From: a virus | Taxonomy: Duplodnaviria; Caudoviricetes | DNA length: 64,000 nt | Reading direction: 5' to 3' (one strand) | Virus record (IMG/VR): IMGVR_UViG_3300024344_003081 | Shown: positions 1 through 64,000 of the stretch, in pieces | How the letters are laid out: each line of letters begins with the position of its first letter | Position numbering within the stretch: position 1 is the stretch's first letter | Position numbers and translations under genes: made by a program | The notes under the pieces: model-generated | Told to the model about the DNA's origin: nothing | The model's input: only the letters and a program-made list of their open reading frames with translations | The model's database searches: none

Positions 1-152
1 CAGACGAAAATAATATGTTTATAAGAAAAGATACAACTATAGATGATGTTTATAATTGGACTATTGATATTGAAAAAAAGAAAACATCAGTTGATATGAA
101 AAAATTCGATCCTGATAAAATCATTAAAAAATGGACTAAACTATTAAAATGA
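1..152 (+). CDS. 3' end of a gene truncated by the window edge (possibly a glycosyltransferase-like protein)
   Basis: Open frame from base 3 (DENNMFIRK...FDPDKIIKKWTKLLK*) ending at TGA 150-152, overlapping the next ATG; product is a guess from the C-terminal pattern and context. Confidence 0.4.
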   Translation, partial: DENNMFIRKDTTIDDVYNWTIDIEKKKTSVDMKKFDPDKIIKKWTKLLK

Positions 153-781
153 ATTCGCCAAATCCAAAAGATTTAATAAAAGCAGGTGCCCAGTTTGCTT
201 ATCCTGTTCAGTGGAGAAGATGGGAAGTAATTAATGTTTTTGTCACACAATTTAATTGGAAAATAGGTGTTGAAATTGGTGTTAATGAGGGTTTAAATAT
301 TTTTGAAGTAGCAAAAAATAATGAAAAATTAAAAATTTATGGTGTTGATCCATACAAAGTGCAAGAAGAAAATACTTTATATGAAAAAAAGATAGGTGAA
401 GTACAAAAATTTAATAGAAAAAGATATGATAATGATTCTTTAAATATGATTAGAAGAAGAATGTTAAAAGAGTCTCTTAAATATTCAAATCTTAAAATAA
501 TTATAGATACTTCTGTTAATGCTTCAAAACAATTTGATAAAGAATCAATTGATTTTGTTTTTATAGATGGAGATCATAGTTATGAAAGTGTTAAAAGTGA
601 TATAAAATATTGGGAGCCAATAGTAAAAGAAAATGGTTTAATTATGGGTCATGATTATAATTGGGGCGATGTTGCCAGAGCAGTTGGAGAAAATTTTAAT
701 GAAGTTTGGATATTACCTGATAATGTTTGGGTAGCTTCAAAAGTCTGGTTAAGAAATGTTAGAAAAAATTTCAATAGATAA
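149..781 (+). CDS. Class I SAM-dependent methyltransferase (Methyltransf_24-like)
   Basis: Motifs GVEIGVNEG, YGVDPY, FVFIDGDHSYESVKSD, GLIMGHDY. Confidence 0.8.
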   Translation: MNSPNPKDLIKAGAQFAYPVQWRRWEVINVFVTQFNWKIGVEIGVNEGLNIFEVAKNNEKLKIYGVDPYKVQEENTLYEKKIGEVQKFNRKRYDNDSLNMIRRRMLKESLKYSNLKIIIDTSVNASKQFDKESIDFVFIDGDHSYESVKSDIKYWEPIVKENGLIMGHDYNWGDVARAVGENFNEVWILPDNVWVASKVWLRNVRKNFNR

Positions 782-2252
782 GAAAAATGAAGTCTACATG
801 TTGGTTCAAGCAGAACCAGGTATTGAACAGGAAATAAGTGAATATTTTACTTTTTTTATTCCTGGTTATAGATTTATGCCGTCTTACAGAAATAAAATGT
901 GGGATGGTAAAATTAGACTTTTTAATTTAAGATCAAAAGAATTATATATTGGATTATTAGATCATTTACTTAAATTTTCAAAAGAAAGACAATATGAAAT
1001 AGAGTATAAAAGTTTTCCTAAAAGTTTAAATAAATATGATAAAGAGGACTATGAAAGATTTGCCAAAAGTCTTGCATTAACAATTAATGCTAGAGATTAT
1101 CAGATTGATACGTTTTTATACGCTATAAATCATGAAAGGTGCTTACTTCTCTCTCCCACAGCATCTGGCAAATCTTTCATAATTTATCTTCTTTTAAGAT
1201 ATTATCAACAAAAACTTCCAACCTTTAAAGCATTAATAGTAGTTCCCACAACATCTTTAGTCGCACAAATGAAAAGTGATTTTGCTGATTATTCTAAAAC
1301 AGATAATTGGGATGCTTCGGAAAATATTCATCAAATTTATGCAGGTAAAGATCGAGTATCACCTAAACCCATTTATATTTCTACTTGGCAATCTTTATAT
1401 AAAATGACTATTAATTATTATGCTGAATTTGATTTTATTTTAGGTGATGAGGCCCATCTTTTTAAAGCAAAATCACTTACATCAATAATGGAAAAGACAA
1501 CCAAAACGAAATATAAATTTGGAACAACTGGAACTTTAGATGGTACGTTAACACATAAATTGGTATTAGAAGGATTATTTGGAAAGACTTATACAGTAAC
1601 AACTACAAAAGATTTAATAGATAAAAAAACATTATCTCCATTTCAGATTAAGTGTTTAGTTTTACAATATCCTGAAAAATTATGTGAATTAGTTAAATCA
1701 TATAATTATAAAGAAGAACTTAATTGTATTGTTTCAAATGAAGCAAGAAATAGATTCATTAGAAATCTTGCAATAAGTTTAAGCAATAATACTTTAGTAT
1801 TATTTCAAATGGTAGAAAAACATGGAAGAATAATTTATGACCTCATCAAAGAAAAGACAAAAAAAGAAAGAAAAATCTTTTTCGTATACGGGGGGACGGA
1901 AACCTCCGATAGAGAAGATATTCGAAAAATCGTTGAATCTGAATCAGATGCCATCATTGTTGCGAGTTACGGTACCTTTTCTACTGGTATCAATATTACT
2001 AATTTACATAATGTTATTTTTGCTTCTCCTTCTAAGTCAAGGGTAAGAAATTTACAGAGTATAGGAAGAGGTCTTAGAAAAAATGCATCAAAAGAAATAG
2101 CTACATTATATGATATATCTGATGATTTTACCTATAAAAGCTATAAGAACTATACTTTAAAACATTTTGTTGAAAGAATAAAGATTTATAATGAAGAGCA
2201 GTTTGAATATAAAATAATAATTGTACCAATTGGCGCTCCGCAGAAATTTTAG
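756..2252 (+). CDS. uvsW: UvsW SF2 DNA helicase
   Basis: Walker A SPTASGKS, DEAH box, GTTGT, QSIGRGLR, T4-type N-terminus; precedes gp55. Confidence 0.95.
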   Translation: MLEKISIDKKNEVYMLVQAEPGIEQEISEYFTFFIPGYRFMPSYRNKMWDGKIRLFNLRSKELYIGLLDHLLKFSKERQYEIEYKSFPKSLNKYDKEDYERFAKSLALTINARDYQIDTFLYAINHERCLLLSPTASGKSFIIYLLLRYYQQKLPTFKALIVVPTTSLVAQMKSDFADYSKTDNWDASENIHQIYAGKDRVSPKPIYISTWQSLYKMTINYYAEFDFILGDEAHLFKAKSLTSIMEKTTKTKYKFGTTGTLDGTLTHKLVLEGLFGKTYTVTTTKDLIDKKTLSPFQIKCLVLQYPEKLCELVKSYNYKEELNCIVSNEARNRFIRNLAISLSNNTLVLFQMVEKHGRIIYDLIKEKTKKERKIFFVYGGTETSDREDIRKIVESESDAIIVASYGTFSTGINITNLHNVIFASPSKSRVRNLQSIGRGLRKNASKEIATLYDISDDFTYKSYKNYTLKHFVERIKIYNEEQFEYKIIIVPIGAPQKF

Positions 2253-2294
2253 CATTTTTACCGTACGATTAAATATATATAAAATCAATTATAC

Positions 2295-2324
2295 TTGACA
2301 AATAGTAAATGTTTATGTTATCAT
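2295..2324 (+). promoter_or_regulatory. sigma70-type promoter
   Basis: TTGACA(2295)-18 nt-TGn-TATCAT(2319) upstream of gp55. Confidence 0.65.
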
Positions 2325-2358
2325 AGTAGTTCAATTAATAACTTAATGGAGAGCCATT

Positions 2359-2907
2359 ATGGCCAATTATATAAACAATGAAGATTTTCTTAATGCAATG
2401 ATTGTGTATAAAGAAGATATCAAAAAAGCAGAGGAAAAAAATATAGAAATTCCACCTGTTCCAGATTATATAGGAGAATGTTTTTTACTTATAGCGGAAA
2501 GACTTTCTTTTAGACCTAATTTTATAAATTATGCATTTAAAGATGATATGATTTCTGATGGTATAGAAAATTGTCTTCAATATGTTAATAATTTTAATCC
2601 AGAAAAATCAAAAAATCCCTTTGCATATTTTACTCAAATAATTTATTGGGCATTTGTTAGAAGAATACAAAAAGAAAAGAAGAATTTATATATCAAATAT
2701 AAAGAAATGGAAAGAATGTCCTATCTTGAAGATCATATAGAAACGAGTTCGGATGATAATAAGGAATATTTGAGTTTAATAGGATCTGCTGATTCTAGAA
2801 ATATGATATCTCAATTTATAGAAGATTTTGAAGAAAAAAGATTTAAGAAAAGAAAGAAAAAAGAAGACGATACCGTTGTTTCTAATATTGGATCAGTTAG
2901 TATATGA
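2359..2907 (+). CDS. gp55: Late-transcription sigma factor gp55
   Basis: YINNEDF...RPNFINYAFKDDMISDGIENC...NPFAYFTQIIYWAFVRRIQKEKK; synteny with gp47/gp46. Confidence 0.95.
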   Translation: MANYINNEDFLNAMIVYKEDIKKAEEKNIEIPPVPDYIGECFLLIAERLSFRPNFINYAFKDDMISDGIENCLQYVNNFNPEKSKNPFAYFTQIIYWAFVRRIQKEKKNLYIKYKEMERMSYLEDHIETSSDDNKEYLSLIGSADSRNMISQFIEDFEEKRFKKRKKKEDDTVVSNIGSVSI

Positions 2908-3980
2908 AAATAGCATTAATCACAGATACGCATTGGGGAGCAAGAAATGATAATATTGCATTCTCCGATTATTTTAGTAAATTTTACAATAATATCTTTT
3001 TTCCCTATCTAGAAAAGCATGATATTAAGACATGTATTCATTTAGGAGATGTTGTTGATAGAAGAAAATATATTAATTTTAAAACTGCTAATGATTTAAG
3101 AGAAAATTTTGTAGAACGATTATGGAAAATGGGTGTTGATACTCATGTTATAATCGGAAATCATGATATTTTTTATAAAAACACCAATGATATAAATTCT
3201 ATGGAAGAATTGTTTTCTTCATCAGATGGTAAATATGAACCTTGGATTTATGCGAGTCCAAGAGAAGTTGAATTTGATGGTACTAAAATAATGATGATGC
3301 CTTGGATTACTTCTGATAATTATTCAGACTGTGTAAGTGCTATTAAAAAAACTAAAGCACAAATTATGATGGGACATCTTGAAATTAGTGGATTTGAAAT
3401 GCATCGTGGACAAATATGTGATACAGGCTTTACTGCAGAAATGTTTTCTAAATTTGATCTAGTTTATAGTGGACATTTTCATCATAAGTCTACACAAGGA
3501 AGTATTACATATCTTGGTAATCCTTATGAAATAACTTGGTCTGATTATCAAGATGCAAGAGGTTTTCATATATTTGATACTAAAACAAGAGAATTACAGT
3601 TTATTCAAAATCCGTATAATATGTTTCATAAAATTTATTATGATGATACCAAAGAAACATTCGAAACAATTAAAGAAAAAGATTATGAACAATATGCAGG
3701 ATCTATTGTTAAAATTATAGTTGTACAAAAACAAAATCCATATTGGTTTGACACAATGTTGGATGAATTATATAAAGTTGATATAGTGGATATATCAGTT
3801 ATAGAAAATATTGATCTTGAATTTGAAGATGATGATACAGTTGTGGATGAAGCTGAAGACACCCTTACAATTTTGAGTAATTATATAGATACATTAAATA
3901 TACAAAAAGATAAAAAAGAACTTGACACTTTAATAAGGACATTATACAATGAAGCAATCGACTATCAAATCTCAGCTTAG
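2904..3980 (+). CDS. gp47: Recombination endonuclease subunit gp47 (Mre11/SbcD-like)
   Basis: Metallophosphoesterase motifs DTHWG, GDVVD, GNHD, GHFH. Confidence 0.95.
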   Translation: MKIALITDTHWGARNDNIAFSDYFSKFYNNIFFPYLEKHDIKTCIHLGDVVDRRKYINFKTANDLRENFVERLWKMGVDTHVIIGNHDIFYKNTNDINSMEELFSSSDGKYEPWIYASPREVEFDGTKIMMMPWITSDNYSDCVSAIKKTKAQIMMGHLEISGFEMHRGQICDTGFTAEMFSKFDLVYSGHFHHKSTQGSITYLGNPYEITWSDYQDARGFHIFDTKTRELQFIQNPYNMFHKIYYDDTKETFETIKEKDYEQYAGSIVKIIVVQKQNPYWFDTMLDELYKVDIVDISVIENIDLEFEDDDTVVDEAEDTLTILSNYIDTLNIQKDKKELDTLIRTLYNEAIDYQISA

Positions 3981-4140
3981 AGAACTTGAATTAAATTTAC
4001 CAGATGAAATAATAGTAAAATTAGCATTAGATGCACATAAAAGAGATGTATCTTTAAATTCTCACATTATTGATATTTTGAAAAAAGAAACAAAAAATAA
4101 CGCATTTGATGGATCACCTCAATTACTTACTGAAAATTAA
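3949..4140 (+). CDS. Small ribbon-helix-helix (Arc-like) DNA-binding protein
   Basis: LELNLPDEIIVKLALDAHKRDVSLNSHIIDIL fits the RHH pattern. Confidence 0.55.
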   Translation: MKQSTIKSQLRELELNLPDEIIVKLALDAHKRDVSLNSHIIDILKKETKNNAFDGSPQLLTEN

Positions 4141-4291
4141 ACTTGATGAATTGTCTGTCTTAGAAGAAGAATATATTAAAACATATAGACACAAATATCA
4201 AAACAACAGAGACATAGCATACGCTAGGATTCTGGCTTGCCAAAAAGAAATAATAGAAATATTGAAATCAAATTATGATAAATTTTCATAA
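4106..4291 (+). CDS. Hypothetical protein
   Basis: 61-aa ORF coupled to gp46. Confidence 0.5.
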   Translation: MMDHLNYLLKIKLDELSVLEEEYIKTYRHKYQNNRDIAYARILACQKEIIEILKSNYDKFS

Positions 4292-5987
4292 GATCAGATG
4301 GAAAAACGTTCTTTCCACTGGTCAAAATTTTATTGAAATTGATTTAGACAAAAATCCAACAACTTTGATTGTTGGAGAAAATGGGTCTGGTAAATCTACA
4401 ATATTAGATGCTCTTACCTTTAGTCTATTCGGAAAAGCATTTCGTAATATTAATAAATCTCAAATTATCAATTCAATTAATGATAGAAATTGTCTTATTG
4501 AAACAGAATTTTCAATTGGTAATAGACACTATCTTGTACGTAGAGGAATAAAACCAAATCTATTTGAAATTGAAGTTGATGGAGCATTAATAAATCAAGA
4601 TGCAAAAGTAAGAGATTATCAAGAACATCTTGAAAAAAATATTCTTAAATTAAATTATAAATCTTTTACTCAAATTGTTGTTCTTGGTAGTTCGTCTTTT
4701 GTTCCTTTTATGCAACTCAAATCAAATGATCGTAGAATTATTATTGAAGATTTGCTCGATATTCAAATATTTTCTACAATGAATTTTATATTGAAAAGCA
4801 AAGTTTCTAATTTAAAAGAAGAACAATATCAAAATGAATTAAATTTATCAAAAGCTGAAACTGCTTTAGAATTACAAGAAGATTTTATTTCGAAAATGAA
4901 AAAAAGCAATAAACAATTAATTGCTAGTAATCAAAAAAAAATTAAAGATTCTCATAAACAAATAGAAAAATATAATTCTCTTGTTGCAACTTGTGATAAA
5001 GAAATAGCAACTCTTCAGAAACTTGTTAATGATTTTGATAAAGAACAAAAGAAACATCAAAAATTAGAACTATATCAGAATGAAATTGAAAAAAATGTAA
5101 AGAAACTTGAAAAAGAAATTGAATTTTACAATGAAAATACAGATTGTCCAACATGTAAACAAACAATTGATGATGAACATAGAAATTGCGAAATTCATTC
5201 AAAAGAAGAGAAAAAAGTAGAATTAAGTGAAGCAATTAGTAAAATAGGGAGTGATATTAAAGAATCACTTTTCGTTATTTCTGAAATGCAAACAACCCAA
5301 GAAAATATTACTGAAATTCAAAGTACTGTAACAAAACATAATGTTTCGATATCTGCAATTAATCAATATATTGAAAAAATAAATGAGGAAGTAAATCAAT
5401 TAAATGAAAATGATGTAGATGTTTCAGATGCTTCTGCAAAATTAAAAAAAATAAAATCAGAACAAAAAGATTTTTTAACATTAAAAGAACAGCATAGTAA
5501 TACACAATCTATATATGATACTGCAAGTGTTTTATTGAAAGATGGGGGCATTAAAACTTTGATTGTCAAAAAATATCTTCCAATTATGAATAAATTGATT
5601 AATAAGTATTTGGCAAATATGGACTTTTATGTTTCATTTAATCTTGATGAAAATTTTAATGAGACAATTAAATCTAGATTTCGTGATGAATTTACTTATG
5701 CTTCTTTTAGTGAAGGAGAAAAGATGCGTATTGATTTAGCTTTGCTTTTTACGTGGAGAGCAATTGCTAAGTTGAAAAATAGTATGAGTACTAATTTACT
5801 TATACTAGACGAAGTATTTGACAGTTCGCTTGATGAAGATGGAACAAGTGATTTTCTTAAAATAATACATTCTCTTGGTAGTGCATCAAATGTGTTTGTG
5901 ATAAGTCATAAGGGAGAAATACTTTATGATAAATTCAAACACATGATTAAATTTGAGAAAATTAAAAATTTTAGTAGGATAGTGTAA
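4275..5987 (+). CDS. gp46: Recombination ATPase subunit gp46 (Rad50/SbcC-like)
   Basis: GENGSGKST, zinc hook CPTC, FSEGEK signature, LILDEVFD. Confidence 0.95.
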   Translation: MINFHKIRWKNVLSTGQNFIEIDLDKNPTTLIVGENGSGKSTILDALTFSLFGKAFRNINKSQIINSINDRNCLIETEFSIGNRHYLVRRGIKPNLFEIEVDGALINQDAKVRDYQEHLEKNILKLNYKSFTQIVVLGSSSFVPFMQLKSNDRRIIIEDLLDIQIFSTMNFILKSKVSNLKEEQYQNELNLSKAETALELQEDFISKMKKSNKQLIASNQKKIKDSHKQIEKYNSLVATCDKEIATLQKLVNDFDKEQKKHQKLELYQNEIEKNVKKLEKEIEFYNENTDCPTCKQTIDDEHRNCEIHSKEEKKVELSEAISKIGSDIKESLFVISEMQTTQENITEIQSTVTKHNVSISAINQYIEKINEEVNQLNENDVDVSDASAKLKKIKSEQKDFLTLKEQHSNTQSIYDTASVLLKDGGIKTLIVKKYLPIMNKLINKYLANMDFYVSFNLDENFNETIKSRFRDEFTYASFSEGEKMRIDLALLFTWRAIAKLKNSMSTNLLILDEVFDSSLDEDGTSDFLKIIHSLGSASNVFVISHKGEILYDKFKHMIKFEKIKNFSRIV

Positions 5988-6535
5988 TGATTTTAGACCT
6001 CGTAGATGGAGTACATCCTTTAATAGAAACTAAATTAGACGAATTTGATTTCGATTCTAATAAAACAACATATTTTGATGATGAAAAAGTATTACATACA
6101 TTGAATGCTCACGAATTAGAACAAATACTTCTAGAAAACATGGTTCATCATGAAGGATTGGGTATTTCTTCTAATCAAATAGGGATTAATTGCAGAGCAT
6201 TTGCAATGTTACATGAAGGCGAGCCTTTGATTATGATTAATCCTAAAGTTATACAAGCAACAGAAGAAGAAGTTTTGATGAAAGAAGGATGTCTTACATG
6301 GTTTGGTTTATTTCCTAATGTAAAAAGACCTAGTGGTGTTTCTATTAATTGGAAAGATAGAGATGGTGAAGATTATAATGGAAATTTTATCGGCCTTTCT
6401 GCAAGAATTATTTTGCATGAATATGATCATTTGAATGGCTATACTTTTTTTGATAGAACAAGTACATATCATATGCAACAAGCAAGAAAGAAAAGAAAAC
6501 TATTTTTAAGGAAGGTGAAAAATGGCAAAATATAA
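5987..6535 (+). CDS. def: Peptide deformylase
   Basis: GLGISSNQIG, EGCL, HEYDHLNG motifs. Confidence 0.9.
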   Translation: MILDLVDGVHPLIETKLDEFDFDSNKTTYFDDEKVLHTLNAHELEQILLENMVHHEGLGISSNQIGINCRAFAMLHEGEPLIMINPKVIQATEEEVLMKEGCLTWFGLFPNVKRPSGVSINWKDRDGEDYNGNFIGLSARIILHEYDHLNGYTFFDRTSTYHMQQARKKRKLFLRKVKNGKI

Positions 6536-6650
6536 ATTATTAGTTGAAGATGTTGGAGATTATTCTGAAGATAATTTGTTAAAATTATTCTATCTTGTTA
6601 TTAAGCACAGATTTGGACATTTTTTAAAGGGCGAAGGTTTTCGTGATTGA
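6522..6650 (+). CDS. Small hypothetical protein (42 aa, missing from ORF track)
   Basis: AAGGTG RBS then ATG; MAKYKLLVEDVGDYSEDNLLKLFYLVIKHRFGHFLKGEGFRD*; fills the gap exactly. Confidence 0.6.
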   Translation: MAKYKLLVEDVGDYSEDNLLKLFYLVIKHRFGHFLKGEGFRD

Positions 6651-7485
6651 TAAAATTATCACGAATATTATTGATCAAGAAGCACCTGATCAAACAGTTG
6701 CAGTATTGATGTCTGGAGGAACAGATAGTCTAACAGTTGCCGCGGCCGCTCATAGATTGAATAAAAAATTAAATTGCTATACATTTAGAGTTGATGGAAA
6801 AGATTCTGATGATAGCATATATGCAGAAAAAGCATGTAAGCATTTTGGTTGGAATTTTAAACTTATAGATGTTCCAGTTGACAATATTGAAAATGATTTT
6901 TTTACTTTGATTAAAACATATGAATGTAAAAAGAAAACTCATGTAGAATGTACATTTCCTTTTTTATATGTTTATCCTCATATAAAAGAGAAATATATCT
7001 TAACTGGTTGGGCCGCTGATGGTTATTATGGGGTGAGCAAAAAAGCAAATATACATTTCAAACACACCAAAGAATTGATGGATGAATTCAGACGGGATTA
7101 CTTTGGTAAATTAGATGAGACTACACAAAAATTTATTCCAGGAAATCCTGTAGGAGTGAAACAACAAATGTTGTTGGCAGAATCAATAGATTCTATTTTA
7201 GTTGCTCCATACATTGATAAGACGGTCTGGGACTGGATGATACAGTATGATTGGGATTTTTTCAATAAACCATATCAGAAAGCTCCGCTATTTGATGCAT
7301 TTCCCGAATTGCTTGAAATAAAGAGAAGAAATCATCTGAATTTACAGTTAGCCGCAGGAATACCAAATTATTTTGAGAAATTGCTTGACAATAAGGAAAT
7401 TAATATCTATAATAGAAGCAGAATAATGGATTTAGTCAGAGATTGGAAAACTACAACTACAAATATAGAGGAATTTTTTGTATGA
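6643..7485 (+). CDS. Asparagine-synthase-like PP-loop ATP pyrophosphatase (synthetase domain only)
   Basis: VLMSGGTDS PP-loop; LTGWAADGYYG resembles the LSGEGADELFG motif of AsnB; no glutaminase domain. Confidence 0.75.
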   Translation: MIDKIITNIIDQEAPDQTVAVLMSGGTDSLTVAAAAHRLNKKLNCYTFRVDGKDSDDSIYAEKACKHFGWNFKLIDVPVDNIENDFFTLIKTYECKKKTHVECTFPFLYVYPHIKEKYILTGWAADGYYGVSKKANIHFKHTKELMDEFRRDYFGKLDETTQKFIPGNPVGVKQQMLLAESIDSILVAPYIDKTVWDWMIQYDWDFFNKPYQKAPLFDAFPELLEIKRRNHLNLQLAAGIPNYFEKLLDNKEINIYNRSRIMDLVRDWKTTTTNIEEFFV

Positions 7486-8705
7486 GTTATCAAAAATATT
7501 ATGTAAAAGATGTTAAAGAAAAATCATCTGAAAAACTATTTAATGTTATTAGTTGTTTTGCTGGTGGTGGAGGAAGTTCTACTGGATATAGACTCGCTGG
7601 AGCAAATATTCTTTTAATTAATGAATTTGTTGAAGAAGCAATTTCAACATATCAAGCAAATTTTCCAGATACAAACGTTTTAGTTGATGATATTAAAAAA
7701 TATACATCAGATGATTTTTTAGAAATGGCAGGAATTAAAGTTGGAGAATTAGATTTACTTGATGGTTCTCCTCCATGTTCTGCATTTTCACTTGCAGGTA
7801 AGAGAAATAAAGGATGGGAAGGTTATGTAGAAGATACAAGAGAATCTTCTATTGATCTTGAAACTGGTGAAGTTGTGCAGACAGGAGAATTAAAGAAAAA
7901 AGATGGAATAAAGAAATATTCTGAAGATAAAATTCAAGAAAGTATTGAAGATTTGTTTTTAGAATATATAAGAATTGCTAAGGGAATTCAACCAAAAGTT
8001 ATCGTAGCAGAAAATGTTAAAGGAATAACTTTTGGAGAATCTAAGAAAAAACTTTTAGAATTTATTAATGATTTTGAACGAATAGGTTATGAAGTTTCGT
8101 ATCAAGTTATGAATGCGGCTGATTTTGGAACACCTCAAGGAAGAGAAAGAACTATTTTTATTTGTGTTCGAAAAGATGTTGCAGAAACGATAGGTCTTAA
8201 TTTTATGAATATAAGTGGTATTTTTCCTACTAAAACTGTAACTAAACACGTTACAATGAGAGAGGCTTTTGAAGATATTGAAAATGATCCCGAAGAAATT
8301 AAAATGCTGACAGAGTTTGTCGAAGGTTCTTTTCAAAAAAAATTTTTAAGTTTTCTTCCATTTAATCCAGAAAAACCGATTAAACCCTCAGATAAACAAT
8401 TTCGTGAATTTAATCCTAAAGGATCATGTTTTAATATGATTCGACCAGCACCCGATCTTCCTTCTCCTACTTTGACTCAACAAGGTCAGAAGAAAGGATT
8501 GTCTGGTGTTTTTCATTATGCTGAAAATCGCAAACCGACCATTGTTGAATTTAAAAGACTTATGGGTATGCCAGAAGATTTTATTTTGACAGGTGATTTT
8601 GATCAACAAGCAGAAAGATTAGGAAGAATGGTCGCTCCAAAAATGATGAAAGAAATCGCAAATAGTATATACAAAAATGTACTAGAACCCTTTAATAAAA
8701 AATAA
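7482..8705 (+). CDS. DNA cytosine-C5 methyltransferase
   Basis: FAGGGG (motif I), GSPPCSAFS (IV), ENV (VI), QGRERTIF (VIII), GRMV (X); ATG at 7482 overlaps the upstream stop. Confidence 0.92.
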   Translation: MSYQKYYVKDVKEKSSEKLFNVISCFAGGGGSSTGYRLAGANILLINEFVEEAISTYQANFPDTNVLVDDIKKYTSDDFLEMAGIKVGELDLLDGSPPCSAFSLAGKRNKGWEGYVEDTRESSIDLETGEVVQTGELKKKDGIKKYSEDKIQESIEDLFLEYIRIAKGIQPKVIVAENVKGITFGESKKKLLEFINDFERIGYEVSYQVMNAADFGTPQGRERTIFICVRKDVAETIGLNFMNISGIFPTKTVTKHVTMREAFEDIENDPEEIKMLTEFVEGSFQKKFLSFLPFNPEKPIKPSDKQFREFNPKGSCFNMIRPAPDLPSPTLTQQGQKKGLSGVFHYAENRKPTIVEFKRLMGMPEDFILTGDFDQQAERLGRMVAPKMMKEIANSIYKNVLEPFNKK

Positions 8706-8707
8706 TT

Positions 8708-8920
8708 ATGAAAGCTGATATCAAAAAACAAGTAAAAGAAAAACTTGCAAAATATAATATGAAATATGCCGCTATGGACTGGGACTATAAGTGGTTTTGC
8801 TTTGAAAAGAAGCCGAAATGTGTCGATGATACATGGGATGTCAAAGATGGACATTATATGAGAATTCATACTCTTCCTACTGAAGGTTTTGACTGGAGAG
8901 ATTCATTAGTCCAAAAATAA
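8708..8920 (+). CDS. Hypothetical protein
   Basis: 70-aa ORF; its segment RIHTLPTEGFDWRDSLVQ resembles 50611-50859. Confidence 0.6.
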   Translation: MKADIKKQVKEKLAKYNMKYAAMDWDYKWFCFEKKPKCVDDTWDVKDGHYMRIHTLPTEGFDWRDSLVQK

Positions 8921-8932
8921 CCAAGAATTGTC

Positions 8933-8961
8933 TTGACAGTATTTCCAGATATTGATACCAT
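8933..8961 (+). promoter_or_regulatory. sigma70-type promoter
   Basis: TTGACA(8933)-17 nt-TACCAT(8956) with TGn. Confidence 0.65.
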
Positions 8962-8999
8962 ATAAGTGAAGGTTAAAAACTAATCAAAAAGGATATCTT

Positions 9000-11333
9000 A
9001 TGAATGAAATACAGTCTACAAAATCTCTTTTAGCAAAACTTCTTGCTTCTGAGAACATTACAGTAGAGCATGGTAATTATCAAACAGCATCATTTGATGT
9101 TAAAAATCGGGTCATTCGTCTACCAATTTTCAAGTATATGAGTGGTTCGATTTATGATTTGATGGTTCTCCATGAAGTTGGACATGCACTTTGGACTCCT
9201 TTAAAAGGATTGCATTCTGAGAAGAATGAGAAGGGTCCTGGATTTAAGTCTTATCTTAATGTTGTTGAAGATGCTAGAATTGAGAAAAAGATAAAAAGAA
9301 AATATCCAGGTGGTTCAAAGCCGATGATTGAAGGCTATCGCCAACTTGTATCAGAGAACTTTTTTGCAACAAAAGATCGTGATCTGAATGCATTAAATTT
9401 GATTGATAGAATTAATTTACATTATAAAATCGGTGCATCTGCGGGTATTGAATTTGATGAAATAGAAAGTCCTTTTCTTACTGAAATTGATAAAGCAGAG
9501 ACTTTTGAAGAAATTTATGATATAACTGTAAGACTTTATGATTATTCAAAAGAAAATGAAAGTCAAACAGATTTTCAAGATTTTACTGATTTTGATTCTT
9601 CAATGTGTGAAGGTTTTGAAAGTTTTGAAGAAGAGCCTGAAGTAATGGGTGATTCTCCGCTTGAGTGGATGGAAGAAGAGGAAGAACGTGAAGATGCCAA
9701 GTCGGGTATGAGAGGTGATAGTTTAGAATCTGAAGAGGAAGAAGGATCTTCTGAAGAAGATTCTGCTGGAACATCTGAAGAAGATTCTGCTTCTGCTGGA
9801 AATAAAGGAGAAAATGAAGATGAAAATGGAGATAAAGGTAAAGAAGCGAGTGGAATAACTTCTGGTCTTGAGGGTGGAGTATCGAATGATGAAAGATATG
9901 AACCTAAATCTATAACTGATGAAGCATGGCAAGAATCAGCAAAAGATTTAAATCAAGAAACTGACCGAATTAGGGAATATGTAACAATTCCAAAAGCAAA
10001 TTTGGAAGAAATAATTGTTCCTCACAAAGAATTATATAAGATGACTCGGGACTTTTTTAAAGATTCTAAGTATGAAGACGGTCGTTATGATGAATTCTTT
10101 GCCGCCGCACAAAGTATGGTGAAAGATTTCAAAAGAAAAAATTCAAAAACAGTAGATTATCTTGTTAAAGAATTTGAAATGAAAAAGAGGGCTGATGAGT
10201 ATAAAAGAACCAGCATTTCAAAAACTGGTTTACTTGATATGTCTTCAATTCATTCTTACAAATATAATGATAATCTTTTCAAAAAAGTTGCAACTATTGC
10301 TTCTGGAAAAAATCACGGTCTTGTTTTATTCATAGACTGGTCTGGTTCTATGCATTCCAATTTACCTGGTACTATTGATCAACTTTTGAATCTGGTTTTA
10401 TTTTGCAGAAAAGTAAATATTCCTTTTGAAGTATATGCTTTTACTGATCGTAATATTAAACAACCACTGGTTGATGGACAGCCAGTAGATTCTTCAATTC
10501 AAGAAGATATTAAACAGAAGGACAGGGTTTTCTTTCAAAAAGAAGGTCATATTGCTTCTAATTCTACTTTGTTTTTGATGAATCTTTTTAGTAGTTCAAT
10601 GTTAACTTCAGAGTTGAATTATGCTATGCAAATTATGATGCAAATGAAGATGAGATATGATACTGAAAATTGGTACGGTTTTAGATACAGTATTCCATAT
10701 CATTTTGAATTGGGCGGAACTCCTCTTGATGCAACAATTATTACAGCATTGGAATTGATTCCTGAATTTCAAAAGAAAAATCGTGTACAAATTGTAAATA
10801 CAGTTTTTCTTACTGATGGTGAATCTCACACTAATACTCAAGTTTGGAGACCTAATAAAGAAGGTGTTCTTGATAAAGAATATTTTGATAGTAGAGGAAG
10901 AGACACTTATTATACTGATCCTGTCAGTAAAAAAACTTATACATCTACAGGTCGCCGATCTGGAATGTCTACTCATACTTTTTATAATATTTTGAAAGAT
11001 CGATGTAAAGTCAATATTCTGGGATTTTTCTTAATAGGAAAAAGATTTAAATGGGTAAGTTCTGATATTTCCTGGGGTACAAAGAATGCTCCAAATCCTG
11101 CTGAAATTTTAAAATTATTCAAAAAAGAAAAATCATATGTTGCTTCAAATTGGATCGGATATGATAAATTATATTACATTAAAGATGGTAGTGATTTGAA
11201 TGTTGAAGATGAAGGTTTTGCTGTTACTGAAGATGCTTCAAAAAGTCAATTGACTAAAGCATTTAAAAAATTCACTGGCAAAAAACTTACTAACAGAATT
11301 GTTCTGAAAAGTTTTGCAGAAATGGTCGCATGA
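9000..11333 (+). CDS. CobT-like protein: N-terminal HExxH zincin-like domain, acidic linker, C-terminal vWA domain
   Basis: LHEVGHALWT, NVVEDARIE, MIDAS-like FIDWSGSM, GGTPL, FLTDGES. Confidence 0.8.
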   Translation: MNEIQSTKSLLAKLLASENITVEHGNYQTASFDVKNRVIRLPIFKYMSGSIYDLMVLHEVGHALWTPLKGLHSEKNEKGPGFKSYLNVVEDARIEKKIKRKYPGGSKPMIEGYRQLVSENFFATKDRDLNALNLIDRINLHYKIGASAGIEFDEIESPFLTEIDKAETFEEIYDITVRLYDYSKENESQTDFQDFTDFDSSMCEGFESFEEEPEVMGDSPLEWMEEEEEREDAKSGMRGDSLESEEEEGSSEEDSAGTSEEDSASAGNKGENEDENGDKGKEASGITSGLEGGVSNDERYEPKSITDEAWQESAKDLNQETDRIREYVTIPKANLEEIIVPHKELYKMTRDFFKDSKYEDGRYDEFFAAAQSMVKDFKRKNSKTVDYLVKEFEMKKRADEYKRTSISKTGLLDMSSIHSYKYNDNLFKKVATIASGKNHGLVLFIDWSGSMHSNLPGTIDQLLNLVLFCRKVNIPFEVYAFTDRNIKQPLVDGQPVDSSIQEDIKQKDRVFFQKEGHIASNSTLFLMNLFSSSMLTSELNYAMQIMMQMKMRYDTENWYGFRYSIPYHFELGGTPLDATIITALELIPEFQKKNRVQIVNTVFLTDGESHTNTQVWRPNKEGVLDKEYFDSRGRDTYYTDPVSKKTYTSTGRRSGMSTHTFYNILKDRCKVNILGFFLIGKRFKWVSSDISWGTKNAPNPAEILKLFKKEKSYVASNWIGYDKLYYIKDGSDLNVEDEGFAVTEDASKSQLTKAFKKFTGKKLTNRIVLKSFAEMVA

Positions 11334-11336
11334 ATT

Positions 11337-11729
11337 ATGGCAATCGATAATCCTGTATGGGACAATAAAAATAAAGAAATACAAAAAATCTTAACAGAAA
11401 AGATTCTGACAGATTCCCAATTGCTTAAAGCAATGGAAACTTCAGCCCATAAGGAAATAAATAGACTGCAAGAACATGCAAATCTTTTAGTAAAACAAGC
11501 ACACGAAATTATGGAAAGAGTACAATTAACAAAAAGAATACATGAAAGAGTTGATATTCAATTTCGTATTGTAAAAGAAAAACATTATTTTTTATATGAA
11601 GATGATACATTATCTTTAATTTCTCCAGAAGAATGGGATAAGAAAGAATCATCTATTACAGTAAAACAATTAGGAGATGGAACGTGGGAAGAAGTAATTA
11701 ATTTGGATGAAAACCAAGAAATGTCTTGA
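11337..11729 (+). CDS. Conserved hypothetical protein (DUF2452-like)
   Basis: HYFLYE...LSLISPEEW...VKQLGDGTWEEV pattern. Confidence 0.55.
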   Translation: MAIDNPVWDNKNKEIQKILTEKILTDSQLLKAMETSAHKEINRLQEHANLLVKQAHEIMERVQLTKRIHERVDIQFRIVKEKHYFLYEDDTLSLISPEEWDKKESSITVKQLGDGTWEEVINLDENQEMS

Positions 11730-11754
11730 CACTATTGTTGAAATTTGAGATAAT
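11726..11754 (+). promoter_or_regulatory. sigma70-type promoter
   Basis: TTGACA(11726)-17 nt-TGn-GATAAT(11749). Confidence 0.7.
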
Positions 11755-11760
11755 AGTAGT

Positions 11761-11882
11761 GAAGAGTGAGGGAAGAATGAGGTGAATACCGCCCGGCTCA
11801 TGGAAATGTTTGCCCTGTGAATAGAAAAACAGGTAAGAAAAAAGGAGCGCCCCGCCGCCATGACATTCACTCTTTATTTTTT
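11761..11882 (+). ncRNA. Candidate structured small RNA or cis-regulatory leader
   Basis: GC-rich island directly after the promoter; closing helix AAGAGTGA(11762)/TCACTCTT(11867), inner CCTGT/ACAGG, TCATGG/CCATGA, GCTC/GAGC; followed by a T-rich tract. Confidence 0.45.
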
Positions 11883-11910
11883 ATAACTTATATATTATGG
11901 AGATTGTGAA

Positions 11911-13101
11911 ATGAATGCTAATCAAAAATCGCTTATTGAAGCCGTTATTGAAGCAGGTTATGAAGATGAAATTACACGTCCAGAATTGAAAGCAATTGGA
12001 AGAAAACTTGGTGTAAGTACTGCATGGGTGCAAAAAAATACTGCATACAAGGTTGCTAGAGGTGTATATCGTATCCCCCAAATTGATGGTTCTGTAAAAA
12101 GTGCATTAGCACAAACTGTTGCTAGTGAAAACATCGAAGAAAAAGAAAATAAAGTGATTCCATTTCCAACACAAACTGAATCTTTTATTCCAGATAAAGA
12201 TTCTCATTTTGTTAGATTTGGACATTGTAAAGATGTAGAGTCAATTGTTAAATCAAGAATTTTTTATCCAACATTTGTTACTGGTCTTTCTGGTAATGGT
12301 AAAACTTTCATGATTGAACAGGTTTGTGCAAGACTTAATCGTGAAATGTTTCGTGTTAACGTTACTATTGAAACTGATGAAGACGATTTGCTTGGTCACT
12401 ATCTTTTAAAAGATGGTGAAACTGTTTGGCAAGATGGTCCAGTTATTCAAGCAATGAAACGTGGTGCAATTTTGCTTCTTGATGAAGTTGACCTTGCATC
12501 AAATAAAATTATGTGTTTGCAACCTGTTCTTGAAGGTAAAGGAATTTTTATTAAAAAGATAAACCAATGGGTTCGTCCTATTCGTGGTTTTAATATTTTT
12601 GCTACTGCAAATACTAAAGGAAAAGGTTCTGATGATGGTCGATTTATTGGAACAAATATTCTTAATGAAGCATTTCTTGAAAGATTTGCAATTACTATGG
12701 AACAAGAATATCCTAGTATAGGAGTTGAGAAAAAAATTCTCAATTCAGTTCTTGCTTCTCTTGATTGTGTAAATACAGAATTCGTTGAGAAACTTACAAA
12801 TTGGGCGGATATTATTCGCAAAACATTTTATGATGGTGGTGTTGATGAAATTATTGCTACTCGCCGATTGGTTCATATTTGTAATGCTTATGCTATCTTT
12901 AAAGATAAAATGAAATCAATTCAAATGTGTGTTAATCGTTTTGATGAAGAAACAAAATCAGCTTTCCTTGATTTGTATAGTAAGGTTGATGCTGAAGTTG
13001 TTAATCCTAACGATGATCCTGCGGCTGAAGGAGAAGCGGCACTTGATGCTGAAATTACTGAATCTACTGAATCCGAAGAAGATCCAGAAACTCCTTTTTA
13101 A
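11911..13101 (+). CDS. CobS/MoxR-like AAA+ ATPase
   Basis: GLSGNGKT, LLLDEVD, ATANTKGKGS, LNEAFLERF; partner of the vWA protein. Confidence 0.9.
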   Translation: MNANQKSLIEAVIEAGYEDEITRPELKAIGRKLGVSTAWVQKNTAYKVARGVYRIPQIDGSVKSALAQTVASENIEEKENKVIPFPTQTESFIPDKDSHFVRFGHCKDVESIVKSRIFYPTFVTGLSGNGKTFMIEQVCARLNREMFRVNVTIETDEDDLLGHYLLKDGETVWQDGPVIQAMKRGAILLLDEVDLASNKIMCLQPVLEGKGIFIKKINQWVRPIRGFNIFATANTKGKGSDDGRFIGTNILNEAFLERFAITMEQEYPSIGVEKKILNSVLASLDCVNTEFVEKLTNWADIIRKTFYDGGVDEIIATRRLVHICNAYAIFKDKMKSIQMCVNRFDEETKSAFLDLYSKVDAEVVNPNDDPAAEGEAALDAEITESTESEEDPETPF

Positions 13102-13117
13102 TCGTTTTATCTGACAG

Positions 13118-13125
13118 TATAAATA
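13118..13125 (+). promoter_or_regulatory. T4-type late promoter TATAAATA
   Basis: Exact consensus, intergenic. Confidence 0.55.
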
Positions 13126-13164
13126 ATAGAGGATATAGAGTAAAATCTTATCCTCTATTTTTTT
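13126..13164 (+). terminator. Intrinsic terminator-like hairpin
   Basis: ATAGAGGATA/TATCCTCTAT stem plus T tract. Confidence 0.7.
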
Positions 13165-13186
13165 ATCATTTTCACGTGGAGAAATA

Positions 13187-14194
13187 ATGCAGATTGAGAT
13201 TAAAGTTGAAGAATTAAGAAAGAAAAAAATATTTGTAGCAACACCAATGTATGGTGGTCAATGTCATGGAATGTATGCAAAATCCGCCATTGATCTTGCA
13301 ACATTGTGTGCAAATTATGGAGTAGAATGTAGGTTTTTTTACATATTTAATGAATCTCTTATTACCAGAGCAAGAAATTATTTAGTCGATGAATTTTTAA
13401 GAGCGGAAGAATTTACACACTTGATGTTTATTGATAGTGATATTCATTTTGATCCAAGGGATGTTTTGTCTCTTGCGGCTTTATGTGATGATGATAAACC
13501 TATTATTGGTGGACCCTACGGTAAAAAATGTATTGCTTGGGAAAAAATTGTGCAAGCAGTAGATTCAGGAATTGCGGATAAAGATCCAGAAGAACTATCA
13601 AAATTTGTAGGTGATTTTGTGTTTAATCCAGTTGCAGGAACGCAAGAACTTGCAATTAATGAACCCGTAAATGTTTTAGAAATTGGAACTGGTTTTATGA
13701 TGGTTCAGAGACAAGTTTTTGATAAATGGAGAGAAGCATATCCTCAGTTTCATTATAAACCAGATCATAATCGTTCAGAGCAATTTAAAGGTGATCGATA
13801 TATTCATGCATATTTTGATACAGTCATTGATAATGAACAATATATGCCTATGGGTTCATCGAATAAATCTGATCGATATTTATCGGAAGATTATGCATTT
13901 TGTCAATTATCAAGACATATAGACATTCCTATCTATTTGTGTCCTTGGATGAAATTAGGACATATAGGCACTTATGTTTTTGATGGTTCAATGGCTGATC
14001 TTGGAAGAATAGATACTTCAAATCCACTTGCAAAAAGTCATCAAGAACAATCTCAAAAATTAAGGGCGGCTAGAATAAAAGTTACTGAAGAAGCACAAGC
14101 AGTAAAGAAAATTGAAGACATTGAAAAGGTAAAAGGAAACAGGCAAGAAAGACGAAAAGCATTAAGAGATAAGAAGAAAAAGAAGAAACGTTGA
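13187..14194 (+). CDS. GT-A fold glycosyltransferase-like conserved phage protein
   Basis: IFVATPMYGG, ESLITRARN, DxD-like FIDSDIHF, YLSEDYAFC, LGHIG. Confidence 0.6.
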   Translation: MQIEIKVEELRKKKIFVATPMYGGQCHGMYAKSAIDLATLCANYGVECRFFYIFNESLITRARNYLVDEFLRAEEFTHLMFIDSDIHFDPRDVLSLAALCDDDKPIIGGPYGKKCIAWEKIVQAVDSGIADKDPEELSKFVGDFVFNPVAGTQELAINEPVNVLEIGTGFMMVQRQVFDKWREAYPQFHYKPDHNRSEQFKGDRYIHAYFDTVIDNEQYMPMGSSNKSDRYLSEDYAFCQLSRHIDIPIYLCPWMKLGHIGTYVFDGSMADLGRIDTSNPLAKSHQEQSQKLRAARIKVTEEAQAVKKIEDIEKVKGNRQERRKALRDKKKKKKR

Positions 14195-14219
14195 CATATG
14201 TTACTGTGTATGGTATAAT
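14191..14219 (+). promoter_or_regulatory. sigma70-type promoter
   Basis: Perfect TTGACA-17 nt-TGn-TATAAT. Confidence 0.85.
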
Positions 14220-14251
14220 GATGATAATTAAACAATTAATAGAGAAAAATT

Positions 14252-14929
14252 ATGAAATTAAGTGATCAAACGGTTTCTGTTTTGAAAAATTTTGCTAATA
14301 TTAATAGTGGAATTTTCTTTGAACAAGGAAAAGTAATCAGAACAGTTGCTCCTACTAAAGCAATTTTAGCGAAAGCTAATATTGTAGAAGAAATACCAAG
14401 AAATTTCGGTATATATGATATAACAAAAATGCTCGGTTCGTATTCTTTATTTGAATATCCTGAAGTCGAATTTGAAGATAAGTATATTGTTATTGAAGAC
14501 AAGAAGAATAAAAGAAATGTAAAATATTGGGTTTGTGATCCCGAACTTATTGTAAGACCACCAGAAGGAAAAGAAATTGCACTTCCTTCTGAAGATGTAA
14601 ATTTTGTTCTTGATTCTGATGCATTAGATTTTACAATTAAACAAGCTAGTGTTTTATCGCTTCCTGAAATAGGTATTATAGGTAATGGTACTGATATAAC
14701 TATTTCAGCATTGGATTCACAAACTAATGAAACTTCTTCCGAACAAGTAGTCGGTGAAACCGATAAAAATTTCAAATTTGTTTTTAAGTTTGAAAATATT
14801 ACAAAATTGATGGCCAAAAATTATAATGTGTCTTTGTCTAGTAAAGGATTGTCGAAATTTAACAGTTCTGATAATGTTATAGAATATTTTGTTGCTATCG
14901 AATTAGCAAATTCTATATATGAAGATTAA
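14252..14929 (+). CDS. gp45: Sliding clamp gp45
   Basis: MKLSDQTVSVLKNFANIN, FGIYDITKML; synteny with gp44. Confidence 0.92.
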   Translation: MKLSDQTVSVLKNFANINSGIFFEQGKVIRTVAPTKAILAKANIVEEIPRNFGIYDITKMLGSYSLFEYPEVEFEDKYIVIEDKKNKRNVKYWVCDPELIVRPPEGKEIALPSEDVNFVLDSDALDFTIKQASVLSLPEIGIIGNGTDITISALDSQTNETSSEQVVGETDKNFKFVFKFENITKLMAKNYNVSLSSKGLSKFNSSDNVIEYFVAIELANSIYED

Positions 14930-14950
14930 TATGTATATTATGGATAATAA

Positions 14951-15892
14951 ATGTTTGGAGAATCTTTTTTATGGGTCGAAAAATATAGACCTAAAACAAT
15001 CGATGAGTGTATACTTCCTGATAGAATAAAAACACTTTTTCAACAGATATCATCGGAAAGTCGTATTCCTAATATGATTCTTTCTGGCGGTCCTGGTATG
15101 GGTAAAACGACCGTTGCGAAAGCACTTTGTAATGAAGTGGGATGTGATTTTCTTATGATAAATGGTTCTGAAGAATCTGGTATTGATGTTCTACGTACTA
15201 AGATTAGAGGATATGCATCAACTGTTAGTTTTGATGGTAAAAGAAAAGTTGTTATACTCGATGAAGCAGATTATTTAAATCCCCAATCTACCCAGCCCGC
15301 CTTAAGGTCTTTTATTGAAGAATTCGAAAAACATTGTTCATTTATAATGACATGTAATTATATTAATCGAATTATTGAACCTCTTCATTCTAGATGTCAA
15401 ACAATTGATTTTCGTATAAATAAAGAAGAGAAGTTAAATGTTGGATCGAATTTCGGAAAAAGACTTTATACAATCCTAGATCAAGAAAAAGTAAATTATG
15501 ATAAGAAAGTGGTCGCCGAAGTGTTGATGAAACACTTTCCCGATTATCGCCGAGTATTAAACGAACTCCAAAAATATTCTAAATATGGTAACATAGATTC
15601 GGGCATTCTGTCCCAAGTCTCCGATATAGATTTGTCTGAACTTATGAATCATATGAAAGATAAAAAATTTAATGAGGTACGAAAATGGGTTGTTAATAAT
15701 TTAGATAATGATCCACAAAAAATATATAGAAAAATATATGATGTTGCAGAAAAATATGTACAAACAACATCGATACCTCAATTAGTATTAATTTTGGCAG
15801 ACTCCCAGTATAAATCTGCATTTGCCGCAGATCATGAATTAAATTTAGTTGCATGTCTTGTAGAGATAATGGTAGAATGTCAATTTAATTAA
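14951..15892 (+). CDS. gp44: Clamp loader ATPase gp44
   Basis: WVEKYRP, GPGMGKTT, DEAD, PLHSRC. Confidence 0.95.
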   Translation: MFGESFLWVEKYRPKTIDECILPDRIKTLFQQISSESRIPNMILSGGPGMGKTTVAKALCNEVGCDFLMINGSEESGIDVLRTKIRGYASTVSFDGKRKVVILDEADYLNPQSTQPALRSFIEEFEKHCSFIMTCNYINRIIEPLHSRCQTIDFRINKEEKLNVGSNFGKRLYTILDQEKVNYDKKVVAEVLMKHFPDYRRVLNELQKYSKYGNIDSGILSQVSDIDLSELMNHMKDKKFNEVRKWVVNNLDNDPQKIYRKIYDVAEKYVQTTSIPQLVLILADSQYKSAFAADHELNLVACLVEIMVECQFN

Positions 15893-15901
15893 AGAGATAA
15901 T

Positions 15902-16468
15902 ATGATAAAAAATGCACTTATACAAGTTCTTTTGTGTTGGTTAGTTGTTGCTTTTACAATAATGGGTATAGGTAAAGTAATAAAAGGAGAAGAAATTAGA
16001 GATCCTAATCCAAATATAAAATTATATAATTGGACAACACAATTATTGTATGATACTACAAATGCTTGTTATCAAGGAACATTACGATGGATAGTTATGT
16101 CTAAACCTGATCTTGCTGGTATTCCTCCTGGATTTGAATCTCAAAGACAAATGTTAGTGCATTGTTTTTGTGTCATGGATAGAATTAGATCGAAATATAA
16201 AATAGAAGAATATCGTAAAAAAGTTTTTGACAGCAAATTCATTGGAAGTCTTTTTATGGATAATGCATTTGAATGTGTAAAAAATGAAAAAACATTACAT
16301 TCTTTTTTTGTTGTGGAAGACAACGAATCACTTAAAACACGAAATATACCACAATTTAACGAACCAACAAAAATACCAAGAGAGAAACCTGAGGATTCAA
16401 AAGAAGAGTCACCAGACCAACAACAGGAAGAATCGGAAGGATCTCCTCAAACAATTTTTCAAGGATAA
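15902..16468 (+). CDS. Hypothetical secreted or membrane-anchored protein
   Basis: N-terminal hydrophobic segment; several Cys (C..HCFC..C). Confidence 0.6.
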   Translation: MIKNALIQVLLCWLVVAFTIMGIGKVIKGEEIRDPNPNIKLYNWTTQLLYDTTNACYQGTLRWIVMSKPDLAGIPPGFESQRQMLVHCFCVMDRIRSKYKIEEYRKKVFDSKFIGSLFMDNAFECVKNEKTLHSFFVVEDNESLKTRNIPQFNEPTKIPREKPEDSKEESPDQQQEESEGSPQTIFQG

Positions 16469-16470
16469 AA

Positions 16471-17559
16471 ATGAAAAACATCAAGTATTATGGCTTGATA
16501 TGTTTTTTTATTATTATTTCACTTGTACCGATAAACATATCAGCTACAGAAAACAATTTTGGAGAAGTCGTTGAAAGGGCGAAAAAGTCAGTAGTATTAC
16601 TGTCTATGAACCCTAGTGATAATCCAGAAACAAATCCAAATTCATCAGGACTATGTTCTGGTGTAGTTATAGATGATATTGGTCATGTTCTTACAAATTT
16701 TCATTGTGTTTATAATCAAAATTTTATAAAATTATATTATTATGATGAAAATGATTGGGCTGATTATGATGTAAATGTAATAGGTTTAGATCCGCTTGCA
16801 GATTTAGCAGTACTTCAAGTCTTAGGAAAAGAAGAACCGATTCCATATCTTAAATTTGCAGAAAATTCAGATAATATAACATTAGGAACTGATGTTTTTG
16901 CATTAGGGCATCCTATGGGAATGGCATGGAGTTTAACTAAGGGAATTGTTTCTAGTAATGAAAGATATGCTAGACATCCCTTTATTAAAGCAATTCAAAC
17001 TGATTCTGCAATTAATAAAGGAAATTCGGGCGGTCCTCTTATGAACATGAAAGGAGAAATCGTAGGGATTAATGCATTAATTGTTTCTAGAATTTCTGAA
17101 AGTGCAGGAATAGGTTTAGCGATTAGAGGTGATATTGCAAAAAAATCTGTTTTATCTATGTTATCTATTGGAAGAGTTGATAGACCAGCAATTGGTATTA
17201 TGATTATGGAATTGGTCAATGAGAACTCAAGAAAAAAAATAATGAAAGAATTTCCTAAACTTAAAGAAAATCATATTCCAAATACTTATGGAATATTTGT
17301 GAGGTCTGATAAAAACCCCAAAGGAATAAAGAAATTTGATACTATTGTTGCAATTAATGATATCATGACTAATGGTCAAGTACAATTTTCTGATGAAATA
17401 AGTAAATATAATGTAGGAGATATTATTACTTTGACAGTTATACGAAAACGAAGATATTTAAAAGTTGATATTCCGTTAAAGGTTTTTCCCGTTGATGCTG
17501 ATGCATTGTATTCAGTAATACGTAGACCAACATTACCAATAGTACCAGAAAATAAATGA
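16471..17559 (+). CDS. HtrA/DegP-like trypsin serine protease with PDZ-like C-terminus and signal peptide
   Basis: Catalytic triad TNFHCV, DLAVL, GNSGGPL. Confidence 0.88.
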   Translation: MKNIKYYGLICFFIIISLVPINISATENNFGEVVERAKKSVVLLSMNPSDNPETNPNSSGLCSGVVIDDIGHVLTNFHCVYNQNFIKLYYYDENDWADYDVNVIGLDPLADLAVLQVLGKEEPIPYLKFAENSDNITLGTDVFALGHPMGMAWSLTKGIVSSNERYARHPFIKAIQTDSAINKGNSGGPLMNMKGEIVGINALIVSRISESAGIGLAIRGDIAKKSVLSMLSIGRVDRPAIGIMIMELVNENSRKKIMKEFPKLKENHIPNTYGIFVRSDKNPKGIKKFDTIVAINDIMTNGQVQFSDEISKYNVGDIITLTVIRKRRYLKVDIPLKVFPVDADALYSVIRRPTLPIVPENK

Positions 17560-17954
17560 CTCCTTTCGATTTTTTAAATGATATAAATTATGGTAAAAAA
17601 AATCTGATGGTTGATGATATCGACCATCAGGTTGAAAAACAATATACGCCCTTTATTGTTAATAAAGGACTGTCTTATACAATGGATACAGCCATTTATG
17701 CGAATGAAATGAATATTCGCCCTAATACTGATAAGAAACTACAATTTGACTATTTAATAAATACAATCAGACGTAATAAACGTTTTCCAAAGTGGATAAA
17801 ACATGAGGAAGACGAAAACATCAGAGTGATCATGGATTATTATGGATATAATGTACACAGAGCAAAGGAAGTTTTATCTTTGCACTCCATGGAAGAAATT
17901 AGTCAATTAAAAGAAAAATTAGATACGGGCGGTGAAAGGAACACAAATGTATGA
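17556..17954 (+). CDS. gp62: Clamp loader small subunit gp62
   Basis: PFDFLNDIN...YTPFIVNKGLSYTMDT...YANEMN...QFDYLINTIRRNKRF. Confidence 0.9.
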   Translation: MTPFDFLNDINYGKKNLMVDDIDHQVEKQYTPFIVNKGLSYTMDTAIYANEMNIRPNTDKKLQFDYLINTIRRNKRFPKWIKHEEDENIRVIMDYYGYNVHRAKEVLSLHSMEEISQLKEKLDTGGERNTNV

Positions 17955-18342
17955 CATTAGTGAAATGGTAGAAATTATTTTAAAAGAGAGTGATGATTTT
18001 CTAAAAGTAAAAGAAACATTAACTCGGATTGGTGTAGCTAGTAGAAAAGAAAAAACGCTTTATCAGTCTTGTCACATTTTACACAAACAAAGTAAATATT
18101 ATATAGTGCATTTTAAAGAGTTATTTGCTCTTGATGGTAAGCCTTATAATTTTTCAGATACAGATATTGCTAGAAGAAACACAATAGCAAATCTATTAGA
18201 AGAATGGAATCTTGTTAAATTAGTAGATGTAGAAAAAACAAAAGATCCTTCTTTACCTTTAAATCAATTAAAAATACTTTCTTTTTCTGAAAAAGAAGAA
18301 TGGACATTAACACCGAAATATAATATCGGCAAAAAATCATAA
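17947..18342 (+). CDS. regA: Translational repressor RegA
   Basis: DDFLKVKETLTRIGVASRK...LYQSCHILHKQ...YYIVHFKELFALDGK. Confidence 0.95.
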   Translation: MYDISEMVEIILKESDDFLKVKETLTRIGVASRKEKTLYQSCHILHKQSKYYIVHFKELFALDGKPYNFSDTDIARRNTIANLLEEWNLVKLVDVEKTKDPSLPLNQLKILSFSEKEEWTLTPKYNIGKKS

Positions 18343-18866
18343 TGAATGGAACATTTGAATTACAAGAAAATTTAGGAATTTTTTGTTTGTATGATGATGT
18401 TGAAGTACCATCATTAGCAACTGAAAAGTCGGCATGTTTTGACTTGAAAGCATATCTTAAATCGCATACAAAAGTACTTGCATATAATCATTATAATCAT
18501 AAAAAAGAAATTCTCATAACAAATAACTCTTTATCAATGTTACCACATTGGAGATATCTAATACCCACAGGAATAATTTTTGATATTCCTAGAGGATATT
18601 ATGTTAAAGTTCATCCTCGTTCTGGTAATGCATTGAAAAAAGGTTTAATTACTGCAAATAATGTGGGGATTGTTGATGAAGATTATGTAGAAGAATGTAA
18701 TTGTATTATGAGAAATGTATCACATACTCCTATTCAAATTAATCATGGTGATAGAATTGCACAAGCAGAATTGCGTAAAGTAGAAAATTTCAACATCAAA
18801 CTTGTACGTAAACGACCAAAACAAAAAACAGATAGAGATGGTGGATTTGGCTCTACTGGACAATGA
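18342..18866 (+). CDS. dut: Trimeric dUTPase
   Basis: ACFDL, PRSG, GIVDEDY, RIAQ, RDGGFGSTG. Confidence 0.92.
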   Translation: MNGTFELQENLGIFCLYDDVEVPSLATEKSACFDLKAYLKSHTKVLAYNHYNHKKEILITNNSLSMLPHWRYLIPTGIIFDIPRGYYVKVHPRSGNALKKGLITANNVGIVDEDYVEECNCIMRNVSHTPIQINHGDRIAQAELRKVENFNIKLVRKRPKQKTDRDGGFGSTGQ

Positions 18867-19417
18867 TTATTGATTTAAAAGAATTAATAGATGATGATTT
18901 AATTTTTAATTATTTTTCTCATAAAGTTGAAAATGCCCAAAGTCTTACATCATCTTTAAAAACTATTCCAATTAAAAAAGACGGCTATAGAGGATATGAT
19001 TTTTATTGTGATTATCTATCAATGATTTTTCATTTAAAAATTACACCTTTTGTTTCAAAAATTCTAAATAAAGAATTAATACCAACTTTTTGTTTTACAA
19101 GAATGTATTTTGGGGGAAGTAAATTAGATTTTCATACAGATAGGGAAGCATGTGAAATTACTGTATCTCATTGTCATTATGGTAGTCCATGGAAAATATA
19201 TGTTTTAGAAGATGAATTTGTAACAGAAAAAGGAGTAAGTCTTTGTTATGAGGGAGCAAAAAAATCTCATGGTAGAGTTGCTCCAACATTAAATAAAGCA
19301 TTATATTCTTTTTATCATTGGGTTGAAAAAGGTGGAAAATATGATGAATTGAAGTATGATGAATCAGAAAAAATAGAAAAAATTTATAGTCAAACCCTTG
19401 ACAAATTATATATATAA
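18863..19417 (+). CDS. 2OG-Fe(II) oxygenase-like protein
   Basis: HxD motif FHTDREACEITVS and distal HGR. Confidence 0.6.
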   Translation: MIIDLKELIDDDLIFNYFSHKVENAQSLTSSLKTIPIKKDGYRGYDFYCDYLSMIFHLKITPFVSKILNKELIPTFCFTRMYFGGSKLDFHTDREACEITVSHCHYGSPWKIYVLEDEFVTEKGVSLCYEGAKKSHGRVAPTLNKALYSFYHWVEKGGKYDELKYDESEKIEKIYSQTLDKLYI

Positions 19418-19426
19418 GAGTATAAT
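19398..19426 (+). promoter_or_regulatory. sigma70-type promoter of hsp20
   Basis: Perfect TTGACA-17 nt-TATAAT. Confidence 0.85.
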
Positions 19427-19434
19427 TGATCTTA

Positions 19435-19532
19435 TGAGAATTAAAATGAAATTCTCATTGTTGCAATCAGCAACATCCCTCTGGCTTTATTGCAGAGGAT
19501 TAATTAGTTAATCTGCCTATAAAGGAGATAAT
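19435..19532 (+). promoter_or_regulatory. ROSE-like RNA thermometer candidate in the hsp20 5' UTR
   Basis: Four consecutive hairpins; the last pairs UCU(G)CCU with the AGGAGA Shine-Dalgarno, leaving a bulged G. Confidence 0.6.
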
Positions 19533-20000
19533 ATGTATTTAGTACCGAAATCTATCGAAGAACTCAATCGCCAACTATCAATGTCCGTAGGGTTTGATTC
19601 TTTTTTTAATCGTCTATTTGATGATGCTTTTTTAGCGAATAGTTCACAGGGGTATCCTCCTTATAATATTCGCAAAGTGACCGATACAGAGTATGCTATC
19701 GAAATTGCCTTAGCAGGATTTACAAAAGACGACCTAGATATAGAACTTGCAGATGGAACACTTACAATAAAAACAGTTCCAAACGAAAAACAAAATGATG
19801 AAAGTTATTTACATCATGGAATCGCCAAGCGAGTCTTTACCCGAAGATTTAACCTTGCTGATGATGTCATTGTGAAGGGTGCAGATTTGTTCAATGGCTT
19901 GCTTAAAGTTGAGCTGGAGCGAGTTATTCCTGAGGAAAAAAGACCTCGCAAAATTGATATAGATGATGGCGTGAAAGTGGTTGATCACAAAGTTGTGTAA
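19533..20000 (+). CDS. Small heat-shock protein Hsp20 (IbpA-like)
   Basis: GYPPYNI, EIALAGF, YLHHGIAKR, GLLKVELERVIPEEKRPRKI. Confidence 0.95.
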   Translation: MYLVPKSIEELNRQLSMSVGFDSFFNRLFDDAFLANSSQGYPPYNIRKVTDTEYAIEIALAGFTKDDLDIELADGTLTIKTVPNEKQNDESYLHHGIAKRVFTRRFNLADDVIVKGADLFNGLLKVELERVIPEEKRPRKIDIDDGVKVVDHKVV

Positions 20001-20022
20001 AAAAATAACAACTTAAACAAAT

Positions 20023-20056
20023 AAAGGGGGGTCATGATTATGACCTCCTTTTTTTT
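20023..20056 (+). terminator. Intrinsic terminator after hsp20
   Basis: AAAGGGGGGTCAT-GATT-ATGACCTCCTTTT plus T tract. Confidence 0.8.
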
Positions 20057-20069
20057 AGGATTAAATACA

Positions 20070-20534
20070 ATGAAACTCACCAAAAATTTTTCATTCAAAG
20101 AAATGACTTTTTCTGATACTGCTATTAGAAAAAATATAGACAATACTCCAGGTTTAAAAGAAGCAATAAATTTGACAAATGTTTGTAATAATATTTTGCA
20201 ACCTGTAAGAGATCATTTTGGAAAAGTAGTAAGAATTAATTCTGGATATAGATCAGTTAAATTGTGTTTAGCAGTAGGAAGTTCCGCAAAATCTCAACAT
20301 GCAAAAGGAGAGGCCGCGGATTTTGAAATTAATGGTATATCGAATCATGATTTAGCAAAATGGGTTTATAATAATTTAAATTATGATCAAATTATTTTAG
20401 AATACTACGATCCAAAAGGTGATCCCAATAGTGGTTGGGTTCATTGTTCTTATAAAGCTGATGGAACAGGTCGTAAGCAAGCTCTAATTATTAATAAAAA
20501 CACAAAGGGCAAATATCTCCCATGGAAGCCATAG
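20070..20534 (+). CDS. Peptidase M15A (possible endolysin)
   Basis: SGYRS, SQHAKGEAAD, WVH zinc ligands; ATG 20070 preferred because 20034 lies inside the terminator. Confidence 0.85.
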   Translation: MKLTKNFSFKEMTFSDTAIRKNIDNTPGLKEAINLTNVCNNILQPVRDHFGKVVRINSGYRSVKLCLAVGSSAKSQHAKGEAADFEINGISNHDLAKWVYNNLNYDQIILEYYDPKGDPNSGWVHCSYKADGTGRKQALIINKNTKGKYLPWKP

Positions 20535-20606
20535 AAGCATTTTTTTGGAAATGTTATCTGCAATTATTATTCGGACTTCATTTATTAATTCATAAAAAAA
20601 CGTGGA

Positions 20607-20635
20607 TTGACAATCATATTTTATTATGCTATACT
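20607..20635 (+). promoter_or_regulatory. sigma70-type promoter of gp43
   Basis: TTGACA-17 nt-TGn-TATACT. Confidence 0.8.
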
Positions 20636-20691
20636 AATTTAGATAAATTAGGTAGCAATTACGATAAATCCTGGTACTACAAATTCACTAA

Positions 20692-23205
20692 ATGACCTTT
20701 TATACAAATGTTCAAAATTGGGGCGGTAAAATCTATTACAGAGGAATAGATTCTAACGGCATTCACTTCAAAAAAAAGTTGGATTATAATCCAACTCTAT
20801 TCATTAACTCACCAGAACCCACCGAATATAAAACTCTTGAAGGAACATGTCTTGCTCCTGTTGAATGTGGTAATATTAGACAAACAAGAGATTTTATAAA
20901 AAAGTATGAAGGAGTAGAGAATTTTAAAATCTACGGAAATACAAATTATCATTATACTTTTATTACAGATAATTTTCCTGATCAAATAAACTACGATTTA
21001 AGCAAAATAACAGTTGCGAATATTGATATAGAAACTGGTTCGGAAAATGGGTTTCCTAATCCTGAAACTGCTCCTGAACCTGTTACTGCAATAACTATTT
21101 CTTTAAATGGAAAATATTATGTTTTTGGATGTGGTGAATATAAAGTTCATAGGAATGATGTTGAATATTTTGAATGTGAAAATGAATTACATTTACTTCA
21201 AGAATTTATATCATTGTGGTCCAAGCAAGATATAGACATTGTTACTGGTTGGAATATTAAGTTTTTTGATATACCATATCTTGTAAATAGAATGAATTTG
21301 TTATTTGACGAATCATTTTATTATGATTTATCGCCTTGGCAGTTTGTAAGTGAGAGAACGGTGATGGGTTTCGGGGGAGCAAAACAGCAACAAGCATATG
21401 AGCTTATGGGTGTTGCGACTCTTGATTATTTAGATTTATTTCGAAAATTTACTTATACTAATCAAGAATCTTATGCGTTAAATCATATTGCTCATGTTGA
21501 ATTGGGCGAAAGAAAATTAGATTATTCTGAATATGGTTCATTACATACTCTTTGGAAAGAAGATTATCAGAAATTTATAGAGTATAATGTAAAAGATGTT
21601 GAGCTTGTTAATAAATTAGATGATAAAATGAAATTAATTGAAATGGCTATTGTATTAGCATATGATGCCAAAGTAAATTATACAGATGTTTATACACAAG
21701 TTAGAATGTGGGATACTTTAATTTATAATGAATTAAGAAATAAAGGTATACAACTTCCTCCTAAAAAAGATTCAATAAAAGATCGGCCCTATATTGGTGC
21801 TTATGTTAAAGAACCTATTCCTGGAATGTATGAGTGGGTTGCTAGTTTTGATTTGGATAGTTTATATCCACATTTAATCATGCAATATAATATTTCTCCA
21901 GAAACATTACTTACAAAATTTCCTCAAAAATCATTATCTGTTGATAAACTTTTAAATAAAGAAATTAGTACTGATTATGCTAAAACTGAAGATATATGCA
22001 TAGGAGCTAATGGGTTTCATTTTTCAAATGAGCATCAAGGATTTCTTCCAGAAATGATGGAAAGAATGTATGCAGAACGAAAAAAGTTTAAAAAAGATAT
22101 GCTCAAGGCACAACAAGAATTAGAAACAGAAACCGATGGATTGGATAGATTACGACTTATTAAAGAGGTTTCAAGATTAAATAATATGCAGATGGCAAGA
22201 AAGATTCAACTTAATTCTGCTTATGGTGCTTTAGGTAATCAATATTTTAGATTTTATGATGAAAGACAAGCAACGGCTATCACGACTGGTGGACAGCTTT
22301 CAATTAGATGGGTTGAGAATGATGTTAATCGATATTTGAATAAAATTCTCAAAACAGAAAATAAAGATTATATTATAGCCGCTGATACTGATTCGATTTA
22401 TCTAGGTTTAGATGATTTAGTTAAATCTGTTTTTACTGATACAAGCGATAAAGAAAAAATTATTAAATTTTTAGATAAGGTATGTGAAACAAAAATACAA
22501 GATTGTATAAATGATTCATTCAATCGATTGCATGTATATATGAATGCATTTGAACAAAAAATGAATATGTCTAGAGAAGTTCTAGCAGATAAAGCGGTTT
22601 GGACTGGTAAGAAACATTATATTATGAATGTTCATAATTCTGAGGGAGTACAGTATACTAAACCTAAATTAAAAGTAATGGGTATAGAGTCAGTAAAATC
22701 TTCAACTCCAGCAGTTTGTAGAGAAAAATTAAAACAGTCTTTTGATATTCTTATGAATGGGACTGAAGACCAAATGCAGAAATTTATTGAAGAATTTAAG
22801 GAATCATTCCAAACACTTCCTCCAGAAGATATTGCATTTCCAAGATCAGTTAAGGGAATTGACAAATATAGTGATAGTGTGTTATTATATAAGAAAGGCA
22901 CGCCTATACATGTAAAGGGAACAATCATACATAATAAATTACTGAAAGAACATAAACTTATAAAGAAATATCAAATTATTCAAGAGGGAGAAAAGATTAA
23001 ATTTTCTTATCTTAAAGAACCGAATCCTGTAGGAGATACTGTAATTAGTATGGGAACAGTATTGCCTTCAGAGTTTGGTTTACATGAATATATAAATTAT
23101 AATATGCAATTTGAAAAGTCTTTTTTAGAGCCGTTAAAAAATATATTAAAATGTGTTGGATGGGAACATGAAAAAAGAAGTACACTTGAAGATTTTTTTA
23201 TTTAA
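20692..23205 (+). CDS. gp43: Family B DNA polymerase gp43
   Basis: Exo DIET, FDLDSLYP, KIQLNSAYG, AADTDS, C-terminal clamp-binding LEDFF; uninterrupted. Confidence 0.97.
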   Translation: MTFYTNVQNWGGKIYYRGIDSNGIHFKKKLDYNPTLFINSPEPTEYKTLEGTCLAPVECGNIRQTRDFIKKYEGVENFKIYGNTNYHYTFITDNFPDQINYDLSKITVANIDIETGSENGFPNPETAPEPVTAITISLNGKYYVFGCGEYKVHRNDVEYFECENELHLLQEFISLWSKQDIDIVTGWNIKFFDIPYLVNRMNLLFDESFYYDLSPWQFVSERTVMGFGGAKQQQAYELMGVATLDYLDLFRKFTYTNQESYALNHIAHVELGERKLDYSEYGSLHTLWKEDYQKFIEYNVKDVELVNKLDDKMKLIEMAIVLAYDAKVNYTDVYTQVRMWDTLIYNELRNKGIQLPPKKDSIKDRPYIGAYVKEPIPGMYEWVASFDLDSLYPHLIMQYNISPETLLTKFPQKSLSVDKLLNKEISTDYAKTEDICIGANGFHFSNEHQGFLPEMMERMYAERKKFKKDMLKAQQELETETDGLDRLRLIKEVSRLNNMQMARKIQLNSAYGALGNQYFRFYDERQATAITTGGQLSIRWVENDVNRYLNKILKTENKDYIIAADTDSIYLGLDDLVKSVFTDTSDKEKIIKFLDKVCETKIQDCINDSFNRLHVYMNAFEQKMNMSREVLADKAVWTGKKHYIMNVHNSEGVQYTKPKLKVMGIESVKSSTPAVCREKLKQSFDILMNGTEDQMQKFIEEFKESFQTLPPEDIAFPRSVKGIDKYSDSVLLYKKGTPIHVKGTIIHNKLLKEHKLIKKYQIIQEGEKIKFSYLKEPNPVGDTVISMGTVLPSEFGLHEYINYNMQFEKSFLEPLKNILKCVGWEHEKRSTLEDFFI

Positions 23206-23214
23206 GGAGATATA

Positions 23215-24270
23215 ATGAGTTTTTTAAAAGAATATATTAAGGAGGTGGGGAATGAATATGCTGGATTGGTTTCAGATGGTATTGAAGCAGGCGATGTTGA
23301 ATCTTTCATTGATACTGGCAGTTATGCTTTTAATGCTTTACTTAGTGGCTCAATATATGGAGGTTTGGCCTCAAACAAAATTACAGCATTCGCTGGAGAA
23401 AGTGCAACTGGGAAAACATTCTTTGTACTCGGTATTGTCAAACAATTTTTGGAAGACAATCCTACTGGTGGCGTTCTTTATTTTGAGTCTGAATCTGCTA
23501 TAACAAGACAAATGATTGAGCAACGAGAAATAGATACTACTCGTATGGTTATGTTACCTGTTGCTACAATTCAAGAGTTTGCATATCAAGTTACAAAGGT
23601 TCTTGATAAACATCTTGCTAGTGAAGATAGAAAGCCTTTGATGATATGTCTTGATAGTCTTGGTATGTTATCTACTTCAAAAGAGGTGGGAGATGTTGCA
23701 GAAGGTAAAGAGACAAAAGATATGACAAGAGCCGCACTTGTAAAAGGAACATTTAGAGTATTAACACTTAAAGCAAGTAAAGCAAAAGTTCCTGTATTAA
23801 TTACAAATCATACTTATAGTCAAATTGGTGTGATGTTTCCACAGCAAATTATGGGTGGTGGTACTGGTCTTTATTATGCTTCAAGTAATATTGTATTTCT
23901 TTCAAAAAGAAAAGAAAAAGAAGGTACAGAAGTAATAGGTAATATTATTCATTGCAAAAATCATAAGTCTAGATTGACAGTAGAAAATAAAATGGTTGAT
24001 GCATTAGTGACTTATAATAAAGGATTAGATCGTTGGCATGGTATGTTAGAACTTGCTGAAGAAGCTGGTATTTTTACTAAAGTGTCAACAAGATTTGAGC
24101 TTCCAGATGGTACAAAATTATTTGGAAAACAAATTATGCAAGATCCTGAAAAACATTTTACTGAAGAAGTAATGTTAAAAATCGACAAATATTGTCAGGA
24201 GAAATTTCTATATGGAACAACAAAAGACAATGAAGAAGTGGTACACGATGGTGAAGAATCCTCAGAATGA
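23215..24270 (+). CDS. uvsX: UvsX RecA-like recombinase
   Basis: [19 protein letters not shown]. Confidence 0.95.
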
Positions 24271-24577
24271 AGAGGATGACCAATTCGCTTTTGCTATCAC
24301 TAAAGGTAAATTTAAAGATGTAGTTTATAAGTATAATCGATTTGGATTAATAGAACCAGATGCAGAACAAGAAGAGTTGAAATATCGGTTCGAATATGAT
24401 ATACTTGAAATACCTGGAGAAATCAGAGATAAGAAATATTCTGATACTGAGGGTGTAGAATTTGAAAAATTAATAGGCGACATTTTAATAGAAGTAATTC
24501 AAGAAAACATAGATTTAAATACAAACGAAGATGACGAGGATAGAGGACACGATACTGAAGAATCTGATATTCAATGA
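24248..24577 (+). CDS. Hypothetical protein between uvsX and gp41 (position of T4 gp40)
   Basis: ORF overlapping both neighbours; start uncertain. Confidence 0.55.
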
Positions 24578-25970
24578 TGAATATACCAGAAAATCTCTTC
24601 CATATTTAAAAAAAGAATATTTTACAGATCATAATGATAAATTTCTTTTTGAAGAAATAGAAAATTATGTGAATAGTTTTAATGTTCTTCCTACCAAAGA
24701 AGCCCTAATTATAGAAGTTGGAAATAATTCGAAACTTACTGAAGATCAATTTACTGATGTTTCTAAAAAAGTTACAGAATATTTCGATAATAAAGAAGAT
24801 ACAGAAACAGATTGGTTACTTGAAACTACTGAAAGATTTTGTCAAGATAAAGCAATTTATAATGCAGTACTTGAATCGATAGGTATTATTGATGATCAAA
24901 AAGAAACACAAAAAGATAAAGGAGCTATACCAGAAATTTTATCTGATGCTCTTTCTGTTTCTTTTGATCCTAACATAGGTCACGATTACATTGAAGATTC
25001 GAATGAACGGTTCGAATTTTATCACAAAGTTGAAGAAAAGATACCTTTTGATTTAGATTATTTTAATAAAATAACTAAGGGCGGTTTATCCAAAAAAACT
25101 TTGAATGTCACTCTTGCTGGTGTAGGTGTTGGAAAGTCATTATTCATGTGTCATCATGCGGCTTCTGCAATTGCTCAAGGATTAAATGTTTTATATATTA
25201 CTCTTGAAATGGCTGAAGAAAAGATTGCAGAAAGAATTGATGCAAATTTAATGAATATTACGATAGATGATTTACATGATATACCTAAAGATATGTTTGA
25301 TAAAAAAATAAAAAAAGTTAAAAAATCAACATCAGGTAGATTGATTGTTAAAGAATATCCCCCCGCTTCTGCGAATGTAAATCATTTTAGAAATTTATTG
25401 AATGAATTAAAATTAAAAAGAAAATTTGTACCTGAAATTATATTCATAGATTACTTAAATATTATGGCTTCATCCAGATTGAAGTATGGTAATACTGTAA
25501 ATTCTTATAATTATATTAAATCTATTGCGGAAGAAGTACGTGGTCTTGCAGTTGAAAACAATCTTCCTATTTGTTCTGCTACACAAACAACTAGATCAGG
25601 ATTTACAGATACAGATTTTGGACTTGAAGATACTTCTGAATCATTTGGATTGCCAGCAACTGCAGATTTTATGTTTGCTTTAATTAGTACAGAAGAATTA
25701 GAAGAACTTGATCAAATTTTAATTAAACAATTGAAAAATCGTTATAGTGATCCTGGTAAAAATAAAAGATTTGTAATTGGAATTGATAGAGCAAAAATGA
25801 AATTATATGATCTTGAAGAAACTGCACAAGATGATTTAGTTACGAGGTCTACACAAAAGAAAAAGCCAAGATTCAGCAAAAAAGATAAAGATGATGATCC
25901 AGTATTTGATGTTGGAACAAATAATAGAATGAAAAGAAAGAAAGATTTCTCGGAATTTTCCTTTAATTAG
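24531..25970 (+). CDS. gp41: Replicative DNA helicase gp41
   Basis: AGVGVGKS, LEMAEE, FIDYL, ATQTTR, SESFG, KNRY. Confidence 0.96.
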   Translation: MTRIEDTILKNLIFNDEYTRKSLPYLKKEYFTDHNDKFLFEEIENYVNSFNVLPTKEALIIEVGNNSKLTEDQFTDVSKKVTEYFDNKEDTETDWLLETTERFCQDKAIYNAVLESIGIIDDQKETQKDKGAIPEILSDALSVSFDPNIGHDYIEDSNERFEFYHKVEEKIPFDLDYFNKITKGGLSKKTLNVTLAGVGVGKSLFMCHHAASAIAQGLNVLYITLEMAEEKIAERIDANLMNITIDDLHDIPKDMFDKKIKKVKKSTSGRLIVKEYPPASANVNHFRNLLNELKLKRKFVPEIIFIDYLNIMASSRLKYGNTVNSYNYIKSIAEEVRGLAVENNLPICSATQTTRSGFTDTDFGLEDTSESFGLPATADFMFALISTEELEELDQILIKQLKNRYSDPGKNKRFVIGIDRAKMKLYDLEETAQDDLVTRSTQKKKPRFSKKDKDDDPVFDVGTNNRMKRKKDFSEFSFN

Positions 25971-25971
25971 C

Positions 25972-25999
25972 TTGACATAATTTCTCATTTTGATATAAT
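25972..25999 (+). promoter_or_regulatory. sigma70-type promoter
   Basis: TTGACA-16 nt-TGn-TATAAT. Confidence 0.7.
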
Positions 26000-26057
26000 A
26001 ATAGTGTATTGGTTGAGTTAGAAGCTCTTTTTGTTAATCTCAAATAAATGAGGTGAT

Positions 26058-26777
26058 ATGTATAAGTATATTATGATAATTACAGTTGCATTAACAATAT
26101 TTTCGGGCTGTGCCCCAAAAAATTATGCTGTAGCTGGTAGTAATAAAATAGGATTACCATTTGGTACTGTTCTTACAGTTGGTGGTAAAAAAATGATTGT
26201 AGTCAGTCAAGAAACTCAAGAAGTAAGATTAAAACCTTATATAGTAGAAAAAACATCTGTATCTATGACAGGTGTTAAAGCAGAAGAACCCAAAGGCAAT
26301 ATAGTAAAACCAGAGTGGGACAGTAAAAAAGTTGTTACAGAAGGAGTAAAAACTGTTCAAGAATGTCAAGATCCACGAGGATGTCCTCAGGATGTTGCAA
26401 CTGGTGAATGTCTTGAAGGGTGTTCTGAACAAAAAGTAAAAGTTGAAATGACAGAAACAATTGTTACTCCAGCAATGCAAGTAGAAGTGACTAAACCAGT
26501 TTCAGATACACTTGATCCTGAGTTAGTTCTTGAAGTATTCTTTAAATTCGAACCAACCATAGGTACCCCTAAATCTCTAAAAGGAATGTGGGCGAATTAC
26601 TATGGTAAACCCGAATGGTTATGTGTAATGATAAATTTTTCAGGAACTACACGAACTAAAGTATTATTAACAAAACTTCTCCATTCCAACCCCAAATTTC
26701 TCAAAATGTGCAATACGGCATTTCCCCGCAATGACAATTTCTGGAATCACCTTCCAAAGTCAAAATTCTACAATTAA
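26058..26777 (+). CDS. Putative lipoprotein
   Basis: Signal peptide with lipobox FSGC; Cys cluster CQDPRGCPQDVATGECLEGC. Confidence 0.6.
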   Translation: MYKYIMIITVALTIFSGCAPKNYAVAGSNKIGLPFGTVLTVGGKKMIVVSQETQEVRLKPYIVEKTSVSMTGVKAEEPKGNIVKPEWDSKKVVTEGVKTVQECQDPRGCPQDVATGECLEGCSEQKVKVEMTETIVTPAMQVEVTKPVSDTLDPELVLEVFFKFEPTIGTPKSLKGMWANYYGKPEWLCVMINFSGTTRTKVLLTKLLHSNPKFLKMCNTAFPRNDNFWNHLPKSKFYN

Positions 26778-26798
26778 ACAATCCTCAATTAGATAATA

Positions 26799-26806
26799 TA
26801 ATAAAT
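26799..26806 (+). promoter_or_regulatory. T4-type late promoter TATAAATA
   Basis: Exact consensus at the start of the late gene block. Confidence 0.75.
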
Positions 26807-26849
26807 AGTTAGTGACTATTTATGTTTATATTACAGTACTTAGAGGAAA

Positions 26850-28085
26850 ATGATCGATTTTAAAGATTTTTTGCTAGAATCTCAGGGTGCTAACAAGCAC
26901 CTTGAGCATATAGAAGATGAAGTTTTAAATGGTGGTTTCGATGGTGTGAAAAAGGCAATCACCTATTTAAGTTCATTAGGATCAACTTTAAAGGGTTCTT
27001 CTTCTAAAAAAATTACAATAACGACCAAATGGGATGGAGCGCCAGCAATTGTAGCTGGAATAGATCCTGAGACTAAAAAGTTTTTTGTAGCAACTAAACA
27101 TGGAGCATTTGCTAAAGAACCTAAATTAAATTTTTCAGATGAAGATATTGAAAATAATCATGAAGCAACAGGATTGCAAGATGTATTAAAAGATTCATTA
27201 AAATATCTTAAAGATATTGGAATGGATGGTGTTTATCAAGGAGATTTATTATATAGTCCACAGAAATCTAAAACACTACAGAATATAGATGGTGAATCGC
27301 ATGTTGTTTTTACTCCAAATACTATAACATATGCGATTAAATTAAGAAGTGACTTGGGTAGAAAAATAACTGCTTCAAAATTGGGCATTGTTTGGCATAC
27401 AAAATATGTCGGTGAAAAAGTAAATCAGATGGATGCTACATTTGATGTAAATGTTGATAATTTTAAACAAACATCAGATGTATGGTTTAAAGATGCTGAA
27501 TATGAAAAAATGGATGGAATAGCATCTTTTACTAAAGAGGAAACTGAAAAATATTTTAATGTACTTTCGATGGCAGGTAGAGTATTTAGAACTCTTAATA
27601 AAAAACTGTTAGACGGTATTAAAGATGATAAATACTTAAATACACAGATTAAAGCATTTGCTAATTTTAAAATAAGACAAGGTATGCCCATTGGAAATGT
27701 TAATAGTCATGTTATTGGTTTGATTAGATATTTACAAAATAAGTTAGATAAAGAGGTTGATAAATTAAAATCAGTAAGAGGTAAAGAAAATAGGCGTAAA
27801 AAAAATGAAGATATTTTAAAATTTTTTACTGGGAATAAGACTGCTTTGAAAAATATGTTTCAAATGCAAAATATTCTTATAGCCGCTAAAATGATAGTAA
27901 TTAAGAAATTACAAGATATTCAGCCTTTGACAAAAACGTTTATACAAACCGATAAAGGTTTTGAAATTACAAATCCAGAAGGATTTGTTGCAGTTACATT
28001 AGATGATGGAGCGGTAAAATTAGTAGATAGACTAGAGTTTTCTAGACAAAATTTTTTAGCACCAAAAACATTTGGGAGTCGTTAA
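26850..28085 (+). CDS. Conserved T4-like phage protein (DUF6267-like)
   Basis: HLEHIED, KWDGAPA, QGDLLY, FTPNTITY, EGFV, VKLVDRLEFSRQNF; family recalled, not searched. Confidence 0.65.
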   Translation: MIDFKDFLLESQGANKHLEHIEDEVLNGGFDGVKKAITYLSSLGSTLKGSSSKKITITTKWDGAPAIVAGIDPETKKFFVATKHGAFAKEPKLNFSDEDIENNHEATGLQDVLKDSLKYLKDIGMDGVYQGDLLYSPQKSKTLQNIDGESHVVFTPNTITYAIKLRSDLGRKITASKLGIVWHTKYVGEKVNQMDATFDVNVDNFKQTSDVWFKDAEYEKMDGIASFTKEETEKYFNVLSMAGRVFRTLNKKLLDGIKDDKYLNTQIKAFANFKIRQGMPIGNVNSHVIGLIRYLQNKLDKEVDKLKSVRGKENRRKKNEDILKFFTGNKTALKNMFQMQNILIAAKMIVIKKLQDIQPLTKTFIQTDKGFEITNPEGFVAVTLDDGAVKLVDRLEFSRQNFLAPKTFGSR

Positions 28086-28498
28086 TGCAAGTAGCAGAAC
28101 AGGGTCTTTTAGACAGATTAGGCGAATCTTATATGAATATAGCATTGTCAGAAGATGTCGATGCACGATTAAAAAGATTAGCAAGAGAAGGATTAATCGG
28201 TAAACAAGAATATGCATTGTTTCTTAAAACAATGAAAGATTTGGAAGATGATAAAAAACCAAATCCAAAACAAAGAATGCTGATTATAAGAATTTTTGAT
28301 AAAATGCTTGCTCTCATTATGGGCGATAAAGTTGTATATCAAAAAATATTACAAACTGTTAAAAAAGGCAAAAAAGATAAAGCAAAAGTAGCAGAAGAAG
28401 CCTTTAGAGATACACACACCACAGTTGTTCATGGTGGAACAGAATTTTATGTTAATGCTGAGAACAAATTAGTGGAAATGCCATCTTCATTTGAATAA
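28085..28498 (+). CDS. Hypothetical protein
   Basis: ORF coupled to the upstream gene. Confidence 0.6.
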   Translation: MQVAEQGLLDRLGESYMNIALSEDVDARLKRLAREGLIGKQEYALFLKTMKDLEDDKKPNPKQRMLIIRIFDKMLALIMGDKVVYQKILQTVKKGKKDKAKVAEEAFRDTHTTVVHGGTEFYVNAENKLVEMPSSFE

Positions 28499-28506
28499 AT
28501 AATTCT

Positions 28507-30654
28507 ATGAAGATTTATAAACATTTTTTAACAGAAACAAAGCAAGAAAAAACAGCAGTTGTGACTTTTGGGAGAATGAATCCTCCTTCAATAGGTCATG
28601 TTAAACTTGCAAAAAAGATTGGAGCAGAGGCTAGAAAACATAAAGCAGAGCCTTTTATTTTTCTGTCCCCTACTCAGAATGCTAAAAAGGATCCTTTAGG
28701 TCCAGATAGAAAAGTTGTTTATGTTGAAAAAACAATAGGTCAAAATATCAATATAGATATTAAACCTACAGTTTTTGAAGCACTATCTGATTTATATTCT
28801 AATGGATTTAAAAAACTTGTATTTGTAGTTGGTAGTGATAGATTAGCTAAATTTTCAAAATGGATATCAGAATATAATGGAAAAGAGAAAAGACATGGAT
28901 TTTATGATTTTATAGATATCGATTTTGTAAGTTCAGGAGATCGTGATCCTGATGCTGAAGGTGTTGCTGGAATGTCTGCATCGAAATTAAGAGAATTTGC
29001 AGTTTCTGGAGATTTTGACAGTTTTAAAAAGGGAACGAAATTATCTGTTAAAGATACAAAGTCTATGTATAACGAAATTAGGAAGGCAATGAAAATTGAC
29101 ACTATAAAAGAAGCGGCTCTTAGACCTGGAACTAAAGTAAAAGTTGCTCATCCAGCAAAAGGTAAGGGAATGGTTACAGGAAAAGTAGTTCGCTATGATG
29201 ATCAAGGGCCTCATTCTCCTTTTTACGTTGTTGCTATTCCAGGATTAGCAAGATCAGAAAAAGTGCCCGCACATAAAATTAAAGAAGGAGCAGAATATCC
29301 CAAAACTCCTGAGGCAAAGAAAGCACATTTAGCTAAAATAATGAAAAAAGTGAAAGATACCGAAGCAAAAAGAGCAAAAGCGGGTTATAAAATAATAGAT
29401 AGAACTCCTGATTGGATGTTTTCTAAAGAAGAAGTTGAAGTAGATGAAATGAGTGCAGTACAAAAAACTGCTCTTAATATTCATAATCAAAGAGTTAAGT
29501 TGGGTATTGTTAAACCTGGTACTAAAAAGATCAAGAAGAAAGAAAGTGGAGTACAGAAAGCGGCTAGGGCTTCAGGAATGTCTAATAGAGAAAGATCCTT
29601 TTTGTACAATGATAATCATTTGGAAGATATTGAAATAGATGAAATGTCTAAAAAATTACTTTATAGAGCCGCATCAAAAGCAGAAGTACAAGGAAGAGAA
29701 CCTGAAAGTCCAGGTTCAGACACAGGTTTTGGTAAGAGAGATCCCGCAATAAGATTGAAACGAAGAAAACAAGCTGTTAAATTTGTTAAAGGAATATCTA
29801 AAGCATCAGAAGAAGTTGTAGTAGACGAAGCAAAAATAGAAAAACAACCTGATGATCATCTTAAAGCAAAGATGAAGCAATTGCGTACTAGCGGAAAAAC
29901 TGATATGCCTTCTTTTCAATTTATGATTAAACGTATTGGTAAAGAGATGAAGAAAAGGGGATTAGAAGAAAAAGCGCCTCCAGGAAGAGAAAAGCAAGTA
30001 AAAGCATTAAAGAAAAAAGTAGGTACAGAAAAAGCATATGCATTTGCTTGGGCGCAACATAATAAACATGGATTGCCCGAAGAAGCAGATCGAAAAAGAC
30101 TCCCGACAAGGAAACAAATTAAGAAACATTGGGCTGATACTCAAATAAAAAGAAAAAAAGAAATGATAAAAACCAGTCATCCTGGATATGATGAATCTGT
30201 TATAATAGACAATTTAAAATTAAAAGCTGAACAGTCTGGTATTCCATTTAAAATTTTACAAAAAGTATATACTCGTGGAATTAGTGCATGGAATACAGGA
30301 CATAGACCAGGAACTACTCCCCAACAATGGGCAGAGTCAAGAGTTAATTCATTTTTGACTGGTGGTAAAACTAGATTAATCGCAGATCAAGATTTATGGA
30401 TTCAAGTTAACTCTGTGCATAGAACAAAGGAAGAAATGGATACAAATCATGCATTCAAAAAATGGTTAGCCTTTAGTGAAGCAGATGTAGTTGTAGACAC
30501 TCCTCAAGGCAGATATGTAAAAAAAGGATCTGTTGCTTCAGAAAAAATGAGAGCAAAAAGGGCTTTCCGAGACCAGAAAGATAAAAAACAAGTAAGTACT
30601 AGGGTAGCTAACCCTATAGAAAGAAAATATCTTCAACGTAAAGATGAGGGATAA
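28507..30654 (+). CDS. Cytidylyltransferase-like (HxGH nucleotidyltransferase) domain fused to a modular Lys/Glu-rich tail with a DUF5824-like domain; probable internal head protein
   Basis: TFGRMNPPSIGH, VVGSDR, GMSASKLR; C-terminal KAEQSGIP...AWNTGHRPGTTPQQWAESRVNSF. Confidence 0.7.
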   Translation: MKIYKHFLTETKQEKTAVVTFGRMNPPSIGHVKLAKKIGAEARKHKAEPFIFLSPTQNAKKDPLGPDRKVVYVEKTIGQNINIDIKPTVFEALSDLYSNGFKKLVFVVGSDRLAKFSKWISEYNGKEKRHGFYDFIDIDFVSSGDRDPDAEGVAGMSASKLREFAVSGDFDSFKKGTKLSVKDTKSMYNEIRKAMKIDTIKEAALRPGTKVKVAHPAKGKGMVTGKVVRYDDQGPHSPFYVVAIPGLARSEKVPAHKIKEGAEYPKTPEAKKAHLAKIMKKVKDTEAKRAKAGYKIIDRTPDWMFSKEEVEVDEMSAVQKTALNIHNQRVKLGIVKPGTKKIKKKESGVQKAARASGMSNRERSFLYNDNHLEDIEIDEMSKKLLYRAASKAEVQGREPESPGSDTGFGKRDPAIRLKRRKQAVKFVKGISKASEEVVVDEAKIEKQPDDHLKAKMKQLRTSGKTDMPSFQFMIKRIGKEMKKRGLEEKAPPGREKQVKALKKKVGTEKAYAFAWAQHNKHGLPEEADRKRLPTRKQIKKHWADTQIKRKKEMIKTSHPGYDESVIIDNLKLKAEQSGIPFKILQKVYTRGISAWNTGHRPGTTPQQWAESRVNSFLTGGKTRLIADQDLWIQVNSVHRTKEEMDTNHAFKKWLAFSEADVVVDTPQGRYVKKGSVASEKMRAKRAFRDQKDKKQVSTRVANPIERKYLQRKDEG

Positions 30655-30656
30655 AC

Positions 30657-33600
30657 ATGGATTTTAAAACGCTTCACGAAGATTGGAAAACTTTATCACC
30701 AGGTCCTTTTACAGAACCTGAAGATGAAGCAATATATCAAGAATTTTTAAAAATAAAAGAGCAAGGTGATGTACATCATCATCATTATGCTAAAGGTGAT
30801 AATCCTGATGATAAAAAGAAACGAGAGAAAGATGCTAAAGCTAAAGCAAAAGAAGGCGAAGCAAAAGCAGATAAACCAGACAGTAATGGTGAAGCAAAAC
30901 CAAAAGAAGGTGAAGCGAAAGCAAATGATAACGGTGAAGAAAAACCAAAATTAGATCCTGTTGGAAAAGAAGATGGGGATATTGATAATGATGGAGATAA
31001 AGATAAATCTGATAAGTATCTAGCGAAAAAAAGAAAAGCAATTGGTAAATCTATTAAAGCACAGAAAAAAACGAAAAACGAAAAACCTATAAAATTATCA
31101 GGCGAAAAAGAAAAAGTTAAACTTCATAAGGGAGTTGAAGAAGCAAGTACATATAGAGATAGTAAAAAAGCAGAGGATAATAAAAAGGTCAAGAAATTTG
31201 CTTTTGGAAAGAAAAAAGAAAGAAGAATTGCTGGTCAATATCATTCAGGATATAGTAAAGAAGAAACAGAACTTGGAGAGGGTCACGAAAAAGAAATTGC
31301 TAATTTTATGGACAAAGCATTTCAAGGAGTAGACTATCATTTTAAACAAGGCGCACTTCATGTAGCAAAAGGATTTAGAGGAAAAGTTGCACGAAGAATG
31401 GCGGGGGAAGGAATTAAACCTCCTATAAAAGGTATAAAAGAAGAAGCCGAACTTAAAGAAGCAGAATATGTAAAACCAGTTTTCTCGGGTAAAGAAAAAG
31501 CAAATATAAAGAGAACACTCGGATTTTCATTTGCAGACAAGGTTAAAAAATATAATAAAAAATTACAAAAAACAAAAGATTCTATTAACAAATATAAAAC
31601 AGAAGATACTGAAATTGAAGAAAGAGCATTGTCTGGTAAAGAAGTTGCTCAAAGAATGCTAAATTATAAAGGTAGAGGTGGTCATAATTATTTAAAAGGA
31701 TTTGCAAAAGATGTTGCAAAAATGAGAACAGTTACTAGAAATGATTTAGAAAAATTATTTCCCGATTATGTTGATGGAAGTGATATTACAAAATTATTAG
31801 AGGGATGGAAAAAAGGAAAATATAAAATTACTGATGATAAAGGAAAAATACATGGTGTATTTAATTCTGGTCGTCAAGCTGAAAAAGCACAACAAGATAT
31901 GATGCAAAAAGGAGATCATAAGAGACTTGAAGTATCAGCGGTGAACGAAGGAGAATTAGATGAAGCTCCATCAAACTACGAAGATGAAATTAAAAAATTT
32001 AAAGCTGGTGGCGGAAAAGTTAAAAAATTAAAGCCTGGCAAAAAATTTGGAAGTCTTTTTAAACAAAAGGGACCAAAAAGACCCCCACGACAAGCTGAAG
32101 AAACAGAAGATGTGGAAGAGGGTACTGGATTACAAGTAAAAATGGCTTTAGATGATGCAGGATTAAAGGGGAAATTCAAAGATGGAAAAGTTAGTGTTCA
32201 TAAAAAACATATGAAAAAAGCACACAAAGCCCTAAAAGGAAATGTCTATTATAAAGGAAAAACTCCTGATGTTGTGGGAGAGGACACACTTGATGAAGCA
32301 ACAAAATCTCAATTGCGTGATTTTTCTCAGGAGTTAGCCGCTTATGCAAGAAAACATAGAAGCAGTATTGATAAACAATATTATGAAAAAATCGCACAAA
32401 TAGCCGCGGCAGGAAAAATACCTTCTGCTAAAGATATTGATACTGATACAGAGCCACGAGATGTTGTTTTAGGTATGATGGCTAAATCTTTTCCTTCAGG
32501 AGTAATGAAAAGTTTTAAAGGAGTTTCTCCTGCTCTTGATCGTTCTTTGTCAAAAGGTAGTGGACTTTATTATGCTCGACATGGTGAAGAAGTCGAACAT
32601 GAAGGTGATATGACAGAAGATTTAAAAGCAATTGAAAAAGAAATTGATAAACTTCATAGTCGAACCAAACATATGAAGTATCTTACTGGAAAAGATCGTG
32701 ATGCAATGCGGGCTTTGTCAAGAAAAAGAGATGCCGCTTTAAAGGGACGTAAATTTGAAGAGGTAGAACTTGATGAATTAGTTGCTCCAGGAAAAAAATC
32801 TGCAAGTGGTTATATACTTTATCATAAAACCTTTTCAGATGCAATGCAACATGCAGTTGATCATGCAAAAACAAAAGGTGCTATTGTAGATCCTAAAGAA
32901 ATAGATGATAAAGTTGCAACTGGCCCAAGAAAACCATCAAGCGGTAAGACAAATCGTTATTCATTAGGTGCAGGAAGAAAAACAGTACAAATTCAAGTTG
33001 CAAATTTAGACAACAAAGCATACGAATTGAACATGTATATTGAAGGTGTTCAATTTGATGAAGATTTTAAAGGAAGAATTTCTAACAACCCACTAATAAA
33101 TAAACTTTACTTGATGAATCAAGCAAAGGCTATTGCAAAAGAAAAAGCAGGTCCCGATAAAGAACATAAAATTTCTGCTTGGGAAGATTTAGCTAAAAAA
33201 ATGGGATTCGACAGACGAGATTATGAAGAGTTTGGTGAACATCAAGGTATGTATGAATCCTCTATACCACAAGAAAAGGGAGATATGGCTACTAAAACAA
33301 GACTAAAACTTGAAAAGGTTCTAGAAAATAGAAAAAAGATTGTAGAGCCTAAGGAGAGTGAAAGAGCAGGAGAATGGGGAACTGATAAGTTGTCTGACAA
33401 TTATAAGGAAGCCACTCCTGGTCAAGATGTAAAAGAAGGAAATGTCATTGTCAATGACAGAGATCCTTATAGGGTGTTTGAACACATGGTTCATTATTTA
33501 ATGGGTACTTCTATTAAAAATGTAGAAGATTATTCATTTTATAAAATTGAAGAAACACCTGATAAATTGAGATTAGAAAATAAAGAAGGAGCTTTAGCAA

Positions 33601-33875
33601 CAATTACTTTAGCTGATGTTCAATCTTTTTACGATGATCAAGATATGGGTATGGATGAATTTGTTGAAATGATAGTAGGATTTGGTGTTAAAGAATTGAC
33701 AGAAAAAGAAAATAGTATTATAGGAGACGAAGGTACTCCTGCTATTGGAAAAGACAAAATGGGGCAAGGTATCTATACTACTGATCCACCCAAAACTTTT
33801 GAAAATATAGATGTATATTCAAAATATATTCAATCAAATGAACAGCGGCTAAAAAAAGGTTTCGTTGTAAGCTAA
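30657..33875 (+). CDS. Large modular charged protein, probable internal head polyprotein
   Basis: Short basic modules separated by repeated (L/I/V)xE motifs; DxDxDG segment DGDIDNDGDKD. Confidence 0.55.
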   Translation: MDFKTLHEDWKTLSPGPFTEPEDEAIYQEFLKIKEQGDVHHHHYAKGDNPDDKKKREKDAKAKAKEGEAKADKPDSNGEAKPKEGEAKANDNGEEKPKLDPVGKEDGDIDNDGDKDKSDKYLAKKRKAIGKSIKAQKKTKNEKPIKLSGEKEKVKLHKGVEEASTYRDSKKAEDNKKVKKFAFGKKKERRIAGQYHSGYSKEETELGEGHEKEIANFMDKAFQGVDYHFKQGALHVAKGFRGKVARRMAGEGIKPPIKGIKEEAELKEAEYVKPVFSGKEKANIKRTLGFSFADKVKKYNKKLQKTKDSINKYKTEDTEIEERALSGKEVAQRMLNYKGRGGHNYLKGFAKDVAKMRTVTRNDLEKLFPDYVDGSDITKLLEGWKKGKYKITDDKGKIHGVFNSGRQAEKAQQDMMQKGDHKRLEVSAVNEGELDEAPSNYEDEIKKFKAGGGKVKKLKPGKKFGSLFKQKGPKRPPRQAEETEDVEEGTGLQVKMALDDAGLKGKFKDGKVSVHKKHMKKAHKALKGNVYYKGKTPDVVGEDTLDEATKSQLRDFSQELAAYARKHRSSIDKQYYEKIAQIAAAGKIPSAKDIDTDTEPRDVVLGMMAKSFPSGVMKSFKGVSPALDRSLSKGSGLYYARHGEEVEHEGDMTEDLKAIEKEIDKLHSRTKHMKYLTGKDRDAMRALSRKRDAALKGRKFEEVELDELVAPGKKSASGYILYHKTFSDAMQHAVDHAKTKGAIVDPKEIDDKVATGPRKPSSGKTNRYSLGAGRKTVQIQVANLDNKAYELNMYIEGVQFDEDFKGRISNNPLINKLYLMNQAKAIAKEKAGPDKEHKISAWEDLAKKMGFDRRDYEEFGEHQGMYESSIPQEKGDMATKTRLKLEKVLENRKKIVEPKESERAGEWGTDKLSDNYKEATPGQDVKEGNVIVNDRDPYRVFEHMVHYLMGTSIKNVEDYSFYKIEETPDKLRLENKEGALATITLADVQSFYDDQDMGMDEFVEMIVGFGVKELTEKENSIIGDEGTPAIGKDKMGQGIYTTDPPKTFENIDVYSKYIQSNEQRLKKGFVVS

Positions 33876-33911
33876 ATAATGAGAATAAACAATTTTAATT
33901 AGGAGAAAACA

Positions 33912-34523
33912 ATGCCTTTATGGGGAACAGATGGTGATGTTGCAACCAATAAGCCTAAATTTTTGCCCGATGATACAAATAGTCCTTATGATAAGACTAT
34001 GGTTTTTGCAAATCAATCAGGCTGGGCAGTAACAGGCGCCGCAACTGGTAATGGAAATGCAGATGCTACTCCAGAAGTTCTTGTAGCAATTCGTGGTCTC
34101 GCTGGAGCCACGGCCGCAACTGGACTAAAACATCCAACTATGACAAATTTCAGAGTACTTACTTCGGCCGCTCATGGTACTGGAAGTAATATTGTATTTG
34201 AAATCATCTATGATGAACGAATAAAGTATACTGCTGGATCTGCGGCCACTTTTCTTTTGACTGCATCAGCAGGCGGAAACGTAACTGCAACACTTACACA
34301 CCTAAATGGAACAGCATTAGCAACTGGTGGAGTAGGAAATAGATTGAGATTTACTGCAACCAGTGGTGCCGCAGGAACTTTTACTCTTGCGGATGATGTA
34401 GCAATGGGAAATCGAACAGATTTATCTGATAATATTTCTGGAACTGCCTTAGAAGCGGCATCAGGACTACTTAGTTCTGCAGTTAAGACTGCAATAGGTG
34501 TTTCAGTAATAACAATTGCATAA
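33912..34523 (+). CDS. Putative virion structural protein
   Basis: MPLWG...KPKFLP...QSGW N-terminus; Ala/Gly/Thr-rich; late block. Confidence 0.55.
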   Translation: MPLWGTDGDVATNKPKFLPDDTNSPYDKTMVFANQSGWAVTGAATGNGNADATPEVLVAIRGLAGATAATGLKHPTMTNFRVLTSAAHGTGSNIVFEIIYDERIKYTAGSAATFLLTASAGGNVTATLTHLNGTALATGGVGNRLRFTATSGAAGTFTLADDVAMGNRTDLSDNISGTALEAASGLLSSAVKTAIGVSVITIA

Positions 34524-34551
34524 TATAATTGATTTTTGAAAAAAGGTTATA

Positions 34552-34851
34552 ATGGAAGAAGAATATAATGAAGAATTTGGTAATAATGTTCCTGATCTTA
34601 ACATTGAAGAAGAGACTCCTTTTGTAGGAAGTATAAGTACTACTGCAATGGAGTCTCATACTTCTATTCTTGAAAAGAAATTGCTTGAAATTGAAGATAT
34701 GTTTGAAGGTCAAGAAGAAGAATTAAAAGCTCTTGCAATTGAGAAAGAAGAGCTAAATAATAGAGAAGAAGCCGTGAAATACGAATTAAGCGGATTACAT
34801 GGCGCTAAAGTAGTTTTACAACAATTAATTGAAGAAGCAAAAGATTCATAA
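34552..34851 (+). CDS. Hypothetical acidic coiled-coil protein
   Basis: Glu-rich heptad-like pattern. Confidence 0.6.
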   Translation: MEEEYNEEFGNNVPDLNIEEETPFVGSISTTAMESHTSILEKKLLEIEDMFEGQEEELKALAIEKEELNNREEAVKYELSGLHGAKVVLQQLIEEAKDS

Positions 34852-34906
34852 ACCGGTCTTGGCTGAGTCCCAGCAACTTCACCGCTATTATTAAGGAGTT
34901 AAAGCA

Positions 34907-35695
34907 ATGGCTGACAAAAAGATGACGGATCTGACCGATCTTACTACTGGAGTAGCATCCGATGATATTATTCATATAGTAGATGATCCATCAGGTAGTC
35001 CTGTCAATAAAAAAGTTAACGTTTTCAATCTTTTTGGAAACTTAAATCATTCTACAAATACGGGTGATGCCACTGGCAGATCATTCGTTTCTACATCTAT
35101 TTCAACTTCACTTGGTACAACTGCAGGAGATATTGCATCATTTAATGCACAAACAACACATGATCATAGAACAGGTGATGCTAATTCAGTAGTTAATGTC
35201 TATGGAGCTAAAATAGATGCAAATCTTTCGGGTTCTAATTCAATAGTCACTACTGCCGCCGCAGGTGCAAAAATCACTCTTAATATGACAAATGGTCTTC
35301 ACAAAGATAACGTGAATACTTCATATACTGGCGGTGTTACAAGAACATATGGTATGATGATTGATGTTAATGATGATGCTGGTGATAGAGCAACAAAACC
35401 AGATGCATTTATTAGTTTAAGAGACCTTGGAGGTGGTATGGCATCAACTAATGCTAATGATCCATCTGCACAAGCAGTACACTATTTTGTTGAACTGGGT
35501 TCAGAGCTTGGTGCCGCAGGTAATCAACATGGACATGTTGCCGCTTCGGCCGCCGCTAATACAACAGCAAGAGATTCAAATCTTATTATGTTTGCAACTG
35601 CTACTGCTGATATTACATCTAATGCTAGATTGCGAATGAAAGTAAATGGAACTGAATACTGGTTGTTAGCAACCGCTAATGGACATCTTAGCTGA
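34907..35695 (+). CDS. Putative tail fibre/appendage protein
   Basis: MADKKMTDL...VDDPSGSPVNKKV N-terminus paralogous to the next gene. Confidence 0.55.
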   Translation: MADKKMTDLTDLTTGVASDDIIHIVDDPSGSPVNKKVNVFNLFGNLNHSTNTGDATGRSFVSTSISTSLGTTAGDIASFNAQTTHDHRTGDANSVVNVYGAKIDANLSGSNSIVTTAAAGAKITLNMTNGLHKDNVNTSYTGGVTRTYGMMIDVNDDAGDRATKPDAFISLRDLGGGMASTNANDPSAQAVHYFVELGSELGAAGNQHGHVAASAAANTTARDSNLIMFATATADITSNARLRMKVNGTEYWLLATANGHLS

Positions 35696-35710
35696 TAAAA
35701 GGTTAAATAA

Positions 35711-38023
35711 ATGGCAGACAAACGCATTTCGGGACTGCCTTCACTATCATCTGCGGCCAGAGAAGACTTATTATTGGTCGTAGATGATCCAGCGGGGACT
35801 CCCTCAAATAAAAAAGTAACATTAACACAATTTTTTTCAAATGTTGAACCTGAAATAGTGTTTGCTAACACTAAAGCATTAGGTAGTTCGACTAATGCTT
35901 CTGTTATTTTCAAAGGCGGTGTTGCTGTTAATGATAGTGTTAAAGTTGATACAGATTTGACAGTAAATGCTAATGCAACTATAAATGTTGTTACAATGAC
36001 CGCCATACATTCCAATGTACAACCAGGAACAAATGCTACTCATGATTTAGGTAATACAACTATAGGTTGGAAAAATGCATATGTAGGAATAATTTCTGGT
36101 GATACTGAATCCAATCTGTTACTCGCCGCAAATACTAATGCTTCAGCAAATATTACATTTACAGGCGGATTAGTTCATATAAAAAGCAATTCTACAATTG
36201 CTGGTCAAGATACTACAATTACATCAAATGCATCATTTACAGGAAATGTAATTGCTTCTGGACCAAATACTCATATTGCATCGAATTCTACAATAGCAGG
36301 AGCAAATACTGTAATTACAGCCAATGCACTTTTTTCTGGTGCTAATGTAGTTATTGATGGTACAAATGCACATATAACATCAAATACTACTATAGCAGGA
36401 ACGAATACAGATTTTACATCTAATACACTTTGGATTTCTGATCTAAATCGTTTTATGGGTTCTAATACTCAATTTACAACCAATGCTTATTTTCAAGGAA
36501 CGGATGTAAGGGTTACAGCAAATATTCATATGAGCGGTTCAAATGTTCATATTCAAGGATCAAATACGTTTGTTTCTTCAAACACAACATTAAAAGGAAC
36601 AAATACAGATATTACATCCAATGTTACTATGACTTCAAATGTAGCATTGACTTCAGCGGTAGATTCTACAAGTAATACATCTGGTGCTTTAGTAGTATCA
36701 GGTGGTGTGGGTATTCTTAAAAGTGCAGTTATTGGTGGAAATTTAAGATGTCATGGAAATATACATGCAAACGGAAATATTACGGCAGATGGCGGAACAA
36801 TCACTCTCGGTGATTCTGCGGATGATACAGTAACATTTAATGCTGATATTGGTTCTGATATTATTCCAAATGTGGACTCATCTTCTGATTTAGGAAATAC
36901 CACACATAGATTTGCAAATGCTTATATTGATGATGTAGTATTAACAGGGAATCTTGATGTGGGTGGTACAGTAACATCTACAGGAAATGTAAGTGGAGCA
37001 TTTGGAATATTTTCTGATAATGTATCAATTGGAACCGATAAATCATTAACATTTAGAGATGCTACTTTAGAAATTAATTCTCCAAATGATGGAGAAATAG
37101 AAATTACTGCAGATGATCTTATTACACTTACTGCAACTGCAAATGTGGAAATAGATTCAGCAGTCTTAAATGTCACATCGAATACAACTGTAGGAGGCAC
37201 AAATACAGTTATTGGTTCGAATGTTACGATAAATGGTGCAAATACAGTTATTGCTAGTGCAAATGTAAATCTTACTGGAGCTGGAGCAACTATAGATGGT
37301 ACATTAATGAATGTTAAGTCTAATGTTGTTATGTCAGGAATTACAACTCTGGGAGTAGATGGTTCAGGTAAAAACTTTACAGTTTGGGCTAATACTTCTG
37401 GACAAAAAATTCAGTTAAAAGCAGATTCAGATCAATTTATTGCAAATACACAAATTGAAAGTAGTGAAAAAATTCGGTCTGATGGTGATGTTTTTGTAGC
37501 AAACGATTGTTCTCTTGTATTTGGTAGTCAATTTAAAATTATGGATACTGCAAGTACAACTGGTTTTCTTTTACAAGAAGACGGAACTGCGGCAGGAAGT
37601 GGAACTGAAGGTGGAAGACTTGATTTAGAAGCAAGTCATACATTAACTCATAATACATCTGCTGGATTTATTTTTAATGATAATTTAAGAACCGATAAAT
37701 CAATTGCTCTCTATGGTGCAACTCTCACTTCTGCTACAGTTGGAGATGCCGCAGGTGTTTTTGCAGTAAAAAATGGAACTGCACCAACTGTTCAAGGAGC
37801 AGATCAAGCATATTTGTATGCAAAAGATGATGCATCAGAATCACACATATATACAATGGATGAGGGTGGAAACGAAACAAAACTGGGTCCTCATAATGAA
37901 GATGGAGAATGGGAATTTTATTCCAGAAATGTTAAAACGGGAAAAGTTATGCGTGTTAATATGGAACGCATGATAAAGAAATTAGAAGAATTTACAGGAG
38001 AAAATTTTATAGAAGAAAATTGA
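35711..38023 (+). CDS. Putative tail fibre/appendage protein with Asn/Thr-rich beta repeats
   Basis: MADKRISGL...VDDPAGTPSNKKV; repeats such as SNSTIAG.NT.IT; HDLGNTT..WKNAY and SDLGNTTHRFANAY motifs. Confidence 0.65.
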   Translation: MADKRISGLPSLSSAAREDLLLVVDDPAGTPSNKKVTLTQFFSNVEPEIVFANTKALGSSTNASVIFKGGVAVNDSVKVDTDLTVNANATINVVTMTAIHSNVQPGTNATHDLGNTTIGWKNAYVGIISGDTESNLLLAANTNASANITFTGGLVHIKSNSTIAGQDTTITSNASFTGNVIASGPNTHIASNSTIAGANTVITANALFSGANVVIDGTNAHITSNTTIAGTNTDFTSNTLWISDLNRFMGSNTQFTTNAYFQGTDVRVTANIHMSGSNVHIQGSNTFVSSNTTLKGTNTDITSNVTMTSNVALTSAVDSTSNTSGALVVSGGVGILKSAVIGGNLRCHGNIHANGNITADGGTITLGDSADDTVTFNADIGSDIIPNVDSSSDLGNTTHRFANAYIDDVVLTGNLDVGGTVTSTGNVSGAFGIFSDNVSIGTDKSLTFRDATLEINSPNDGEIEITADDLITLTATANVEIDSAVLNVTSNTTVGGTNTVIGSNVTINGANTVIASANVNLTGAGATIDGTLMNVKSNVVMSGITTLGVDGSGKNFTVWANTSGQKIQLKADSDQFIANTQIESSEKIRSDGDVFVANDCSLVFGSQFKIMDTASTTGFLLQEDGTAAGSGTEGGRLDLEASHTLTHNTSAGFIFNDNLRTDKSIALYGATLTSATVGDAAGVFAVKNGTAPTVQGADQAYLYAKDDASESHIYTMDEGGNETKLGPHNEDGEWEFYSRNVKTGKVMRVNMERMIKKLEEFTGENFIEEN

Positions 38024-38030
38024 TAATATT

Positions 38031-38315
38031 ATGAAAAAAATTAAAAAAAATGAAACAGTTTTAGAAAAAGAATATACATCATTGTATGAAGATAATAAAA
38101 AAAGGAGTGATATTGTTATGATTGAAAAAATCGAAGCTGAACTTGAAAAATTAAACAATGATAGAACTATGACAATACAGAAAATAAATCAGTTTGAATC
38201 AGAATTAGTAAATTTAAAAAATCATCTTAGTATGATCAGTGGAGCTATTCAAACATGTACTTATTTTTTAACAGGTAAAGAAAAAAGTGAAAATGAAGAA
38301 GTAGTATCTAATTGA
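38031..38315 (+). CDS. Hypothetical coiled-coil protein
   Basis: Heptad pattern; follows the fibre gene. Confidence 0.55.
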   Translation: MKKIKKNETVLEKEYTSLYEDNKKRSDIVMIEKIEAELEKLNNDRTMTIQKINQFESELVNLKNHLSMISGAIQTCTYFLTGKEKSENEEVVSN

Positions 38316-38325
38316 AAGAGAGATA

Positions 38326-38745
38326 GTGTTTGAAGACTTGAATAAAGATAATTTTATCTTATATGCAATGAAATATTATGAGAATCCTCAATGTTTAAGT
38401 GAACAAGATTTTCATGATGATTTAAAAATTATAAAGTATTTAAAAAGATTATTAAATAGATATCATTTGGGTGGTGAATTAAAAGAAAGATTAATCTTAA
38501 ACCATTTAATAACATTAGGAAATGTTTTTCCTATTGAAGTTTTAACGAGAATATTATTTTTAAAAATATCTCAAAAATATTGGACCTATTTAAAAACTTT
38601 TTTAATATTTTTAGATTATATGCCAGATCAAATATCTAGTATAAATGGTGAAAAAATTATTAGTAGTAATATAACAGTAAATTTAGAAATAGCAGATAGA
38701 TTAAGAGAGATAATACCAGATGGGACTAGCATCAGCGGCAGGTAA
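38326..38745 (+). CDS. Conserved T4-like hypothetical protein
   Basis: GTG start; NFILYAMKYYENPQC...LKERLILNHLI pattern typical of marine T4-like phages. Confidence 0.7.
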   Translation: MFEDLNKDNFILYAMKYYENPQCLSEQDFHDDLKIIKYLKRLLNRYHLGGELKERLILNHLITLGNVFPIEVLTRILFLKISQKYWTYLKTFLIFLDYMPDQISSINGEKIISSNITVNLEIADRLREIIPDGTSISGR

Positions 38746-39493
38746 CATATATTTTGTTTATTCATTTATTAAAAGACTTGCAACTCCTTTTAAGAATACA
38801 AAAGCCTTTGAGTTGGGAATAATAGATGAAAATGGAAAAATTCTTAAAAAAAGAAGTAAATTAAAAACCAAAGAAGAAAAAGAAGCATATACATTGTCAG
38901 ATACATTGGTTTTTAATTTAAAAAAAGTTTTAGCGAAAGTTCCTGGTGGATCAACAAAATTTGCTTCTTTTGCGGCGGCTTTATTTCTAATGAAAGAAGA
39001 AAATAAAAATGCAAAATTATACTATGATCAAACATTTTTAGAAAAAGAATATACATTATTTTTACAAGAATGTAAATATAATAAAAAAGAAATGAATCAA
39101 TTAATAGAAGAAGTTGAACGTAGAGAAGAGGAATTAAATGAAGATGGATTGGCCGCTGGCGGTGGTGCTATTGCAGGACTTGGTGTAGAAAATCCTTCTA
39201 TTCCAGGACAAGCAGAACCAGGAGTTAAGAGGAAGAAGAAAATAAAAAAAGGAAGTAAGTTTGCTGGTTCAGAAGTTTTTATGGTTAAACCAGAAACTTT
39301 TATGAGAGCAAGATATGGTAAGCGCCGTTATGCTAAATATGAACAGTATGTAGGCAATGATGAAGTTGGAGAAGCAATTAGACAATATGGAAGAGCCAAT
39401 CCAGGTAAACCTATTATTTTACAAGATGAGTTAACGGGTTCTATGATTTATCTTAAATACGGGCGTAAAAATGCTAGATTTCACAACATTTAG
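38720..39493 (+). CDS. Conserved T4-like hypothetical protein
   Basis: FIKRLATPF..TKAFELGIIDENGK...LVFNLKK. Confidence 0.7.
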   Translation: MGLASAAGNIYFVYSFIKRLATPFKNTKAFELGIIDENGKILKKRSKLKTKEEKEAYTLSDTLVFNLKKVLAKVPGGSTKFASFAAALFLMKEENKNAKLYYDQTFLEKEYTLFLQECKYNKKEMNQLIEEVERREEELNEDGLAAGGGAIAGLGVENPSIPGQAEPGVKRKKKIKKGSKFAGSEVFMVKPETFMRARYGKRRYAKYEQYVGNDEVGEAIRQYGRANPGKPIILQDELTGSMIYLKYGRKNARFHNI

Positions 39494-39797
39494 AGAACAA
39501 ACATCTTATCATGAAGAAATAGATGCTCTTGCAGAAAAATATGATATTAATCATAAAATTGCAAGTAAAGTAAAAGAAGAATTGGTTAAGAGAAATATAA
39601 ATATTAGTGATACTGAAACTATTTCTTCTATTATTAGAATGTTTAAGTTGAGAGAAGAACCAAAAAGTAAAAAACAATTACGAGCAGAAGAAAAACGGGG
39701 AAATTTGGATTATCTTTTAAATCAATTCAAAGATGATAAGACAAAAAAACAAGATATTAATGATAAATTCAAATCAATTTTTGTGGGAGTAAAATGA
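39471..39797 (+). CDS. Hypothetical protein
   Basis: Coupled ORF. Confidence 0.55.
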   Translation: MLDFTTFREQTSYHEEIDALAEKYDINHKIASKVKEELVKRNINISDTETISSIIRMFKLREEPKSKKQLRAEEKRGNLDYLLNQFKDDKTKKQDINDKFKSIFVGVK

Positions 39798-40426
39798 TAG
39801 CAAGAGACACACTTACAATACAGAATCATACAGAAGGAGATGGAACTGCCGCCAGATTAACTAATATTGCGTTTCAAGGATGGTCTGATGGAGAAGATTC
39901 TGCTAATGATTATTTTAAGGGGTTTGGTTCAACTACATTTACTGGAAGTGGTTTAGATGATCTTACATATGGTGGAGCTTATAATTCAACTGCTGTCAGA
40001 ACTTATCGAGTGAAAATTGATGCGGCGGCCGCTACTGACACATATACTTGGTCAGAAGACGGAGGATCAACATGGGAAGCGACTGGTGTTGCAATGACAG
40101 GATCTGCACAAGAATTAAATAAAGGAATAACTGTTACATTTGCCGCAACAACTGGTCATACATTAAATGAATATTGGGAGATTACTACAATTATAACAAC
40201 AACTGCTATGCATAAATTGGGCGAAATAGTTGTTGATCATGAAGGAACTTCTGCTGATGATAAAGGAGAGTTGGTTGTAAAAACAAATAATGGATCAGGA
40301 GTAAATACAATTCAAACTTATCACTCTAATGGCGATGCAACTTTTTCTGCAAAATGTTATAATTCTGATGGGGCACATGGTTTGATAACAATTAGAGACA
40401 CTAGCGGAACGATTGTTAATACATGA
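39794..40426 (+). CDS. Putative structural protein
   Basis: Thr/Gly-rich beta-type composition; WSEDGGSTW motif. Confidence 0.5.
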   Translation: MIARDTLTIQNHTEGDGTAARLTNIAFQGWSDGEDSANDYFKGFGSTTFTGSGLDDLTYGGAYNSTAVRTYRVKIDAAAATDTYTWSEDGGSTWEATGVAMTGSAQELNKGITVTFAATTGHTLNEYWEITTIITTTAMHKLGEIVVDHEGTSADDKGELVVKTNNGSGVNTIQTYHSNGDATFSAKCYNSDGAHGLITIRDTSGTIVNT

Positions 40427-40497
40427 AATAATGAAAAAACTAAATATTTCTACCACTGAATTTATTGCGATGATCATTCAAAGTTTAAAAAGGTAAA

Positions 40498-40815
40498 ATG
40501 GTAAACAATAAATTCGAAAAATATTTCGTAGGTCCAATAAGTGCCGCTACTATAGCTATAGTTGGTTGGAGTCTCATTAATATTATAGAATTAAAAGAAG
40601 ATACTGCTATACTAAAAACTGATATAAAACATCTAGTAAAAGCGGTTGATAAAAATACACAAGCATTAACTAGATTATCTGATCAAATAGCTTATTCCTC
40701 CCCAACCTATCATGATGATTCTTTTGATATTGCAGATACTTTAGCTTTAAATAAAGATGTAAGTCCAGCTACACTTGAAAATAGAGATTGGGGATCAAAT
40801 GAGTCAACTGAGTGA
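40498..40815 (+). CDS. Hypothetical membrane-anchored coiled-coil protein
   Basis: N-terminal TM segment followed by a coiled coil. Confidence 0.55.
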   Translation: MVNNKFEKYFVGPISAATIAIVGWSLINIIELKEDTAILKTDIKHLVKAVDKNTQALTRLSDQIAYSSPTYHDDSFDIADTLALNKDVSPATLENRDWGSNESTE

Positions 40816-40960
40816 AAATGAACAAAAAGTTTATAAATTAGTTACATCTATAAAAAATAAAAATAAAGTTAAAGACTTATCTCCAATTTATAATTATGCT
40901 TATCAATTGAATGTATCCGATGAATCAATCCAAAAAATATTATCATTAGCCTCTTGGTGA
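40799..40960 (+). CDS. Small hypothetical protein
   Basis: MSQLSENEQ...LSLASW*. Confidence 0.45.
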   Translation: MSQLSENEQKVYKLVTSIKNKNKVKDLSPIYNYAYQLNVSDESIQKILSLASW

Positions 40961-40989
40961 TTGACTTTCCTAATTAAATCTGATATAAT
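40961..40989 (+). promoter_or_regulatory. sigma70-type promoter of the primase
   Basis: TTGACT-17 nt-TGn-TATAAT. Confidence 0.75.
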
Positions 40990-41019
40990 TTTAATAAAAC
41001 TTTAATTCCTTCGGGTATT

Positions 41020-42021
41020 ATGTCCATTTATATTGATGTAAAATATTTGAATCTGTTATCTAATCGTCTTCCGATATTTAAGCAAAAAAGAGAATTTCTT
41101 TGGAATTTTCGATGTCCTATCTGTGGTGATTCTCAAAAAAAATCAACAAAAGCTAGAGGATATATTCATAGAAAAGATAATGATCTTTTTTATAAATGCC
41201 ATAATTGTGGAGTAGGAAAATCTTTTTCAAATTTTTTGAAAGAGTTAGATGTAAGACTGCACTCTGAATATATTATGGAAAGATATAAGACGGGGGAGAA
41301 TAAATTTAGTAATTATCAAGAGCCCGAATTTAAATTTGAAACTCCAAAATTTCAAAAAATTGATTTAAATATTCCTTGTGTGAAAGATTTAGAGGATGAA
41401 CATTTTTGTAAACAGTATGTGAAATCTAGAAATATTGAAGTCACTAAATACAAGTATCTTTATTTCGCACAAGATTTTAAAAAGTGGGTTGAAAGTTTAA
41501 ATCTTGATATAAATTATGAATTAATAGAAGATGATCCTAGATTAGTCATACCTTTTTTTGATAAAGATTATAATTTGATTGCCGCTCAAGGAAGATCATT
41601 GAGAGGAAAATCTAAATTAAGATATGTTACAATAAAAATTAAAGAAAATGCTCCCAAAATTTTTGGGTTGAATACATGGGACGAAAATAAAACGACATAT
41701 ATAGTCGAAGGTCCGATAGATTCTTTATTTGTAGAAAATTCTCTTGCTATGGCCGGTGCTGATTTATCTGCATATAGAAAAATGTTTGATAATATTGATG
41801 TAGTATTCATTTATGATAATGAGAAAAGAAATAAAGAAATTGTTAAAAAGATGGACAGAATAATTGCAAATAACCAGAAAATAGTTATTTGGCCAAGACA
41901 TGTGATACAAAAAGACATTAATGATATGATTTTAAATAATGTAGATGTTATGAATATTATTGAACATAATACCTATCAAGGATTAACTGCAAAAACAAAA
42001 TTATTGGAATTTAAATTATGA
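41020..42021 (+). CDS. gp61: DNA primase gp61
   Basis: Zn-binding CPICGDS...CHNC; TOPRIM VEGPIDS, DNE, DIND. Confidence 0.95.
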   Translation: MSIYIDVKYLNLLSNRLPIFKQKREFLWNFRCPICGDSQKKSTKARGYIHRKDNDLFYKCHNCGVGKSFSNFLKELDVRLHSEYIMERYKTGENKFSNYQEPEFKFETPKFQKIDLNIPCVKDLEDEHFCKQYVKSRNIEVTKYKYLYFAQDFKKWVESLNLDINYELIEDDPRLVIPFFDKDYNLIAAQGRSLRGKSKLRYVTIKIKENAPKIFGLNTWDENKTTYIVEGPIDSLFVENSLAMAGADLSAYRKMFDNIDVVFIYDNEKRNKEIVKKMDRIIANNQKIVIWPRHVIQKDINDMILNNVDVMNIIEHNTYQGLTAKTKLLEFKL

Positions 42022-42854
42022 TAAGTGAAAAACAAGTGCATAAGCACGGTTTTGTGAAATTGTTAGAAGTGATGGGTAGTGATGAAGAAGTTGAAAATGC
42101 CGCAAGAATTAGTTACGGAACTGGCACACGAAAAACAAGTCAAACAAGAAATCTAATTCGATATTTAATGCGCCATCAACACACATCACCATTTGAGATG
42201 TGTGAAGTGAAGTTTCATTTGAAGCTACCGATATTTGTAATGAGACAAATTGTTAGACATAGAACTGCTAATATAAATGAATATTCAGGTCGTTATTCTA
42301 TTATGAGTGACGAATTTTATTTGCCTGCGGAAAAAGATGTACACGAACAATCAAAACAAAATAATCAAGGTCGAGGAACAGAATTAGATGAAGACAACAA
42401 ACAGCTTGTCCTTGGACGGATGTATGATGTTAATGAACATGCAAAAGGTTGTTACAGACAAATTTCACAGCCTAATGATTTAGATGGATTTTATGAAGGA
42501 TTTAAAGGAATTGCTAGGGAATTAGCAAGAGTAATTTTACCAGTTTCGAATTATACAGAATGTATCTGGAAAATAGATTTAAATAATTTCTTTAAATTTT
42601 GTAATTTGAGAATGGATTCTCATACACAACAAGAAACAAGAGATTATGCAGAAGCAATGTATGAATTAGTAGAACCAAAGTTTTCCATATGCTGTGAAGC
42701 ATTTGAAGATTATATGTTTAATTCTGTAACTTTTTCGCAGAAAGAAATGAAAATTATAAAAGACAATTTAAACGGTAGTTGGGTTATGTCTAAGTATGGA
42801 TTGTCTGAACGAGAATCAAAAGAATTTTTAGAAAAACTGAAAGGAGTTGAATAA
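42018..42854 (+). CDS. thyX: Flavin-dependent thymidylate synthase
   Basis: HTSPFE, RQIVRHRTANINEYSGRY, LRMDSHTQQETR. Confidence 0.95.
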   Translation: MISEKQVHKHGFVKLLEVMGSDEEVENAARISYGTGTRKTSQTRNLIRYLMRHQHTSPFEMCEVKFHLKLPIFVMRQIVRHRTANINEYSGRYSIMSDEFYLPAEKDVHEQSKQNNQGRGTELDEDNKQLVLGRMYDVNEHAKGCYRQISQPNDLDGFYEGFKGIARELARVILPVSNYTECIWKIDLNNFFKFCNLRMDSHTQQETRDYAEAMYELVEPKFSICCEAFEDYMFNSVTFSQKEMKIIKDNLNGSWVMSKYGLSERESKEFLEKLKGVE

Positions 42855-44785
42855 TGCCTCTACCCACCGAATATCAATCTTTTATACATTTATCAAGATA
42901 TGCAAGATGGAATTATGATCTTAAAAGACGGGAAACTTGGGAAGAAACGGTTGATAGATATTTAAATTTTTTTAAAGAACACTTAAAAGACAAACATAAT
43001 TTTGATCTTGATAATGGATTAGAGGCAGATTTACGAAAAGGAATTACAAATCTTGATGTAATGCCTTCTATGAGATGTTTAATGACTGCAGGAGAAGCCC
43101 TTAAAAAAGAAAATATTGCAGGATATAATTGTTCTTATGTTAAAGTAGACTGTCCACGTTCATTTGATGAAATTCTTTATGTTTTGATGAATGGAACAGG
43201 TGTAGGATTTTCAGTTGAAGAAGAATATGTTAATCAGCTTCCAGAATTACCAGAAGAATTTTATGAAACAGATACGACAATTATAGTTGCAGATTCTAAA
43301 CTTGGTTGGGCTAAAGCATATAAAGAATTACTGTCATTGTTATGGCAAGGACAAATTCCAAAATGGGATTTATCTAATGTAAGACCTGCAGGATCTCCTC
43401 TCAAAACATTTGGAGGAAGAGCATCGGGTCCAGAGCCATTGGAAGACCTTTTTATGTTTACTATAAATACATTTCAGAGTGCTTTTGGAAGAAAATTAAA
43501 ATCAGTTGAAGCTCATGATATTGTATGTAAGATTGCAGAAATAGTTGTTGTAGGAGGTGTTCGTAGATCCGCTCTTATTAGTTTATCTAATCTTAATGAT
43601 GAATCAATGAGACATGCAAAATCAGGAAAATGGTGGGAAACAAATCCACAAAGAGCCCTTGCAAATAATTCTGTAAATTATAAAGAAAAACCAGATGTTG
43701 GTACTTTTATGAGAGAATGGTTATCTCTCTATGATTCTAAATCTGGAGAACGAGGAATTTATAACAGCCAAGCGGCTAAACATCAAGTAGAAAGGTTGAA
43801 TAGTGAAGAAAAAACCAGAAGAGAACCAAAAGAAGATTTTGGTACCAATCCGTGTAGCGAGATTATTCTTAGAAGCAGAGAATTCTGCAACCTTTCAGAA
43901 GTCGTGGTCAGAGGAGGGGACGATTCCAAATCTTTGGAAGAAAAAGTTCGAACTGCAACTATCCTTGGAACATTTCAATCAACCCTCACCAGTTTCAAAT
44001 ATCTCTCACGGGAATGGAAAAAGAATTGTGAAGAAGAGCGGCTTTTGGGGGTCTCCCTCACAGGAATAATGGATAATTCTTTGACAAATGGTAAAAAAGG
44101 TAATTTAGAAGATTTATTGGAGAATTTAAAAAATGTCGCAATTAAAACAAACAAAGAATTCTCAGAAAAACTCGGAATATCACAATCAGCCTCTATCACC
44201 TGTGTCAAGCCTTCTGGTACGGTTAGCCAGCTTGTCAACTCTGCTAGTGGTATACATGCTCGTCATAATCCATACTATATTAGAACGGTTCGTGCGGATA
44301 ATAAAGACCCCCTTTGTAAATTCATGAAAGATGCAGAATTTCCAAATGAACCAGATGTACTGAGACCTAAACATACAACTGTATTTTCATTTCCTACGAA
44401 GAGTCCAAAAAATGCAATATGTAGAACAGATATAACAGGAATTGAACAGTTAAAGATTTGGTCTACATATCAAAAACATTGGTGTGAACATAAACCTTCT
44501 GTTACTATTTCTGTTAAAGAACAAGAATGGCCAGAAATGGGAAATTGGGTTTGGAGCAATTTTGATGATATTAGTGGAATATCTTTTCTACCTTTTTCGG
44601 AGCATACATACAGACAAGCACCGTATCAAGATTGTACAGAAGAAGAATATACAATAGCATTAAAAGCAATGCCTAAAAATGTTGATTGGTCATTATTGTC
44701 TTCATATGAAGAAAAAGATTTTACTGTAGGATCACAGGAATTGGCTTGTGCCGCAGATGAAGGCTGTGAAGTAGTGGATTTATAA
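42854..44785 (+). CDS. nrdJ: Class II (adenosylcobalamin-dependent) ribonucleotide reductase
   Basis: MPSMR, YNCSY, GGVRRSALI, TNPCSEI, TCVKPSGTVSQL; C-terminal C-x4-C; no nrdB nearby. Confidence 0.88.
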   Translation: MPLPTEYQSFIHLSRYARWNYDLKRRETWEETVDRYLNFFKEHLKDKHNFDLDNGLEADLRKGITNLDVMPSMRCLMTAGEALKKENIAGYNCSYVKVDCPRSFDEILYVLMNGTGVGFSVEEEYVNQLPELPEEFYETDTTIIVADSKLGWAKAYKELLSLLWQGQIPKWDLSNVRPAGSPLKTFGGRASGPEPLEDLFMFTINTFQSAFGRKLKSVEAHDIVCKIAEIVVVGGVRRSALISLSNLNDESMRHAKSGKWWETNPQRALANNSVNYKEKPDVGTFMREWLSLYDSKSGERGIYNSQAAKHQVERLNSEEKTRREPKEDFGTNPCSEIILRSREFCNLSEVVVRGGDDSKSLEEKVRTATILGTFQSTLTSFKYLSREWKKNCEEERLLGVSLTGIMDNSLTNGKKGNLEDLLENLKNVAIKTNKEFSEKLGISQSASITCVKPSGTVSQLVNSASGIHARHNPYYIRTVRADNKDPLCKFMKDAEFPNEPDVLRPKHTTVFSFPTKSPKNAICRTDITGIEQLKIWSTYQKHWCEHKPSVTISVKEQEWPEMGNWVWSNFDDISGISFLPFSEHTYRQAPYQDCTEEEYTIALKAMPKNVDWSLLSSYEEKDFTVGSQELACAADEGCEVVDL

Positions 44786-45051
44786 TGTTAAAATACGAAA
44801 TAGATTTTAATAAAGGAAATTATGTTGTTGGACATTTTACTTTCAGAGAATGTGCAATGTGCGATAAAGCAAAGTCTTTATTAGATAAACATAAAAAACA
44901 ATACATGTTCATTCAAGCAGATAAGAAACTGTTTGGTAAAATATTGTCAGTTACAGGAAGTAAAAAGGTTCCTCAGATTTTTTTGGAAGGTAAGGTTTAT
45001 CTGACTGTAGGAGAATTAGAGGAAGCATTAGACAAAAATGGAGATATCTGA
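44785..45051 (+). CDS. Glutaredoxin
   Basis: CAMC active site; KVPQIF. Confidence 0.8.
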   Translation: MLKYEIDFNKGNYVVGHFTFRECAMCDKAKSLLDKHKKQYMFIQADKKLFGKILSVTGSKKVPQIFLEGKVYLTVGELEEALDKNGDI

Positions 45052-45190
45052 AAAAATTGAATGTACATTTTGTTCAAAAATGTACGAAGTTATTATTCAT
45101 GAAGAAGACGAAGAAAAAGTACAATTTTGTTCTTATTGTGGAGAGATGATAGAACTACAAGAAGAGGACGATGATAACTGGGATACATGA
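45038..45190 (+). CDS. Small zinc-ribbon protein (50 aa, missing from ORF track)
   Basis: MEISEKIECTFCSK...FCSYCGE...DDDNWDT*; two CxxC motifs. Confidence 0.65.
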   Translation: MEISEKIECTFCSKMYEVIIHEEDEEKVQFCSYCGEMIELQEEDDDNWDT

Positions 45191-45752
45191 TTTGCATGTG
45201 GGAATTGATTATTCACTAACCAGTCCAGCAGTAACAGAATGTGATGGTGAATGGAAATATGAAAACATTAAACATTATTGTTTAGCGAAAAACGGTAGAC
45301 AACTTGATAGATGGGGTTCTTTACATAATATTCAAATCACGGAATATCCTAAATATAACACAGAGATGGAAAGATATTTAGGACTATCTTCTTGGGTAAT
45401 AGAATGTATTGTAAAATATGCTAAAAGACCCAAAATAGTCTATATTGAAGATTATGCCTATGCCGCAAGCGGACAAAGAGTTTTACAAATTGCGGAAAAT
45501 ATGGCAATTTTAAAACATACTTTACTCAATTATAAACTGAGGTATGAAATGATACCTCCTACAGTAATTAAAAAATACGCATCCGATAAGGGAAACGCAA
45601 ATAAAGAATTAATGTATGATTCTTTTGTGTCTGACACACAGAGAGAACTTACAAAAGAATTTCAGACAAAGTGTGATAAAAATCCCATTTCAGATATAGT
45701 TGACTCTTATTGGATTTGCAAATACGGATACGAAAATGGCACAAATACCTGA
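45171..45752 (+). CDS. RuvC-like RNase H-fold nuclease (resolvase-like)
   Basis: VGIDYSLTSP, IEDY, PPTVIKK..GNANK, SDIVDSYWI. Confidence 0.7.
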   Translation: MITGIHDLHVGIDYSLTSPAVTECDGEWKYENIKHYCLAKNGRQLDRWGSLHNIQITEYPKYNTEMERYLGLSSWVIECIVKYAKRPKIVYIEDYAYAASGQRVLQIAENMAILKHTLLNYKLRYEMIPPTVIKKYASDKGNANKELMYDSFVSDTQRELTKEFQTKCDKNPISDIVDSYWICKYGYENGTNT

Positions 45753-46101
45753 TGAATATGCTAGTTTTGACTTCGGTTTTTCCGCAGTAGATGATGAAGA
45801 ATATAAAGCAAAAACTACAGAAGTAGAAAAAAAGATTGAACAAGTAGAAGCAAAATCAAAAGATTTTTCGGCATTAGAAAAGAAAATAGATTCTGCTATT
45901 AAAGAAATCGGTTATAAAAAAGATTATTTAGAAGAAAAATATGTAGAAGATATGAGCAAAATTGAACAATTAATTTTACCTCTTTTATATAATCTTATGA
46001 AAAATCCAGATAAGGATTATATTTATTGGCCGAATCGTGAAGAAATTATTACTAAACAAATAGAAAAAATTAAAGATGTGACTCAAGATTTATCTAAATA
46101 G
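45736..46101 (+). CDS. Conserved hypothetical protein
   Basis: FDFGFSAVD...LILPLLYNL.KNPDKDYIYWPNR. Confidence 0.65.
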   Translation: MAQIPDEYASFDFGFSAVDDEEYKAKTTEVEKKIEQVEAKSKDFSALEKKIDSAIKEIGYKKDYLEEKYVEDMSKIEQLILPLLYNLMKNPDKDYIYWPNREEIITKQIEKIKDVTQDLSK

Positions 46102-46104
46102 TTT

Positions 46105-46445
46105 TATCGATGATACTGTAGAGTAGCATTTAAGACATCGGTGCGATTCCGATCAGCTCCACCAAAGGAACATCAATGAGTAGTGCAGATATGGCCATAT
46201 TAGTAGTATTAATTGTAATTGGCATAATTATGACGGGAACTTATTTTTATTTTGGTGGGTGATTCTTTGGAGGGGCTGTAATAGAATTCGATTGGATGTG
46301 ATTATACAGAGGAGATCATCTTGACAGATGTAAAATGTCATTTAAATTAATCGCAAATAATAACGATTATTATTCAGCACAAGTGGCATTAGCCGCTTAA
46401 TCGCTGGCGGGCTTATGATTGTGCCTTGGAACAGAAACAATCAGA
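46105..46445 (+). ncRNA. ssrA: Circularly permuted (two-piece) tmRNA: acceptor piece ~46105-46164, coding piece 46272-~46445, tag ANNNDYYSAQVALAA at 46353-46400
   Basis: T-arm ATCGG-TGCGATT-CCGAT and CAGCTCC-A-CCA (to 46164) lie upstream of GGGGCTG (46272); acceptor stem has the G3:U70 alanine pair; tag ends LAA*; outer boundaries approximate. Confidence 0.9.
46176..46262 (+). CDS. 28-aa single-TM peptide inside the tmRNA intervening segment
   Basis: AAGGAA RBS; MSSADMAILVVLIVIGIIMTGTYFYFGG*. Confidence 0.55.
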   Translation: MSSADMAILVVLIVIGIIMTGTYFYFGG

Positions 46446-46464
46446 CACACACAACACACACACA
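46445..46464 (+). repeat. AC-dinucleotide-rich tract before an RBS
   Basis: ACACACACAACACACACACA then TAAGGAG. Confidence 0.8.
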
Positions 46465-46476
46465 TAAGGAGAAAAT

Positions 46477-46704
46477 ATGTCTAATCCATATGAATTAAGA
46501 TTTAGACTTTTAGAGATGGCTTCTGGTTATCTTTATGATCAACAGCAAAAACAAACACAATTCGCTATTGATGCATGGGAATTTGCAAAAGAAGAAGGTA
46601 CAGCAAATATGGAGTTGTTTAAAGACCTCCAACCCAAAAATTATACTATTGAAGACATAAAGAATAAAGCTACTGAACTTTATGAATTTGTTGAAAAAAA
46701 ATAA
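46477..46704 (+). CDS. Conserved small hypothetical protein
   Basis: MSNPYELRFRLLEMA...KATELYEFVEKK; strong RBS. Confidence 0.7.
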   Translation: MSNPYELRFRLLEMASGYLYDQQQKQTQFAIDAWEFAKEEGTANMELFKDLQPKNYTIEDIKNKATELYEFVEKK

Positions 46705-46747
46705 TTGGCGCACCCCATCTGTAATGGATGGGGTTCTTCAGGAGAAA

Positions 46748-47140
46748 ATGATCAGCTTAACAGAAAAAGCCGCTAGTAAAATATTAAGCATTATGAAAGA
46801 CCAAAAAGTATCTGGTGAGACAGTATTACGGGTTGGAGTTAAGGGCGGAGGATGTTCAGGATTTACTTATACAGTAGACTTTGATACTAGAAAAGGAAAG
46901 TTTGATTTAGAGTTTGAATCATATGGTTTAGGAATTTTATGTGACAAAAAGAGTCATCTATATATTAAAGGCACGGAAATTGATTGGTCAGATGATTTAA
47001 ATGATAGAGGATTAAAATTTAACAATCCTTCAGCTAAAGGTTCTTGTGGCTGTAGGACTTCTTTTATGTACGAACATACGGAGACTAAAACTGAAACAAC
47101 ACCTAATTGGATGGGAATGAACAATGCAGACTACTTGTGA
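46748..47140 (+). CDS. iscA: HesB/IscA A-type Fe-S carrier
   Basis: GGGCSGFTY...GTEID...FNNP..KGSCGCRTSF; RBS CAGGAG. Confidence 0.9.
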   Translation: MISLTEKAASKILSIMKDQKVSGETVLRVGVKGGGCSGFTYTVDFDTRKGKFDLEFESYGLGILCDKKSHLYIKGTEIDWSDDLNDRGLKFNNPSAKGSCGCRTSFMYEHTETKTETTPNWMGMNNADYL

Positions 47141-47519
47141 ATTAAAAATAACAGAAAAGGCCGCAGTAGAATTTAAACAAATGTGTATTGGTGAAGATAA
47201 ACATTGGGCGGATGCATATTTAAGAATAGGAGCAAATTCAGGCGGATGTTCTGGTTGGAAGTATAGTTTAGATTATGAAGATACAGTAGAGTCTACAGAT
47301 TTAATTTTCGAACAGCATGGTGTTAAATTAGTAGTAGACGAATACATTCTTAATGATATAATTGGTGATGTAGAAGTAGATTATAAAGTAGGAAATTTAG
47401 TAGAACAAGGATTTATATTTAAACGGCTCAAATTTGAGCATGTCTGTGGATGTGGAGAGAGTTTTACACCAGTAAAAGATATCCCTGCAGACGGTAAACA
47501 AAAATTAGGATGGAATTAA
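47124..47519 (+). CDS. iscA: Second HesB/IscA-family Fe-S carrier
   Basis: ITEKAA...GGCSGWKY...CGCGESF. Confidence 0.85.
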   Translation: MQTTCELKITEKAAVEFKQMCIGEDKHWADAYLRIGANSGGCSGWKYSLDYEDTVESTDLIFEQHGVKLVVDEYILNDIIGDVEVDYKVGNLVEQGFIFKRLKFEHVCGCGESFTPVKDIPADGKQKLGWN

Positions 47520-47520
47520 T

Positions 47521-47910
47521 ATGGCATATTCAGAAAAAGTTATAGATCATTTTCAAAATCCAAAAAACATCGGAAGTTTTGATAAAAATGATCCAACTAT
47601 TGGAACTGCTCTTGTAGGCGCTCCAGAGTGTGGCGATGTAATGAAATTACAGATAAAAGTGGGTGATAATGGAACAATTGAAGATGCTAAGTTTAAAACA
47701 TTTGGTTGTGGAAGTGCAATAGCAAGTTCTTCACTTGCAACTGAATGGGTAAAGGGAAGAACTTTAGATGAAGCATGGGCGGTAGAAAACACCGAAATCG
47801 TAGAAGAATTATCATTGCCTCCAGTAAAAATTCATTGTTCTGTTCTTGCAGAAGATGCGATTAAAGGAGCAATAGCAGATTATAAGAATAAACATGAAAT
47901 AAATACTTAA
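47521..47910 (+). CDS. iscU: Fe-S scaffold IscU
   Basis: YSEKVIDHFQNPKN, APECGDVMKLQI, FGCGSAIASSS, LPPVKIHCSVLAEDAIK. Confidence 0.95.
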   Translation: MAYSEKVIDHFQNPKNIGSFDKNDPTIGTALVGAPECGDVMKLQIKVGDNGTIEDAKFKTFGCGSAIASSSLATEWVKGRTLDEAWAVENTEIVEELSLPPVKIHCSVLAEDAIKGAIADYKNKHEINT

Positions 47911-47955
47911 AAAGCAACAGAATCCCGTATAAACATAAATATAAAGGAGTTAACA

Positions 47956-48069
47956 ATGTGTAATAATCCAGAATGCAAATGTACAGATTGCACCTGTGAT
48001 CCATGTGAATGTTCGTCTGAGAGTCCTTGTGGATGTGAATTTGATGATGAACAAGTAGCACCAGTTTAA
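47956..48069 (+). CDS. Metallothionein-like Cys-rich peptide (37 aa, missing from ORF track)
   Basis: AAGGAG RBS; MCNNPECKCTDCTCDPCECSSESPCGCEFDDEQVAPV*; 9 Cys including four CxC. Confidence 0.75.
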   Translation: MCNNPECKCTDCTCDPCECSSESPCGCEFDDEQVAPV

Positions 48070-48078
48070 AGGAAAAAA

Positions 48079-48507
48079 ATGTTAAATGTAAAAGAGTTAT
48101 TTGAAAGTTTGTCTGATGCAGAAAAAGAAGAACTTAGAAAACTTCTTCTTCATCATACAGATGATGTTAAAGTGCAAAGTCCTAAAGAAGACATTTTTGC
48201 CAATGTAGAAATAATAGATCCTCTTCAACAAAATGAAGAAGTTACTATTGGTGATCAATTAGACCAAATAGTAAATGAAGCAGAAGCAGAAGCAGAAGTA
48301 GAAACCCAAACTCCTGAAGGAGAAACAGACCTTACAGTTTCAGAAAAACAGGAATTTTTAGTTAAGTTTGGATATGATCCTACTAACGTAAAATATATGA
48401 ATACTGATATTTTGGATCAAGCATACGGTAGTGCTTTAAAAATTAGAGATGCAGAAGCAGGTGGAGAAACTATTACTGCAATGCCAGGAATGCCTACAGA
48501 AGGATAA
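48079..48507 (+). CDS. Hypothetical acidic protein
   Basis: ORF with RBS. Confidence 0.6.
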   Translation: MLNVKELFESLSDAEKEELRKLLLHHTDDVKVQSPKEDIFANVEIIDPLQQNEEVTIGDQLDQIVNEAEAEAEVETQTPEGETDLTVSEKQEFLVKFGYDPTNVKYMNTDILDQAYGSALKIRDAEAGGETITAMPGMPTEG

Positions 48508-48544
48508 TATCATTTTTTAAACTGAAACATTATGAGGAAATATA

Positions 48545-48832
48545 ATGTCATTAGATAAGAAGCAAAACGGCGCAGAAATGTCGGCTATAGAACGAAGAAA
48601 AGTGAAGAATTGGTGGGCCAGGATTACTTTATCTTGGGCTATTGTTGGAACATTTTTAATTTTGATTTACCTTTTATTCTTTACAGAATCCACAGATGAT
48701 AATCATATGCAATTGATAAACATCCTGGTTGGTGCCTATGTCGCAGTTTTAGCAAAAAGTACGGATTACTGGTTCAAGGAGAAAGACGATCCAGAACATA
48801 AGGAATCACAGGACTTAACAAATGGCCATTGA
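48545..48832 (+). CDS. Two-TM membrane protein (holin-like)
   Basis: Two hydrophobic helices; STDYWF motif. Confidence 0.55.
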   Translation: MSLDKKQNGAEMSAIERRKVKNWWARITLSWAIVGTFLILIYLLFFTESTDDNHMQLINILVGAYVAVLAKSTDYWFKEKDDPEHKESQDLTNGH

Positions 48833-49139
48833 AAAGTCTTATTTAACTACTAATGGAATAATTGTAGATAAGGCATATTATAAAGTGCATCAACTCACAC
48901 CTTGGGATATAGAAAATTCCGAAAATACATATCAAGCACAAGTCTGGGTTTGGGCTAATGAATATCAAAGACAAAAAAATCCAGACAACCCCCTCGCATC
49001 AAATATCTACTATAAATTTGAGCCGGATACTTCCGCCTTTGATGCAAAAATTAGTGATGAAGAAAATAGAATTAAACAAGCATACAGCAAATTAAAAAAT
49101 TTAACTGATAGTTTTAAAAATGATGGAAGTGATGTATAA
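48822..49139 (+). CDS. Hypothetical protein
   Basis: Coupled ORF. Confidence 0.55.
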   Translation: MAIEKSYLTTNGIIVDKAYYKVHQLTPWDIENSENTYQAQVWVWANEYQRQKNPDNPLASNIYYKFEPDTSAFDAKISDEENRIKQAYSKLKNLTDSFKNDGSDV

Positions 49140-49148
49140 AGGAATATT

Positions 49149-49604
49149 ATGCTGACAATATTAGGAAGTGTATTGGGATTTGCTACTTCTACTGTACCCA
49201 CCATAATGGACTTCTTTAAAGATAAAGAAGAGAAGAAAGCAAAACAAGAAGAATTTAAACTACAGATAGAAGCAAAAAAAGCAGGTGTAGATTTAGACAT
49301 TAAACTGTTTCAAGCAAAAAAAGATTTTGATGAACAGAAAATGCTTCTTGAACATGATACTGCATTAGGTCAACAAGGGGGTTTTATAAACTCGTTAAGA
49401 GCATTTGTAAGACCTTTTATAACGTATGTGTTTGTGTTGACATTTATAGGTATTAAAATAGTACTTGTATGGCAAGCAATACAAATGGATGCAGATTTAA
49501 ATCAAACTATTAATATAGTATGGGATGATGAAACTGAGGCTCTATTTGCCGCTATTATAAGTTTTTGGTTTGGTTCCCGTGCAATGCCAGTTAGAAAAAA
49601 GTGA
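49149..49604 (+). CDS. Holin-like membrane protein (3TM holin-like)
   Basis: LRAFVRPFITY...AIISFWFGSR pattern. Confidence 0.65.
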   Translation: MLTILGSVLGFATSTVPTIMDFFKDKEEKKAKQEEFKLQIEAKKAGVDLDIKLFQAKKDFDEQKMLLEHDTALGQQGGFINSLRAFVRPFITYVFVLTFIGIKIVLVWQAIQMDADLNQTINIVWDDETEALFAAIISFWFGSRAMPVRKK

Positions 49605-49682
49605 TATCTCCGTTATCTAAATAATTGGATAACTTAAAAAAAGGAGAAAGTATGAACTTATTTCGGAGAATAATCGGATCTT

Positions 49683-49985
49683 TTGATCTTTCTGGAGAGA
49701 GTATTAGCCTGTGAGGAAAAGACTTCACAGGCCAAACACGTTAAAAGAATAATTAAAAATGAAGATTCAACGTTAATTGTTTATTATAAACTAGAAAACC
49801 CATCGATTCAAATGGACCAATTAAATTTTCATACAATGAGTTTAGAAGATTTAGAACATTTAAAAGAATATCTTTTAGATTCAAGAAATACAGAAGAAGC
49901 ATATTCTGAAAGAGCGGATATTAATCAAAGAATTCTTCTTATTGATAAAGAGATTCATAACAAAAAACAACAATTAAATGGTTAA
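49683..49985 (+). CDS. Hypothetical protein, possibly 5'-frameshifted (RBS-ATG at 49652 is in another frame)
   Basis: TTG start without its own RBS. Confidence 0.45.
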   Translation: MIFLERVLACEEKTSQAKHVKRIIKNEDSTLIVYYKLENPSIQMDQLNFHTMSLEDLEHLKEYLLDSRNTEEAYSERADINQRILLIDKEIHNKKQQLNG

Positions 49986-49987
49986 TT

Positions 49988-50233
49988 ATGTCAAAAAGTG
50001 TAGTGAGAATTAGTGTAAAAAATAAAAATAATAATAACTTTAGAACTTTGCAAATTTTTAAAAATAAAGTTAATGATGAGGGAATTATACAAGATTTAAA
50101 AAAGAAAGAATATTATGTAAAGCCCTCAATGCGTAAAAGATTAAAAAGAGAAAACGCAGAAAAACAGAGAACAAAAGATTTAAATAAAGACATTAAAAAT
50201 GCTTTAAAAAGTCAAAATGATCTGTTCTCTTAA
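49988..50233 (+). CDS. rpsU: Ribosomal protein bS21 homolog
   Basis: LQIFKNKVNDEGIIQDLKKKEYYVKPSMRKRLKR matches the bS21 signature (R/K)xxYxKPS. Confidence 0.8.
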   Translation: MSKSVVRISVKNKNNNNFRTLQIFKNKVNDEGIIQDLKKKEYYVKPSMRKRLKRENAEKQRTKDLNKDIKNALKSQNDLFS

Positions 50234-50235
50234 TA

Positions 50236-50243
50236 TATAAATA
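50236..50243 (+). promoter_or_regulatory. T4-type late promoter TATAAATA
   Basis: Exact consensus, intergenic; followed by hairpin TGTTGGG-AACC-CCTAACA. Confidence 0.6.
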
Positions 50244-50305
50244 TTCGTGTAATGTTGGGAACCCCTAACAAAAAGAAAGAAAAATGAATATCGAAAGAGT
50301 TAAAC

Positions 50306-50614
50306 ATGCCAGTACAAACCATGCAAAGTATAGCAGAGCATCAATTATTCAAGGCGACTTTGCCCCTTCTCTTTGTATTCGTGGTAGGCAGTATAACATG
50401 GATATTTGTTACAGTCATGGATATAGACAAAGTAATACATAAAATTGAAGATTCGGAAATACCACAAATTAATAAAGATATTGCACTTGGATATAAAAAA
50501 ATAGAAGAATTGGAAAAACAAATGATGGATATGAGAATTAAAATGGCAGAAATAGAAGGTTCAGTTTCTCCAGGTCATCCATCTAAATCAGGATTTCGAC
50601 CAGAAAATAGATGA
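50306..50614 (+). CDS. Hypothetical membrane-anchored coiled-coil protein
   Basis: One TM plus coiled coil. Confidence 0.55.
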   Translation: MPVQTMQSIAEHQLFKATLPLLFVFVVGSITWIFVTVMDIDKVIHKIEDSEIPQINKDIALGYKKIEELEKQMMDMRIKMAEIEGSVSPGHPSKSGFRPENR

Positions 50615-50859
50615 AAAAATTAACTATTGATACTTTAGTACCAATACATTTTGACTATCTTGCTAGAGACAAAGATGGAAAAACTTTTGTTTTTCAAAAC
50701 AAACCTGAACTAACATCTGATGTTGATTGTGATACATGGGATGTAGAAGAGGGAGAAATTTTACAAATTACTGATTCAATTTCCGTACCAGATGGAGAAA
50801 TTGATTCTCAATTAGGAAATTGGAAAGAATCGTTAATTGATTTAAGAGATTCATCATGA
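50611..50859 (+). CDS. Hypothetical protein
   Basis: LARDKDGK..VFQNKP...WKESLI. Confidence 0.55.
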   Translation: MKKLTIDTLVPIHFDYLARDKDGKTFVFQNKPELTSDVDCDTWDVEEGEILQITDSISVPDGEIDSQLGNWKESLIDLRDSS

Positions 50860-51305
50860 ACAAACTATGGTATAGTTGGGAAGAAATGCGTAACGATTGT
50901 AACGTTCTTGTAAGAGATATCGTTCTTGATAATTTCGACCCAGTAGTGATTGTTGGATTATCACGAGGAGGATTAACTCCTGGTGTGATGTTATCACATT
51001 GGTTCAAAAAACCATTTAAATCTGTGAAATCAGCTTTAAGAGACTTTCCTGAGTGGGAAGACTATTTACCAAGACCTACTGATAAGAGAGTTTTGATAGT
51101 TGATGATATCTGTGATTCTGGTGAAACCTTTCATAGGATGAAAGAACATATTATTAAAAAAGCCAATGGAGTAGATGTTCGATTTGCTACTCTTTGGTGG
51201 AATAATGAATGTAATTTTGAACCGAAATATTATGTCAGAGAAATTGCTAAAGATTCCACGAATACCTGGATTAATTTTCCTTGGGAAAAATGGTGGGATG
51301 CTTAA
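50856..51305 (+). CDS. Type I phosphoribosyltransferase (Gpt/Hpt-like)
   Basis: VGLSRGG; PRPP loop VLIVDDICDSGET; WINFPWE. Confidence 0.88.
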   Translation: MNKLWYSWEEMRNDCNVLVRDIVLDNFDPVVIVGLSRGGLTPGVMLSHWFKKPFKSVKSALRDFPEWEDYLPRPTDKRVLIVDDICDSGETFHRMKEHIIKKANGVDVRFATLWWNNECNFEPKYYVREIAKDSTNTWINFPWEKWWDA

Positions 51306-51396
51306 TCTGATATAATTCAATCTATTCTAACGAATCACCATGGAAGGATTTGAAGTATTATTGTTAGAATATTAACAATCTTTAAGGAGAATATAA

Positions 51397-51615
51397 ATGG
51401 TAGAAAAAATTCTCGGTTGGGTTAAATCTCTCACCGAAATTGGTCTAGCTTTTATAGCACTCGGAGTAGTGCTTCAGATCCTATTCGGAGCCGCAGTTCC
51501 ATTTCTTGGTTTGGACGTAATTGGTTCTGTATTAGCGGTCGTTAAGGAACTAGGAAGCGAAGGACTCGTTGGTCTAGTTGCTATATGGGTACTTTGGGGA
51601 ATATACTCAAAGTAA
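51397..51615 (+). CDS. Small multi-TM membrane protein
   Basis: Strong RBS; almost entirely hydrophobic. Confidence 0.65.
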   Translation: MVEKILGWVKSLTEIGLAFIALGVVLQILFGAAVPFLGLDVIGSVLAVVKELGSEGLVGLVAIWVLWGIYSK

Positions 51616-51625
51616 GTTAATAAAT

Positions 51626-51657
51626 AGCGGTAGATTGGAAGATTTACCGCTTTTTTT
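51626..51657 (+). terminator. Intrinsic terminator-like hairpin
   Basis: AGCGGTA/TACCGCT stem plus T tract; preceded by AATAAATA. Confidence 0.7.
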
Positions 51658-51677
51658 GTTTTCTCGGAAGGAGAAAA

Positions 51678-52763
51678 ATGAATAAGTTAAAAATCCTTGC
51701 TGTACTCATTTTGAGTATAGCATTAATTGGTATTGCTAACGCAAAAAAGCAAGTATCAGTTGGTTATGTTCTAGTGGGACCAAAAAATGATGGCGGATGG
51801 TCAATGCGACATCATCAAGGATTTCAATCCTTAACAAAACATGGGTATGAAGTCTCAATGGTAGAAATGGTACCAGAGTCAGAATCCCAAAAAGTATTCC
51901 GTAAACTCGCAAGAAAACACGATATTGTCTTTGCAACTTCATTCGGTTATATGGATGGAATGGTGAAAGCCGCAAAGAAAAATCCTGATACAATTTTCAT
52001 GCATGCCACGGGTTACAAAGGTAACGATACAAATATGGACAACTACGTTTGTCATTCATTCCAAGCACGATATCTTACAGGAATTGCGGCTGGAATGTTG
52101 TCAAAAACAAATAAGATTGGTGTAGTTGGTTCACATCCGATACCTGAAATTATTCGTAATATTAATGCTCTAACTATTGGAGCCCAAACAGTAAATCCAG
52201 ACATTGAAGTTAATATTGTATGGATTAACTCATGGTTCGATCCACCTAAAGATATGGATGCGGCTAAAGCACTTCTTGATGATGGAAATGATATTCTCTT
52301 TACAACAACAGATTCACCTAGTGTAGTAACTCTTGCACAACAAGCGTGGAAAACTGATGGTAAAGAAGTATGGAGTATGGGAAATGATGCGCCTATGGGA
52401 AGTAACGGACCAGATCGATACATCACGGGTATGATGTTCAACTGGAATGTTCTTTACAAACATATAGTAGATCAACTTGCACATGGAAAACTCAAAATGA
52501 ATCAAAGGTGGAATTGGGGTTTGAAAGAAAATTGTGTAGGACTATCACCATGGGGAGCAAATGTTCCTGGCTCTGTTGTTAATAAAGTTGAAACAGTTAA
52601 AATGAACTGGATTAATGATGATTTGGATGAATGGTATCCATTCTCTCAAGGAATTACGAAACAGGATGGTTCAACAATTCCCGCTGGTACTCTTAAAAGA
52701 CCAGAATTAGAAACAATGCAATACTTTGTAAAAGGTGTTGTTAATAAATTCCCTACTAATTAA
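51678..52763 (+). CDS. BMP-family (purine nucleoside-type) substrate-binding protein
   Basis: Signal peptide; VGPKNDGGWS..H, ATSFGY, MHATGY, SWFDP, TTDSP. Confidence 0.88.
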   Translation: MNKLKILAVLILSIALIGIANAKKQVSVGYVLVGPKNDGGWSMRHHQGFQSLTKHGYEVSMVEMVPESESQKVFRKLARKHDIVFATSFGYMDGMVKAAKKNPDTIFMHATGYKGNDTNMDNYVCHSFQARYLTGIAAGMLSKTNKIGVVGSHPIPEIIRNINALTIGAQTVNPDIEVNIVWINSWFDPPKDMDAAKALLDDGNDILFTTTDSPSVVTLAQQAWKTDGKEVWSMGNDAPMGSNGPDRYITGMMFNWNVLYKHIVDQLAHGKLKMNQRWNWGLKENCVGLSPWGANVPGSVVNKVETVKMNWINDDLDEWYPFSQGITKQDGSTIPAGTLKRPELETMQYFVKGVVNKFPTN

Positions 52764-52776
52764 TGGAGAGTAAAAA

Positions 52777-53718
52777 ATGAAAAATATTTTAGCAATTATT
52801 GTAGCATTCTTTATGATGATGAGTGTTACTTATGCCAAAGAAAAAGTGACCCTGTTAATGGATTGGTTTCCACAGGGCAATCAAAGTGGATTCTGGCAGG
52901 CTCAATTTGATAATGCACATAATCCAGACCTTGAAATTACAATTAAATCGGGCGGACCAAAAGTTAGAACTACTACTGCAGTAGCATCTGGTCAAGTAGA
53001 ATTTGGTCTTAATGGATCAGATAGTGTAATGATGGCTAATGCAAAAGGTGCAGGACTTAAAGCTATTTTCGTTAGTCTTGGTCATGTTCCATACACGTTA
53101 GTTTATCATCCAAATACTGGTGTAAATAGTGTTCAAGATTTAGATGGTAGACCCTTTGCAGTTGTGATGGGTATTACATATTGGAAATGGGTAAAACATA
53201 CTTATAATTTAAATAAAGTAAAAGAATTTCCATTGACTGGTGATCTTGGATTGTTTGCAAGAACTCCACAACAATTTCAACAAGGATATTCTCTTTTCTT
53301 ACCAGCAAGACTGGATGCTAAGGGAGTTGATAATGAGCAAATTACAGTTGAGTCTTTGGGTTATAGACCATATAGTGTTTTGTTCACAAGCGATAAGTTG
53401 ATCAAAGAAAATCGTGCATTAGTGCAGAAAGTTGTTGATCGTCTTAGTATTTCTTTTCACAAGTCTTTAGTTGATCCAAAACCAACTAGAGATTTTATTC
53501 TTTCAAAGAGTAAAAAAGTAAATGCTGAAATTCATAACAATGCTCTTGAACTTATGAAGGCAGATTTTCTTCCCGATGATTGGAGCAAGATTGGATGTCA
53601 AGATCCTCAACGATGGGTTGAATTAGCAAGTCAATTGAAAGAAGTTAACGTATTACCTGCGGATTTCGATCCACATTCGTCATATGATACTTCATTTAAA
53701 AAGGGATGTTTTAATTAA
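52777..53718 (+). CDS. NMT1/THI5/SsuA-like ABC substrate-binding protein
   Basis: Signal peptide; LLMDWFPQGNQSG, GGP, VEFG. Confidence 0.8.
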   Translation: MKNILAIIVAFFMMMSVTYAKEKVTLLMDWFPQGNQSGFWQAQFDNAHNPDLEITIKSGGPKVRTTTAVASGQVEFGLNGSDSVMMANAKGAGLKAIFVSLGHVPYTLVYHPNTGVNSVQDLDGRPFAVVMGITYWKWVKHTYNLNKVKEFPLTGDLGLFARTPQQFQQGYSLFLPARLDAKGVDNEQITVESLGYRPYSVLFTSDKLIKENRALVQKVVDRLSISFHKSLVDPKPTRDFILSKSKKVNAEIHNNALELMKADFLPDDWSKIGCQDPQRWVELASQLKEVNVLPADFDPHSSYDTSFKKGCFN

Positions 53719-53731
53719 TTGAGAGTTTATT

Positions 53732-54436
53732 ATGATTGACATTTCAGGTGTTACTAAACATTTTGATGATGTCCATGCATTAGCAGAAATAAATTTAGAC
53801 ATTAGCACAGGAGAGTTTGTTTCTATAGTTGGACCCTCTGGTTGCGGAAAGTCTACCTTATTAAGAATTATTGCGGGTTTAGTTTCTACTCATGGAAGAG
53901 TATTAAAACCTGATAAAGGTGCTTTTGTGTTCCAAGATTCTGCATTACTTCCATGGAGGAATGTGCAGAAAAACATAGAACTTTTAATGGAATTAGAACT
54001 TATCCCTAAAGCAGAACGAGTCGAAAAGGCTCGTTCTGCCCTCTCTCAAGTCGGACTAACTGGATTTGAAAAAAATTATCCTCATCAATTATCTGGTGGC
54101 ATGAAAATGAGATTGTCTCTAGCAAGATCATTAGTATTAAACCCTGATTATCTTCTTATGGATGAACCATTATCTGCGGTAGATGAATTAACCCGTGAAG
54201 TTTTACAAGAAGAGATATATGCATTATGGAAAAAAGATAAATTTACTGCTATACTTGTGACACATAATGTTCCAGAAGCAGTTTATCTTTCTAATAGAGT
54301 AGTTATTATGTCTCCAAGACCTGGAAGTATTACACATATTGTTGATGTTCCTTTTAAGAACAGAAATCAAAAATTGAGATCATCAAATAAATATCATAAA
54401 CTTATTAATAATATTTCTGGAAAATTAAGATCATGA
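53732..54436 (+). CDS. ABC transporter ATP-binding subunit (TauB/SsuB-like)
   Basis: GPSGCGKST, VFQ, LSGGMKMR, LLMDEPLSAVD, VTH. Confidence 0.95.
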   Translation: MIDISGVTKHFDDVHALAEINLDISTGEFVSIVGPSGCGKSTLLRIIAGLVSTHGRVLKPDKGAFVFQDSALLPWRNVQKNIELLMELELIPKAERVEKARSALSQVGLTGFEKNYPHQLSGGMKMRLSLARSLVLNPDYLLMDEPLSAVDELTREVLQEEIYALWKKDKFTAILVTHNVPEAVYLSNRVVIMSPRPGSITHIVDVPFKNRNQKLRSSNKYHKLINNISGKLRS

Positions 54437-55194
54437 AAAATATAATTCCACCAATTCTAGTCTTAATAATATTTCTATTTGTGTGGACACTAGCGGCCCA
54501 TCTTTATAATATGTCTTTTCTTTTACCAAATCCCCTAGAAGTTTTACAAGCATTTATAACAGATTTTGATATGGTTATCGGTGGACTTTGGATTACTTTT
54601 CAAGAAGCATTATATGGTTATCTTTTAGCAATCGGTATTGGTATTACTTCTGCGGCAATTATGAGTCAATCAAAAATATTAGAACGCAGTTTCTATCCCT
54701 ATGCAATATTATTACAAACACTTCCTGCAGTTGCAGTAGCTCCATTGATTGTTCTTTGGTTTGGATTTGAAATGAGATCAGTTGTTATTATAAGTTTAAT
54801 TATTTCATTATTTCCAATCATTAATAATACTTTGTTAGGATTAAAATCAACATCTATTAGTTTAGTTGAACTTTTTCAAATGCATAATCAATCACGTTTT
54901 GTTAATTTTTTCAAACTTCGTTTACCAGCCGCTACTCCTAATGTTATTGCAGGATTGAGAATATCAGCAGGATTATCTGTTATCGGTGCAATCGTAGGAG
55001 AGTTTATTATTGGCTCTGGAAGTGAAGGTGGCGGATTAGGTGTAATGATAATGTATGCACAAGCAGATTTAGCAACTGCATTAGTAATAGCACTTATTTT
55101 TACTGCTACTGGTTTGGGGTTTGCTTTCTTTATGACAGTATCAACATTGGGACACTATCTTTTACATAACTGGCACGAATCAGAGTTAGCATGA
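54433..55194 (+). CDS. ABC transporter permease (TauC/SsuC-like)
   Basis: About 6 TM; EAA-like loop KLRLPAATPNVIAGLR; GAIVGEF. Confidence 0.92.
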   Translation: MKNIIPPILVLIIFLFVWTLAAHLYNMSFLLPNPLEVLQAFITDFDMVIGGLWITFQEALYGYLLAIGIGITSAAIMSQSKILERSFYPYAILLQTLPAVAVAPLIVLWFGFEMRSVVIISLIISLFPIINNTLLGLKSTSISLVELFQMHNQSRFVNFFKLRLPAATPNVIAGLRISAGLSVIGAIVGEFIIGSGSEGGGLGVMIMYAQADLATALVIALIFTATGLGFAFFMTVSTLGHYLLHNWHESELA

Positions 55195-56246
55195 AATCAA
55201 CAATAGAACGCAGAAAAACGGGATTAATTTATTGGGATATGGATTGGTCTTCTGGATGTTATACTTTGTATGCACCACAAACTGGTAATGGTTTAGTAAA
55301 ATTAATTGCTATTGATGGCGATACTGTTCACGAATGGAAACTTCCAGTAAGACCCGGTCGAGATGCAGTAATACTAGATTATGTACAAGGTCGTAAATCT
55401 GGAAATCTTGGTTACAATGGTAGTCATGCAAAGTCAGCAAATCTTTATCCATCATGGGATATTTGGCATGGTGGACATTTCATGGAAGTTGCACCAAACG
55501 GAGATATTGTATGGGAACATGAAGATATCTATCATCACCATGATGCTCAATGGTTGCCAAATGGAAATTTAATCTATACAGTTGCGGCTGAATGGAATGG
55601 TAAACAATCAGATATTGTAAAAGAAGTAAATCCAAAAGGTGAAGTAGTTTGGGAATGGAGAGCATGGGAACATCTTACTAGAAAAGAGTGGTCTATACAT
55701 GAATGTTTTAATGATGATCATTGGCCAATGATTAATGGTGTTTATCAAGATGGGTTTCTACTTTATTTGAGTTTACGAACAACATCGGGTATTATTGCAG
55801 TAAATAAAAATACAAAAGAAGTAATTTGGGAATTGAAGTATCCTTTTGTAGCACAACAGCATGATCCATCAATAACAGAACAGGGAAATTTATTGTGTTT
55901 TGATAATGGAAATATTCGTCCTAGTTCAATTCATCATTCTCGTATTGTAGAGTATGATACAGTATCAAAAGAACTTGTATGGGAATATAAAGACCCGATG
56001 CCTTCTGCATTTTTTTCTCCGTATATGGGAAGTGTTCAAAAACTTTGGAATGGAAGTTATTCTATTTGTGAAAGTGCATTTGGAAGAATATTCGAAGTAA
56101 CTTCAGAAGGCGAATTAATGTGGGAATATGTTATACCAGAATTCGCAGAATACCCCTCACCACTAAATAACTATATAACAGGATCACATAATAGTTGTTT
56201 TAAAGCACATCGTTACGAATCAAATACGATAACGAATATTCTCTAG
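55191..56246 (+). CDS. Aryl-sulfate sulfotransferase (ASST)-like beta-propeller protein
   Basis: HHHDAQWLPNGN, QQHDP, FDNG, SRIVEYD, GRIFEV; repeated W-E-W/Y blades. Confidence 0.75.
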   Translation: MKSTIERRKTGLIYWDMDWSSGCYTLYAPQTGNGLVKLIAIDGDTVHEWKLPVRPGRDAVILDYVQGRKSGNLGYNGSHAKSANLYPSWDIWHGGHFMEVAPNGDIVWEHEDIYHHHDAQWLPNGNLIYTVAAEWNGKQSDIVKEVNPKGEVVWEWRAWEHLTRKEWSIHECFNDDHWPMINGVYQDGFLLYLSLRTTSGIIAVNKNTKEVIWELKYPFVAQQHDPSITEQGNLLCFDNGNIRPSSIHHSRIVEYDTVSKELVWEYKDPMPSAFFSPYMGSVQKLWNGSYSICESAFGRIFEVTSEGELMWEYVIPEFAEYPSPLNNYITGSHNSCFKAHRYESNTITNIL

Positions 56247-56261
56247 GAGGGTGAATAAAAA

Positions 56262-57539
56262 ATGATCGGATTCAAAAAGAATCGATGGGACAATATAACA
56301 CGTCCTTATACAGAAGAAGATGTAGACCGGTTAGGGGGGTCTCTCAAAATAGAATATACTCTAGCAAAAACAGGAGCAGATAAATTATGGAACAGACTAC
56401 ATTCTAAAAATCGAAATTATGTAAATGCATTAGGAGCATTAACAGGAAATCAAGCATTGCAACAAGCAAAAGCAGGATTAAAATCTGTTTATCTCAGTGG
56501 TTGGCAAGTAGCAGGAGATGCAAATGATAGTTTAGAAATGTATCCAGATCAATCACTATATGCAACAAGTAGTGTACCCACAGTAATTAAAAAAATCAAT
56601 AATACATTTATTCGTGCAGATCAAATTCAAACAATGGAAGGAACAGGAGATATAGATTATTTTCTTCCTATTGTTGCTGATATGGAATCGGGATTTGGTG
56701 GAGTACTTAATACACATGAATTAATGAAAGACATGATTGAAGCAGGTGCCGCAGGTGTACATTTAGAAGATCAATTATCTTCTGCTAAAAAATGTGGACA
56801 TATGGGAGGAAAAGTTTTAGTACCTACTCGGGAAATGATTTCTAAACTTATTTCAGCAAGATTTGCGGCAGACATAATGGGCGTTGATACAGTAATAATT
56901 GCAAGAACAGATTCATTAGCAGGAGCATTATTGTCTTCTGATTCTGATCCTTATGATCATAAATTTATTGAAAAAAAACAGTGGAACCACATGCTTCCAC
57001 CGAAAGAAGATAGAACTGAAGAAGGTCTTTTTAGAGTAAAAGCAGGAATGGAACAAGCAGTTTCTAGAGGACTTGCATATGCACCATATTGTGATTTAAT
57101 TTGGATGGAAACATCTTTACCAGACCTGGGAGAATGTAAAGAATTTATACAAGAGATTCGTAAAGAGTTTCCTGAAAAAATGTTTGCATATAATTGTTCT
57201 CCATCATTTAATTGGAAAGCAAAATTAAATGATACAGAAATACGTGATTTTCAAGATAATTTGGGTGAATTGGGATGTAAATATCAGTTTATAACTCTTG
57301 CTGGTTTTCATAGTTTAAATTATAGTATGTTTGATTTAGCAAGAAAATATAAAAAAACAGGAATGACTGGATTTGTAGACTTACAACAAAAAGAATTTGA
57401 AGCACAGGATAAGGGTTTTACTGCAGTAAAGCATCAACGTGAAGTTGGGGCGGGTTATTTTGATGCAGTTGGGCAAATTTGTACAAATAGCAATACTTTG
57501 AGTGCAGTTGAAGGATCAACTGAACAAGAGCAATTTTAG
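56262..57539 (+). CDS. aceA: Isocitrate lyase
   Basis: [65 protein letters not shown]. Confidence 0.95.
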
Positions 57540-57549
57540 AAGGAGTAAA

Positions 57550-58632
57550 ATGAAAAGTGGAGATGTGGCAACAGGTGTAGATGTATCAAAAGAAACAAGT
57601 GTTGGAAATGAAGATGTTGGCGCAAGTGCAGAAGCCCATGCAGAAGCAGGTGTAGAAGTAACCGATTCTAGTGTAAGTGCAGAAGCAGAAGTTGGCGCAA
57701 GTGCAGAAGCACATGCAGGTACTACAGTAGGTGGAGTTGATTTAGAAGCAGAGGCATCAGTAGAAGCAGAAGCACATGCAACGGCAGGTGCAGAAATTAC
57801 AGATACAGATGTGAGTGCAGGAGCAGAAGTTGGTGCAAGTGTAGAAGCCAGTGTGGAAGCAAGTGCAGGATCAGATACTACAATAGGTGATACAGGTATT
57901 GATGTAGGAGCAGAAACTTCAGTAGGAGCAACTGCAGAAGCACATGTAGGAGCAGAAGCAGAAGCAACTGCTGGACTTCATGGAGTAGAAGGACATGCAG
58001 GAGCAGAAGTTGGTGCAAGTGTTGGTGTAGAATCAGAATCATCTGTTCAAGTTGGTGCGGCAGAAGCAACTGGAAGTGCAGGAGTAAGTATTGGAGTGCA
58101 AGCTGGTGCAGAAGTCGGTGGAGGCGCAACTTTTGATGAGGGAACGATTAGTATGGGAGTTGATGGACATATTGCGTTACTTGCTGGTGTGGATCTTGAT
58201 TTAGAAGTAGATATTGATACTAAAGAAGCATTGAGAGAAGCAAAAGATGCGGCCCAAGAAGCACAAAAACTGGCGGATGAAGCAAAAAAAGCGGCTTTAG
58301 CACATGATAAAGAAGTTGCTGAAGCAAAAAGATTAGCAGAAGAACATGCTAAAGAAGTAGCAAAAGCCGCTCAAGAGAAAATTCTGAAAGATAAAGAATA
58401 CGCCGAAGAGAAGGCACGAAAAGCAAAAGCAGAAGCAGAAGAAAAAGCTAGACAAGCGGCGGAAAAAGCTAGACAAGCAAAAGAGGCCGCAGAAAGAGCG
58501 GCCGCAAAGAAAGCTGAAGAAGCTAAAAAAGCCGCGGAGAATACGGCTAAAAAGGCGAAAAAGACAACAAAGAAAACAACAAAAAAAATAACAAAAGCAT
58601 TTAGTACGAAAAAGAAAAAGAAGAAAAAATGA
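57550..58632 (+). CDS. Bipartite repeat protein: acidic (G/A)xE(A/V) beta-repeat domain plus Ala/Lys/Glu helical tail with basic end
   Basis: AGGAG RBS before ATG 57550; repeats ASAEAHAEAG/AGAEVGASV; KKTTKK...KKKKKK end. Confidence 0.65.
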   Translation: MKSGDVATGVDVSKETSVGNEDVGASAEAHAEAGVEVTDSSVSAEAEVGASAEAHAGTTVGGVDLEAEASVEAEAHATAGAEITDTDVSAGAEVGASVEASVEASAGSDTTIGDTGIDVGAETSVGATAEAHVGAEAEATAGLHGVEGHAGAEVGASVGVESESSVQVGAAEATGSAGVSIGVQAGAEVGGGATFDEGTISMGVDGHIALLAGVDLDLEVDIDTKEALREAKDAAQEAQKLADEAKKAALAHDKEVAEAKRLAEEHAKEVAKAAQEKILKDKEYAEEKARKAKAEAEEKARQAAEKARQAKEAAERAAAKKAEEAKKAAENTAKKAKKTTKKTTKKITKAFSTKKKKKKK

Positions 58633-58635
58633 AGA

Positions 58636-58989
58636 ATGCAAGATTTAAATATTAGATGTATTATACATAAATCTTCATTGATTGAATATTTTTATAAACA
58701 TACACTTGTTATTCAAGATGAAGAACATATAGATCCATTAATAGAATTTCAAGATGATTCTTGGTTACTTTATTCTTCAAAGGTCCCTAAACATAAAACG
58801 AGTTTGATTCCTCCAACTCTTCCTTTGAAAGCTATAAGACCTGTAGTAGATTCTTTGACTTTATATTATATTAAAAATTCATTAGTGATGCCTTGTTTTG
58901 ATTTATTAAAAACTACTATGGAAATTGATTTTGGTATAGTAGAAGAAAGTAAAGAAATTGTTATCACTAATATAAAAACTAAATACTAA
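58636..58989 (+). CDS. Hypothetical protein
   Basis: ORF. Confidence 0.5.
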   Translation: MQDLNIRCIIHKSSLIEYFYKHTLVIQDEEHIDPLIEFQDDSWLLYSSKVPKHKTSLIPPTLPLKAIRPVVDSLTLYYIKNSLVMPCFDLLKTTMEIDFGIVEESKEIVITNIKTKY

Positions 58990-58990
58990 T

Positions 58991-59896
58991 ATGAGAACAT
59001 TTAAAGGATATCTAACAGAACGCTTTCAAGAGTGGAAAAAACCCAATAAGCCCGCATGGACAGAAGGTCTGTCTACCATGTTATTTGATTTACGTAACTC
59101 GGGCATAAACGATTTACCAATTCCCCTATCTCCCTCTATTTTTTCAAGACTTTGGCCAAAACCCACCCGTTCAAGAGTATTTCATGTAACTGATTATATG
59201 GGAGTCGAAAATTTAGCAAGATTGCAAGGAAGAAAGAAATCAATTTCTGCATTTTATAATATTGCAAGATGGACTATTGAAGATGGTATCAGAACAGATG
59301 GGGGTTATGTTGTTGAATTAGATGCAGATGTTCTCGTTGCGGCACCAGATGATATTTCAAGTATGCCCGATAAGGGGGGAACAAGATGGATTACTTGGAA
59401 TACAATTTTTTCTCAAATGGGACAGAAAAAATATCTTAAAAGAATGGAAGATGATCTGAATGAATTCTTGATAGAACTTATTATGCAATATGCAGATGAT
59501 CCAAAATTTATGCCAGATGTTAAGAAATCTTGGATTGCTCTTGGTAAAGAATATAAGAATGAAAAAAGAATATTGTATGATATTATCAAAGATTATTTTG
59601 ATGGTATAGAGCAAGTTATACGAAAACATGGAAAAGAGTTACACTTTGTCTTTACTAATTATGTTGGAGATAGGCATATGAGGCCAGATCCAGATAGTGG
59701 AGACTATGAAGAATGGGATGAATTAGTAGTTAATAATATTAAGATTATAAAGATTCATGTAGGACCAGAATTTGCACCAGATTTTGAAGAAGATGATGAT
59801 ATAGATGGATTTCCATTTAAGGGTTGGGATGATACTGGTGATTTAACAAAGTATATTGCACAAAAAGTAAAAAAGGATCTTAAAAAAAGAAAATGA
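58991..59896 (+). CDS. Hypothetical protein
   Basis: MRTFKGYLTE N-terminus resembles other late/internal proteins of T4-like phages. Confidence 0.6.
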   Translation: MRTFKGYLTERFQEWKKPNKPAWTEGLSTMLFDLRNSGINDLPIPLSPSIFSRLWPKPTRSRVFHVTDYMGVENLARLQGRKKSISAFYNIARWTIEDGIRTDGGYVVELDADVLVAAPDDISSMPDKGGTRWITWNTIFSQMGQKKYLKRMEDDLNEFLIELIMQYADDPKFMPDVKKSWIALGKEYKNEKRILYDIIKDYFDGIEQVIRKHGKELHFVFTNYVGDRHMRPDPDSGDYEEWDELVVNNIKIIKIHVGPEFAPDFEEDDDIDGFPFKGWDDTGDLTKYIAQKVKKDLKKRK

Positions 59897-59903
59897 AAAT
59901 ATA

Positions 59904-60416
59904 ATGATAATAGATTTTAATAAAAGTATTAGTGAACAATGGAAAGATCAAACTACAACAACATCACATACAGCCGCTACGGCTGATGAAAAAGTTTTAG
60001 CAACATCAACTTTTAATACAGAAATACCATCAACAGTAATTGACATTTATAATTTTCCTAGAAAATCAAAGTCTATTGTTGCAACAAGTAAAAACAAAGA
60101 AAAGTTAATTGAATTATTTGATCTCATTGAATCAAAAAATGAAACGACATTGAAATTTAATGAGTCAGAAGATTTATTTGTTTCTGAAGAATTTAAACAT
60201 TTTAAAGAAGTTCAATTTGATATTTTTCCTCTAACAATGGATGTGAATAAGCTATTTACAGATTTTAAACAACTGTTACAGTTAAAAAATATGACTATTA
60301 TTTGTAAATTTAGTCCAGAAATAGCTTGCCATGAAGTGCTAGATATGTTAAAATATGTGTTAGTATTAAAAAATAAGAATTATCCTGGAATTGTAATAAT
60401 TAAAGATGAGATATGA
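59904..60416 (+). CDS. Hypothetical protein
   Basis: ORF coupled to guaC. Confidence 0.5.
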   Translation: MIIDFNKSISEQWKDQTTTTSHTAATADEKVLATSTFNTEIPSTVIDIYNFPRKSKSIVATSKNKEKLIELFDLIESKNETTLKFNESEDLFVSEEFKHFKEVQFDIFPLTMDVNKLFTDFKQLLQLKNMTIICKFSPEIACHEVLDMLKYVLVLKNKNYPGIVIIKDEI

Positions 60417-61396
60417 GAATACAAGATGATATAAAACTTGATTTTGATGATGTTTTAATCAAGCCTAAAAGATCCACCCTAGTTTCACGTAAAAAAGCAA
60501 ATCTAGAAAGAACATTTAAGTTCAAACATTCACACCATCGATGGACAGGAATTCCTATAATTGCATCCAATATGGATCATACGGGAACTATTGCTATGGC
60601 TCATGTTCTTATGGAATTTCCCATGCTTACAGCATTGTGTAAATTTGTTGAGTCTACAGAATGGGGATGGAATAAAAATATAATAAGAACAATCGGTCTA
60701 GATCAAAATTTAGATGAATTAACTGATGATTCAATGTGGATTTGTCTTGATGTAGCAAATGGATATACAGAACGTTTTAATGATTATGTTGCATTAATGA
60801 GAAGACATGCCGCAACTAAAGATAGAATAATTATAGCAGGAAATGTATGTACACCAGAAGCAACAGAACAAATACTTTTAGCAGGAGCCGATATCGTAAA
60901 AATAGGAATAGGTCCTGGATCGGTGTGTACAACTCGCAAAATGACAGGCGTTGGATATCCACAATTAAGTGCTACAATGGAATGTGGAGATGCGGCCCAT
61001 GGTCTAGGAGGACACATAATTACAGACGGAGGATGCACAGTTGTAGGAGATATTGCAAAAAGTTTTGGAGGTGGTGCAGATTTTGTAATGCTTGGTGGTA
61101 TGTTAGCAGGGCACAAAGAATGCGAAGGAGAAATAGAAGATGACAAAATGATATTTTATGGAATGTCTTCAACTGAAGCACAAATAAAACATCATGGTGG
61201 AAAAAAATCTCATAGAGCATCAGAAGGAAAAGCAGTTATGATAGATTACAGAGGTAATGTAGCAGATACAGTACAAGAAATCTTAGGAGGATTACGAAGT
61301 TCATGTACATATGCTGGTGCAAAATCAATTAAAGACTTGCCCAAATGTACTACATTTGTTAAGGTTAATCGACAGTTAAATACGGTATTTAATTGA
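60413..61396 (+). CDS. guaC: GMP reductase
   Basis: DIKLDFDDVLI.PKRSTL.SR, DVANGY, GIGPGSVCTTR, FYGMSS, RASEGK; no CBS domains. Confidence 0.93.
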   Translation: MRIQDDIKLDFDDVLIKPKRSTLVSRKKANLERTFKFKHSHHRWTGIPIIASNMDHTGTIAMAHVLMEFPMLTALCKFVESTEWGWNKNIIRTIGLDQNLDELTDDSMWICLDVANGYTERFNDYVALMRRHAATKDRIIIAGNVCTPEATEQILLAGADIVKIGIGPGSVCTTRKMTGVGYPQLSATMECGDAAHGLGGHIITDGGCTVVGDIAKSFGGGADFVMLGGMLAGHKECEGEIEDDKMIFYGMSSTEAQIKHHGGKKSHRASEGKAVMIDYRGNVADTVQEILGGLRSSCTYAGAKSIKDLPKCTTFVKVNRQLNTVFN

Positions 61397-61434
61397 ACTC
61401 TAATCATATCTTAACAATATTCTAACAATAGAAA

Positions 61435-61442
61435 TATAAATA
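61435..61442 (+). promoter_or_regulatory. T4-type late promoter TATAAATA
   Basis: Exact consensus, intergenic. Confidence 0.55.
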
Positions 61443-61510
61443 TTTTGGATGGATATGCAAAAGGAACACAGAACACTTTACGATAAATGGAAATATAAAA
61501 AAGGAGATAT

Positions 61511-62476
61511 GTGGATTTAGTAACATTGTATACTATAGTTGGATTTTCTCTAGCGAGTTATTCAGTTATAGCTAATGATTCAGTCCAGACCCTTGGTACA
61601 TGGATGGCATCAAATCAAGCACGGTTCAAGTGGTATTACATGTGGGCCGCCGCTAGTTTTGTTTTGCTATTCACAATTTGGTATGGTTGGTCTATCAACG
61701 CAGGTGATATATCGTATGGCAGATTAAACAAAATCCCATACATCCCCATAGAATGGTATCATGCCATAGCACCACTCATTCTTGTAGCCCTCACAAGATT
61801 CGGTGTTCCCGTCAGCACAACATTTTTAGTTCTATCTGCATTTGCTAGTACAGTAGTTCTAGAAAAGGTTCTTACCAAATCAGCATTAGGATATATTGTT
61901 GCCGCTTCGGCCGCTTATCTCATATGGTTGCTTGTTGCAAGGTTTTGGGAGTCAAAGAAAGATATTCCAGAGTCGCATGACAAGTATTGGAGAGTGGCAC
62001 AATGGTGTACAACAGGTTGGTTATGGTTCACTTGGTTGTCGCATGACATGGCAAACATAGCAGTATATCTACCTAGACAAGTTCCTGTTAATGTAATGAT
62101 TATCATTAGCATTATATTTGTCGCAGGTCTAGGTTATATGTTCCATGAGAAAGGTGGTAGAATACAAGAAGTTGTATTGAGTAAGACAAACACAAAATAT
62201 GTCAGGTCTGCAACATTAGTTGACTTGATTTATAGTTTGATATTGTGGTACTTCAAAGGATATAATGATATTCCAATGAGTACAACTTGGGTGTTTGTTG
62301 GTTTGCTTGCAGGTAGAGAACTTGCATTTGCAACGATAACTGGTGAGCATACATTTAAAACTGTTTTTCCATTGATAGGAAAAGATTTCTTCAAGATGAT
62401 TATAGGTCTTTCTTTGTCAGTTGTCATTGTACTATTAATTCATGGATTTGCATTCGATGGTTTGAAAACCAATTGA
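61511..62476 (+). CDS. Multi-TM transporter related to the PiT (inorganic phosphate transporter) family
   Basis: Duplicated PiT-like signatures: IANDSVQ / GVPVSTT and SHDMAN / DIPMSTT; GTG start. Confidence 0.6.
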   Translation: MDLVTLYTIVGFSLASYSVIANDSVQTLGTWMASNQARFKWYYMWAAASFVLLFTIWYGWSINAGDISYGRLNKIPYIPIEWYHAIAPLILVALTRFGVPVSTTFLVLSAFASTVVLEKVLTKSALGYIVAASAAYLIWLLVARFWESKKDIPESHDKYWRVAQWCTTGWLWFTWLSHDMANIAVYLPRQVPVNVMIIISIIFVAGLGYMFHEKGGRIQEVVLSKTNTKYVRSATLVDLIYSLILWYFKGYNDIPMSTTWVFVGLLAGRELAFATITGEHTFKTVFPLIGKDFFKMIIGLSLSVVIVLLIHGFAFDGLKTN

Positions 62477-62523
62477 TTAAAAATAATCGGAGTGCTTTGG
62501 CACTCCACTTCCCATTTTTTATT

Positions 62524-63117
62524 ATGATAATACAAAAAGATAATAATGATCCAAATGGGTATGCATTTGAGGATGCTTTAGCAAAAGCACAATACATGTA
62601 TCCAAAACCCAGAAATCCTCACATACATACAATTTTACAACATGCTCAACAGATTTATGATGGTGAATTAATTGAACGATCTATTTGTAAACAACTTCCC
62701 GATTTTAAACCCATCAATATGATAAATTGTAAGAAGTATTTTGAGGAAATGAAGCCATGGGAATTCTTATTGAAGACTAAAGAAAGAAAAATATCAAAAG
62801 AAATGATGAGAAAAAATAATGGTGCATGGGAAACATATTATGAAGAAAAAAATGTTACAGAATGGGAATACATGTACTATGATATATTTCATGTTCCAAC
62901 TCTTTCTATTATAGAGTGTAAAACATATGATTCAGACGAAGGAAGAAGGGGACATTTACAACATATACGTGAAAATGATTGGAAATATAAGAATATGGAT
63001 TATTTCTTATTTGCATTGAATAAAGACGAAAAATCTTTCGAAATTACTGATTTTTTAAGTTTAAACGGTTCAAATCAATTCAAAACTCATAATATTGATG
63101 AATTTATAGAGTTATAA
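62524..63117 (+). CDS. Hypothetical protein (C-terminal D..ExK nuclease-like motif)
   Basis: YYDIFHVPTLSIIECKTY; function speculative. Confidence 0.5.
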   Translation: MIIQKDNNDPNGYAFEDALAKAQYMYPKPRNPHIHTILQHAQQIYDGELIERSICKQLPDFKPINMINCKKYFEEMKPWEFLLKTKERKISKEMMRKNNGAWETYYEEKNVTEWEYMYYDIFHVPTLSIIECKTYDSDEGRRGHLQHIRENDWKYKNMDYFLFALNKDEKSFEITDFLSLNGSNQFKTHNIDEFIEL

Positions 63118-63120
63118 ATA
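63113..63120 (+). promoter_or_regulatory. T4-type late promoter TATAAATA
   Basis: Exact consensus upstream of 63168. Confidence 0.6.
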
Positions 63121-63167
63121 TTGATAAGAATAAATATATTACTATTAAAACCCTACAAGGAGAATTA

Positions 63168-63407
63168 ATGGATTATACCTCAAGTGATCTTTTAGATAAA
63201 ATTGCAAGTGGAGAACACATTAAAGGAAAAGATGTTTTTAATGCATTGATGAATGATAGAGTGTTATCCGAACTTGGTGCTAAAAAAGTTGAAATAGCTA
63301 GAAGTTTATTACCCTCATCTGAAATTCCTCACTCGGAGATTGTTTTTGATAAAGCAAAAGACATCTCTCAAGAAGATGCCAAAGATGAGCAAGAAACCGC
63401 ACAATAA
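63168..63407 (+). CDS. Small acidic late protein, prohead-core (gp67-like) candidate
   Basis: DLLDKIASGE..KGKDVFNALMNDRV...KKVEIA pattern; late promoter upstream. Confidence 0.45.
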   Translation: MDYTSSDLLDKIASGEHIKGKDVFNALMNDRVLSELGAKKVEIARSLLPSSEIPHSEIVFDKAKDISQEDAKDEQETAQ

Positions 63408-63666
63408 AAAACAAAAAATAGATATCGTAACTGTTGAAGAGCCTAAAGAAAATATTAGGATTTTTGGTGATATAGGATTTTTACCAGACTTTTTTTATGA
63501 AGATGGTGATGTCAAAATTCCTAGAGAAGATGTAATTTATCTCTTTGATGATGACTGTGATGAGGATGTTACTGAATTTGTAAACCAACAATGGTCGGAA
63601 TTAGAAAAAGATGAGAACTTTTCAAAAGTTTGCATTGAACGAAGGATTAATCCAGATACCCCCTAA
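63385..63666 (+). CDS. Hypothetical protein
   Basis: ORF; start uncertain. Confidence 0.45.
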   Translation: MSKKPHNKKQKIDIVTVEEPKENIRIFGDIGFLPDFFYEDGDVKIPREDVIYLFDDDCDEDVTEFVNQQWSELEKDENFSKVCIERRINPDTP

Positions 63667-63715
63667 AATTTATAAGCATTTTGAAACTGCTTTATTTACA
63701 TTTGCTTTTTCACAT

Positions 63716-64000
63716 ATGATAAATGAAGTGGGAGATTATGGGTTTTCTAAAACAATTAAAAAAATAGCGGGAAAATATGGAATAAGGCGTTTTATTAAAC
63801 CCGCCGCGGAGACAAATGTAGTATATAGAAATCCCCATCAAGATATGCCGTATCAAGATTGGGATGTAGATCAAAATGATAATATTACATTATTCATGGT
63901 TTATGATGAAAAAGATGCTAGTTATAATTCCTATTACGATAGTGAACATGAAAAAACGGGCAACCCTGCGATTACGTTTTATGCTTCTAATTATGTAAAA
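63716..64000 (+). CDS. Hypothetical protein truncated by the window end
   Basis: ATG 63716, open for 95 codons to base 64000. Confidence 0.5.
   Translation, partial: MINEVGDYGFSKTIKKIAGKYGIRRFIKPAAETNVVYRNPHQDMPYQDWDVDQNDNITLFMVYDEKDASYNSYYDSEHEKTGNPAITFYASNYVK

Follow-up and report, generated by a model that had tools for sequence, protein, structure and literature searches.

A candidate nucleobase-scavenging cassette conserved in a clade of marine T4-like phages

The window analysed here, the whole 64,000-nucleotide stretch of IMG/VR record IMGVR_UViG_3300024344_003081, belongs to a large, uncultured, marine T4-like phage with a genome of 31% G+C. Its phage markers include a T4-type DNA polymerase (52% identical to cyanomyophage polymerases), gp46, a DnaB-like helicase, ribonucleotide reductase and cobS. 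Between positions 50856 and 56246 seven genes follow one another on the plus strand: a small type I purine phosphoribosyltransferase of 149 amino acids (PRTase; 50856-51305; Pfam Pribosyltran, 66 bits), a 72-amino acid membrane peptide (51397-51615), a BMP-family periplasmic binding protein (51678-52763; Pfam Bmp, 160 bits), an NMT1/ThiY-like periplasmic binding protein (SBP) with a signal peptide (52777-53718; Pfam NMT1, 64 bits), an ABC ATPase of the NitT/TauT type (53732-54436; Pfam ABC_tran, 98 bits), an ABC permease (54433-55194; Pfam BPD_transp_1, 85 bits) and an ASST/Cpz4-like six-bladed beta-propeller of 351 amino acids (55191-56246; Pfam Arylsulfotrans, 80 bits, and Arylsulfotran_2, 49 bits). 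GMP reductase, GuaC, lies downstream on the same strand (60413-61396; NCBIfam PRK05096, 464 bits against a cut-off of 397). All genes named in an earlier note on this DNA, including the upstream PRTase and the downstream GMP reductase, were recovered in their places. Direct reading also bears out the ATGA overlaps which it claimed, between ATPase and permease genes (54433-54436) and between permease and ASST-like genes (55191-55194); at the remaining junctions of the packed run, which are 13-15 nt long, there is a ribosome-binding site of the GGAG type.

Three further plus-strand features were absent from the list in that note. The conserved 72-amino acid ORF specifies a hydrophobic peptide of about two helices with no match in Pfam, NCBIfam or PHROG; it is 82-100% conserved in the PRTase/BMP interval of relatives L001, L064, L065 and L068, and a 75-amino acid ORF takes its place in L072 and L075. 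Between this ORF and the BMP gene is a terminator-like hairpin with a T-run (51626-51661), identified by consensus match only; the putative hairpin itself (51626-51651) has a stem of 11 pairs and a loop of 4 nt, followed by TTTTTTTGTTT. Isocitrate lyase, AceA (56262-57539; NCBIfam PRK15063, 674 bits against a cut-off of 562), starts 15 nt past the ASST-like gene and closes the compact run. A gene for isocitrate lyase also directly precedes a BMP gene in phage contig L081.

At least 13 further phage contigs contain the block, with amino acid identities of 57-99%. Since the run from the PRTase to the ASST-like gene, with the small ORF in some, recurs whole or mostly in 10 IMG/VR and 3 ENA phage contigs, the gene arrangement is far beyond chance. 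The cassette-bearing relatives further encode PhoH, ribosomal protein S21, ThyX and ribonucleotide reductase, and the neighbours of their cassettes include purC, purM, prsA, pyrF and GMP reductase. Of 13 related phage loci, 12 have the PRTase adjoining transporter genes, and in relative L063 the GMP reductase directly abuts a PRTase-NMT1-ATPase-permease-ASST run. That the block is phage-borne, as had been proposed, is borne out by this recurrence in diverged phage contigs, by purifying selection on all seven genes (dN/dS 0.04-0.31), by a GC3 of 0.15-0.25, similar to that of phage core genes, and by the absence of GCWGC sites. The earlier note had expected a host-derived misassembly to show a loss of GCWGC avoidance; the cassette contains no such site (3.7 expected) and neither does the whole window (26 expected). 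The SAR324 loci used for comparison carry 24-31 sites, and the SAR324 copies of the BMP gene 3-4, against none in the phage copy. Near-identical contigs spanning the PRTase to the 5' end of the ATPase gene occur in RNA libraries of three studies and may hint at expression of the cassette, DNA carry-over being possible.

The BMP protein has a Sec signal peptide and no lipobox cysteine. It matches over its full length both PDB 3S99, modelled with adenine (E 5e-63), and the guanine-binding AtzT, 6PI5 (E 6e-59). The AtzT pocket residues Ser97/Phe98, Glu165, Asn169 and Trp194 are retained, and the changes comprise Tyr45 to Trp, Asn218 to Thr and Asn220 to Asp, the Asp being found in 3S99 as well. 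The AtzT/3S99 subgroup binds free purine bases, with a Kd for guanine of 110 nM (PMC6834077). From its sequence we predict that the phage protein binds purine bases and stems from SAR324; the earlier suggestion of a nucleoside binder was not borne out, its closest relatives being these purine-base binders. Two single-cell genomes and one MAG of SAR324 have chromosomal genes whose products are 81-86% identical to it, and these genes are flanked by two BPD_transp_2 permeases. BMP homologs are found in 32 of 64 SAR324-order genomes along an identity gradient, and in the tree the phage protein is nested among the SAR324 copies (support for the joint clade 97/100). Because BMP proteins pair with BPD_transp_2 permeases and the phage permease is of the BPD_transp_1 class, the phage protein is an orphan which must use a host transporter; we infer that it docks on host permeases. 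The idea of one importer with two binding proteins consequently stands in part: the NMT1 system is complete, but the BMP and NMT1 proteins belong to separate transporters.

The closest solved relatives of the PRTase are archaeal purine phosphoribosyltransferases, namely 1VDM (E 6e-13) and GpT-1/2 (4TRB/4Z1O), and its SAR324 homologs are 51-55% identical to the phage gene. With the BMP protein and the ASST-like protein, whose phage clade is sister to a SAR324 chromosomal copy (support 100/99), three cassette genes show SAR324 affinity, although no more than 3 of the 64 SAR324-order genomes have an ASST-like homolog. SAR324 bacteria are, by gene relationships, probably the host of this phage. 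The assignment is drawn from gene phylogeny only, since none of the 64 SAR324-order genomes searched contained phage contigs and a MAG labelled Chloroflexota includes a copy 97% identical to the phage.

The second binding protein belongs to a narrow sequence family, a search of 1.84 billion representatives yielding only 23 clusters at E<1e-30. Its AF2 model (pLDDT 81) is closest to thiamin-bound 4NMY and to ThiY, 3IX1 (TM 0.77-0.80, E 1e-18), at a sequence identity of only 16-19%, with the HMP synthase Thi5 next in the structural ranking; SsuA/TauA rank behind these (TM 0.66-0.69, E 1e-13). The model thus places the protein nearer the thiamin/pyrimidine-binding branch than SsuA/TauA. A binding protein at 31% identity is located in a hydantoinase/amidohydrolase cluster. 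The ATPase shows a Walker A (GPSGCGKST), a signature (LSGGM), a Walker B (LLMDEP) and an H-loop; its best NCBIfam matches are SaoA, TauB, SsuB and NtrCD, all below the equivalog cut-offs. The nearest models of the permease, presumably a homodimer, are SaoP, SsuC, NtrB and TauC, again below cut-off, and no close permease homologs occur in 50,697 INPHARED phage records.

The ASST-like protein lacks a signal peptide and is placed in the cytoplasm. Cpz4 (9KF4/9KF6) is the nearest structure to its AF2 model (pLDDT 90), with E. coli ASST next. In a profile alignment to ASST 3ELQ (active-site residues from PMC13426309) H117, N182, R196 and H224 correspond to His252, Asn358, Arg374 and the nucleophile His436, and all four are invariant; His356 is replaced by Met or Leu in the ASST-like clade. 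The gene lies beside a transporter, directly or one gene apart, in 13 related phage loci, and is partnered by one of the ABC type or of the NCS2 family in all 23 cellular loci with >45% identity and a visible downstream flank. In 15 Enterobacterales/Paraburkholderia loci an NCS2 nucleobase permease follows it. An NMT1-type ABC system stands beside it in five Rhodobacterales/Stappiaceae, one Rhodocyclaceae and one SAR324-order genome and in the short metagenome contig L107, where the SBP and ATPase are seen. Conversely, L023 and L107, the only cellular SBP clusters that exceed 40% identity and whose gene surroundings can be read, both adjoin an ASST-like gene. A LacI-family repressor is found at 20 of 23 bacterial ASST-like loci; homologous repressors lie divergently upstream at 14 of the 15 NCS2 loci (13 of them enterobacterial) and at all five Rhodobacterales/Stappiaceae loci. 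Since the transporters swap beside the same gene, the ABC and NCS2 systems by implication share one nucleobase-like substrate. The NCS2 partner scores best with a xanthine-permease model, and its signature motif is ENIG, not QNxG, which we take to be of the pyrimidine type, so that the substrate may be either a purine or a pyrimidine.

We consider it rather probable that the block is a two-armed nucleobase-scavenging module, used during infection, in a conserved cassette of a T4-like phage clade which most likely infects SAR324. A scavenging role that feeds nucleotide synthesis, as the earlier note had proposed, is the best reading because the block is phage-borne, conserved and set among purine-nucleotide genes. 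As we infer its substrates and the ASST-like chemistry, the cassette would provide phage DNA synthesis with more preformed nucleobases. In the first arm the secreted BMP protein, captured from the SAR324 lineage, would bind free purine bases in the periplasm and pass them to a host BMP-type ABC permease, a class which the phage does not encode; the phage PRTase would then turn the base into a nucleotide, and GMP reductase would move G nucleotides through IMP to A, which would suit a genome of 31% G+C. In the second arm a self-sufficient type I ABC importer, composed of the ThiY-like SBP, an ATPase dimer and a permease dimer, would bring in a second N-heterocyclic, nucleobase-like compound, to be processed by the translationally coupled cytoplasmic ASST/Cpz4-like enzyme through group transfer via a covalent H224 intermediate.

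Between the nucleobase and sulfonate cargoes which the earlier note had offered, the evidence favours the former. Sulfonates and sulfate esters are the classical cargo of NitT/TauT importers. The NMT1-type system could import a sulfonate or a sulfate ester, either aromatic or enolic, from which the ASST-like enzyme would strip or transfer the sulfuryl group via sulfo-His224, freeing the organic moiety, the purine genes being mere neighbours. This is unlikely, but keeps some weight because the sulfuryl-transfer nucleophile and three of the sulfate-coordinating residues are kept and the importer is of that class; the closest solved structures are both sulfotransferases, the top-scoring models of the ATPase and permease belong to the NitT/TauT group (headed by SaoA/SaoP, with the taurine, sulfonate and nitrate models behind), and distant SAR202 homologs (30% identity) adjoin a rhodanese and a luciferase-like monooxygenase. 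Against it stand the SBP model, the NCS2 partner in 15 genomes, a LacI-type rather than sulfur-starvation type of regulator, the loss of His356 and a block embedded among purine and pyrimidine genes. Seawater is moreover rich in sulfate, so that sulfur scavenging would be of little benefit.

The structural ranking of the SBP, with thiamin-bound 4NMY, formylaminopyrimidine-bound ThiY and Thi5 at its head, could also point to a ThiXYZ-like importer of thiamin or pyrimidine precursors (HMP, FAMP) serving thiamin-dependent enzymes during infection. We regard this as improbable: the identity to 4NMY/ThiY is low, a search for a TPP riboswitch in the window and four cellular loci found none, the annotated neighbourhoods of the module hold no thiamin salvage gene, the cellular versions are under LacI and interchangeable with an NCS2 permease, and the ASST-like enzyme would be left without a role. 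The likeness to Cpz4 might by analogy mean that the enzyme sulfates the product of a putative phage type III PKS, as Cpz4 acts with the type III PKS Cpz6, permease adjacency being incidental; this is less probable still, as the transporter is the conserved partner in phage and cellular loci alike and the cassette holds no PAPS-dependent sulfotransferase. Fusion of host DNA with a phage contig through misassembly or binning, which the near-identical DNA in the Chloroflexota-labelled MAG and the similarity to SAR324 chromosomal BMP genes might suggest, has next to no likelihood and is already contradicted by the gene order shared between independent assemblies and diverged phage contigs, by phage-like GC3 and lack of GCWGC, by one DNA run which covers 30 of 30 depth bins across the stretch, and by the MAG itself, where the phage is on separate contigs of 27-32% G+C without GCWGC and the remaining sampled contigs have 42% G+C and 30-49 sites.

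The nucleobase-scavenging module has several partial counterparts, and no description of one with the ABC/ASST pair was found in the searchable literature, PHROGs or INPHARED. Like ThiXYZ/ThiY (3IX1), 4NMY and other NitT/TauT systems (TC 3.A.1.17), the second importer has one NMT1-fold SBP, one ATPase and one permease, but it lacks a TPP riboswitch and thiamin genes and is coupled to an ASST-like enzyme. The latter shares the six-bladed propeller, the histidine nucleophile and three of the sulfate-coordinating residues with the PAPS-independent aryl sulfotransferases E. coli ASST (3ELQ) and Cpz4 (9KF4) of caprazamycin biosynthesis. It differs from these in being cytoplasmic, in being too short at 351 amino acids for the N-terminal beta-sandwich domain of ASST, in the replacement of His356, in having no adjacent Dsb partner gene and in its constant association with a transporter gene controlled by a LacI repressor. 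The BMP protein conserves the stacking aromatics and most hydrogen-bonding pocket residues of AtzT (6PI5) and Brucella 3S99 (PMC6834077); two pocket asparagines of AtzT are replaced, by Thr and, as in 3S99, by Asp, and the protein is phage-encoded without permease genes of its own. In SAR11, according to Braakman et al. (bioRxiv 10.1101/2024.02.09.579562), a transporter and a PRTase likewise allow oligotrophic marine bacteria to assimilate external purines in intact form; the phage pair differs from the one described there in being virus-encoded, in using a BMP binding protein and in being joined to a second importer. The word "phage" is absent from that text, in which "virus" is used in the reference list. 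The PstS of cyanomyophages and pelagimyophages is a host-derived SBP without a permease which is believed to couple to the ABC transporter of the host and so enhance uptake in the infected cell (PMC12379486). Apart from its predicted ligand, a purine base rather than phosphate, the phage BMP protein conforms exactly to this pattern of a lone host-derived binding protein; to it the cassette adds a whole second importer and a cytoplasmic enzyme, and so reaches far past the single binding-protein genes known from phages.

The block opens with the purine phosphoribosyltransferase (PRTase) gene (50856-51305) and continues on the plus strand with genes for a BMP binding protein (51678-52763), an NMT1-like binding protein (52777-53718), an ABC ATPase (53732-54436), a permease (54433-55194) and an arylsulfotransferase-like (ASST-like) protein (55191-56246); GMP reductase, also on the plus strand, lies at 60413-61396. 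Pfam and NCBIfam agree at each of these positions, and every gene named in the earlier note is thus present. The ATGA overlaps which it described, between ATPase and permease and between permease and ASST-like gene, were both read in the sequence. It had missed a conserved 72-amino acid membrane peptide (orf72; 51397-51615, plus strand), a terminator-like hairpin (51626-51651) directly before the BMP gene, and an isocitrate lyase gene (AceA; 56262-57539, plus strand; 674 bits against a cut-off of 562) which begins 15 nt past the ASST-like gene.

Comparative gene context is the most informative result of the analysis. In 15 loci of Enterobacterales and Paraburkholderia the gene after the ASST-like one encodes an NCS2 nucleobase permease (best model, the xanthine permease pbuX; signature motif ENIGVVRTTN). 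The partner is instead an NMT1-type ABC transporter in five Rhodobacterales/Stappiaceae loci, one locus of the Rhodocyclaceae, one SAR324-order genome and one metagenome contig. In 14 of the 15 NCS2 loci, and in each of the five from Rhodobacterales/Stappiaceae, the gene of a homologous LacI-family repressor is located upstream in divergent orientation. Members of the ASST-like family are also found in Klebsiella, Pantoea, Enterobacter and Rhodobacterales. Since the transporters are swapped around a fixed enzyme and regulator, the shared substrate would be a nucleobase-like heterocycle; the gene contexts indicate that both types of partner probably carry the same compound, one acceptable to an NCS2 carrier.

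The ASST-like protein contains Pfam domains PF05935 and PF14269, and its AlphaFold2 model (pLDDT 90) is a six-bladed β-propeller for which Foldseek returned Cpz4 (E 4e-16) and ASST (E 5e-12). Names in the protein Atlas are limited to a generic aryl sulfotransferase. A profile of 20 homologs was aligned to Escherichia coli ASST, the active-site residues of which were taken from PMC13426309. The nucleophile, His436, aligns with H224, and the pair Q223-H224 is invariant across the 20 homologs. The sulfate-coordinating residues His252, Asn358 and Arg374 are retained as H117, N182 and R196; His356 aligns to Met or Leu in the clade of phage, enteric and Rhodobacterales proteins and to His in a soil clade, and Thr501 to a hydrophobic residue within a loop. 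The protein has no signal peptide, is too short (351 amino acids vs 571) for the N-terminal β-sandwich domain, and no adjacent dsb gene was found with Pfam. The phage proteins form a monophyletic clade (100/100), to which the chromosomal copy of one SAR324 single-cell genome is sister (100/99); in that order the gene is rare (3 of 64 genomes). When compared with L004, a 97%-identical relative of this phage, the ASST-like gene shows 89% amino-acid identity and a dN/dS of 0.31, while elsewhere the two phages are 98-100% identical; the gene is a divergence hotspot, which hints at recombination or at relaxed or diversifying selection.

The NMT1 protein (Pfam NMT1, 64 bits; signal peptide present), the permease (BPD_transp_1, 85 bits) and the ATPase (98 bits; Walker A and B, signature and H-loop read in the translation) supply the binding protein, permease and ATPase that define a type I ABC importer of the NitT/TauT family (TC 3.A.1.17), and together they are predicted to be self-sufficient. 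The best NCBIfam models for ATPase and permease are SaoA/SaoP, TauB/C, SsuB/C and NtrB/CD. None was an equivalog-level match to a taurine, sulfonate, nitrate or HMP importer, and since all scores fall far under the curated cut-offs (e.g. SaoA 215 vs 360, SsuA_fam 37.5 vs 163.5) the substrate is not readable from family membership. An identity with SaoA/SaoP, the selenoprotein organometallic system of anaerobes, was rejected on these scores and on the permease, which is without the Sec/Cys gate context. The NMT1 protein belongs to a narrow family (23 clusters at E<1e-30 among 1.84 billion representatives). Only two relatives of >40% identity have a readable context, in loci L023 and L107, and both adjoin an ASST-like gene; a 31%-identical relative is located in a hydantoinase/amidohydrolase cluster, and the contexts of the more distant clusters P0254, P0256 and P0259 were uninformative.

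Taken together, we consider it possible, and put it forward tentatively, that the ASST-like propeller and its interchangeable transporter (NMT1-type ABC or NCS2), mostly under LacI control, constitute an undescribed bacterial pathway for a nucleobase-like heterocycle, possibly sulfated or otherwise derivatised, acting through covalent-histidine group transfer, and that it was captured whole, importer included, by a clade of T4-like phages infecting SAR324 to feed nucleotide synthesis. An organosulfur substrate for both importer and enzyme is unlikely but keeps some weight, because the sulfuryl-transfer residues of the ASST-like protein are mostly intact and the transporter family is classically one for sulfonates and sulfate esters; the swap with NCS2 permeases points to a heterocycle. 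We regard it as very improbable that the NMT1 system imports a thiamin precursor. The similarity here is one of predicted fold: the AlphaFold2 model (pLDDT 81) is closest to thiamin-bound 4NMY and to the formylaminopyrimidine-binding ThiY, 3IX1 (TM 0.77-0.80, E 1e-18), followed by Thi5 and then by the sulfonate binders SsuA and TauA (TM 0.66-0.69, E 1e-13). Against it, riboswitches were found neither in the window nor in four cellular loci, and no thiamin gene was seen beside the module in the loci annotated. For Cpz4 the sulfate carrier is the product of a type III PKS, and a Cpz4/Cpz6-like tailoring role for the ASST-like enzyme, suggested by the Foldseek match, is no more than a lead.

In the purine arm of the nucleobase reading, the BMP protein (Pfam Bmp, 160 bits) matches over residues 22-359 the solved structures 3S99, in which adenine was modelled (E 5e-63), and AtzT (E 6e-59). 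The affinity of AtzT is 110 nM for guanine and 2.5 µM for adenine; GTP and pyrimidines are not bound (PMC6834077). In a residue-by-residue alignment the pocket residues Ser97/Phe98, Glu165, Asn169 and Trp194 of AtzT are retained, and Tyr45, Asn218 and Asn220 are replaced by Trp, Thr and, as in 3S99, Asp. The pocket thus appears compatible with a purine base, and since most of the AtzT purine pocket is conserved the ligand is likely a free base rather than a nucleoside. The earlier note had named purine nucleosides as the ligands of BMP proteins; a purine is kept, and a nucleoside is judged unlikely for this protein, which is closest to the base binders AtzT and 3S99.

Both binding proteins carry a Sec signal peptide and neither has a lipobox cysteine. 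BMP proteins operate with BPD_transp_2 permeases. The cassette has no such permeases, nor the tandem ATPase, and no BPD_transp_2 permease was seen among the Pfam-scanned ORFs at 49149-64000. The nearest homologs, chromosomal BMP genes of SAR324 (81-86% identity), directly follow two BPD_transp_2 permease genes. Homologs occur in 32 of 64 SAR324-order genomes with a smooth gradient of identity from 86% to 33%, and in a maximum likelihood tree the phage BMP proteins group with the copies of low-G+C SAR324 loci in a single clade (97/100), which is nested among further copies from SAR324. From the need of BMP proteins for such a permease, its absence from the cassette and this nesting we infer that the phage protein is an orphan of SAR324 origin which would depend on a transporter of the host. 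The proposal of one importer served by two binding proteins was accordingly abandoned, as BMP has no cognate permease in the cassette and the NMT1 system suffices by itself.

The PRTase resembles the archaeal-type purine PRTases 1VDM and 4TRB and has homologs in SAR324 genomes at 51-55% identity; in relatives, prsA, purC, purM and the pyrimidine gene pyrF adjoin the block. PRTase, BMP protein and GMP reductase would form a coherent route of salvage and rebalancing. In the SAR324 loci L079, L080 and L082 the BMP transporter genes have multihaem cytochrome c genes on one side and, on the other, the gene of a DIOX_N/2OG-Fe(II) oxygenase, of the same type as that within the cassette of some phage relatives, and this oxygenase may be part of the purine module. 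The relatives in question, ENA phage contigs L072/L073 and L075, have it inserted between permease and ASST-like gene and an Amt ammonium transporter gene between orf72 and BMP; they also bring SAICAR synthase, AIR synthase, PRPP synthetase, OMP decarboxylase, a class II tRNA-synthetase-like gene and another binding protein (SBP_bac_3).

Isocitrate lyase is found immediately upstream of the BMP gene in another phage contig (L081), which has a T4-type terminase; no malate synthase was seen among the ORFs scanned by Pfam at 49149-64000, and the window enzyme, used as query, found no close homolog in five SAR324 genomes. It is followed by a low-complexity protein (57502-58632, true start likely the ATG near 57555) with acidic Ala/Glu/Gly/Val repeats, a Lys/Ala/Glu coiled-coil tail and a poly-Lys end; since L004 has a 90-amino acid version in its place, the region directly after isocitrate lyase is an indel hotspot. 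At 61511-62476 lies the gene of a 321-amino acid membrane protein which Pfam links faintly to PHO4/PiT (E 0.007). It has virus-rich clusters as its Atlas neighbours, one of them named phosphate/sulfate permease, and is 80% conserved beside GMP reductase in L070; possibly the phage has here a further transporter.

The window belongs to a large T4-like phage genome, with a G+C content of ca. 31%, all long ORFs on the plus strand, and a T4-type DNA polymerase, gp46/SbcC, a DnaB-like helicase, ribonucleotide reductase and cobS among its genes (PHROGs). A permuted, two-piece tmRNA gene lies at 46109-46400 (Rfam RF04321, 94 bits). The cassette is flanked by viral genes, is kept among related viruses and has a viral sequence signature. 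Its gene order, PRTase-(orf72)-BMP-NMT1-ATPase-permease-ASST, is found whole or mostly so in ten IMG/VR contigs (57-89% amino-acid identity) and in three from ENA (7 to 252 kb). Of the latter, two carry the genes of PhoH and ribosomal protein S21, and the third those of ThyX and ribonucleotide reductase. Against these relatives dN/dS is 0.04-0.31 for all seven cassette genes. GC3 is 0.15-0.25 in the cassette and 0.12-0.20 in phage core genes. The motif GCWGC does not occur in the 64-kb window (26 expected) or in the cassette (3.7 expected), and occurs 24-31 times in SAR324 chromosomal loci, with 3-4 sites in the SAR324 BMP genes themselves. Loss of this avoidance had been named as a sign of misassembly; it is intact in the cassette, and the check therefore speaks for genuine phage DNA. 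The cassette is real phage DNA, and misassembly as the origin of the block is excluded. Several related phage contigs (17-21 kb) likewise have no GCWGC, a motif that is abundant in SAR324 loci and in non-phage contigs of the MAG NAT137 (PAAV01); its complete absence suggests that restriction by a GCWGC-specific enzyme is strongly avoided.

A 97%-identical copy of the phage is present in NAT137, which is labelled Chloroflexota. The phage contigs there (C1, 161 kb, and C40, 28 kb; ca. 190 kb together) have 27-32% G+C and no GCWGC, and the other contigs sampled 42% G+C and 30-49 sites; the former are a binning artefact, and a warning that a phage of this size in a public MAG could mislead inferences on host or metabolism. 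A Chloroflexota host is unlikely, because searches of NAT137 with the phage BMP and PRTase found no cellular homolog and because the signal peptides of the binding proteins are of Gram-negative type and free of a lipobox. A SAR11 host was dropped, since the 15 best-listed INPHARED matches to the polymerase are all from cyanophages and none from a pelagiphage, and the pelagimyophage literature found mentions no such transporter. The best isolate matches, the polymerases of cyanomyophages, reach only ca. 52% identity. We infer SAR324 as the probable host; a search of the 64 SAR324-order genomes for a T4-type DNA polymerase found none, which gives no direct sign of infection and was not counted against this host. 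The host hypothesis, drawn from the cassette, is the first gene-based one for the lineage, and to our knowledge there are no cultured phages of SAR324.

The earlier proposal of nucleobase scavenging during infection is retained as the most likely working reading, from the gene content and the purine genes of relatives. Both binding proteins would be exported to the periplasm, where the BMP protein would load purine bases onto the BMP transporter of the host and the NMT1 protein would supply a second heterocycle to the importer encoded by the phage itself. That heterocycle would be converted in the cytoplasm by the coupled ASST-like enzyme through a histidine-linked intermediate, and PRTase and GMP reductase would direct the products into nucleotides for the AT-rich genome. 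RNA-library contigs of three separate studies are near-exact matches to the stretch from PRTase to the start of the ATPase gene, which is compatible with, and not proof of, expression in the sea; the permease, ASST-like and isocitrate lyase genes are not covered by these contigs, which does not signify silence.

The BMP, NMT1, ASST-like and isocitrate lyase proteins are without a family in PHROGs, the permease is without a close homolog in INPHARED, and blastn of the cassette against INPHARED gave a single 179-nt match at chance level. A complete binding-protein-dependent importer in a phage was not found in the literature, in a coverage mostly outside subscription journals, and in part of one review of viral transport genes ABC transporters are listed only for eukaryotic viruses. 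Should the reading of an undescribed pathway be true, this would be the first such importer shown to work for a phage. If functional, infected cells would actively draw dissolved nucleobases from seawater, tying viral infection to the ocean economy in which purines and pyrimidines are cross-fed. The cassette is also a natural experiment for identifying what the ASST-like enzymes, a widespread and uncharacterised family, act upon.

The phage uptake genes so far described are mostly lone binding proteins (PstS) or single-gene carriers. The BMP protein resembles phage PstS in that it would likewise be an orphan working through a host transporter, and differs from the SAR324 chromosomal BMP proteins, whose genes have two BPD_transp_2 genes adjacent, in coming without permease genes. 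Unlike E. coli ASST, which is periplasmic and possesses an N-terminal β-sandwich and Dsb partners, the ASST-like protein has none of these features, and in this it is similar to Cpz4, which acts as a cytoplasmic sulfotransferase in the biosynthesis of caprazamycin. The cassette extends the nutrient-uptake auxiliary genes of phages, and contains an uncharacterised enzyme-transporter module of bacteria: here the phage provides every part of an energised importer and its coupled enzyme, plus a second binding protein which would hijack a transporter of the host.
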